DNA of 26,852 bases. Origin: Gemmatimonadota bacterium (GTDB lineage Bacteria; Gemmatimonadota; Gemmatimonadetes; Gemmatimonadales; GWC2-71-9). Each line of letters opens with the position of its first letter. Within the stretch, counting starts at the first letter, position 1. The stretch is from positions 1-26,852 of the forward strand of contig QHTZ01000100.1 of NCBI GenBank assembly GCA_003221005.1, in the 5' to 3' direction. Both the position numbers and the translations under genes were made by a program. Below, piece by piece: positions 1 through 26,852 of this stretch. The notes beneath the pieces were generated by a model. The model saw only the letters and a list, made by a program, of their open reading frames with translations. It searched no databases and was not told the origin of the DNA.

Positions 1-1824
1 CAGGACGCACGCTTCACCGCCACCAATTCGGGTCCCTGGTACGCGTTCGCGGTGGTGTTCAAGCCGACGGCCTCCGACGCAAGTCCGCCGTCGACCCCGA
101 CAGTGGTGAGCGCCAGCCCAACCGGCACCAGCATCACCGTGTCCTGGACAGCATCGAGCGACAACGTCGGTGTCGCCGGTTACTCGGTATACCGGAACGG
201 GTCCCTGCTGACGACAGTCGACGGTCCGACTCTCGCCTACGTGGACGGCAGCGTGGGCTCCGTCGCCACATACACGTACACGATCGACGCGTTCGACGCC
301 GCCGGCAATCACTCGGCGAGGTCGGCGCCGGCCACGGTGACGACGCCAGACTGGGTGCCGCCGGCCGTGCCGGGCGGGGTATCGGCGACGGCGGTTTCCC
401 AGACGCAGGTCAATATCGGGTGGAATGCCTCGACGGACAACGTGGGCGTCGCCGGCTACGACGTGTTCAGGGACGGCGCCCTCCTCGCCACGGTGGGAGC
501 CTCAACGAGCGGCTACAGCGACAGCACGGTGAGCGCCTCCACCACGCACTCGTACACCGTCGACGCATTCGACCTGGCCGGCAATCACTCGGTCGCATCG
601 GCGCCCGCCTCGGTCACCACTCCCGCGCCGCCCGACACGACGCCTCCGGCGAGCCCACCGGGCGTGGCCGCGACCGCGACGTCGCCCACCAGCGTAGTCG
701 TGAGTTGGTCGGCGTCTTCCGACGATGTCGGAGTGACCGGCTACGACCTCTACCGCGACGGGGCCTCCGTCGGCACGGTGGGCCGGTCGACGCTGCAGTA
801 CACCGACACGGTCGCGTCAGGGAGCACGCACTCGTACACAGTCGACGCCTTCGACGCCGCCGGCAACGTGTCGGCGCAGTCGGCGCCGCCGGTGTCCGTG
901 ACAACGCCGACCTCGGACACGGCACCCCCGAGCGTACCCAGCGGAGTCACCGCGAGCGCGAGCGGGCCGGCGGCGGTTCTCGTCACCTGGACTGCTTCGA
1001 CCGACAACGTCGGCGTCGCCGGCTACGACGTCTTCCGCAACGGCATCATCCTTTCGACCCTCTCCTCGACGACGCTTTCGCTGACCGATAGCGGCGTCAC
1101 ACCGGGAGGCAACTACAGCTACACGGTCGACGCATTCGACGCCCAGGGCAATCACTCCGCAGCGTCGTCTCCCGCCGCCGTGCACGTGCCCGCGCAGATC
1201 AAGTTCGTCCAGGGCAAGGTGGCCACGACGGGCTCGCGTGTGACTTCGATGACACTGTCGCTCGGCGCAGTCGCCGCCGGCGATCTGCTGGTCGGCTGGT
1301 TCGCACAGTACGACGCCGCCGGCCAGGTGAATGTGACCGACAACCTTAACGGCCTATGGACGCGATCATCCGCGGCCACGACGTGGAAGGGCACCGCGGG
1401 CGACATCGCCCTCTATTACCTGGCCAATGTCTCGGCCGCGCCGAGCCTGACCATCAATGTCTCAGCCGCGGCGGCGACGTACCTTCAGGCGTCGGTCTCG
1501 GAGTACTCGGGTGTGGCCGCGAGCGGACCGCTCGACCAGATTTCAGTCAACAAGGGAACGAGCACGACTGCGGATTCCGGCCTCACCGGTGCGATCGGCG
1601 CGGGTGAGCTCGTGTACGGCGCCGTCGTGGCGAGCACCGGACCGGGCACGCTCGCGCCGGGATCCACGCAGGGCGTCAACTACGTCGCGCGAGCGCAGTC
1701 GAGCTCAGGCTCGCAGGGCGAAGAGGACGTGCTCTCGAGCGTCGCGGGTCAGCAGCGCGCGGGCTACACGTTTGGTACGTCGGTGCCCTGGTTCATCGTC
1801 TGTGCAACCTTCAAGGCCGCGTAG
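1..1824 (+). CDS. Large surface/secreted protein (5'-truncated) with four fibronectin type III repeats and a C-terminal beta-rich domain
   Basis: Frame is open from base 1 (QDARFTATNSGPWYAFAVVFKP...), so the true start lies upstream of the window. Four D-x2-PP..W.AS.D[ND]VGV.GY.[VL][YF]R[ND]G..Y.Y.[VI]DAFD..GN.S units are classical bacterial FN3 repeats. Stop TAG at 1822-1824. Confidence 0.9.
   Translation, partial: QDARFTATNSGPWYAFAVVFKPTASDASPPSTPTVVSASPTGTSITVSWTASSDNVGVAGYSVYRNGSLLTTVDGPTLAYVDGSVGSVATYTYTIDAFDAAGNHSARSAPATVTTPDWVPPAVPGGVSATAVSQTQVNIGWNASTDNVGVAGYDVFRDGALLATVGASTSGYSDSTVSASTTHSYTVDAFDLAGNHSVASAPASVTTPAPPDTTPPASPPGVAATATSPTSVVVSWSASSDDVGVTGYDLYRDGASVGTVGRSTLQYTDTVASGSTHSYTVDAFDAAGNVSAQSAPPVSVTTPTSDTAPPSVPSGVTASASGPAAVLVTWTASTDNVGVAGYDVFRNGIILSTLSSTTLSLTDSGVTPGGNYSYTVDAFDAQGNHSAASSPAAVHVPAQIKFVQGKVATTGSRVTSMTLSLGAVAAGDLLVGWFAQYDAAGQVNVTDNLNGLWTRSSAATTWKGTAGDIALYYLANVSAAPSLTINVSAAAATYLQASVSEYSGVAASGPLDQISVNKGTSTTADSGLTGAIGAGELVYGAVVASTGPGTLAPGSTQGVNYVARAQSSSGSQGEEDVLSSVAGQQRAGYTFGTSVPWFIVCATFKAA
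76..1190 (+). repeat. Four tandem FN3-coding repeats (~90-95 codons each)
   Basis: Recurrent DNA blocks gacaacgtcgg..gtcgccggctac and gacgc.ttcgac...g.cggcaa at roughly 280-nt period. Confidence 0.9.
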
Positions 1825-1875
1825 CGAACCGAATCGAGACAGAGGCGTGGGACCGAGGATCCCGCACCGGAAACG

Positions 1876-2499
1876 CTAGGCCAACGCCCTCCGCGGGATG
1901 GCGACGGTCAGCTCCGTCCCCGCGCCGGGATAGCTGGTCACCTTGAGGTCGGCGCCGAGGAACAATGCACGCTCGCGCATTCCGAGCATGCCCATACCGA
2001 GAGGCACTGATTCGTCGAGATCGATCCCGCGCCCGTTGTCGGTAATGACCGCGAGGAGGCGGTCCATCGTGTCTGTGAGCACGACGTTGGCCTCGGTTGC
2101 ACCGCTGTGCTGGCGGACGTTGGTCAGGCCCTCCTCGATGATCCGATAGAGATTGACGGCGGCGGGTGATTTCACGCGCCTGGGCCACCCCTCGCTCAAG
2201 ATGAGCTTGGTCTTGATCGACGTGCGTGCTGAGAATCGATCGACGAGTGTTCGGACCGACTCTTCGAATCCCTGACCGATTTCGGTTGGGTCACTCCGCA
2301 GTTCGTAAAGGACCTCGCGGAGGCTGCCGAGAACCTCGCGTGTCGACGTCTGCAGCGCCTCCATCTGGCGTAGCACGCTCTGCCGTCCGTGCTGCTCGGT
2401 CTTGTAGTGCTCGAGCTCGATGAGCATCGTGGTGAGGGTTTGCGCAACGCGGTCGTGAAGTTCGCGCGCCAGGAGGCGGCGAAGGTCGTCGTCCTGCAT
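1876..2499 (-). CDS. Soluble NarX/DegS-type histidine kinase (HisKA_3 + HATPase_c) without a sensor domain
   Basis: H-box LARELHDRVAQTL, N-box YRIIEEGLTNVRQHS, G1 ITDNGRG, G2 GMGMLGMRERA, terminal GAGT. ATG at 2499 is preferred; the alternative start at 2571 adds no recognisable domain. Confidence 0.9.
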   Translation of the reverse strand: MQDDDLRRLLARELHDRVAQTLTTMLIELEHYKTEQHGRQSVLRQMEALQTSTREVLGSLREVLYELRSDPTEIGQGFEESVRTLVDRFSARTSIKTKLILSEGWPRRVKSPAAVNLYRIIEEGLTNVRQHSGATEANVVLTDTMDRLLAVITDNGRGIDLDESVPLGMGMLGMRERALFLGADLKVTSYPGAGTELTVAIPRRALA

Positions 2500-2866
2500 C
2501 CCGGCATAGCCTCGTTGACTGCGGTTTGGCCGATGCCGTACCGAATCTCGGGATGCAACCGCGGTCGGCACTGAACTTACCCCACCCCTGGCATTAAGAA
2601 TCCGACGCCGACCGCACCCACCCGCCTCGCGAGCAGCTGCCGCGCGATGGCCGTTTCATAACCTTAAGTATCTTTCAGGCTTGCGGCAATGGATAGTACT
2701 GACCATTTTTTGGACGCGCCTTGATCAATGGCTGTTAATCGAGAAGAAATCTGCTAAGCAGGTACATAAAGGTCGGCAATCTCTAGCCGGCGGGGCGTGG
2801 TCGTTTCTATCCGGGAGCGAACATCGCCGAGCGGGCGGCCATATGTCGATCGCCATGGCGTGGCCA

Positions 2867-3015
2867 GGGACAGTTGGCCATCCGGGTTGGGGACATCGTT
2901 GCGGACCTCCATCGAGCGAAGTCCCATCGGGTCGTGCGAATCTGTCTCGGGACAATTCGGTAGCCGCGCCATCCGTTGACGAGAGCCGAGTCCTCCGCTC
3001 CGGGACGTCCGTCCC
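2867..3015. promoter_or_regulatory. Cluster of GGGAC-N4-GTCCC-like (NarL/DosR-type) operator boxes and half-sites
   Basis: Perfect GGGAC-gtcc-GTCCC at 3002-3015; GGGAC-agtt-GGCCA at 2867-2880; half-sites GGGAC at 2890 and 2949 and GTCCC at 2921. All lie in the divergent intergenic region. Confidence 0.5.
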
Positions 3016-3069
3016 ATTTTCGAGGCCCTAGCGCCGGTCCTAGATTGCGCCGGAAGGACTCGATAGCGC

Positions 3070-3775
3070 TTGTTGATTTTCAGGTCAGAGAAGTCAGGTG
3101 AATTCATCGCGACAGCGCGGAAATCGCCGTCGCTCTTGTTGCTTGAGCCGCATCCGCTCTACCGTGCTGCGCTGAGGAGCCTTCTCGAGAGTCCGCGCAT
3201 CAAGGTCGGCGTTGACTCCGCCTCATCGCTCGAAGAGTGCACCACACTTCTCTTGGAATCGGCGTTCGACCTGGTCGTGGCCGCGATCACGCCGGAGCTG
3301 ACGCCGCGTCGCGTCCTCGCCGCGGTTGCCCAGGCGCGTATGGGCGTGCCGGTCCTGTTTCTGGCCGAATCACGCGATCTGCAAGGCAGGATCGAGGCAA
3401 TGCGCGCCGGCGCGACCGGAACCCTGACCCGCAACGCGACGCCCGAGGATTTCGTGGCCGCTATCCAGGCCGCGCTGCGCCCGCCGCAGCATGGACGAGG
3501 CGCTGGCCGATCGCTTGCTCTCGAGCGCGGCCAGCATCGACCGCTCGCTCGACCACGCGGCCCTGTCGACCACCGAGCGCGAGATCCTCGGCCTGCTCGG
3601 TGTGGCCTGGTCGACGCGCGCAATCGCGGACGCGCGTGGCATCACCCCGAAGTCGGTGCGCAACCACGTGACCAACATCTATCGAAAGCTCGGCGTCAGC
3701 AGCCGTCCGGAAGCGGTGCGGTACGCGGCGCGGATGGGGATTCGGCCCGCGGCGGAGCAGGTGACCCACCCATGA
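3070..3775 (+). pseudogene. NarL/LuxR-family regulator with an atypical Asp-less receiver, split by a frameshift near 3481
   Basis: Frame of 3070 encodes a REC fold (LLLLEPHPLYRAALRSLL..FDLVVAAI..AMRAGATGTLTR..FVAAIQAALR). The LuxR HTH (LSTTEREILGLL..STRAIADARGITPKSVRNHVTNIYRKLGV) continues in the frame of 3491..3775. Start codon uncertain. Confidence 0.8.
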
Positions 3776-3826
3776 CACATGTCCCATGCGTCCTCGGGGC
3801 TCCCGCACAGGCGGGGCGAATGTCAC
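3772..3826. promoter_or_regulatory. Two degenerate GGGAC-N4-GTCCC boxes upstream of the polysaccharide operon
   Basis: ATGAC-acat-GTCCC at 3772-3785 and GGGGC-gaat-GTCAC at 3813-3826. Confidence 0.4.
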
Positions 3827-3920
3827 GCACCAATTCGAGGCGGGCCGATGGCCGTCCTTTCCAGCGCACGGCACCTGGGCAAGTCGTGCGTTTCACGCCG
3901 CGTTCGCCGGAGGTGGAGGG

Positions 3921-5246
3921 CTGAGCACCCTGACGCCGTCCGCCCCTGGTATGGACATCGAGGACGTCGTGCGCCGGATCCTCTTCGCTTACTGGCCGCT
4001 CATCGTCCTGTTGGTCGGCATCGGCATCGCGGCGCCTGGCGCCTACCACCTGAATGACGAAACGACCTATACGGCATCTGTGCGCTTCGTCATCGACGCG
4101 CCCGACCCCCAGGCGGTCAACGAGTCGACCGCCGTCGCCGACACCGCGCGGTCGATCGTTACGAGCCCGAGCCACGTCGCCGTCGCGCTCACGACGGCCG
4201 GCGTCACCAAGGACCCGGTGAGGTTCGCGAGCCGCAACATCGAGCTCCAGCCGCTGGGTTCGTCCGGCGTCCTCGTGCTCAAGGTCAAGGACACCAACCC
4301 GAGGGCCGCCGCCGCGATCGCCAACCTGCTCGCCGCCGACGCGATCGCGACCAGGATCGAGATCAGCCGGTCGCAGGCGCAGTCCATGGTGGCCGCGCTC
4401 ACCGCGCAGATCTCGGACCTCGACGCACGCATCGCCGCGCTCGACGCGCAGACAGCCAACTTTCGCGCCATCCCGGTCGACGAGCTGAACGGCCTGTACG
4501 CCGAGCGGGCGACCCTGGCCCAGGAGAGGCTCACGCTCGAGTCCGAGCGGCTGCGGATGAGCTCATCCCTGGCGCTGCGACCCCAGGGCGGCGTCGTCGA
4601 TGCGGCGGACGCGCCCACGGTGCCCGACGCCTCGAGAGCGCCGGTGGACATGGCGCTGGGAGGCCTCGGTGGGCTGGTTCTCGGAGTCCTGGTCGCTGCC
4701 CTACTCGCGACCTTCCGGCCGCGGATCAGCGGCAAGCGCAGCCTGCAGGCGGCCCTCTCGGCTCCGGTCCTCGGAGACGCGAGCGAGTCGGAAGCCGTCG
4801 GTGGGGCCAAGCTGACGACGAAGATCCAGCTCGCCGCCAAGCGCGCCGGCGTGACCCGGCTGCAGCTTGCGCCCCTGGGCCGCGGCGAACAGTCGGACGC
4901 GGTGACCAGGCTGCTGGCCGAGCGCATGTCGCTCGACACGGGTCTCGCCGAGACCACGGCCCCCGGCCACGGTCAGGCGAAGAAGGGTAACGACAAGCCC
5001 CTCGTCGTGAAGCGGCTCGATCTCTCGTTCCCGAGCAGGAACGGCGACTTCGCCCATACCGGTCTGCTGCTGGTCGTGCCCAATACGCTCGACAAGAAGG
5101 CTCTGGCCAGCGGCGCTGACCTCGTTGAGCTAACTGGGTGGCCGGTGGCCGGCATTGTGACTTACGAGGAAGACCAGGGCGACCGTTCGGCGTGGAAGGC
5201 GTCGGTTGCATATGTCTCGCGGAGGCTGCCGTGGCGCTCGCGATAG
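3921..5246 (+). CDS. Polysaccharide co-polymerase / chain-length determinant (Wzz/Wzc-like) with a degenerate C-terminal kinase domain
   Basis: N-terminal MDIEDVVRRILFAYWPLIVLL TM, YTASVRFVI, AAAIANLLA, coiled coil, VVDAADAP, second TM, then ALSAPVLG. Start is CTG 3921 (GGAGG at 3909-3913) or ATG 3951. Confidence 0.85.
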   Translation: MSTLTPSAPGMDIEDVVRRILFAYWPLIVLLVGIGIAAPGAYHLNDETTYTASVRFVIDAPDPQAVNESTAVADTARSIVTSPSHVAVALTTAGVTKDPVRFASRNIELQPLGSSGVLVLKVKDTNPRAAAAIANLLAADAIATRIEISRSQAQSMVAALTAQISDLDARIAALDAQTANFRAIPVDELNGLYAERATLAQERLTLESERLRMSSSLALRPQGGVVDAADAPTVPDASRAPVDMALGGLGGLVLGVLVAALLATFRPRISGKRSLQAALSAPVLGDASESEAVGGAKLTTKIQLAAKRAGVTRLQLAPLGRGEQSDAVTRLLAERMSLDTGLAETTAPGHGQAKKGNDKPLVVKRLDLSFPSRNGDFAHTGLLLVVPNTLDKKALASGADLVELTGWPVAGIVTYEEDQGDRSAWKASVAYVSRRLPWRSR

Positions 5247-6433
5247 AGACCGAGCAGCCCATCCCGTTCGCGCGCACTGTGATCACGGCGAGGGCGCGCC
5301 AGGCAGCCTCGCGTGTCATGGCTTCGGGCTGGGTGACGACGGGCCCAGAGGTGGTCGCCTTCGAGAAGGACTTTGCGCAGTGGGTCGGCGCGCAGCATGC
5401 GGTCGGGGTGGCCTCATGCACCGCCGCGATCGAGATTTCGCTACGCGCGCTGGAGCTGGCGCCGGGTTCACGCGTGCTCACGTCGACGATCACCTTCTGC
5501 GGCGCGATCCACGCGATCATCCACGCGGGGCACATTCCGGTTCTGGCGGACGTCGATCCGGTGACGCTGATGCCGAATGCTGACACCATCGCCGCCGCGC
5601 TCGGGCGAGGGGTCGATGCGATGGTCGTGACGCACTACGGCGGTCATGGCGCACCGGTGATGGAGCTGGCTGCGGCTGCTCGACTGCCGCTCTCGCGAGT
5701 GGTGGAGGACGCCGCGCATGCGCTGGGTACGACGATTGGCGCGAGGCGGGTCGGCAGCATCTCCGGCGCGACGTGCTTCAGCTTCTACGCGACCAAGAAC
5801 CTGCCAATAGGTGAGGGTGGAATGATCACGACAGACGACGCGAGGATTGCGTCGCTGTCGAGAACGCTGCGGATCCACGGCATGAGCGGCGACGCGTGGA
5901 AGCGCTACATGCCGGGCGCGAGCTGGCGCTACGACGTGACCGAAGACGGGATCAAGGCCAACATGACCGACGTCCAGGCGGCGATCGGGCGCGTTCACCT
6001 CAAGTCCCTCGCCTCGTGGCAGCGGCGCCGAGAAGAGCTCGCCGCCCACTACGACACCGGCCTGTCGTTCGTCCGGGGCATCGTCCCTCCACCGCATCCC
6101 GCAGAGGGAAGGCATGCATGGCACCTCTACGTGATCAAGGTCAAGCCGGAGTTCGGCGTCACGCGGGACAAGCTGATCTCCGCGCTGACGGCGCAGGGGA
6201 TCCACTGCTCGGTGCACTTCATCCCGAACCACCTGCAGCCCTACTTCCGCAGGTTCATCGCTCGTGGTTCCGACTTCTCCGCTGCCGACGCTGCGTTCAG
6301 GGAAATCGTTTCGCTGCCGTTCTATCACTCGCTCACGACGAGGGAGATTGACCGCGTCTGCGCGGCGATCGCCGAGATCGGAGCGTTCAGTCGTGTCACG
6401 ACCACGACGCCGACCCCGGCATTCAGGTGGTGA
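5231..6433 (+). CDS. DegT/DnrJ/EryC1/StrS PLP-dependent sugar aminotransferase
   Basis: SGWVTTGPEVVAFE, SCTAA, VVEDAAHA, FSFYATKNL (PLP lysine), GEGGM, AWHLY, SLP. GTG at 5231 follows GGAGG at 5221-5225. Confidence 0.95.
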   Translation: MALAIETEQPIPFARTVITARARQAASRVMASGWVTTGPEVVAFEKDFAQWVGAQHAVGVASCTAAIEISLRALELAPGSRVLTSTITFCGAIHAIIHAGHIPVLADVDPVTLMPNADTIAAALGRGVDAMVVTHYGGHGAPVMELAAAARLPLSRVVEDAAHALGTTIGARRVGSISGATCFSFYATKNLPIGEGGMITTDDARIASLSRTLRIHGMSGDAWKRYMPGASWRYDVTEDGIKANMTDVQAAIGRVHLKSLASWQRRREELAAHYDTGLSFVRGIVPPPHPAEGRHAWHLYVIKVKPEFGVTRDKLISALTAQGIHCSVHFIPNHLQPYFRRFIARGSDFSAADAAFREIVSLPFYHSLTTREIDRVCAAIAEIGAFSRVTTTTPTPAFRW

Positions 6434-6434
6434 G

Positions 6435-8015
6435 TTGAGCACGCTCCAGGAGATTGGAGACGCGGCGGTCGTCAATGGCGATGCCAACGGCCACGGCACC
6501 AACGGCCACGCCAAAACGAACGGCAACGGTCGCAACGGCAATGGCGCAAACGGCCACGCCGGGGCGCTCACGTGCCTGGTGGTCGGTGCCGGCAAGGCAG
6601 GGCGCATCATCGCGCGCGACCTGAGAAACCTGCCCGAGTTCGGGCTCCGGCCGATCGGGTACCTCGACGACGACCCAAAGCGCCAAATGGTGGCCGGCCT
6701 GCCCGTCCTCGGCACGCTCGGCGACCTGGCGGAAGTCTGCCGGCAGCGGCACGTCGAGGTGGTCGTCATCGCCATCCCCTCGCTGCCGTCGACCGCGATC
6801 CGGCGCCTTGCCGAGAGCGCGGCCGAGGCGGGCACGCATGTCCGCTACCTGCCTTCGTTCGTCGCCGCGCTCGAGCGTGAGACCCTGATCCACGAGCTGC
6901 GCCACATGCGCATCGCGAGCTTGCTCGGCAGGCAGGAGATGCATGTGGTCCGCACCGACTCGCAAAGCGTCGTGGCGGGCAAGCGCGTGCTGGTGACCGG
7001 CGCCGGCGGCTCGATCGGCAGCGAGCTGTGCCGGCAGATCAAGGGTTTTGGCCCGTCGGCGCTCTATCTGCTCGACCACGACGAGTCGAACCTGCATCGC
7101 GTGCAGATGCAGTTGGAAGGGAGGGCGCTGCTCGACACCGACGACTTGATCATCGCCGACATCCGCGATGCCGGCCGGATCCACCAGATCTTCAGAGCGG
7201 TGCGGCCCGAGGTTGTGTTCCATGCCGCCGCGCACAAGCACCTGCCGCTGCTCGAGAGGCATCCCGCCGAAGGCGTGAAGTCCAACGTCCTTGGCACCAA
7301 GACGCTCGTCGGTGCAGCGCTCGAGGTTGGGGTGGAGAGGTTCATCCTCATCTCGACCGACAAGGCGGCCGACCCGGTCTCGATTCTCGGCGCCACCAAG
7401 CGGCTGGCCGAGCTGATCGTGCAGTCGCGGGCCGGCGGCACGACGCGTTTCGCCTCCGTGCGGTTCGGCAATGTTCTCGGCAGCCGGGGCTCGTTCCTCA
7501 CGGTGCTGTCAGAGCAGATCGAGAAGGGCGAAGAGATCACAGTCACGCACCCCGAGGTCATGCGGTTCTTCATGACCGTCGAAGAGGCGGTTGGCCTCGT
7601 CATCGAGGCGGCCAGCATGGCAGAGGCGGGGGAGACCTTCGTTCTCGACATGGGCGAGCCCGTGCGCATCGTCGACCTGGTTCATAGCTACGCGAGCCAG
7701 ATGCACGTCGACGCGCGCAAGCTGCAGATCCGTTTCACCGGCTTGCGACAGGGAGAGAAGCTGAGCGAAGACCTCTTCAGCAAATCGGAAGAGCGCCGGC
7801 CGACCGCGCATCCGAAGATCAGCGCGGTCTTTCCCGGTGCGCTGCCACCCCATTTCGCCGACCGGCTCGACGAACTCATCTTCGCAGCCTCCGCTAACAG
7901 GCCGCCGCACGAGATCAAGCGTTACCTCGCACGCGCGCTCCCGGACTACAGCCCTCCGGGCGACGCGCCGGTCGAAAACGGCAGCCTTCAGGGCGTCTAT
8001 CCGGACGACTTCTGA
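6435..8015 (+). CDS. Nucleoside-diphosphate-sugar 4,6-dehydratase (PglF/CapD/WbpM-like) lacking the N-terminal membrane domain
   Basis: VVGAGKAG..GYLDDDP domain, then VLVTGAGGSIGSELCRQI, FHAAAHKHLP, ISTDKA, GATKR, VRFGNVLGSRGS, RFFMTVEEA, LDMGEPV, GLRQGEKLSE. TTG at 6435 lies one base after the upstream TGA. Confidence 0.93.
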   Translation: MSTLQEIGDAAVVNGDANGHGTNGHAKTNGNGRNGNGANGHAGALTCLVVGAGKAGRIIARDLRNLPEFGLRPIGYLDDDPKRQMVAGLPVLGTLGDLAEVCRQRHVEVVVIAIPSLPSTAIRRLAESAAEAGTHVRYLPSFVAALERETLIHELRHMRIASLLGRQEMHVVRTDSQSVVAGKRVLVTGAGGSIGSELCRQIKGFGPSALYLLDHDESNLHRVQMQLEGRALLDTDDLIIADIRDAGRIHQIFRAVRPEVVFHAAAHKHLPLLERHPAEGVKSNVLGTKTLVGAALEVGVERFILISTDKAADPVSILGATKRLAELIVQSRAGGTTRFASVRFGNVLGSRGSFLTVLSEQIEKGEEITVTHPEVMRFFMTVEEAVGLVIEAASMAEAGETFVLDMGEPVRIVDLVHSYASQMHVDARKLQIRFTGLRQGEKLSEDLFSKSEERRPTAHPKISAVFPGALPPHFADRLDELIFAASANRPPHEIKRYLARALPDYSPPGDAPVENGSLQGVYPDDF

Positions 8016-8017
8016 TC

Positions 8018-9208
8018 ATGTCGCCGGCGGGCGTGCCGATCAACGTTGCCGTCGTGGTCACCCGCTTCATTGCCGGAGCCGGTGGAGTCGCGCTGCGCGG
8101 CGCGCTGGCGCTGGAGTCTGACCGGTTCCACACCACGGTGATAGCGGCCGAAGGCGGCAACCTGCTCGAGGACGCCGCTACGGGTGGCCTGTCGGTCATC
8201 CCCCTCCGCCACATGCGGCCGGACATCGCTCCGCGCGCCGACCTCGCGGTGCTGCGCGAAGTCTCCGAGCACCTCGAGGCCGGACGTTACGACGTGGTGC
8301 ACACGCACAGCGCAAAGGCGGGCATGGTCGGCCGCGTCGCGGCGCGCTGGAACCGGGTGCCGCTAATCGTGCACACGTTTCACGGATTCCCGTTTCACGC
8401 TTACCAGTCGCGCGCGCGCCGGTCGTCGTACATCGCGATCGAGCGGTGGCTTGGCCGCATCACCGATCGCTTCCTGGCCGTTGGTGCGGCAGTGGCGGCG
8501 GACGCGGTGCGGCTCGGCATTGCGCCGCCTGAGCGCATCCGGACGATCGGAAGCGCGGTCGATCCGGTCGAGCCTCGGACCGCTTCATCACGTGCCGAGG
8601 CGCGACGCCTTCTGGGTGTTCCACAGGACGCAAGGGTTGCAGGCACCGTCGGTCGCCTGGACTTCCAGAAGGCGCCGCTGGATACGGTCAAGGCATTCGC
8701 GCTTCTCGACCGCGACGTCCATTTCGTTTGGGTCGGAGGCGGTCCGATGCTCGGCGAGGTCCGTCGTGAGGTCGAGGGCCGCGGGCTCCAGGAGCGCTTC
8801 CACCTGATCGGAGAGCGGCGCGACGTGGCGCAGCTGCTGCCCGGCATCGACGTCTTTGCGATGGCCAGTCTCTACGAGGGACTGCCCTGCTCGGTCGTCG
8901 AGGCGATGATGTGTGGCGTCCCGGTGGTCGCGACCGCGGTCAACGCGGTACCGGAGGTCGTTGTGCCGGGTCGCACCGGGCTGCTCGTCGCGCCGCGAAG
9001 GCCGCGCGACCTCGCCGCGGCCATCGGCCATCTGCTCGACAACCCGGACCGCGCCGGCGCGCTTGCGGCCGCCGCCCGCTCGAACCTCGGCGACCGCTTC
9101 GACGTCGATGTGCTGGCGCACGATCTGCGGGAGACCTACCTGTCGGCGCTCGGCAGCCGCGACCGCAGTGCTGCGGCGGCGACCACGCAGCTGGCGCAGA
9201 CGGCATGA
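8018..9208 (+). CDS. Glycosyltransferase family 4 (GT-B)
   Basis: DVVHTHSAKAG, HTFHG, VGRLDFQK, SLYEGLPCSVVEAM (E-x7-E), PVVAT, TGLLV. Confidence 0.95.
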   Translation: MSPAGVPINVAVVVTRFIAGAGGVALRGALALESDRFHTTVIAAEGGNLLEDAATGGLSVIPLRHMRPDIAPRADLAVLREVSEHLEAGRYDVVHTHSAKAGMVGRVAARWNRVPLIVHTFHGFPFHAYQSRARRSSYIAIERWLGRITDRFLAVGAAVAADAVRLGIAPPERIRTIGSAVDPVEPRTASSRAEARRLLGVPQDARVAGTVGRLDFQKAPLDTVKAFALLDRDVHFVWVGGGPMLGEVRREVEGRGLQERFHLIGERRDVAQLLPGIDVFAMASLYEGLPCSVVEAMMCGVPVVATAVNAVPEVVVPGRTGLLVAPRRPRDLAAAIGHLLDNPDRAGALAAAARSNLGDRFDVDVLAHDLRETYLSALGSRDRSAAAATTQLAQTA

Positions 9209-10179
9209 GAAGCCTCCGGCTCGAGACCGCAGGCGAGGTGGTCGCCATCGAGACGGGTCTCCCGTGGACAGGCCGCCTGCTCGAGGAGGCGGCCGATGGC
9301 ACGCTTGGGTCGAGCTCGACCCAGCCGACCATTTCGATCAAAGTCGAGGCGGAGCGCGCGCCGTTCCCGACCGCCGGCTTCTCGGTGCTCACGCGAGGCG
9401 CGTGGAGCCGGGCGGGGGACGTCGTCGTCGAAGACGTTTGCGGAACCGGTCTCGACCTTCGCCTGGTCGTTGGGACCGACATCCCGAAGTTCACGTTTCG
9501 CTGGCGGCCGCGTCCGCGGCGCCGGCTCGAGGGTGCGCTCCTGCCGTCGCGCTTCCACCTTCTCGTCCGTGCCGCCCTCGTGCAGTACCCCGTGATCTGG
9601 TGGGCGTCGGTCCAGGGGAGGGCGCCCCTACACGCGGTCGCTTGCACCTTCGGCGAGGCGGTCGCGCTGCTTGCCGGGCCGGGAGGGGTCGGCAAGTCGA
9701 CGCTGCTCAAGGCCGAGTTGGAGGACGGAGGGTCGGCGACCAGCGACAACCTCTGCGTCGGCGACGGCCGCGCCGTCTGGGGTCTGGTCGAACCGATGAG
9801 GATCGAAGGGGCCGGTGGCCGGAAGATGCCGCATGGCCGAGCTGAGACGCCGCTCACAGGGCGGGTTTCCCAGCTGGTGCCGGACCGCATCATCGTCGTG
9901 CGACGCGGCGAGGGTGACGAGGCCCGGCTGCGGCCGTGCGACGCGGAGACCGCGTCGAGGTCTTTGGTCAGCGGCACTTACATGGCAGGGGAGCTGCGCC
10001 GTTTCTGGGGGTTCGCGGCAACGCTTGCCGCCGGCACCGGCGTGGGCCCCTCCCATCCGCCCGTCGTCGAAATCGCTCGCAGCTTCGCGACGCGCGTGCC
10101 CTGCTACGAGCTCGACCTCGCACGACGGCCTGGATCGCGTCTTGCGCAAATCGTCAAACCGATGGAGGCAACTGCATGA
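9205..10179 (+). CDS. HPr kinase/phosphorylase-like P-loop protein
   Basis: ATGA overlap with the GT4 stop. LHAVAC...VALLAGPGGVGKST (Walker A at 9676-9702) followed by SDN matches the LHA / GxxGxGKST / DD layout of HprK-related kinases. Confidence 0.75.
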   Translation: MRSLRLETAGEVVAIETGLPWTGRLLEEAADGTLGSSSTQPTISIKVEAERAPFPTAGFSVLTRGAWSRAGDVVVEDVCGTGLDLRLVVGTDIPKFTFRWRPRPRRRLEGALLPSRFHLLVRAALVQYPVIWWASVQGRAPLHAVACTFGEAVALLAGPGGVGKSTLLKAELEDGGSATSDNLCVGDGRAVWGLVEPMRIEGAGGRKMPHGRAETPLTGRVSQLVPDRIIVVRRGEGDEARLRPCDAETASRSLVSGTYMAGELRRFWGFAATLAAGTGVGPSHPPVVEIARSFATRVPCYELDLARRPGSRLAQIVKPMEATA

Positions 10180-11750
10180 ACCTGAAAGTCATCGCGGCCG
10201 GTCCCGAGAGTCCGGCCCATCTAGAGGATCCGAATCGATTGGCGGAGCTCGACTCGCCGGCTACGGGCGCGACATCGAATGGTCACGATGCCGCGCACGA
10301 CGAGGACGACCACCACCACGGCGTCGATCGCAACGTCCACCGGGCGCAGTTTCAGGACGCCCGGATTTTCCAGAGCAAGGATTACCGCGCGAAGGAAGAG
10401 ACGCTGGCGGTGCTGGCAGAGGGAATTCGCGACACGGACCTGGTGACGGCTCCGGTCGTGCTCCCGGACTTCTATCACAAGGCACTTCTGGAGATGCCGT
10501 CGAGCATCGCGGTCGCTACGCGAAACTCAATCCGGCCGACGCTCACCAGCGCCGCTGTGAACTGCGGGATGGCGCTGATCACCTTCGATGCCGAGCGCCC
10601 GAGCCGCGAGCGCATCGCCGACTTCTACGAGTCGGTTCGCAAGACCTACCCGTTTCCGCCGACCCTGCGCCCCGACATCACGTACGCCGAAGTCCTGGAG
10701 AGCGCAACGCGCGGCGCCGAGTTTGCGGTCGGCCGGTGGGGGCTCGACCCGAACGACCTGCTGGCGATCGAGGAGGGCGGCAAGCTCGACCTCGAGTCCT
10801 TCGGCGGCAAGGCCCGGCTCAAGGAGGAGGTGCCCTGGCTGATGTTGCAGCTGAGCCGCCTCCGGTTTGGGACGATCGGGCCGAGCACCCACTTCGTGGA
10901 GCTGCAGGAGGTCGAGGAGGTCCTCGATGACGACGTGGCTGCGAAGCTGGGCCTGCACAAGGGCCAGATCACGCTGCAGTTCCACGCGGGCGGGGGAACA
11001 CTCACAGGCGCGATCGGGGCGCTATACGGTCCGCGGCGGGCGGGGAGCCAGCTGCTGAAGACGATCATGAGCGCGCAGCGGCCGCTGCACCATCTTGCCG
11101 GCGCGCGGTCTTTTCGAGAGCTGCGCGACCGCTACACGCTGTACTTCGGCAACGACTGCCCGCCCGTGCCGCGAGACAGCCCAGAGGGCGAGCGCCTGAT
11201 GGTGTCGAACGCCGCGGCGATGAACTACGGATTCGCGTTCAGGCTCAAGACGTACTCGGACTTGCGCGAGCTCGCCGCAAAGTATTTCGGCGCCGCCAGC
11301 CACCTCGTCGTGGACTCACCTCACAACTCGATCTACGAAGAGGAGATCGACGGCGAGACCGCCATCGTGCACCGGCACAACACGTCGCGCGCCTATCCGG
11401 CCTCGCGAATGACCGGACATCCGATCTTCAGCCAGACGGGGCAGCCGGTGCTCGTTCCTGGCACCAACCGGACGTGCTCATACCTCTGCGTGGGCGCGGA
11501 AGGATCCAGGGAGGGGCTCTACTCGGCCTGTCACGGGACCGGCAGCATCATCGACGACTTCGTGGCCCGCGGACTGTCGCATGAAGACCCGGCCGGCCAC
11601 ACGACGCTTCGGTTCAGCTACAAGGAGCCGGAGCCAAAGGTCGTAAAGCACCTGGACAATCGCGGCGTCGACGAGGGCATCGCGATCCTCGCCGGCAACA
11701 ACCTGGTGAAGCCCGTGGTCCGGCTGCGGCCGTTTGCGGTCCTCAACTAA
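10176..11750 (+). CDS. Divergent RtcB-family protein (524 aa)
   Basis: ATGA overlap and GGAGG RBS. Colinear RtcB motifs: VLPD, VNCGM, FGTIGPSTHFVELQ, FHAGG, AAMNYGFAFR, VVDSPHN, VHRH, GQPVLVPGT..SY, SACHGTG, PVVRLRP. Confidence 0.88.
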   Translation: MNLKVIAAGPESPAHLEDPNRLAELDSPATGATSNGHDAAHDEDDHHHGVDRNVHRAQFQDARIFQSKDYRAKEETLAVLAEGIRDTDLVTAPVVLPDFYHKALLEMPSSIAVATRNSIRPTLTSAAVNCGMALITFDAERPSRERIADFYESVRKTYPFPPTLRPDITYAEVLESATRGAEFAVGRWGLDPNDLLAIEEGGKLDLESFGGKARLKEEVPWLMLQLSRLRFGTIGPSTHFVELQEVEEVLDDDVAAKLGLHKGQITLQFHAGGGTLTGAIGALYGPRRAGSQLLKTIMSAQRPLHHLAGARSFRELRDRYTLYFGNDCPPVPRDSPEGERLMVSNAAAMNYGFAFRLKTYSDLRELAAKYFGAASHLVVDSPHNSIYEEEIDGETAIVHRHNTSRAYPASRMTGHPIFSQTGQPVLVPGTNRTCSYLCVGAEGSREGLYSACHGTGSIIDDFVARGLSHEDPAGHTTLRFSYKEPEPKVVKHLDNRGVDEGIAILAGNNLVKPVVRLRPFAVLN

Positions 11751-12172
11751 TGCCAGGTTGGTGGCGGGTCGCCGTACCGTCCGAGGCGACCGAGCTCGAG
11801 ATCCCTGGCAATGGTGGAAGCCGGCGCGACGCAGTGGACCGCCTGCGCTCGCTGGATCGGGGTGCGCTCGTCGCTCTGCGCGACGCGCGGCCCGCGTCCT
11901 GGTTGCGGACGCGCTCCTTCATCGCCAGCGCCGGCCTCCGCCTGGAGAAGGAGTTCGTCGCGATCCCGGGCTTCGACAGCCCGGGATTTCTGGTCGAAGC
12001 CAACCGCCTCGCCTTCCGGCACTTCTTCACGCGCGTCCTTTATGTGCCGACGGGTGACTGGCGCGGTGTGGTGGGCGCCGGCCTGGCCGCTCGGCTGGCG
12101 GCGGGCTGGCTCGGCTGGCGGATCGCTGCCGCGCTCGCACCGGCCCGGATCGTGATCGCGAGGAAGGTCTGA
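11750..12172 (+). CDS. Hypothetical protein (140 aa)
   Basis: TAATG overlap with the RtcB-like stop; its own stop abuts the next ATG, so it fills the operon gap exactly. No catalytic motif recognised. Confidence 0.75.
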   Translation: MPGWWRVAVPSEATELEIPGNGGSRRDAVDRLRSLDRGALVALRDARPASWLRTRSFIASAGLRLEKEFVAIPGFDSPGFLVEANRLAFRHFFTRVLYVPTGDWRGVVGAGLAARLAAGWLGWRIAAALAPARIVIARKV

Positions 12173-13207
12173 ATGGCTGTGGCCGGCGCTCCCGCCCCGG
12201 CGCTCCAGAGCGTGAGCGACCTTCTGGCCGATCGCGGCCGCGGCGTCGTCGTGTCCGGCATTTCGAAGGATCCGAACGGCAAGGTGACACTTGTCCTGGT
12301 CGGCGACGACGGCCAACCGGCGGTCGTCGTGAAGATCGCGCCGACTGCGAGTGCGGAGGCCGCGCTCGAGGCCGAGGCGGCGGTCCTCGAGGGGCTCGAG
12401 CGGACGCGCCTGGGCGTGCTCGCGCCGTCCGTGCCCCAGGTCCTTGGCTGGGCGCAGCACGGGGGTCGGTTGGCGCTGGTCCTGACGGGGCTGCCCGGTC
12501 GCAGCATGCTCACCGGCTACCACACCTGGCGTCACACCGCACGGCCGGCGACGGTGGCCGGCGACTTCAACGCGGTCAGCGCGTGGCTGGCAGCGTTTCA
12601 GTCGGCGACCTCCGGAGGTGCGATCAGCCTCTCGGACCAGACGATCGCCGCCACGCTGCAGGGCCGTTTCGCGCACCTCCCGCTGCTCTCACGGGCGCTT
12701 GAGCTGCTCGATGCGGTGCAGGAGAGGCTGCGCGTTTTCGAGGTTCCCGCCTGTACGGTCCACGGCGATCTATGGCCGGGAAACATCCTCGAGGCACACG
12801 GCGTCGTCAGCGGCGTCGTCGACTGGGAAGCCGGCCGGCTCCTGGCCTCTCCCACAAGCGACCGGGTGCGCTACGCGCTGACTTACGCGCTGTATCTCGA
12901 CAAGCACACGGCCGCGGGCTCTGGGGTCGCCGGTCACCGCGGGCTGCGGGCCGACCGGTGGGGCGCCGGATTCCGCCATCTGCTCGCCGGCTCGACGTGG
13001 TTCGGGGATGCCGTGGCGGGGTTCATCGCCTCGGCCCTGGAGCGGCTTGACGCCGACCCGCACCTGTGGCGGGTGGTGTTGCTCGAGGGCCTGGCGGGGA
13101 TCGCGGCCACGGCCGACGATCTGGCTTTTGCGACGCATCACCTAGAGGTTTTCGCCGAATTGGCGCCGGCAGTCATAGCTGCCGGAAAGGGGAGATCGGA
13201 ACCATGA
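12173..13207 (+). CDS. Aminoglycoside-phosphotransferase/choline-kinase-like (ELK fold) phosphotransferase
   Basis: VVVKIA lysine, helix-C EAEAAVL, Brenner motif HGDLWPGN (starting 12761), metal-binding VVDWE. Confidence 0.9.
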   Translation: MAVAGAPAPALQSVSDLLADRGRGVVVSGISKDPNGKVTLVLVGDDGQPAVVVKIAPTASAEAALEAEAAVLEGLERTRLGVLAPSVPQVLGWAQHGGRLALVLTGLPGRSMLTGYHTWRHTARPATVAGDFNAVSAWLAAFQSATSGGAISLSDQTIAATLQGRFAHLPLLSRALELLDAVQERLRVFEVPACTVHGDLWPGNILEAHGVVSGVVDWEAGRLLASPTSDRVRYALTYALYLDKHTAAGSGVAGHRGLRADRWGAGFRHLLAGSTWFGDAVAGFIASALERLDADPHLWRVVLLEGLAGIAATADDLAFATHHLEVFAELAPAVIAAGKGRSEP

Positions 13208-13386
13208 ACACGAGCCGGCAGGGCTCGACCGAGCTGCCATTCAACGTCCGCCAGAAGCTCCTGCGCAGGTCGCGTCGCCGTAGGACCCTGCTGTACCTCC
13301 GCAACGACACCGTATGGCTCTTCCTACTGATCACCATGGCGATCCTGGTCGCCACCCAGTTGATCGGAGCCTTGGGCCGCGCTTAG
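13204..13386 (+). CDS. Small membrane protein (60 aa): Arg-rich segment followed by one TM helix
   Basis: ATGA overlap with the upstream stop, AAGGGGAG RBS; MNTSRQ..LLRRSRRRRTLL..VWLFLLITMAILVATQLIGAL. Confidence 0.7.
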   Translation: MNTSRQGSTELPFNVRQKLLRRSRRRRTLLYLRNDTVWLFLLITMAILVATQLIGALGRA

Positions 13387-13395
13387 GGGGATGGA

Positions 13396-14724
13396 TTGAG
13401 CACCGCCGGGGCGGCGATCGGCGGGTACTTGGGGGCGCCGCGGTCGCCGTTCGACACCGCCCGGATTCCGCAGTGGCGTGCCGCGGCGCTTGCGCTCGCC
13501 GCGCTCGCGATCGGCACGCTGCCATTCCTTCGGCCGGCGGGCCCGGGGAACACATCGCCCACCGACGTCGCCATGGTCGCCACGATTGCGGCGACCGCGG
13601 TCCTCGTGTATGTCTCGCGGGAACGGCTGCGCGCTCCGTTCGCCATCTCCTCCGCGTTGATGGTGATCGCAGGTTGCGTGTCGGGGGTGGTCGGGCCTGC
13701 GCTGCGGCAGGCGCTGGTCTCGGTCGGCTACCCGCAGGACAGCCTCATCGCGGTCATCCAGGACCTCTACCTGCTGTTCTGGTGCCTGACGCTGGTAAAC
13801 CTCGTCCGCTCGGCCTCCGACCTGCGCGTGGTCCTCACCGCCTGGATTTATGGCGCGGCGTTCTGGGCCGCCCTGCTGGTGACAGGAGCCGTGCTGGGGA
13901 TCCGCGCCCTGTCGGGCATCGAGGTTGGCAACGGTGGTCGCGCCGAGGGCACCTTCGGCGACCCCAACATGGCGGCGAACTTCTTCGCGCTGTCGATCTT
14001 CGTTGTGTGGGCTTCGGCGTCACCGGGGAACCGATGGTTGCGAGCAGCAATCGTGGTCTTGCTGCTGAGCGCGATGGTGATGACGGGCTCCAACGGAGCG
14101 TTCCTCAATCTCGGTATCGGAGTTGCGTTCGTAATCCTCGCCACCATCCGCAAGCGCCTTGGCGGCATCGCCCTGGTGATCGCGCTGTGCTTCGGGCTCA
14201 TGACCGCCGTTGCGGTCGTCAGTTACGTCGACTTCGGAGCGATCCAGGAAGCTGCGCGAACTAGCGGCCAACCGATATTGCGCGACTGGATTGGCCGCAG
14301 CGATTCAAGCGCATACCAGCGGATTGTGATCTTGCAGGAGGCCGGGGAGATCCTCCAGAAGGCCGGGCCGCTCGGCACTGGGCCAAACGCCACCAAGCCG
14401 CTGCTCACCGACACGCTGGCCCCGTACGCCCATCAAGCGCACGACGACTACGTGGCACTGGTTGTCGAGCGTGGGGTCCTCGGTGGAGTCGCGCTTTTCG
14501 TGCTCATCTGCGCGATCTGGTTCAGGTCGTCGCAGGCGCTGGGGGGCCGCATGCGCGACGCGTTCCAACGCGTCGTCCCGAGGCGCGAACCGCTGATCGG
14601 GGCCCTGCTAGGGCTGGCGGCCGCGGCCTCCTACTACGAGGTGATCCATTTCCGGCACGTGTGGACTCTGCTGGCGGTCCTCGCGATCCTGCAGATCAGG
14701 GGTAGGGAGCGGGTGGCCGCATGA
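13396..14724 (+). CDS. Wzy polymerase / O-antigen ligase family membrane protein
   Basis: Many TM helices; RAEGTFGDPN, TGSNGA, PLGTGP, AHDDYVALVVERGVLG (Wzy_C signature). TTG start after GGGGGATGGA. Confidence 0.88.
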   Translation: MSTAGAAIGGYLGAPRSPFDTARIPQWRAAALALAALAIGTLPFLRPAGPGNTSPTDVAMVATIAATAVLVYVSRERLRAPFAISSALMVIAGCVSGVVGPALRQALVSVGYPQDSLIAVIQDLYLLFWCLTLVNLVRSASDLRVVLTAWIYGAAFWAALLVTGAVLGIRALSGIEVGNGGRAEGTFGDPNMAANFFALSIFVVWASASPGNRWLRAAIVVLLLSAMVMTGSNGAFLNLGIGVAFVILATIRKRLGGIALVIALCFGLMTAVAVVSYVDFGAIQEAARTSGQPILRDWIGRSDSSAYQRIVILQEAGEILQKAGPLGTGPNATKPLLTDTLAPYAHQAHDDYVALVVERGVLGGVALFVLICAIWFRSSQALGGRMRDAFQRVVPRREPLIGALLGLAAAASYYEVIHFRHVWTLLAVLAILQIRGRERVAA

Positions 14725-16730
14725 GGTCGCTGCGCAAGCTCAGCCGCAGCGCATTGAGCGGAAACCTCGCCGCCCTCGGTGGCGCCCTGGTGGCCCTGTC
14801 GATCGCGACCCTGGTCGTGGCCCGGGCCGGCGGGCCGGCGGCCGTCGGCGACTACGCGCTGCTCCGCATCATGCCGTGGCTGCTGGCTGTGATCGTTTCC
14901 GGCGGCCTGGCTTCAGCGTCCGCGTACTTTCTGGCCGGGCCGACTCGGGATGACCCCCAGGTCCGGCCGACGCTCATCGCGATGGCGGTCGCGGCTGCGG
15001 TCGCTTCACTCCTCATCTGGGTCGTGGCGTCACCCGCCATCAGGGCCGTCTTCTTCCACGACCTCACCACGGCGCTCGTCGCCTGGGCCGGCCTGAAGGC
15101 GACAAGCCGGCTCTTCGTGATCACCGCAAAGGCCGCTTCGCAAGGCACCGGCGACCTGCCCGGCAGCAACTGGCTCATCTTCCTCGAGGAGCTCATGTTC
15201 CTGCCCGCCTATGCCGTCGCCTTGATGTTCGGGCTGCGCGGAGGTGCCGGGATCATCGCCGCCCTCATCCTGTCCGACGTCGCCACCGGCATGGTGGGCT
15301 GGAGGCGGCTGGTTCGGCGCGGCTACCTGGCCGGTTCGTCAAAGCCGTCGCCGGTGCTGGCGCGTCGCATCTACGCGTTCGGCATGCGCGGCCAGGTCGG
15401 CAGCATTATGACGCTGGTCAACCTCCGGCTCGACTTCATGATCATCGCGCTCCTGGCGGGACCGGTGGTCCTCGGTGTGTACGCGGTCGCCTCGAAATTC
15501 GCGGAGCTGCTCCGCCTCCTGCCGACTGCCTTCAACTGGGTGTTCTATCCGTCCTTTGCGAAGCAGGCTCCAGTGGAGGCGTGGAGGCGCGCCGCCTGGC
15601 TCATGCCCCGCGCTGCCGCATGCACCGCGTTCGCTGCGATCCCCCTGGCCTCGGTCGCTGGACCCGTGCTGCCTCTGCTGTACGGCTCCGACTTTGCGGG
15701 CGCGGTGCTGCCGAGCCAGCTGCTCCTGGTGGGGCTCACGGTCGAGGGCGCGGCCGGGGTCGTCACCGCATATCTCTTCGGCCGCGGCCGCCCTGGTTTG
15801 AACTCGCTCGCCACGGCGGGCGGAGTGGTCGTCACTGTGGCGCTGGACCTGCTGCTCATTCCAAGGCTGAGCTTGCTGGGAGGCGCCGTGGCTTCCAGCG
15901 TTGCCTACCTGGCCACGACGTCGCTGTTGGTCACCTGCTTCATAGCTGTTCGGCCGTCGGCGCCGGCGCCGGCCGCGATTGACGCCGGCCCCGCAGCCCC
16001 GACCGGGACTTTGCGGCGGCTCATCGACCTCGCGGTCGCCGGCATTGCGCTGGTCATCGCGGGACCGTTGCTGCTGGTCGTGTGGCTCGGCTCGAGGATT
16101 TCGACCGGCGCGTCGGGCATATATCGGCAGGAGCGGGTGGGGGAGGGCGGTGTGCCGTTCACGATGCTCAAGATCCGGAGCATGCGTCCTGGGGGCGCTG
16201 GACCTCAGGTCACCGTCGAAAGCGATCCCCGTGTCACTCGGTTCGGTCGGCTGCTGCGGGCGACGAGCATCGACGAGCTGCCACAGCTCATCAACATCAT
16301 CCGGGGTGACATGACGCTGGTCGGGGCCAGGCCGGAGACGGTGGATCTCGCCCGGCGGTACGCTCCGGAGCTGCACACGGTGTTCCGACACCGCCCCGGC
16401 CTCACGGGTCCGGCGCAACTCTTCTTCCGCTGGAGTGACGCCCTCGACAGGGCAGACGACGTGGAGTTGGCCTACCTGCAGGACCAGGTGCCGCTCCGCG
16501 TGGCCATGGACCTCGACTACCTCGAGAGACCGACCGTGGGACGGACGCTTGGCCTGATCGCAACCACCGCAGCCAACGTCCTCCATCTGGGACGCCGAGT
16601 CAATGTCCTACCGCCGTCGGCACGCCCAGCCTGTCGCCCGGCGGCTGGCGGCATGGACGACCTCAGTGCAGGGGAAGCGAGTTCTCCAGTTCCAGCTGAC
16701 GGACTTCGTCGGGCCGCGACTCGAGGCTGA
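14721..16730 (+). CDS. Fusion of a Wzx-type flippase and a priming phosphoglycosyl transferase (Bac_transf)
   Basis: N-terminal ~410 aa MOP flippase (GPAAVGDYALL, NLRLDFMII..GVYAVASKFAE, LYGSDFAGA, LLIPRLSLLGGAVASSVAY). After a Pro/Ala linker: RRLIDL..YRQERVG..FTMLKIRSM..DPRVTRFGRLLRATSIDELPQL..GDMTLVGARPE..RPGLTGPAQ. Confidence 0.9.
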   Translation: MRSLRKLSRSALSGNLAALGGALVALSIATLVVARAGGPAAVGDYALLRIMPWLLAVIVSGGLASASAYFLAGPTRDDPQVRPTLIAMAVAAAVASLLIWVVASPAIRAVFFHDLTTALVAWAGLKATSRLFVITAKAASQGTGDLPGSNWLIFLEELMFLPAYAVALMFGLRGGAGIIAALILSDVATGMVGWRRLVRRGYLAGSSKPSPVLARRIYAFGMRGQVGSIMTLVNLRLDFMIIALLAGPVVLGVYAVASKFAELLRLLPTAFNWVFYPSFAKQAPVEAWRRAAWLMPRAAACTAFAAIPLASVAGPVLPLLYGSDFAGAVLPSQLLLVGLTVEGAAGVVTAYLFGRGRPGLNSLATAGGVVVTVALDLLLIPRLSLLGGAVASSVAYLATTSLLVTCFIAVRPSAPAPAAIDAGPAAPTGTLRRLIDLAVAGIALVIAGPLLLVVWLGSRISTGASGIYRQERVGEGGVPFTMLKIRSMRPGGAGPQVTVESDPRVTRFGRLLRATSIDELPQLINIIRGDMTLVGARPETVDLARRYAPELHTVFRHRPGLTGPAQLFFRWSDALDRADDVELAYLQDQVPLRVAMDLDYLERPTVGRTLGLIATTAANVLHLGRRVNVLPPSARPACRPAAGGMDDLSAGEASSPVPADGLRRAATRG

Positions 16731-17505
16731 GGCTGCCGTACTCCCAGGAGAAGACGAGGTATCCGCTGAGCGCGGACTTCCTCCAGTGTTGGAACTCCTC
16801 GTGCAGCTCGCTTGGGGTGGGTAGGCGGTAGTAGTCGTCCTGGAAGGCCTGGATGATGGCCCAGTAGTCGGTGATGCCCGCGCCCTGAATCGCGGCCACC
16901 GCCTCGTCGATCCGGCTGAAGTCGCATTGCGCGTCCACCCGGCGGCACGGATACACGTCAAAGCCGAGGATGTCCGTCGTCCCCTTCCACTGGGCGTATG
17001 GGAAGGCCACTCCCGCGTCGGAAGCCGAGATCACGGTGAAGGTGGGATGGACGGGATCGATCTGGTGCACCAACGCCGTTCTCGCCTTGAACATCGCGGG
17101 CGCTTTGGGACATTTGCTTGCGAGCGGCTCGTCGCCCAGGAAGTAGGCCAGTACCGCGGGGCTCGAGGCGATGGGAACCACGTGGGAGCGAATCCAGGCG
17201 TCGTCGTGCTCCCAGGCGCACGACGCGTTCCGCCATGCGCCGAGCCACACGAAGGCCTTGACGCCGTGCGCCGTCAGCTCGCCGAGATCGTCCGGGTAAG
17301 GATTTGCGTCGAAGGTGTTGAAGCCGGCGTTGGCTTGCAGTGTGAAGCCGTTGCTGCTGGTGTCGTGGCCATACACGCCACGGATCGCGCTCGCGTCGCC
17401 GGGCCAAGGCGCGGGTGTCGTCGTGGCCGAGCTCCCTCCGAACGTGCATGAGGAGACCGCGGTGAGGAGGGCGACGGCGAGTAGCGAAAGACGAACGCGG
17501 TTCAG
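16663..17505 (-). CDS. Lipoprotein with a putative TIM-barrel glycoside-hydrolase-like domain
   Basis: Probable CTG start at 17505 with GGAGG 8 nt upstream gives signal peptide MNRVRLSLLAVALLTAVSS-C. Motifs AYFLGDEP, DILGFDVYP, WAIIQAF, GYLVFSW. Confidence 0.75.
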   Translation of the reverse strand: MNRVRLSLLAVALLTAVSSCTFGGSSATTTPAPWPGDASAIRGVYGHDTSSNGFTLQANAGFNTFDANPYPDDLGELTAHGVKAFVWLGAWRNASCAWEHDDAWIRSHVVPIASSPAVLAYFLGDEPLASKCPKAPAMFKARTALVHQIDPVHPTFTVISASDAGVAFPYAQWKGTTDILGFDVYPCRRVDAQCDFSRIDEAVAAIQGAGITDYWAIIQAFQDDYYRLPTPSELHEEFQHWRKSALSGYLVFSWEYGSLSLESRPDEVRQLELENSLPLH

Positions 17506-17506
17506 C

Positions 17507-19129
17507 TCAGAAACCTCCGAGGTGTGGATCCTCGCGATTTCCGTCGGCGTGGGCGGCGGCGAGGACGCGACGGCTGGGCAACGGGTCGCACCGGGCATTT
17601 AAGCAGGTGCCCGTCTTCAGGTCGAACTCGAGATTGTGGCCGAGGCAGCGCAGGACGTCGTTCTCGAGCATGACGGCACCGATCGCGAGGTCTTCGCCCG
17701 CGTGGGGGCAATAGCGGCCGATCTTGTAGACCCCACCCGGGGCCGTGACTTCGAGCGTCTCGCCGCTGTCGCGGCCGCGCTCGTGGCGCTCGATCGCCGA
17801 CAGCGCCTCCGGCTCGGCGTGCTTCAGGAGGCCGATGAGGTAGTCGTTGTAGATGTCGGGGTCGCGCCAGCATCCGATGCGCAGGGACAGGAACAGGTCC
17901 TCCCACGCGATCTCACCGAAGATCACGGGGGCGAGCCAGCGTGAATCGACCTTGAACCGGTACTGGACCTCCGACGCCGAGCCGCCGAGGTCGACCTTGA
18001 CACCTTGCGGCCGGAAGTCGACGTCCCAGCGACCCTCAACCTGGCCCGTGATCTCGAAGCGAACCGTCATGTCGATCCGTTCTCGGAAATATGGGCTCAT
18101 CTCTCCAAGCCTGTGGAAATGCTCGACGAATGCGTCAGCAAGCTCGGGTCCTGGCTCCGCATACCCCCTCTCGGTCTCGATGATCGATCGCTGCCGGGCC
18201 TTCGCGTACCACTCGATGTATTCGGCCATATGGTCGTACGAGAAATCACGCCAGTGCGGGTCGCGTTCCAGGTGCCGGCTCAGCATGTCGTAGCGATCCC
18301 CGGGCATCCAGTTGGCGACCTGGACGTGGGGGGCCCTGGACTCGAGATAGGCGGCCGCCTGGGACTGGTTGGGAAAGATGCCGTTGGGGTCGAGGAGCCA
18401 TCGGTTGAATTGTTGGAGCTCGGGGTCGAGGAAGCACATCGGTCCCGCGAAAGGCAATGCAACCTCCGGCGCCGCCAGCTTGACCAGGCGGCTGACGAGC
18501 TTGAACTTGCCCTCTCGCTTGGCTGCGCTGATGCGCAGCATCTCCTCTTCGCCGTACTCGTAACGGATGGGGTGCCACGATGCGCCCGACATCTGCACCG
18601 CCATCAGGTCGATCTTGCCACCGCACTCGATCGCCGCCCGACGCGCCTGGCCGATGGTGAGCCTGGCGTCGTTGCAATGCAGGAATGAGGCCCCGCCGGC
18701 ATACAACAGGACAGCCGAGTCGTGGCACATCGGGGACTGCTCAGGGATGAAGCAAACCCAGTCCCCGCGCTCGTTGAGCTGGAACTTCTGCCACGCGTCG
18801 AGCTCGACGACGTTACGGGCGCCGAGGCGGGCGAGGCGATCCCGCAGATTCGGTGAGGGATAGCGATTGATCAGCAGCTTCGCGTTCAGGGGCAGGTGCG
18901 AGAGCACGTCCGCATCCATGTGGTCGAGGTGCTCGTGTGACAGTGTCGCGTAGTCGACGTCGAGGATTTGCGACTGGTCCAGGTGGCCGTTGCTCGGGAA
19001 CTGGTGCCACGAGCCCTGGAAGGCGCCGCGCTCCGAAAGCCAGCAGTCCATGATCATGCGGAGGTCGACGCCGTCGACCCGCATGCCGGCATGGCCGAGA
19101 AATGTCAGCTGAAGTGAATCCGCAGGCAC
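17507..19129 (-). CDS. NamH/CMP-Neu5Ac-hydroxylase-like protein: metallo-beta-lactamase fold plus C-terminal Rieske [2Fe-2S] domain
   Basis: GHAG, SWHQFPSN, SHEHLDH, DSA..NDAR, SGASWHP, PFAGPMCFLDPEL, IFPNQ, FLSLR..WR..YNDYL, Rieske CPH..CLGH. The motif order follows mycobacterial NamH (Rv3818) as I recall it. Confidence 0.85.
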   Translation of the reverse strand: MPADSLQLTFLGHAGMRVDGVDLRMIMDCWLSERGAFQGSWHQFPSNGHLDQSQILDVDYATLSHEHLDHMDADVLSHLPLNAKLLINRYPSPNLRDRLARLGARNVVELDAWQKFQLNERGDWVCFIPEQSPMCHDSAVLLYAGGASFLHCNDARLTIGQARRAAIECGGKIDLMAVQMSGASWHPIRYEYGEEEMLRISAAKREGKFKLVSRLVKLAAPEVALPFAGPMCFLDPELQQFNRWLLDPNGIFPNQSQAAAYLESRAPHVQVANWMPGDRYDMLSRHLERDPHWRDFSYDHMAEYIEWYAKARQRSIIETERGYAEPGPELADAFVEHFHRLGEMSPYFRERIDMTVRFEITGQVEGRWDVDFRPQGVKVDLGGSASEVQYRFKVDSRWLAPVIFGEIAWEDLFLSLRIGCWRDPDIYNDYLIGLLKHAEPEALSAIERHERGRDSGETLEVTAPGGVYKIGRYCPHAGEDLAIGAVMLENDVLRCLGHNLEFDLKTGTCLNARCDPLPSRRVLAAAHADGNREDPHLGGF

Positions 19130-19162
19130 GTCAGGGTATTCGCACTACTCCGCTGGTTCGTA

Positions 19163-19840
19163 TCACAGCTCGATGAGGCCCTTGCGGACCGCATAGACGG
19201 CCGCCTGGGAGCGGTCGACCACGCCGATCTTTTCGTAAATGTGGCTGACGTGGTTGCGGACGGTCTTCTCGCTGATCTTCAGCCGGTACGCGATCTGCTT
19301 GTTGGACAGCCCGGTCGCGACCTGCTTCAGGATCTCGAGCTCGCGCGGCGTGAGGCCGTCGAACCTCTCCTTCGGCGGCCCGCCGCCGACGGCGAGCTCG
19401 ACCACCCGGTCGGCGACGGCTCGCGAGAGGACCTGCTCGCCGGAGTCGACCGCTAGGATGCTGGCGATGATAGCTTCTGGCATCGAGTCCTTGAGCACGT
19501 AGCCGCTTGCGCCGTTCTTCAACGCGTGCAGGACGCTCCCGGTGGTTTCGAAGCTGCTCAGGAACAGCACTTTGATGCCGGGCTGGGTCGCCGCGATCCG
19601 CTGCATCGCCTCGATCCCGTCCATGTTGGGCATGCGCACGTCCATGACTATCACGTCCGGCCGGAGCTCGTTCGCTTTGGCGATAGCCTCCTGGCCGTTC
19701 GCGGCCTCCGCCACCACGTGGACCCGAGGGTCCTCGTCGAGCAGACGGGCCAGGCCGGTGCGGAACAACGCCTGGTCGTCGGCCAGCAGCAGCCGCACGG
19801 CGCCGGCCTTGGTTGTGGCCGCCTTCCTGTCAGCGGACAA
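19163..19840 (-). CDS. NarL/LuxR-family response regulator
   Basis: LLLADDQ, VMDVRMP (phospho-Asp), GYVLKD, LTPRELEIL..GLSNKQIA..ISEKTVRNHVSHIYEK. Confidence 0.95.
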   Translation of the reverse strand: MSADRKAATTKAGAVRLLLADDQALFRTGLARLLDEDPRVHVVAEAANGQEAIAKANELRPDVIVMDVRMPNMDGIEAMQRIAATQPGIKVLFLSSFETTGSVLHALKNGASGYVLKDSMPEAIIASILAVDSGEQVLSRAVADRVVELAVGGGPPKERFDGLTPRELEILKQVATGLSNKQIAYRLKISEKTVRNHVSHIYEKIGVVDRSQAAVYAVRKGLIEL

Positions 19841-20522
19841 TGGCGGCCTGGGTACGGTTGCGCGCGCCGAGTTTTGCCAGCACGCGATGCACGTGTTTGT
19901 TCACGGTCGTGGTCGAGACGCCGAGCCGGAGCGCAATCTCTCGATTGGTCATGCCGCGCCGTATCTCGTCGAGCACCTCGAGCTCGCGCCCGGTGAGCTT
20001 GGAAAGGCGCTCGCTCTGTACGACTCCGGTTGGGGCGAGCGGGGCCTTGCGGGAGCCTTCGATCGAGCGCACCTTGCCGCGTGTGGCCGCCTGCCTGATC
20101 GCCGAATACAGGTCGCCGAGTGGCAGCTCCTTCGACACGGCTCCCGCCACGCCGGCGGCACGCGCAGCTGCGACCGTCTGCTGGTCGGCAAAGGCGCTCA
20201 CCATCAGGACGCGAGTGTCGGGCCAGCGCTTTCGGAGGATCTTCAAACCGTCAAGGCCGTTCACGCCGTCGCCGAACTGCAGGTCCATGATGACGAGGTC
20301 GACAGGGCTGCGTTCGAAGTTGCGCAGGGCTTGCTGGACGGATGCGGCCGACCACACGACCTCGAGGTCGGCATTGCGCTCGAGCAGGCGCGACAGGCCA
20401 AGCCTGAAAGCGGGATGGTCGTCGACCATGGCGACCCTCACGTGCTTGCCCGAAGGCTCTGCGACGTCGCTGCCTTTCGCGCGCTCAGGCACGGCCCGCG
20501 GCGCTGGCCGCGCACCCGACAC
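19830..20522 (-). CDS. NarL/LuxR-family response regulator
   Basis: VAMVDDH, IMDLQF, AVSKE, LTGRELEVL..GMTNREIA..TTVNKHVHRVLAKLG. Exact start uncertain. Confidence 0.93.
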   Translation of the reverse strand: MSGARPAPRAVPERAKGSDVAEPSGKHVRVAMVDDHPAFRLGLSRLLERNADLEVVWSAASVQQALRNFERSPVDLVIMDLQFGDGVNGLDGLKILRKRWPDTRVLMVSAFADQQTVAAARAAGVAGAVSKELPLGDLYSAIRQAATRGKVRSIEGSRKAPLAPTGVVQSERLSKLTGRELEVLDEIRRGMTNREIALRLGVSTTTVNKHVHRVLAKLGARNRTQAAIVR

Positions 20523-20657
20523 TCAAAACTCAACTCCCAAGCCCTTGGTAAAACGAAGGTATAAATGCGCACGGCTAACTCGCTCGTCCATCAAGTCCTG
20601 CCGCGTCCAAGACAATACACGCTGGAGATTCCGAGGAATGGTGTTGTTTCGCTGCCC

Positions 20658-20692
20658 AGGACAATTGTCCTAGTGGGCGGGACAAAGGCCAT
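20658..20692. promoter_or_regulatory. Tandem operator boxes in the divergent promoter
   Basis: Perfect 14-bp palindrome AGGAC-aatt-GTCCT at 20658-20671; second box GGGAC-aaag-GCCAT starting 21 bp later at 20679. Confidence 0.6.
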
Positions 20693-20728
20693 ACACGCGC
20701 GTGCGTATCACCATGAGATCGTCATCCG

Positions 20729-23140
20729 GTGAATCACGCAGGCAGGCCGGCCCGACTCCCGCGCGGATTCGCCGTCGCAGTCACGGCCCTCGTCGCTTTC
20801 GCGGCGCTGGTTGGGTACTCGGACATCGCGCTGAAGGGCCCGGCGCACATCCCGGTCCTGCTCGATTCGGCCAACGGCTTCGTGCGCGGAACTTACGGCC
20901 GCGACACGTCGTGCCTGCCGCCGGCGGGCTCAGACGACAACGGGTGCCATTGGGGTACGGGCGTGTCCACGATGATCGCCGACGGTTTCAACGTCGTGCA
21001 GACGGACCCGTACATCTTCGCGGGGCACGACGGGGCGCTCGACGCGCTGGCAGCCGAAGGCCTCAAGGGCATCGTGTACATGGGGGGCTGGGACAACTCG
21101 AGCTGCACTTTCACGATGAGCAACACCGCTTTCGACAGCATCGTGAACGGGATCAAGGGCGACGCGGTCGCTCGCAGCGCGGTCTATGCGTACTACATAG
21201 CCGATGAGCCGCACGTATCTGCGTGCCCTGGTGCCCCGGCGGCATTCGCCGCGCGGACGGCGCGGCTGCACACCGACGATTCGACGCAGAAGAGCTTCAC
21301 CGTGATCCAGGACTATGACAACGGCCTGTTCGGGCAGTCCTATTACGCGAAGTGGATGGGCACCGTCGATGTGATCGGCTTCGACGTGTACCCGTGCAAC
21401 TTCTCGAACGGTGCCGACTTCAACCTTTCACCGACCTCCAAGACACGCCAAGCATGTGATCTCGGTTCAGGTGGCAAGGTGCAGACCGACGCAGGCTACA
21501 TCCAAGGTGCAGGCTTCGGCAGCGCGGGTACCTGCATGCTCTACAACGGCAGCACCGGCGCGTGCACTCCATACCTGGCGCTGATGCAGGACTTCCAGGA
21601 CTGCTACTACGAGCTGCCGGCAAACAGCGACCTGCGCAACCAGGCCACCGACTGGGCGACGTACGGGACCAAGAAGAGCGGCATCGTCATCTTCAGCTGG
21701 AACTTCTACGGCAACCTTTGCACGCCCCCCAGCAAACCCGCGATCTCCATCGGCGTCCAACTTGACAACTGCGCGTCGGACCCGACGACGAACCCGACCG
21801 ACATCATGCCGCCAAGCACGCCGGACTGCTTCGGCAACACTGCCGAGCTCCTGTACGACAACACGCACCTGTTCGACCTGTGTCCTGTCCCTACCCCGAC
21901 GGACGTTTACACCGCGTGCAGCCTCGCCCAGTATCGGCTCGCCGGCAGCGATGGCGCGACGTGGCAGATGCTCGACCCGGCCCAGCTGAAGATCGAGTTC
22001 ACGCCAGGGTCCGACGTGCGGGCGATCGTCTCCGGCAACGCGGATCTGTGGACCGCCACCGCCGGTCTGAACCAGGACCTCGCGATCGCGGTCAACGGCT
22101 CGGTCGCGGCGTGGAAGGAGAGCGGCGGATTCGCAGGCACGTTCTCGCCCAACGCGGCATTCGTGCAGACCGTATACAACCTGACCGGCGGGGTGGATTA
22201 CACGTTCGACCTGCGCTGGAAGACGAACAAGCCCGCGGGCCCGGGCGCGATCTTCGCCGGAGCCGGACCGATTGGCGGCAAATTCTCACCCACGAGACTG
22301 ACCGTTGAGCTCGTCGCCACGGCCGCGAGCGTCGCGACCGCCGCGAGCACGAGCCAGTATCCGCTGGCGGGCAGTGACGGGGCCACATGGCAGGCGATGG
22401 ACTCGACCAACCTGAGCGTGCCGTTCAACGCGCCGGCAAACGGATCGCTCGTCGTGGGCGGCAACGTCGACCTGTTCACCGGGAAGTCCGGGTTAAACCA
22501 GGACGTGGGTATCGCGGTCACCGGTGCCGGGTACCCGACCACCGCCGGCCAGCCAGAGGCGTGGAAGGAGAGCGGTGGCTACGCGGGTACCTTCTAGGCG
22601 TCGGGTGGCGCGACCATCTACGCCGGGGCCGGGCCGATATCCAGCCATTACTCTCCGACGCGGCTCACCGTCCTCTTCTTGCCTTCGACCGCAGCTGCGG
22701 TCGACAGGGTGAGCGCTCTGCAGCACCACTTCACCGGCAGCAACGGAACGACGTGGCAGAACATGGACACGGCCGCGTTCATGCTGACGATCACGCCCTC
22801 GAACGCCTGCCTGGTGGTGGTCGGGGCGAATTTGGACCTGTGGACGGCGAACGCCGGGCTTGCACAGGACGTCGGGATCAGCGTCTTGGGCGGCGCCTAT
22901 CCGACAGCCACGGGCCAGCCCGAAGCCTGGAAGGAGAGTGGCGGGTACGGAGGCACCTACAGCCCGAACGCCGCCTACCTCCACACCGTGCTGGAGCTCT
23001 CGGCGAGCACCACCTACACGCTGGAGCTCGTGTGGAAAACCAACAAGCCTTCGGCGGGAGGCTCGATCTACGCAGGGGCGGGTCCCATCGGCTCGAACTT
23101 TTCGCCGACACGGCTGACCCTGATCCCGATCGGGTGCTGA
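20729..23140 (+). pseudogene. Secreted glycoside-hydrolase-like protein with three C-terminal ~145-aa repeats, interrupted by an in-frame TAG at 22595-22597
   Basis: N-terminal hydrophobic signal/anchor; catalytic domain paralogous to 16663..17505 (YYIADEP, DVIGFDVYPC). The same frame continues after the TAG (ASGGATIYAGAGP..SPTRLT) to TGA at 23140. Confidence 0.8.
21905..23137 (+). repeat. Three intragenic domain repeats starting near 21905, 22331 and 22697
   Basis: Each has GS[DN]G.TWQ, N.DL[WF]T...GL.QD..I.V, AWKESGG..GT[FY] and I[FY]AGAGPI...[FY]SPTRLT. Confidence 0.9.
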
Positions 23141-23144
23141 GCGC

Positions 23145-23232
23145 CTAGATGCAGTCTCCGGCGGACCCGAACGCCGGGTTCACCGGGCCGGCGATCTAGA
23201 CGGAATGGGCCCGTCGACGGCGGCCCATTTCC
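23145..23232. terminator. Two tandem GC-rich hairpins downstream of the hydrolase-like gene
   Basis: ctagat..ccggcggacccg-aacgc-cgggttcaccgg..atctag (23145-23199) and ggaatgggcc..ggcccatttcc (23202-23232); no strong U-tract. Confidence 0.4.
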
Positions 23233-23304
23233 TTGCCGTTGAAAAGAGCGCACAATCGGCGGGAACATCGGGGACCATCCGTTGCCCAGGAAGGGAGGGG
23301 GCTC

Positions 23305-24861
23305 GTGAGACGCGTCGTCCGCTTTGTGGTCGCCGGTTTGCTTGTCGTCGGAATCGCCGCCAACGGTGCACTGCTGGCCGGCATATGGTTCACGCGGGAG
23401 CCGGCGCCCAGGTCGCTGACCGCGCAACGGGTCGAGACGGCCTCGCGGCCCGCGCTTGTGCTGGTGCAGGCCAACTACACCGTGTCGACGTCGCTGCCGA
23501 CCTTCACGATCCCCCAATCAAAGAACTCGCTGCTCATCCGCAAGCTCCAGGCCCTGGTCGACGCGGGCAAGCTCAACCCGTATGACGACGCCGCGGTCAA
23601 GCGCGCGGCCGTGAACATCATCCTGGCTAACCCGGACGCGTACTACGTGCCCGGGCCGCCCACGCACGACCAGTTCGGCATCGTCAGCACAGGCACGGGT
23701 TTCTTCATTACCGAGGACGGCTACCTCGTCACCGCGGCACACGTCGTGTCCGCGGACAAGGACGAGATTCGTGCCGAGACGCTCGCCGCATCGAAGGACC
23801 CGGGCAGCATCGCCCAGCTCAGGCAGGACATGGCCGACTCGTTCGCGCGTGACACAGGTCTGACGATGACCGAGGCGCAACTGACCACGATGGTCGCCTT
23901 CGAGGAGCGCTGGCTGGACAAGTACCTGTCGATCGACAAGATCGACGTCAAGTACTACCTCGGCACCGGCACCGTCGAGACAGGCGGCCATCTCGCCAGC
24001 ACCGGCGCCCGTGCGTCCGTGGTCAGCCTCGACCCGTACGCGACCGGCCACGACATCGCGATCATGAAGGCCGACGTCACGGGCGTGCCCACACTGCAGC
24101 TGGCGACCGGCTCGCCGCATCTCGGCGAGGCCACCTACCCGATCGGCTATCCGCGCCAGGGCTACCTGGACGAGGCGGTGCCGCTCGACCAGACCATCAG
24201 CCCGACAATGACGGCCGGCAAGGTGCTCACCACAGCCGAGCAGAAGTCGGGTTGGACGGCGTGGGGCACGAGCGCTCAGTTCACGCACGGTGACAGCGGT
24301 GGGCCGGTGCTCAGCGCCGGCGGCCAGGTGCTCGGCATCGTCAGCTTCGCGGCGGTCGACTCGCAGGGCAAGCAGCTGTTCGGCCAGGGCTACTTCGTGC
24401 CCGCTGAGTACATCCGCGCCGCCCTTCTGTCGGACTCGGTCAAGATCGCCAACGATCAGAAGAGCCTGACCAGCACCTACTACCACGCGCTCGCCGAGGG
24501 CGACATCCAGCGCTTCAAGACCGAGCTCCTGCTCCTGTCCCAGATCCAGGCGCGGTCCTCGTGGGACTCCTACGTCAAGGACGACATTGGCGCGACTCAG
24601 AGCCAGATCCTCGCGGGCAACGACAAGACGCCGCCCGAGCTGACCGGCTATGTCATTCCGGCGGCGGCGACCTCTGGTGGGCTGATCCTGCTCGTGATCA
24701 TCGTCTGGACCGCCCTCGCCATCACCGGTCGCCGGCGCAAGCCGGTCCCGGTGGCGGCCCTAGCCGAAGAAGATCTGCTCGATGTTGGGATGACCGGGGA
24801 GGCGCCGGCAGTGGAGGCATCTGCTGCCGAAGTGCCCGAGCCTTCTTTGCCGCACGTCTAG
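23305..24861 (+). CDS. Membrane-anchored trypsin-like (S1) serine protease without PDZ domain
   Basis: GTGFFITEDGYLVTAAHVV (His), HDIAIMK (Asp), IGYP, THGDSGGPV (Ser); N- and C-terminal TM segments. GTG at 23305 follows GGGAGG. Confidence 0.92.
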   Translation: MRRVVRFVVAGLLVVGIAANGALLAGIWFTREPAPRSLTAQRVETASRPALVLVQANYTVSTSLPTFTIPQSKNSLLIRKLQALVDAGKLNPYDDAAVKRAAVNIILANPDAYYVPGPPTHDQFGIVSTGTGFFITEDGYLVTAAHVVSADKDEIRAETLAASKDPGSIAQLRQDMADSFARDTGLTMTEAQLTTMVAFEERWLDKYLSIDKIDVKYYLGTGTVETGGHLASTGARASVVSLDPYATGHDIAIMKADVTGVPTLQLATGSPHLGEATYPIGYPRQGYLDEAVPLDQTISPTMTAGKVLTTAEQKSGWTAWGTSAQFTHGDSGGPVLSAGGQVLGIVSFAAVDSQGKQLFGQGYFVPAEYIRAALLSDSVKIANDQKSLTSTYYHALAEGDIQRFKTELLLLSQIQARSSWDSYVKDDIGATQSQILAGNDKTPPELTGYVIPAAATSGGLILLVIIVWTALAITGRRRKPVPVAALAEEDLLDVGMTGEAPAVEASAAEVPEPSLPHV

Positions 24862-24903
24862 GGTCTTCCTGCGGAACGGCCCTCGAATCTAGTTTCGAAA
24901 CTA
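24860..24903. terminator. Possible bidirectional terminator between convergent genes
   Basis: Imperfect hairpin agggtc-ttcc-tgc-ggaa-c-ggccct (24860-24883) and perfect palindrome tagtttcgaaacta (24890-24903). Confidence 0.35.
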
Positions 24904-25437
24904 CGGCACGGGGACGAAGTGAAAGGTCAGCGTTGATCCGCCGGCCGTGACATTCGCGCAACCCGGCCTACTCAATCCAGCTCCCCAGCTCACGTAGCCT
25001 TCAAAGTCGCCGATCGAGGCAGCTTGCAGGAGGATCGGACCACCCGAGTCGAGTGTCTTCGGGCCGGCGTAGTTCGAGACATCGCCACGGAATCCGGTCA
25101 TGGCGATCCTTACCCCAGCAGTACCCGTCAGGTCGACTGGGAGCCCGCTGGGATCACGTTGGAAATGGGCGCTCGGGAGCTGCTGGACGGTGAAGGCCGG
25201 CGTCCCGCTCGTGAATGTGAGCGTGAACGTATCCCCTGAAACGACAGCTGACACAATCGGGCTCGACGGAGGTTCTGGGACCGACCACGCGCTTGAAGCC
25301 TGTCCGGCGGAGGTACAGCTGAGGCTCGTGGTTGGGGTAGGAGATGCTTGCGCGACCGTCGGAGGCGAGGCGCCACAGGCCGACAGCAGCACCAGGCCCA
25401 GAGTCGCGACAACTGCCCCAAAGGAAATGTGTGGCAT
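24901..25437 (-). CDS. Lipoprotein, possibly with an AMIN-like beta domain
   Basis: Lipobox LLSA-C, Pro/Thr linker, DPSGLPVDLTG and GDFEGYVSWGAGL motifs recalled from small Gram-positive lipoproteins. Confidence 0.75.
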   Translation of the reverse strand: MPHISFGAVVATLGLVLLSACGASPPTVAQASPTPTTSLSCTSAGQASSAWSVPEPPSSPIVSAVVSGDTFTLTFTSGTPAFTVQQLPSAHFQRDPSGLPVDLTGTAGVRIAMTGFRGDVSNYAGPKTLDSGGPILLQAASIGDFEGYVSWGAGLSRPGCANVTAGGSTLTFHFVPVP

Positions 25438-25445
25438 GCCGGTGG

Positions 25446-25471
25446 AACGCCGCCAACTGGAAGTTGGTTAT
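25446..25471 (-). promoter_or_regulatory. Putative ECF-sigma promoter, probably leaderless
   Basis: Minus strand ATAAC-N17-CGTT, 8 nt before ATG 25437; no Shine-Dalgarno. Confidence 0.5.
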
Positions 25472-25512
25472 GAGCGCAAACGCTCGATGGCAACCTGTGG
25501 CTGGTGCACGTC

Positions 25513-25537
25513 GTAACCGGGGGCTTGGCGGTACGTT
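25513..25537 (+). promoter_or_regulatory. Putative ECF-sigma promoter, probably leaderless
   Basis: GTAAC-N16-CGTT, 9 nt before ATG 25547; a second candidate GCAAC-N17-CGTA lies at 25490-25515. Confidence 0.5.
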
Positions 25538-25546
25538 GCACACGCC

Positions 25547-26722
25547 ATGAGGTGGCTCCTCGCGCTGGCAGTGCTGGTAACCGTTTCGTGCGGCTCGTCC
25601 CCGACCGCCGCGGTGGTCTCGCCCACCCCGAGCTCCTCGCAGGGACATTCCGCCGTCCCGACGCAGTTGGGAGGCTCAACGGACGCCGCGAGCCCGATCC
25701 CGCACCCGACCGCACAGCCTGCCTACGCGGTGCTGCTCGACCTGTTCGCGACCCCAGGCGGCTTCAACATCGCCCTCGCGGACGCGTCAGGCCGCATAGT
25801 CGCCCGGGCCACCGCCGCGGAGCGGACCAGCATCAACGACGCGATCGAGCTGCCATATGTCAGCGCTTCGAAGTCGCATGTCTACTACCTCGACGGCGAC
25901 CGGACCGTCCGCTCCCTGAACGTCGACGGCACCACGGGCATCGCCGCGACGATATCCGGCGGTCCGAGCGTCCACGCGACATTCGCGGTCACCCCTGACG
26001 ACACTCGCATCGCGGTCGGGCTGCTCGACTACTCGGTCAACCCGGTCCGCCTGACCGTCTACGTCGAGGACCTTGGCGGGGCTCATCACCAGGTGATCTT
26101 CACGTCGACGAATCACTACGTCTGGCCGGTTGGCTGGCACGCCGGACAGCTCGTTGTGGCCTACCTCGGGCCCAACGCGGTTCCCTTCAAGAGCAAGACT
26201 CAGCTGTACTCGAACGGAGACCTGATCCACTACCCGTACGGCCAGAGCCCGTACGGCGGCATCAACTTCCACGTCATCAACCCGGTCACGGCGGCGCGCG
26301 AGGTGATCATCAGCGGCGGCGGAGCGAGCGGACTGCTGTCGAGGGCCGGAACCGCGGTGGTGCAGGGAGACGCAACCGACTGGTCGGGCAACTGGATCAA
26401 CTGGAACTCGCCACACGACTACGGAACGTTCAGTGCGGCAGGGTCGCTGTCGCCCGACGGGCAGATGATCGCCGCGTGCTGCCCGACTCCGGCCGCCGGC
26501 GGCAATCTCGTGATCTGGTACCGCGACGACGTGACGAAGGTCCTCCCGGTGGTCGTGACCGCGTCCGACTGGGTGGGATGGCTCGACGACGACCACGTCG
26601 TCACCGGCTTCTACCGAGCGGATGACGGGACGCCCAGCGTGATCCAGCTTTCGAGCGGGGCGGTCGTCCCGATCGCCGCGCACGGGATCGTGGTCGCGAT
26701 CTTCCCGAGCAACCTCGAGTAG
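25547..26722 (+). CDS. Lipoprotein with a probable beta-propeller (TolB-like) domain
   Basis: MRWLLALAVLVTVS-C lipobox, Pro/Ser linker, propeller-type turns VTPDDTRIAV, LSPDGQMIAA, GWLDDDHVV. Confidence 0.8.
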   Translation: MRWLLALAVLVTVSCGSSPTAAVVSPTPSSSQGHSAVPTQLGGSTDAASPIPHPTAQPAYAVLLDLFATPGGFNIALADASGRIVARATAAERTSINDAIELPYVSASKSHVYYLDGDRTVRSLNVDGTTGIAATISGGPSVHATFAVTPDDTRIAVGLLDYSVNPVRLTVYVEDLGGAHHQVIFTSTNHYVWPVGWHAGQLVVAYLGPNAVPFKSKTQLYSNGDLIHYPYGQSPYGGINFHVINPVTAAREVIISGGGASGLLSRAGTAVVQGDATDWSGNWINWNSPHDYGTFSAAGSLSPDGQMIAACCPTPAAGGNLVIWYRDDVTKVLPVVVTASDWVGWLDDDHVVTGFYRADDGTPSVIQLSSGAVVPIAAHGIVVAIFPSNLE

Positions 26723-26724
26723 AC

Positions 26725-26742
26725 ATCGGCCCGCCGGCCGAT
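26725..26742. terminator. Small hairpin between convergent genes
   Basis: atcggcc-cgcc-ggccgat fills the gap between the two stop codons. Confidence 0.45.
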
Positions 26743-26852
26743 CAGATGAACGCGATCGCCTCGTACACCGGCCCGCGCGTCACCCAGTCGCCGGAGAACG
26801 TGACGTGGTGCGCGTTCTGCTCCCACGGGTCATTGGTCCAGTAGTCGTTCTG
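26742..26852 (-). CDS. 3' end of an unidentified gene running off the window
   Basis: Open frame QNDYWTNDPWEQNAHHVTFSGDWVTRGPVYEAIAFI* with GC-rich third positions. The YWTNDPW motif is weakly reminiscent of C39-like peptidase C-termini. Confidence 0.6.
   Translation of the reverse strand, partial: QNDYWTNDPWEQNAHHVTFSGDWVTRGPVYEAIAFI

What the first reader, a model, noticed from the sequence alone, without database searches (positions are those of the whole stretch)
9205..13386. Kinase-RtcB-kinase cassette embedded in a Wzy polysaccharide operon: candidate new glycan phospho-ligation system
Seen: five genes (HprK-like, RtcB-like, 140-aa unknown, APH/choline-kinase-like, 60-aa TM peptide) sit between GT4 and wzy. 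They are joined by ATGA (9205, 10176, 13204), TAATG (11750) or zero-gap (12172/12173) junctions, so they are integral to the operon. Known: RtcB activates a terminal phosphate with GMP via a His-GMP intermediate and joins it to a hydroxyl; it normally acts on RNA and often lies with rtcA/rtcR, archease or Ro/Y-RNA genes, none of which are in this window. Inference: a kinase makes a phospho-substrate and the RtcB homologue both activates and ligates it. This would replace the usual kinase / CDP-transferase / LicD-or-Stealth route for phosphodiester-linked glycans or decorations. I know of no described RtcB with a glycan role.
Basis: partly seen in the sequence, partly recalled or inferred. Interest (0 to 1): 0.92.

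Follow-up and report, generated by a model that had tools for sequence, protein, structure and literature searches.

The report
RtcB-like enzyme in polysaccharide assembly
A divergent relative of the RNA-joining enzyme RtcB, always paired with an HPr-kinase-like protein, is built into sugar-polymer gene clusters of soil bacteria and is even fused to their flippase and glycosyltransferase, which points to an undescribed, probably phosphate-linking, step in making cell-surface polysaccharides.

Summary
The five ORFs sit at the stated coordinates, joined by ATGA, TAATG or zero-gap junctions, between GT4 and wzy.

The RtcB homologue is real (PF01139, 7e-41) but divergent. It keeps the His nucleophile, the M1 metal ligands and the GMP contacts. 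It has lost Asp95 and Arg238, the residue that clamps the RNA strand.

In 82 related loci the partner that is always present is the HprK-like P-loop gene: adjacent in 49 of 58 loci, present in 29 of 29 long loci. The surroundings are Wzy-type polysaccharide genes. The APH kinase is an accessory (22 of 29). The 140-aa ORF is its N-terminal domain, fused to it in 6 of 27 loci. The 60-aa peptide is barely conserved.

Natural fusions exist: HprK-like::RtcB, Wzx::RtcB and GT4::Wzx::RtcB. The same genome keeps a canonical RtcB beside archease.

A role in lipid-linked glycan assembly is therefore strongly supported. The phosphate activation and ligation chemistry is inferred, not shown. I found no such system in the paper library.

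The parts
3786..5246 (+). Wzz/PCP-like chain-length determinant. The true start may be the ATG at 3951.
   Evidence: Weak NCBIfam hits to TIGR03007 (7e-9) and EpsF. No Pfam hit. Present in 22 of 29 long related loci.
5138..6433 (+). DegT/PseC-type sugar 4-aminotransferase. The start is uncertain, because the ORF overlaps the upstream gene.
   Evidence: PF01041 2.9e-101. PseC and ArnB models at about 1e-85, below their cut-offs. Present in 26 of 29 loci.
6264..8015 (+). Membrane-type UDP-HexNAc 4,6-dehydratase (Polysacc_synt_2, PglF/WbpM-like). The start is uncertain.
   Evidence: PF02719 1.3e-100. PseB model 3.5e-52, below its cut-off. Present in 21 of 29 loci.
8018..9208 (+). GT4 glycosyltransferase.
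   Evidence: PF13692 and PF00534 at about 1e-33. Present in 27 of 29 loci. 36% identical to the GT4 domain of the GT4::Wzx::RtcB fusion P0291.
9205..10179 (+). HprK/ScmC-like P-loop protein (P0001), a putative hydroxyl kinase. It is the obligate partner of the RtcB-like gene.
   Evidence: Walker A motif GPGGVGKST and an HprK-like LHA...SDN pattern are invariant in 45 homologues. Atlas leads point to ScmC/HprK. Adjacent to the RtcB-like gene in 49 of 58 loci and present in 29 of 29 long loci. Fused to RtcB in P0156 and P0265.
10176..11750 (+). Divergent RtcB-family protein (P0002), a putative GTP-dependent enzyme that activates or ligates a phosphomonoester on a glycan-pathway substrate.
   Evidence: PF01139 7e-41. 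PDB 1uc2 8.5e-28. Catalytic residues compared. Fusions to Wzx, GT4 and the HprK-like protein.
11750..12172 (+). 140-aa accessory domain protein (P0003) of the APH-type kinase.
   Evidence: No family and no PDB relative. Always directly upstream of the APH gene, and in one ORF with it in 6 of 27 loci.
12173..13207 (+). APH/ePK-fold kinase (P0004). It is an accessory part of the module.
   Evidence: PF01636 1.1e-17. The HGDLWPGN and VDWE motifs can be read. Present in 22 of 29 long loci and absent at E<=1 in the L034-L040 type of locus.
13204..13386 (+). Possible 60-aa single-pass membrane peptide (P0005). Whether it is a real gene is uncertain.
   Evidence: One hydrophobic segment. tblastn finds it only in L015/L021, L017/L018, L022 and L028.
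13396..14724 (+). Wzy-type polymerase (O-antigen ligase-like).
   Evidence: PF04932 1.2e-12. Present in 24 of 29 loci.
14721..16730 (+). Fused Wzx flippase + polyprenyl-phosphate glycosylphosphotransferase.
   Evidence: Polysacc_synt_3 at residues 32-329 and Bac_transf at residues 432-621 (3.2e-44). Present in 27 of 29 loci.
16663..17598 (-). Secreted or lipoprotein-like protein of unknown family (P0276), paralogous to 20729-22597. It may be a polymer hydrolase.
   Evidence: No Pfam, NCBIfam or PDB hit. A signal-like N-terminus can be read. Present in 18 of 29 loci.
17507..19129 (-). MBL-fold + Rieske protein (P0277). It is a recurrent neighbour of the module.
   Evidence: Rieske and Lactamase_B hits. 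PDB: NAPE-PLD 2e-5 and a non-heme diiron monooxygenase 7e-5. Present in 13 of 29 loci, and directly upstream of the HprK-like gene in several.

Best explanation
The HprK-like P-loop protein (9205-10179) and the divergent RtcB-family protein (10176-11750) form a two-enzyme tailoring module of a Wzx/Wzy-dependent polysaccharide pathway. They act in the cytoplasm, on or beside the undecaprenyl-diphosphate-linked repeat unit, before it is flipped.

The repeat unit is inferred to be a 4-amino-4,6-dideoxy-HexNAc laid down by the PGT, plus a sugar added by GT4.

The most likely mechanism is inferred from the known chemistry of RtcB:
1. The P-loop protein phosphorylates a hydroxyl group.
2. The RtcB-like enzyme guanylylates itself on His453, using GTP and a binuclear metal site.
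3. It transfers GMP to that phosphomonoester, giving X-O-P-P-guanosine.
4. A second hydroxyl, or possibly the sugar's free 4-amino group, attacks. This leaves a phosphodiester-type linkage or decoration and releases GMP.

The APH-fold kinase with its 140-aa N-terminal accessory domain is an optional second phosphorylating activity.

Shown here: the gene identities, the retained and lost catalytic residues, the conserved neighbourhoods and the fusions.

Inferred only: the kinase activity, the guanylylation, the substrate and the product.
For: 1. Conserved context. In 82 loci (2 from genomes, 80 from metagenomes) the HprK-like gene lies directly upstream of the RtcB-like gene in 49 of 58 loci with at least 900 nt of upstream sequence. 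In the 29 loci with at least 5 kb on both sides, the counts are HprK-like 29, GT4 27, Wzx/PGT 27, DegT 26, Wzy 24, APH 22 and Wzz 22. After de-replication at 90% aa, adjacency holds in 31 of 36 clusters and the HprK-like gene is present in 20 of 20. Eight of 9 further Actinomycetota genome loci show the same genes.

2. Fusions.
- P0156 (885 aa; 4 independent full-length records from Chloroflexota MAGs) is HprK-like + RtcB (hhalign probability 98.75%, E 1.5e-16).
- P0193, P0288 and P0289 are Wzx flippase + RtcB.
- P0290 and P0291 are GT4 + Wzx + RtcB.
- P0265 is HprK-like + RtcB in yet another RtcB branch.

3. The catalytic machinery is kept in 40 of 40 clade members. The kept residues are the equivalents of Pho Cys98, His203, His234, His329, Asn330, Glu206, Ser385 and the nucleophile His404. 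Their roles come from passages of PMC9745838.

4. RNA-specific features are lost. Arg238, which clamps the first two phosphodiesters of the 5'-OH strand (passages of PMC8051266), is Gly in 40 of 40 members. The positions aligned to the two arginines that follow the nucleophile in all 11 canonical RtcB sequences are Ser/Thr (40 of 40) and Asp (36 of 40).

5. The same genome has a canonical RtcB (570 bits) next to an archease gene. The RNA job is therefore already covered.

6. Orthologues of the HprK-like and RtcB-like genes co-occur. Both are in G000 and neither is in the 40 relatives searched.

7. Precedent. HPr-kinase homologues phosphorylate non-HPr hydroxyls, and in pseudomycoidin that phosphate is then glycosylated (passages of the review PMC8498205).
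Against: - There is no biochemical evidence of any kind, and no polymer structure is known.
- Asp95, a ligand of metal M2, is Ala or Ser in all 40 clade members. Asn202 is Thr in 16 of 40, including the window's own protein. Guanylylation could therefore be impaired or altered.
- Lys480, the guanine O6 contact, is Asn in 39 of 40, so the nucleotide might not be GTP.
- The HprK-like assignment rests on weak sequence scores and on Atlas leads. The residue aligned to the second Asp of the HprK 'DD' motif is an invariant Asn. That this Asp is the catalytic base of HprK is my recollection.
- A distant relative (L116) is operonic with a CDP-alcohol phosphatidyltransferase. This fits a division of labour in which RtcB only activates.
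- HprK relatives are known as protein or peptide kinases, not sugar kinases.
- The loci examined are the 80 best of at least 553 metagenome relatives and are related to each other, so the counts are not independent.
- No expression data were available.
Confidence: 0.5

Rival explanations
1. Activation only. The RtcB-like enzyme stops after step 2 and releases a GMP-capped phospho-compound, in effect a GDP-alcohol or GDP-sugar made from a kinase product. A separate membrane transferase (the PGT, GT4, or elsewhere a CDP-alcohol phosphotransferase) then uses it. On this reading the enzyme stands in for a LicC/TarD-type nucleotidylyltransferase, not for the transferase.
For: In L116 (genome G936) a distant member of the Wzx-fused subclade ends 7 nt before a CDP-alcohol phosphatidyltransferase family gene (PF01066, 4.2e-10). 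This member is 35% identical to P0193 and carries the same Cys98-to-Asp signature. The loss of Arg238 and of the post-nucleophile arginines could reflect loss of the second-substrate site. Kinases are present, but the scanned window ORFs contain no LicC/LicD, TagF or Stealth homologue.
Against: Only one locus shows this context. Fusion to Wzx and GT4 suggests action on the lipid-linked intermediate rather than synthesis of a soluble donor. The position equivalent to Asn202, which holds the attacking hydroxyl in Pho RtcB (PMC8051266), is kept as Asn in 24 of 40 members.
Confidence: 0.2
2. Protein or peptide substrate. The HprK-like kinase phosphorylates a serine of a protein of the assembly machinery or of a secreted protein. 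The RtcB-like enzyme then caps or ligates that phosphoserine, for example joining it to the glycan (phosphoglycosylation) or acting as a regulatory switch.
For: Characterised HprK relatives act on protein or peptide serines (passages of the review PMC8498205). The pseudomycoidin pathway elaborates a kinase-made phosphoserine into a phosphoglycosyl group (same source).
Against: The 82 loci contain no conserved candidate substrate gene, no RRE/PqqD-like gene and no precursor peptide. The 60-aa ORF is present in about 6 of them. The fusion partners are a flippase and a glycosyltransferase.
Confidence: 0.1
3. Ordinary RNA ligase or RNA-repair paralogue that merely lies in, or is co-regulated with, a polysaccharide island.
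For: It is a bona fide PF01139 member with the His nucleophile. One HprK-like::RtcB fusion (P0265) keeps Arg238, so the kinase-RtcB pairing may have arisen in a nucleic-acid context.
Against: Start and stop codons overlap inside the operon. The synteny is conserved across Dormibacterota and Actinomycetota loci. There are translational fusions to Wzx and GT4. Arg238 is lost. No archease, RtcA or RtcR gene is in the window, whereas the canonical copy has archease.
Confidence: 0.04
4. Non-catalytic role. The RtcB-like domain is a scaffold or substrate-binding module of the flippase/GT complex and has lost its enzymatic activity.
For: The M2 ligand Asp95 is lost, and Asn202 and Lys480 are altered.
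Against: His404, Cys98, His203, His234, His329, Asn330, Glu206 and Ser385 equivalents are invariant in 40 of 40 sequences that share only 55-84% identity. In the Wzx-fused subclade Cys98 is replaced by Asp, a residue I infer could still bridge the two metals.
Confidence: 0.05

Closest known systems
Canonical RtcB 3'-phosphate/5'-OH RNA ligase (Pyrococcus horikoshii PH1602, E. coli RtcB, human RTCB)
   Same: Same Pfam family and a full-length match. The His nucleophile, the M1 ligands (Cys98, His234, His329), His203, Asn330, the guanine-binding Glu206 and Ser385 are kept. The residue roles come from PMC9745838.
   Different: 28-31% identity to canonical copies, and below every NCBIfam RtcB cut-off. 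Asp95 is Ala/Ser, Arg238 is Gly, Lys480 is Asn, and both post-nucleophile arginines are lost. There is an insertion of about 20 residues after His270. No archease, RtcA or RtcR partner is present; the partner is instead an HprK-like P-loop protein inside a glycan operon. Relatives are fused to Wzx and GT4.
HPr kinase/phosphorylase and its homologues in lasso-peptide clusters (paeninodin kinase; pseudomycoidin kinase plus nucleotidyltransferase)
   Same: A P-loop preceded by a conserved His and followed by an (S/A)D motif at HprK-like spacing. The logic is shared with pseudomycoidin: a kinase installs a phosphate that a second enzyme turns into a phosphodiester-linked group (PMC8498205).
   Different: P0001 does not reach the PF07475 threshold. 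There is no HPr, RRE or precursor peptide nearby. The second enzyme is RtcB-like rather than a nucleotidyltransferase-fold protein. The genome has a separate true HprK on contig C31 (215 bits).
Known routes to phosphodiester-linked glycans and decorations: LicA/LicC/LicD phosphocholine, CDP-glycerol/ribitol TagF/TarL, Stealth hexose-1-phosphate transferases, WbdD kinase-methyltransferase capping (all recalled, not tested here)
   Same: A kinase of the APH/ePK fold lies inside a polysaccharide cluster, and the expected outcome is a phosphate-containing polymer.
   Different: None of the window ORFs scanned against Pfam carries a cytidylyltransferase, LicD, TagF, Stealth or CDP-alcohol transferase domain. 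The proposed activation is in situ, by GMP transfer from an enzyme histidine, rather than through a soluble CDP- or UDP-donor.

Membership tests
RtcB family (PF01139) | Full-length match to the family profile above its gathering score | tested here: met
   141.3 bits against a cut-off of 27; residues 92-523 against profile positions 14-424 of 426.
RtcB family (PF01139) | Histidine nucleophile that forms His-GMP (Pho His404) | tested here: met
   His453 aligns to His404 and is invariant in 40 of 40 clade members.
RtcB family (PF01139) | Metal M1 ligands Cys98, His234 and His329, plus His203 | tested here: met
   C130, H270, H383 and H239 are invariant in 40 of 40 members. Roles come from PMC9745838.
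RtcB family (PF01139) | Metal M2 ligand Asp95 | tested here: not met
   The position is Ala in 16 and Ser in 24 of 40 members. It is Asp in 11 of 11 canonical copies from the same genome and its relatives.
RtcB family (PF01139) | Guanine-specific contacts Glu206 and Lys480 | tested here: inconclusive
   Glu is kept in 40 of 40 members. Lys480 is Asn in 39 of 40 members of the narrow clade but is Lys in most of the wider divergent family.
RtcB RNA ligase (function) | Arg238 (Eco Arg189), which clamps the phosphodiesters of the 5'-OH strand | tested here: not met
   Gly in 40 of 40 members. The role comes from PMC8051266.
RtcB RNA ligase (function) | NCBIfam RtcB equivalog scores | tested here: not met
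   68.3 bits against a cut-off of 407 (PRK09588) and 43.1 against 271.8 (TIGR03073).
RtcB RNA ligase (function) | RNA-repair gene context (archease, RtcA, RtcR) | tested here: not met
   None is found among the window ORFs scanned. The genome's canonical copy lies beside an archease gene.
RtcB RNA ligase (function) | GTP/Mn-dependent sealing of RNA 3'-P and 5'-OH ends | not testable with these tools
   This needs an enzyme assay.
HprK/P-like (PF07475) and ScmC-like P-loop kinases | Match to the family profile | tested here: not met
   P0001 has no PF07475 hit at E<=1 and no hit in a genome search at 0.01. 2 of 45 homologues hit, best E 5.5e-6. TIGR04249 ScmC scores E 0.06.
HprK/P-like (PF07475) and ScmC-like P-loop kinases | Walker A P-loop with the flanking His and Asp motifs at HprK spacing | tested here: met
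   H143, G161-T166, D181 and N182 are invariant in 45 sequences and align to HprK chains 3tqf and 1jb1.
HprK/P-like (PF07475) and ScmC-like P-loop kinases | HprK-type fold | tested here: inconclusive
   The Atlas's own model matches ScmC/HprK-type clusters at TM 0.62-0.72.
APH / ePK-like kinase (PF01636) | Profile match above its cut-off, and the catalytic HxDxxxxN and downstream Asp motifs | tested here: met
   65.1 bits against a cut-off of 23.2. The motifs HGDLWPGN and VDWE can be read.
Wzx/Wzy-dependent polysaccharide pathway | Initiating PGT, Wzx flippase, Wzy polymerase and a PCP/Wzz protein in one cluster | tested here: met
   Bac_transf + Polysacc_synt_3 (14721-16730) and Wzy_C (13396-14724). 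A weak PCP match for 3786-5246.
Known phosphodiester-installing enzymes (LicC/LicD, TagF, Stealth, CDP-alcohol phosphotransferase) | Presence of such a domain in the cluster | tested here: not met
   No such Pfam hit appears in any of the 27 window ORFs scanned. A CDP-OH_P_transf gene is present only next to the distant relative in L116.

The most novel reading that the evidence does not exclude
A large, undescribed branch of the RtcB family has left RNA metabolism. It lacks Asp95 and Arg238 and accounts for 74 of the 93 sequences in my tree. With an HprK-like kinase it carries out RtcB-type chemistry on lipid-linked glycans: kinase-made phosphomonoester, then GMP-capped pyrophosphate, then attack by a hydroxyl or by the free 4-amino group of the amino-sugar. 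This would be a new route to phosphodiester- or phosphoramidate-linked polysaccharides that works without nucleotide-sugar or CDP-alcohol donors. It would operate on the cytoplasmic face, physically coupled to GT4 and the Wzx flippase. The MBL-Rieske oxygenase-like protein that often precedes the pair may create the hydroxyl that gets phosphorylated.
Probability: 0.4. Interest if true: 0.95.

Novelty: new variant of a known kind. Interest (0 to 1): 0.85.

Why it matters
RtcB is known only as a nucleic-acid ligase working in tRNA splicing, the unfolded-protein response, and RNA and ribosome repair. A conserved RtcB branch wired into polysaccharide assembly would extend the His-GMP phosphate-activation mechanism to glycobiology. 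It would also add a new way of putting phosphate bridges into surface polymers, which shape charge, antigenicity and phage or immune recognition.

The finding gives concrete handles for testing this:
- a defined pair of soluble proteins;
- diagnostic residue changes (Asp95, Arg238);
- natural fusions that say where the enzyme works.

It also flags that thousands of database entries named 'tRNA-splicing ligase RtcB' in soil Actinomycetota, Dormibacterota, Chloroflexota and Eisenbacteria are probably misnamed. Finally, the recurrent HprK-like::RtcB pairing, which includes a branch that keeps Arg238, suggests a general 'kinase feeds RtcB' logic that is worth testing on nucleic acids too.

Tried and rejected
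- Structure prediction of P0001 and P0003 was switched off, so no fold search was possible.
- Complex prediction on the RtcB-like clade alignment and the HprK-like alignment gave 'no answer' (score 0.00). I draw no conclusion from it.
- The look-up of sequencing runs listed 20 soil-metagenome DNA runs from 15 studies and no RNA holder.
- The search for homologous proteins with lengths 'longer' found nothing. The tool itself calls such a blank weak evidence.
- tblastn of P0002 against the plasmid collection found 6 records at 23-31% identity, with no close relative of the clade.
- A PDB profile search with the 140-aa family, and a PDB search with P0276, gave nothing significant.
- I considered a BY-kinase identity for P0001 and rejected it. 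The only ParA/MinD-type Pfam hits are 2 of 45 homologues at E 0.39.
- I considered the 140-aa ORF as a split N-lobe of the kinase and rejected it. P0004 already matches APH profile positions 14-195.
- A methyltransferase-like lead for P0003 scored only 0.79 in the Atlas, below the level that means anything.
- A crude hydropathy count could not fix the number of TM helices in the Wzx fusions. The cytoplasmic placement of the RtcB domain therefore rests on general knowledge of MOP flippases and on the cytoplasmic GT4 domain.

Literature. The searches were: RtcB + polysaccharide biosynthesis (4 papers); RtcB + polysaccharide (51 papers, 40 listed); RtcB + HPr kinase (1 paper); RtcB + glycosyltransferase + gene neighborhood (1 paper); RtcB-like (38 papers, 20 listed). 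A badly designed six-term search returned no paper containing RtcB. By title and abstract, none describes an RtcB homologue in glycan synthesis. Papers outside this library, the unlisted hits and supplementary files were not seen.

Unpublished genomes:
- G020 supplied locus L008, one of the 11 canonical RtcB sequences. The conclusions stand without it.
- G798 is counted in the tally '11 of 401'. Its context was not fetched.

Full report
**1. What is in the window**

The window is contig C9 of a 2.79-Mb, 141-contig genome (G000; 93.9% complete; about 67% G+C). Its nearest named relative locus is in a Candidatus Dormibacterota MAG (L015).

From about 3786 to 16730 the + strand carries a tight run of genes:
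- a Wzz/PCP-like protein;
- a DegT/PseC-type aminotransferase;
- a Polysacc_synt_2 4,6-dehydratase;
- a GT4 glycosyltransferase;
- the five ORFs of the finding;
- a Wzy_C polymerase;
- a single protein that fuses a Wzx-type flippase to a Bac_transf phosphoglycosyl transferase.

The five ORFs translate cleanly at the stated coordinates. No terminator-like site lies on the + strand inside the run.

**2. Identity of the five products**

*P0002* is a genuine RtcB-family protein. It matches PF01139 at 7e-41 over nearly its whole length and P. horikoshii RtcB at 8.5e-28. It nevertheless falls far below every NCBIfam RtcB cut-off.

*P0004* is an APH/ePK-fold kinase (1.1e-17) with the catalytic motifs present.

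*P0001* has a Walker A loop and no family hit above threshold. 'HprK-like' rests on four weak lines of evidence:
- 2 of 45 homologues hit PF07475;
- family-profile hits to HprK structures at E about 0.08, over the P-loop region;
- a 0.06 hit to the ScmC model;
- Atlas structural leads to ScmC/HprK-type clusters at TM 0.62-0.72.

I treat P0001 as a distant member of that P-loop superfamily. Its kinase activity is inferred.

*P0003* has no detectable relatives of known function.

*P0005* is a short ORF with one hydrophobic segment and very patchy conservation.

**3. Neighbourhood test**

A protein search found more than 120 clusters at 56-84% identity, almost all from soil metagenomes and MAGs of Dormibacterota and Actinomycetota. 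Most are named 'tRNA-splicing ligase RtcB'.

Two genome loci and the 80 best of at least 553 metagenome loci were compared with the window's proteins by tblastn.

| Measure | All loci | De-replicated at 90% aa, 53 clusters |
|---|---|---|
| HprK-like directly upstream of RtcB-like, where at least 900 nt upstream is available | 49 of 58 | 31 of 36 |
| HprK-like present, at least 5 kb on both sides | 29 of 29 | 20 of 20 |
| GT4 | 27 of 29 | 18 of 20 |
| Wzx/PGT | 27 of 29 | 18 of 20 |
| DegT | 26 of 29 | 17 of 20 |
| Wzy | 24 of 29 | 17 of 20 |
| APH | 22 of 29 | 15 of 20 |
| Wzz | 22 of 29 | 16 of 20 |
| PS2 dehydratase | 21 of 29 | 13 of 20 |
| P0276-like | 18 of 29 | 13 of 20 |
| P0003-like | 14 of 29 | 10 of 20 |
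| MBL-Rieske | 13 of 29 | 8 of 20 |

The other recurrent genes are also glycan-related: beta-helix/PKD/CBM secreted proteins, NAD-dependent epimerases and a formyltransferase.

A profile of the wider divergent family found the gene in 11 of 401 sampled Actinomycetota genomes. One of these is the starting genome G414, and one is unpublished and was not examined further. Of the 9 contexts fetched, 8 again show HprK-like, APH, GT4, Wzy and Wzx/PGT genes.

In species-representative genomes the module is rare. At 1e-60 it was found in 0 of 400 other genomes of the window's phylum, 0 of 40 close relatives and 0 of 300 genomes of the class of G414. It therefore behaves as a sporadic accessory island.

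These loci are related to each other and were chosen for similarity to the query, so the counts show consistency, not statistical independence.

**4. The core is the HprK-like/RtcB-like pair, not kinase-RtcB-kinase**

The APH kinase and P0003 are absent, even at E<=1, from a whole group of loci (L033-L040, L045, L095).

P0003 is always immediately upstream of the APH gene. In 6 of 27 loci it shares one open reading frame with it. It is therefore an N-terminal accessory domain of that kinase.

Orthologues of the HprK-like protein show the same distribution as the RtcB-like protein. Both are present in G000 and neither is in the 40 relatives. Those relatives have only true HprK and weak paralogues.

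**5. Fusions**

Among cluster representatives, and in a targeted search, the RtcB-like domain occurs in these forms:
- fused to an HprK-like domain: P0156, 885 aa, hhalign probability 98.75%, with four independent full-length records from Chloroflexota MAGs;
- fused to a Wzx/MOP flippase: P0193, P0288 and P0289, about 996 aa, from Candidatus Eisenbacteria;
- fused to GT4 plus Wzx: P0291 (GT4 residues 7-350, Wzx 399-805, RtcB 909-1346) and P0290.

The GT4 domain of P0291 is 36% identical to the window's GT4.

A further HprK-like::RtcB fusion, P0265, lies in a different RtcB branch that keeps Arg238.

These Rosetta-stone fusions tie the RtcB-like enzyme functionally to the kinase-like protein and physically to the membrane machinery that handles the lipid-linked repeat unit.

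**6. What changed in the enzyme**

Residue roles come from passages of PMC9745838 and PMC8051266. The residues were mapped through the HMMER alignment to 1uc2 and through an alignment with the genome's own canonical RtcB.

Kept in 40 of 40 clade members:
- Cys98, His234 and His329 (metal M1);
- His203, Asn330, Glu206 and Ser385;
- the nucleophile His404, which is His453 here.

Changed:

| Pho RtcB residue | Role | State in the clade |
|---|---|---|
| Asp95 | M2 ligand | Ala in 16, Ser in 24 |
| Arg238 | clamp on the 5'-OH strand's phosphodiesters | Gly in 40 of 40 |
| Asn202 | holds the attacking hydroxyl | Thr in 16, Asn in 24 |
| Lys480 | guanine O6 contact | Asn in 39 |
| First arginine after the nucleophile | not established here | Ser or Thr in 40 of 40 |
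| Second arginine after the nucleophile | not established here | Asp in 36 |

All 11 canonical sequences from this genome and its relatives keep Asp, Arg, Arg, Arg and Lys at these positions. That the two post-nucleophile arginines are essential in E. coli RtcB is my recollection; I did not verify it.

In a FastTree of 93 sequences, the 13 canonical sequences form one clade (support 100). 74 sequences lack both Asp95 and Arg238. The query's clade sits in a well-supported group (support 95) with the Wzx-fused subclade, and the HprK-fused subclade lies next to it. The sample consists of the query's best hits, so the tree does not describe the whole family. Four partial rows were dropped (P0129, P0168, P0216, P0241).

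In the Wzx-fused subclade Cys98 is itself replaced by Asp.

The picture is of a nucleotide-binding, metal-dependent His-NMP enzyme whose RNA-holding residues have been replaced.

**7. The RNA job is covered elsewhere**

G000 has a canonical RtcB on contig C50 (570 bits), directly downstream of an archease gene, and a true HprK on C31.

The two other genomes that carry the module, G414 and G415, showed only the divergent RtcB. Their completeness is not given. A canonical copy is therefore not a constant companion.

**8. Mechanism**

The best-supported reading is the following.
1. The P-loop protein phosphorylates a hydroxyl on, or destined for, the Und-PP-linked unit.
2. The RtcB-like enzyme activates that phosphomonoester through His-GMP and a pyrophosphate-linked GMP cap.
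3. A second nucleophile then completes a phosphodiester-type bond.

The repeat unit is inferred to be a 4-amino-4,6-dideoxy-HexNAc from the dehydratase and aminotransferase, plus one GT4-added sugar.

No acetyltransferase for the 4-amino group was found among the window ORFs scanned. That amine is therefore a conceivable alternative nucleophile.

The steps are inferred from RtcB chemistry, from the retained residues and from the fusions. None was measured.

The main rival is 'activation only'. It is prompted by L116, where a distant member of the Wzx-fused subclade is followed after 7 nt by a CDP-alcohol phosphatidyltransferase-family gene.

A protein or peptide substrate, as for the lasso-peptide HprK homologues (PMC8498205), cannot be excluded. 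However, no candidate substrate gene is conserved.

An RNA role, or a purely structural role, is unlikely for the reasons given under the rival explanations.

**9. Novelty**

Six searches of the paper library found no description of an RtcB homologue in polysaccharide synthesis, nor of an HprK-like/RtcB pairing. The limits are stated under Tried and rejected.

The parts belong to known families and the pathway frame (Wzx/Wzy) is ordinary. The module and its implied chemistry are not. I rate it a new variant of known kinds, with a substantial chance (about 0.4) that it represents a categorically new way of building phosphate-linked glycans.

Interest is high. A specialist in either RtcB or bacterial glycans would not expect an RtcB domain fused to a flippase and a glycosyltransferase, and the hypothesis can be tested directly with two soluble proteins.

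Noticed in passing
window 17507-19129 (-); L054, L060, L065, L066, L071, L073, L078, L082, L083: An MBL-fold protein (HEHLDH motif) with a C-terminal Rieske domain recurs with the module: 13 of 29 long loci, and directly upstream of the HprK-like gene in several. Its PDB hits are to NAPE-PLD (2e-5) and a non-heme diiron monooxygenase (7e-5). It could be an oxygenase that creates the hydroxyl to be phosphorylated, or a phosphodiesterase. This is undecided.
   Followed up: partly
L116:5694-8162 (-), genome G936: A distant RtcB-like gene is followed after 7 nt by a CDP-alcohol phosphatidyltransferase-family gene, with a SAM methyltransferase and a STAND-type NTPase nearby. It is 30% identical to the query, has the Cys98-to-Asp signature, and is closest to P0247 and the Wzx-fused subclade. 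This is another membrane phosphodiester context for this RtcB branch.
   Followed up: partly
protein P0265 (755 aa, metagenome representative): An HprK-like domain is fused to an RtcB domain that keeps Arg238, the post-nucleophile arginine and Lys480 but has Gly at Asp95. The kinase-RtcB partnership therefore extends beyond the glycan-associated clade. Its substrate there is unknown and might be nucleic acid.
   Followed up: no
G000:C50 (locus L097:7834-9670, -): The genome's canonical rtcB lies immediately downstream of an archease gene (PF01951, 5.8e-22), beside an acyltransferase and an M48 peptidase.
   Followed up: yes
window 10176-10360 (P0002 residues 1-60): A low-complexity N-terminal extension rich in His and Asp occurs only in the closest relatives. 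Most clade members start near residue 57-63.
   Followed up: no
window 14721-16730 (+): The Wzx flippase and the initiating phosphoglycosyl transferase are one 669-aa polypeptide here. In several related loci the two halves give separate hits.
   Followed up: no
window 16663-17598 (-) and 20729-22597 (+): These are two paralogous secreted or lipoprotein-like proteins without any family. tblastn cross-hits between them are seen in L015 and L016. Similar family-less lipoproteins of about 350 aa sit directly upstream of the RtcB-like gene in L056-type loci. They may be polymer hydrolases.
   Followed up: partly
window 1876-2571 (-), 3070-3924 (+), 19163-19840 (-): A HisKA_3 histidine kinase, a receiver-domain protein and a LuxR-type response regulator flank the cluster. 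They are conserved in L015 and L017 and are possible regulators of the operon.
   Followed up: no
window 9205-13386: Near-identical DNA occurs in the contigs of 20 soil-metagenome runs from 15 studies. The organism or island is widespread in soils.
   Followed up: no
alignment A1 (40 clade members): Two positions co-vary: 16 of 40 members have Ala at the Asp95 position and 16 have Thr at the Asn202 position, while 24 have Ser and 24 have Asn. In the rows printed individually the pairing is Ala with Thr or Ser with Asn. This suggests two active-site subtypes.
   Followed up: no

Follow-up and report, generated by a model that had tools for sequence, protein, structure and literature searches.

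The window, the whole stretch of DNA that was analysed, comprises 26,852 nt from a Gemmatimonadota bacterium (contig QHTZ01000100.1) and carries an operon of about ten genes for a Wzx/Wzy-dependent glycan. The genes are as follows.

3786..5246, + strand: probable chain-length determinant (Wzz/PCP-like), the operon's first gene; weak NCBIfam match to TIGR03007 (7e-9), far below the cut-off
5138..6433, + strand: DegT/PglE-type sugar aminotransferase; Pfam DegT_DnrJ_EryC1, 2.9e-101
6264..8015, + strand: CapD/PglF-type nucleotide-sugar 4,6-dehydratase, start uncertain; Pfam Polysacc_synt_2, 1.3e-100
8018..9208, + strand: GT4 glycosyltransferase; Pfam Glycos_transf_1 (1.5e-32) and Glyco_transf_4 (4.9e-21)
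9205..10179, + strand: P-loop kinase-like protein with a PEPCK/HprK-type fold, 324 aa; Walker A GPGGVGKST followed by an SDN motif, and fold search
10176..11750, + strand: divergent RtcB-fold enzyme, 524 aa; Pfam RtcB (7e-41), predicted model and residue conservation table
11750..12172, + strand: small ORF conserved by position, 140 aa, downstream of the RtcB-like gene
12173..13207, + strand: APH/choline-kinase-fold kinase; Pfam APH (1.1e-17), with HGDLWPGN and VVDWE in the translation
13396..14724, + strand: Wzy_C-domain membrane protein (polymerase or ligase); Pfam Wzy_C, 1.2e-12
14721..16730, + strand: fusion of a MOP/Wzx-type flippase and a polyprenyl-phosphate glycosyl-phosphotransferase; Pfam Bac_transf (3.2e-44), Polysacc_synt_3 and Polysacc_synt

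The junctions between these genes are tight or overlapping, and the start of the aminotransferase gene is uncertain because its longest ORF overlaps the preceding gene. The components of a Wzx/Wzy-dependent locus are present, namely PGT, flippase, Wzy_C, GT4, DegT and CapD; the PCP match is weak. Terminator-like sites in the window were not above shuffled expectation (3 found versus a mean of 5.4), and the window contains no tRNA gene and gave no Rfam match. The contig is a compositional outlier within its bin. The P-loop kinase-like protein had no sequence match in Pfam, NCBIfam or the PDB and was named by fold search only; its AlphaFold model (pLDDT 94.3) found PEP carboxykinases as its best Foldseek matches (1yvy_B, 2.6e-8). 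The APH-fold kinase contains the sequences HGDLWPGN and VVDWE, which we take to be catalytic-loop-like kinase motifs, and a search of its sequence against the PDB gave only marginal matches, to macrolide phosphotransferases (E of 0.16).

A sequence-only reading of this DNA had described the ORF at 10176..11750 as an RtcB homologue that keeps the guanylylation core. The gene starts with an ATG that overlaps the upstream stop codon (ATGA), and GGAGG lies 8 nt upstream. Its product matched Pfam RtcB (PF01139) with 141.3 bits against a cut-off of 27; the match covers residues 92-523 of the protein and positions 14-424 of the 426 in the profile. The catalytic domain begins at about residue 60 and extends to residue 524, behind a disordered extension rich in His and Asp (residues 1-59). 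The structure was predicted with a pLDDT of 84.9 and a pTM of 0.84, and Foldseek returned the RtcB fold for this model: the best matches were to RtcB/RTCB (E of 5e-29 to 4e-24), and the 13 PDB matches listed, of 16 with E of 0.001 or less, are all RtcB/RTCB or TTHA1785 (TM of 0.57-0.76). The protein therefore belongs to the RtcB superfamily by profile and fold. It shares this fold with canonical RtcB (PH1602, TTHA1785 and human/zebrafish RTCB; E of about 1e-28) but is only about 23-27% identical to those proteins and has two insertions, of about 10 and 20 aa, that are specific to the subfamily. It also scores far below the cut-off of every NCBIfam RtcB model, with 68.3 bits versus 407 for NF007153, 43.1 versus 271.8 for TIGR03073 and 81.5 versus 1150 for NF038162, and its RtcB profile score of 141 bits compares with 570 bits for the canonical copy in the same bin.

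The numbering of Pyrococcus horikoshii (Pho) RtcB was placed on the protein by HMMER alignments, which confirmed the residues named in the sequence-only reading and showed that all of its coordinates were right. D65 of the LPD motif corresponds to D98, C98 to C130 (nt 10563), H203 and E206 to H239 (nt 10890) and E242, H234 to H270 (nt 10983), H329-N330 to H383-N384 (nt 11322), and the nucleophile H404 to H453 (nt 11532). The motif changes, including the loss of D95, were likewise as that reading had described them. DINCG has become AVNCG (D95 to A127), GNH has become STH (N202 to T238), HTGSRG has become HAGGGT (R238 to G274), HRKGA has become HRHNT (K351-G352 to H401-N402), PGSMG has become PGTNR, HGAGR has become HGTGS (R408 to S457), and the protein ends in LN followed by the stop codon where canonical RtcB ends in KG (K480 to N524). 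Two further changes were found, R190 to L226 and R412 to D461, and all six of the canonical strand- or guanine-contacting basic positions examined (R190, R238, K351, R408, R412 and K480) are replaced. Of these, R408 and R412, which follow the nucleophile, and K351 are presumably binders of the 3'-phosphate strand or of sulfate. The substitutions were not seen in the solved or proven RtcB proteins aligned: Pho RtcB, Thermus thermophilus TTHA1785 and zebrafish RTCB retain the canonical D-INCG, GNH, H-x-GSRG, HRKG and CHGAGR motifs, as does the canonical RtcB encoded by the same genome as the window.

A conservation table for these positions was drawn up from 120 aligned subfamily sequences that are 56-84% identical. 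Those equivalent to D65, N97, C98, H203, H234, H329, N330 and H404 (here D98, N129, C130, H239, H270, H383, N384 and H453) are kept in all 120 relatives, and that equivalent to E206 in 119. The subfamily thus has in common with canonical RtcB the His nucleophile, the M1 site (Cys, His, His) and the equivalents of Asn330, Asp65 and Glu206, and differs from it in the replacement of D95, R238, R190, K351, R408, R412 and K480. The replacements are themselves fixed as new residues. The D95 position is never Asp (Ala in 67, Ser in 52 and Gly in one), R238 is Gly and K351-G352 is His-Asn in 120 of 120, and R408 is Ser in 93, Thr in 25 and Ala in two. K480 is represented by a C-terminal Asn in 103 relatives, Ser in nine and Thr in eight, R190 is Leu in 111 of the 120, and R412 is never basic. 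Being fixed throughout a large family, the pattern lies far beyond chance, and on this alignment private drift is excluded as the source of the substitutions.

Two of the changes had been described too broadly. The change of GNH to STH is true of this protein but is not family-wide, as the N202 position is Thr in 68 relatives and Asn in the other 52. A putative compensatory pairing of Ala127 with Thr238 and of Ser127 with Asn238 holds in 118 of 120 sequences; when this coupling was tested on a tree, three of four independent pairs were concordant, a number too small for significance (p = 0.25). The systematic loss of Arg and Lys holds at the particular positions given above but is not global. 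Arg is invariant at positions 228 and 230 (120 of 120 relatives), position 432 is Arg in 113 and Lys in six, and the catalytic domain of the subfamily has a mean net charge of +1.6 and a mean pI of 8.0, so that a global loss of positive charge was rejected. "Systematic loss of basic residues" therefore overstates the case, because the surroundings of the active site have been rewired with new invariant Arg residues and not simply stripped.

Roles have been published for several of these residues in canonical RtcB. Metal M1 is bound by C98, H234 and H329 (PMC9745838), and this site is intact in the RtcB-like protein (C130, H270 and H383). Metal M2 is bound by C98, D95 and H203 and holds GTP by its beta and gamma phosphates (PMC9745838); with A127 in place of D95 this site is incomplete, and the loss of D95 could cripple the first step because of the role of M2 in holding these phosphates. 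The enzyme may use another donor or another chemistry. Of the two residues that recognize guanine, E206, which reads N1/N2, is kept as E242, and K480, which reads O6 (PMC9745838), is replaced by the C-terminal N524. N202 touches the alpha-beta bridge of the NTP as well as the 5'-OH nucleophile (PMC9745838 and PMC8051266). According to PMC8051266, R238 touches two phosphates of the 5'-OH strand, and the R189A substitution in the Escherichia coli enzyme slowed sealing 200-fold; R190 is also a 5'-OH strand binder. In PMC3973293, the Pho D95A, N202A and K480A substitutions are each reported to abolish RNA ligation on their own, and addition of archease to the D95A protein restored 3'-phosphate guanylylation and not ligation. 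The latter result means that an RtcB protein without D95 can still activate a phosphate.

We examined the gene context of the subfamily at 59 related loci with at least 8 kb of flanking sequence on both sides, scoring neighbours within 8 kb. The P-loop kinase was present at all 59 loci, DegT at 58, GT4 and the flippase/PGT at 55 each, Wzy at 54, PCP at 53, the APH kinase at 52 and CapD at 51, and all neighbour matches were on the same strand bar one DegT and one GT4. Gene order within the cassette is shuffled between clades. By phylum, 62 of 80 loci are from Actinomycetota and 11 of 80 from Dormibacterota. Among the culturable carriers are Terrabacter sp. Root85, Amycolatopsis pithecellobii and Streptomyces sp. 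S.PB5. An RtcB-like domain also occurs in two natural fusion proteins, with the P-loop kinase in P0152 (hhalign probability 99.2%) and with a Wzx flippase in P0189. Such a neighbourhood shows functional linkage, not mechanism; the conserved place in a glycan operon independently supports a non-RNA substrate.

The small ORF at 11750..12172 is probably an accessory of the APH-fold kinase. At 57 loci an APH match follows the RtcB-like gene at a distance of less than 1.2 kb; 41 of these loci have a separate ORF, at least 80 aa long, that begins where the RtcB-like gene ends. At three loci (L029, L045 and L049) a shortened form of the small ORF is fused to the N terminus of the APH kinase. It had no family match in Pfam or NCBIfam, and in the ESM Atlas it found hypothetical-protein clusters only, together with a sub-threshold methyltransferase lead (0.79). 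As the ORF has the size of archease and lies in the same place downstream of an RtcB gene, we considered it as an archease analogue; this was rejected for want of a Pfam match, and an alignment with the true archease of the bin (hhalign probability 0.1%) likewise rejected any archease likeness. That archease (Pfam, 1.1e-23) adjoins the canonical RtcB gene on another contig. The argument that the RtcB-like gene is a second copy beside a canonical RtcB-archease pair is valid for this bin only. No archease, RtcA, RtcR or PrfH gene adjoins the RtcB-like gene, which is surrounded by genes for kinases and glycan synthesis.

More distant "HRHN" RtcB-like proteins were sought in a metagenome scan with an alignment, and 80 loci were classed by motif: 68 were of the canonical HRKG type, six were unclassable, HG, NG and QG were found once each, and three were HRHN. 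In the small sample of distant-clade loci inspected (L083, L084, L085 and L086; L088 was too short), three divergent RtcB genes likewise have glycan genes around them: the gene adjoins a flippase gene in L083, lies between GT4 genes in L084 and is translationally coupled to a CDP-alcohol phosphatidyltransferase gene in L086. The coupling in L086 points to NDP-activated phospho-alcohols, the product expected from transfer of NMP to a phosphomonoester.

The RtcB-like protein is thus found with two kinases in an operon for a cell-surface sugar polymer, and therefore we hypothesized that its chemistry is probably re-used on sugar or lipid phosphates. The starting points are the fold, the kept catalytic residues, the fixed replacements of RNA contacts, the conserved operon and the fusions, all of which are observed. 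We consider it reasonably probable that the protein is a catalytically competent RtcB-fold nucleotidyl transferase that has moved from RNA repair to Wzx/Wzy glycan assembly, where His453 nucleotidylates a phosphomonoester made by a kinase and not RNA; that probability is shared about evenly between an enzyme that activates and seals and one that activates only. The individual steps of the chemistry, the choice of nucleotide and the nature of the phosphorylated substrate are inferred, as follows. His453, the equivalent of Pho His404, would attack an NTP at the retained Cys130/His270/His383 metal site to give an enzyme-His-NMP intermediate; the NTP is probably GTP, given that Glu242, which reads guanine N1/N2, has been retained. 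The NMP would then be passed to a phosphomonoester produced by the neighbouring PEPCK/HprK-fold P-loop kinase, by the APH-fold kinase with its small partner, or by both. The phosphate might be carried by a sugar, a small alcohol or acid, or a lipid-linked repeat unit, and the product would be an R-O-P-P-nucleoside intermediate, the counterpart of RNA(3')pp(5')G. Either a hydroxyl would displace NMP in the same enzyme, forming a phosphodiester and making the protein a true "glycan ligase," or a partner transferase (GT4 or a phosphoglycosyl transferase) would use the NDP-activated product. The sequence-only reading had proposed a changed, non-RNA substrate rather than decay; the fixed replacements and the glycan-operon context support this, and we infer the substrate itself.

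An acceptor other than a kinase-made phosphomonoester, such as a protein or glycan hydroxyl, or a hydrolysis of a cyclic sugar phosphate resembling that of a cyclic phosphodiesterase, appears unlikely. The altered M2 site (D95 to Ala or Ser) and the N202 position do suggest changed handling of the leaving group, and the canonical RtcB reaction likewise includes a 2',3'-cyclic phosphodiesterase step (PMC3458531). However, such an acceptor would leave unexplained both the near-obligate pairing with the P-loop kinase (59 of 59) and the APH-fold kinase (52 of 59) and the fusion of the kinase to the RtcB-like domain, and the CDP-alcohol phosphotransferase coupling in L086 points elsewhere, to NDP-activated phospho-alcohols.

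It is also quite unlikely that the protein still processes nucleic-acid ends, as an RNA or DNA ligase, or as a capping enzyme of the kind reported for Myxococcus xanthus RtcB3, with altered strand recognition; the gene would then lie in the glycan operon through co-regulation rather than shared chemistry. The nucleotidyl-transfer core is kept in full, the new invariant Arg228, Arg230 and Arg/Lys432 could form a different nucleic-acid cleft or bind a backbone, and characterized RtcB paralogues differ in ligation and capping activity (PMC10630183). Four cassette-carrying genomes (those of L003, L006, L004 and L029) lack a canonical RtcB, and because the RtcB-like protein is the sole family member in these genomes, redundancy gives no argument there against a residual RNA role. 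Against this, the strand- and guanine-contact residues R238 and K351 are replaced in every relative, R408, R412 and K480 are never basic, R190 is almost always Leu, and single substitutions of D95, N202 or K480 are inactivating in the Pho enzyme. The usual partners archease, RtcA, RtcR and PrfH do not adjoin the gene, and the archease of the bin lies beside the canonical copy. The linkage to kinase and glycan genes persists through the shuffling of gene order across phyla, and natural fusion proteins combine the domain with a kinase or with a flippase.

A non-catalytic scaffold or regulator (pseudoenzyme) of a glycan assembly complex, or a decaying copy, is very improbable: two residues, the metal ligand D95 and the base reader K480, have been lost and the RtcB profile match is weak compared with that of the canonical copy, but pseudoenzymes normally lose the nucleophile or metal ligands, and here all other catalytic residues are invariant (E242 bar one relative) in at least two phyla, the reading frame is intact, the replacements are themselves fixed, and the putative 127/238 pairing suggests selection on a phosphate-binding site.

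The proposed nucleotidyl transfer to a kinase-made phosphomonoester has the same net chemistry as several two-enzyme routes in which a unit is activated with NMP and its phospho-group then transferred, namely CofC/CofD (F420), LicA/LicC/LicD (phosphocholine), the CDP-glycerol and CDP-ribitol teichoic-acid enzymes, and AmgK/MurU (sugar salvage). These routes start from R-O-P made by a kinase, which a nucleotidyl transferase converts to R-O-P-P-nucleoside; a transferase then makes the phosphodiester or glycosidic bond, and NMP or NDP is released. The LicA and AmgK routes begin with an APH-fold kinase. The nucleotidyl transferases of all these routes are unrelated in fold and act by direct attack on the NTP, whereas the enzyme proposed here would use a covalent His-NMP in an RtcB fold and would possibly also seal within that active site. 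GalT (HIT superfamily) forms a covalent His-NMP, which a sugar-1-phosphate attacks to yield an NDP-sugar; its fold is also unrelated, and its nucleotide donor is an NDP-sugar, not an NTP. Myxococcus xanthus RtcB3 was reportedly found by Maughan and Shuman in 2015 to cap DNA and RNA 5'-phosphate ends, and is a precedent for an RtcB paralogue that moves GMP to a phosphomonoester without sealing; its substrate is still nucleic acid, and the comparison is by reported activity, not by sequence.

To our knowledge, RtcB is known solely as a nucleic-acid ligase or capping enzyme, and literature searches at the level of titles and abstracts gave nothing linking RtcB to glycan synthesis, polysaccharide clusters, Wzy or flippases. 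For the wider proposition, that a widespread "HRHN" branch has taken RtcB chemistry outside nucleic acids as a one-enzyme, kinase-fed route to phosphodiester-linked or NDP-activated glycan units, we judge the chances to be evenly balanced. If it holds for sugar, alcohol or lipid phosphates, the protein would represent a new class of glycan-biosynthesis enzyme, a nucleotidyl transferase working through a covalent histidine that could activate units bearing a phosphate and also join them. An unannotated cassette of three to four genes in hundreds of soil Actinomycetota and Dormibacterota genomes would then be explained as well, and the automatic label of named relatives would be corrected. Most of these relatives are at present auto-annotated as "tRNA-splicing ligase RtcB." Culturable carriers of the cassette exist.

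The RtcB-like gene of the window is a 524-aa ORF on the + strand (10176-11750). The start ATG shares the sequence ATGA with the stop codon of the preceding gene, and GGAGG is found 8 nt before it. The product matches the Pfam RtcB profile over nearly its whole length (E 7e-41), falls far under the cut-off of every curated NCBIfam RtcB model and is approximately 23-27% identical to solved or canonical RtcBs. An AlphaFold model built from 40 relatives has a pLDDT of 84.9 and a pTM of 0.84, and in a Foldseek search of the PDB the 13 matches listed (E ≤0.001; 16 counted) were RtcB/RTCB or TTHA1785 entries. Residues 1-59 (10176-10352) form a disordered, His/Asp-rich extension (pLDDT <50) containing HDAAHDEDDHHHGVDRNVH, which is limited to the closest relatives (~500-530 aa) and absent from the 475-490 aa majority. 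This extension may serve as a metal-gathering tail for a metal-dependent enzyme.

Residues were mapped onto Pyrococcus horikoshii (Pho) RtcB by HMMER alignments. The residues that the sequence-only reading had listed as retained were all correctly placed, namely, D98, C130 (nt 10563), H239/E242 (10890), H270 (10983), H383-N384 (11322) and H453 (11532), as were the changed motifs AVNCG, STH, HAGGGT, HRHNT, PGTNR and HGTGS and the replacement of the C-terminal KG by LN. Two further changes were found, R190 to L226 and R412 to D461. None of the substitutions is shared by Pho RtcB, Thermus thermophilus TTHA1785 or zebrafish RTCB; these proteins, and the bin's own canonical RtcB, all keep DINCG, GNH, HxGSRG, HRKG and CHGAGR.

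In the structural reports, metal M1 of RtcB is bound by His234, His329 and Cys98 and M2 by Cys98, Asp95 and His203, while Lys480 reads guanine O6 and Glu206 reads N1/N2 (PMC9745838). Asn202 touches the alpha-beta bridge (PMC9745838) and the 5'-OH (PMC8051266). Arg238 holds two phosphates of the 5'-OH strand, sealing being 200-fold slower in Escherichia coli R189A, and the next phosphate is held by Arg190 and Gln194 (PMC8051266). A mutational study describes Pho D65A, D95A, N202A, H203A, F204A, E206A, H404A and K480A as each inactive alone, with archease rescuing F204A, E206A and K480A; D95A with archease regained RNA 3'-phosphate guanylylation but not ligation, and K480A gave ~2-fold more ligation product with ATP (PMC3973293). 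Given the inactivity of these single mutants, the RtcB-like protein carries natural equivalents of three individually inactivating substitutions. In contrast to Pho RtcB, it lacks the sealing-specific Arg238. Judged by its aligned residues, it keeps what His-NMP formation and NMP transfer to a phosphate would need.

A word-indexed protein search gave 1509 proteins at E ≤1e-3 among 8000 candidates scored, and the best 120 of these are all 56-100% identical and 473-531 aa long. We aligned 119 of the best 120 together with P0001, leaving out the window's own sequence (P0002). The equivalents of Pho D65, N97, C98, H203, H234, H329, N330 and H404 are present in 120/120 sequences and that of E206 in 119/120. 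The substituted positions are likewise held: G at R238 and H-N at K351-G352 in all 120, D at R412 in 101/120 and L at R190 in 111/120, with A67/S52/G1 at D95, S93/T25/A2 at R408 and N103/S9/T8 as the last residue. Only the N202 change is clade specific (T68/N52). The invariant catalytic positions and the fixed substituted ones reflect purifying selection on a redesigned site, which bears out the earlier view of change rather than decay. The accompanying proposal of a systematic loss of basic residues holds for particular positions only, since the overall charge is not lowered; R228 and R230 are new basic residues in 120/120 each, and position 432 is R113/K6. Pho R408, R412 and K351 are presumed binders of the 3'-phosphate strand or of sulfate.

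Positions 127 and 238 (nt 10554 and 10887), both lining the former M2/triphosphate site, vary as a pair, with Ala127 and Thr238 in 67 sequences, Ser127 and Asn238 in 51 and 2 exceptions (n = 120). On a FastTree tree, the state switches ~4 times, and the joint move in 3/4 independent pairs is not significant (P = 0.25). The clade of four to which the window's protein belongs is Ala/Thr, within a clade of 23 that is otherwise Ser/Asn.

The genes from 3786 to 16730 share a strand and either overlap or follow one another closely, and terminator-like sites were not above shuffled expectation.

Genes of the operon, in order, and long ORFs without a Pfam match at E ≤1e-3
Gene 1, PCP-like protein (weak match)
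Gene 2, DegT aminotransferase
Gene 3, CapD-type dehydratase
Gene 4, GT4 glycosyltransferase
Gene 5, P-loop protein, 324 aa
Gene 6, RtcB-like gene
Gene 7, ORF of 140 aa
Gene 8, APH-fold kinase
Gene 9, Wzy_C protein
Gene 10, flippase fused to phosphoglycosyl transferase
16663-17598, - strand, long ORF
20729-22597, + strand, long ORF
25547-26722, + strand, long ORF

Searches of Pfam, NCBIfam and PDB sequences gave no family match for the P-loop protein. The best structural matches of its model (pLDDT 94.3) are PEP carboxykinases, and the protein is accordingly assigned to the PEPCK/HprK fold class. At 11750-13207, the small ORF is in frame with the APH-fold kinase gene, only a TGA and, directly after it, a start codon lying between them; the arrangement in locus L003 is the same. 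No tRNA genes or Rfam matches were found in the window.

Scanning one genome per species with a pattern gave 335 candidate stretches; a relative is encoded in 295 of them, and 80 loci were retained (Actinomycetota, 62; Dormibacterota, 11; the rest scattered). The actinomycetotal carriers include Amycolatopsis, Streptomyces, Terrabacter, Terracoccus, Nonomuraea and Dactylosporangium. The window's neighboring genes were compared with these loci by tblastn, and matches within 8 kb were counted in the 59 that are flanked by at least 8 kb on each side. The P-loop kinase was found in 59/59 loci, followed by DegT (58/59), GT4 and flippase/phosphoglycosyl transferase (55/59 each), Wzy (54/59), PCP (53/59), APH kinase (52/59) and CapD (51/59), all on the same strand save one DegT and one GT4 match. 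Counts were low for unrelated window genes, with no locus for the histidine kinase, 1 for the response regulator, 9 for MBL-Rieske, 14 for the ORF at 16663-17598 and 35 for the LuxR-type regulator, the last on the same strand in 17. Gene order varies by clade (for example, CapD, P-loop, GT4, DegT, RtcB-like), and the gene set stays together. The linkage of the RtcB-like gene to two kinases and a Wzx/Wzy pathway is near-obligate. In 57 loci, the RtcB-like gene is followed by an APH match at a distance of at most 1.2 kb. Of these loci, 41 have a separate ORF (at least 80 aa) that begins where the RtcB-like gene ends; in 15, the longest ORF from that point runs into the kinase, and 1 has none. 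True fusions, in which a shortened small domain is joined to the APH kinase, are present in at least L029 (Amycolatopsis), L045 (Streptomyces) and L049, and in some of the other 12 run-in loci the ORF may be the kinase frame extended upstream.

An exhaustive HMMER search gave 1076 matches at E ≤1e-3, and fusions were sought among 150 listed cluster representatives. One of these, P0152 (885 aa), joins a P-loop kinase to an RtcB-like domain; hhalign of the kinase part against 36 orthologues gave a probability of 99.2% and an E value of 7e-20 over residues 23-347. Another, P0189 (996 aa), is a Wzx/MOP flippase with an RtcB-like domain fused to it. In P0189, the bridging Cys98 position is Asp (SVNDGMG) and HRHN reads SRHN; D or S occupies the Cys98 position in P0220, P0229, P0239, P0263 and P0271 as well. 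By sequence, some RtcB-like branches may use a different metal site. Among 78 full-length representatives tabulated, many divergent clades have S/A/G in place of D95, G in place of R238 and HRHN in place of HRKG, and most of these keep the C-terminal Lys. A metagenome scan aimed at the divergent clades gave canonical RtcB in 68/80 loci and only 3 HRHN-type loci. Of the four loci annotated, L083 has a flippase and a GT1 gene next to it, and L084 lies between GT4 genes. In L086, a low-GC metagenome contig, a C-terminally short, 423-aa divergent RtcB-like gene is translationally coupled to a CDP-alcohol phosphatidyltransferase gene, whose start it overlaps (L086:5638-7678); around them lie a flippase, GT4 genes and a gene for a polysaccharide deacetylase. 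Small as the sample is, these loci agree with the glycan link, and the L086 pairing fits an RtcB-like enzyme making an NDP-activated phospho-alcohol. L085 (303 bits) has neither HRKG nor HRHN by script and an unrelated context.

The bin's canonical RtcB (570 bits) is on contig C50, beside a true archease (Pfam, 1.1e-23). The window makes up all of contig C9, a compositional outlier in the bin, which is 73rd of 77 by tetranucleotide distance to the mean of the bin and has a GC content of 67.1% versus 69.1%. The RtcB-like subfamily is absent from 120 other sampled genomes of the phylum (best other match, 96 bits versus 862 for the window), and the nearest locus, at 76% identity, is in a Dormibacterota MAG, with synteny reaching the LuxR-type regulator and MBL-Rieske genes. 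Contig C9 is therefore an island acquired by transfer or else a fragment placed in the wrong bin, and the canonical RtcB-archease pair of the same bin must be weighed with care as an argument. In each of the genomes of L003, L006, L004 and L029 (G121-G124), the divergent protein (139-147 bits) is the only PF01139 match, and a canonical RtcB is absent. The glycan-linked form is independent of a canonical paralogue.

The analysis shows the fold, conservation of the nucleotidyl-transfer core, the fixed loss of RNA contacts, the kinase and Wzx/Wzy linkage and the fusions; the chemistry that we propose is conditional. His453 would become nucleotidylated, probably from GTP because Glu242 is kept, although loss of Lys480 may relax base choice. 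The NMP would be passed to a kinase-made phosphomonoester. A hydroxyl would then resolve the R-O-P-P-N product; this step would take place in the same site, making the enzyme a phosphodiester "glycan ligase," or would fall to a partner transferase. We lean towards activation being retained and canonical sealing altered, given how Pho D95A behaves and that Arg238 and Asn202 are lost. No paper linking RtcB to glycan synthesis was found in the abstracts searched, which were mostly from outside subscription journals. Most relatives named by their source are labeled "tRNA-splicing ligase RtcB" or "RNA-splicing ligase RtcB."
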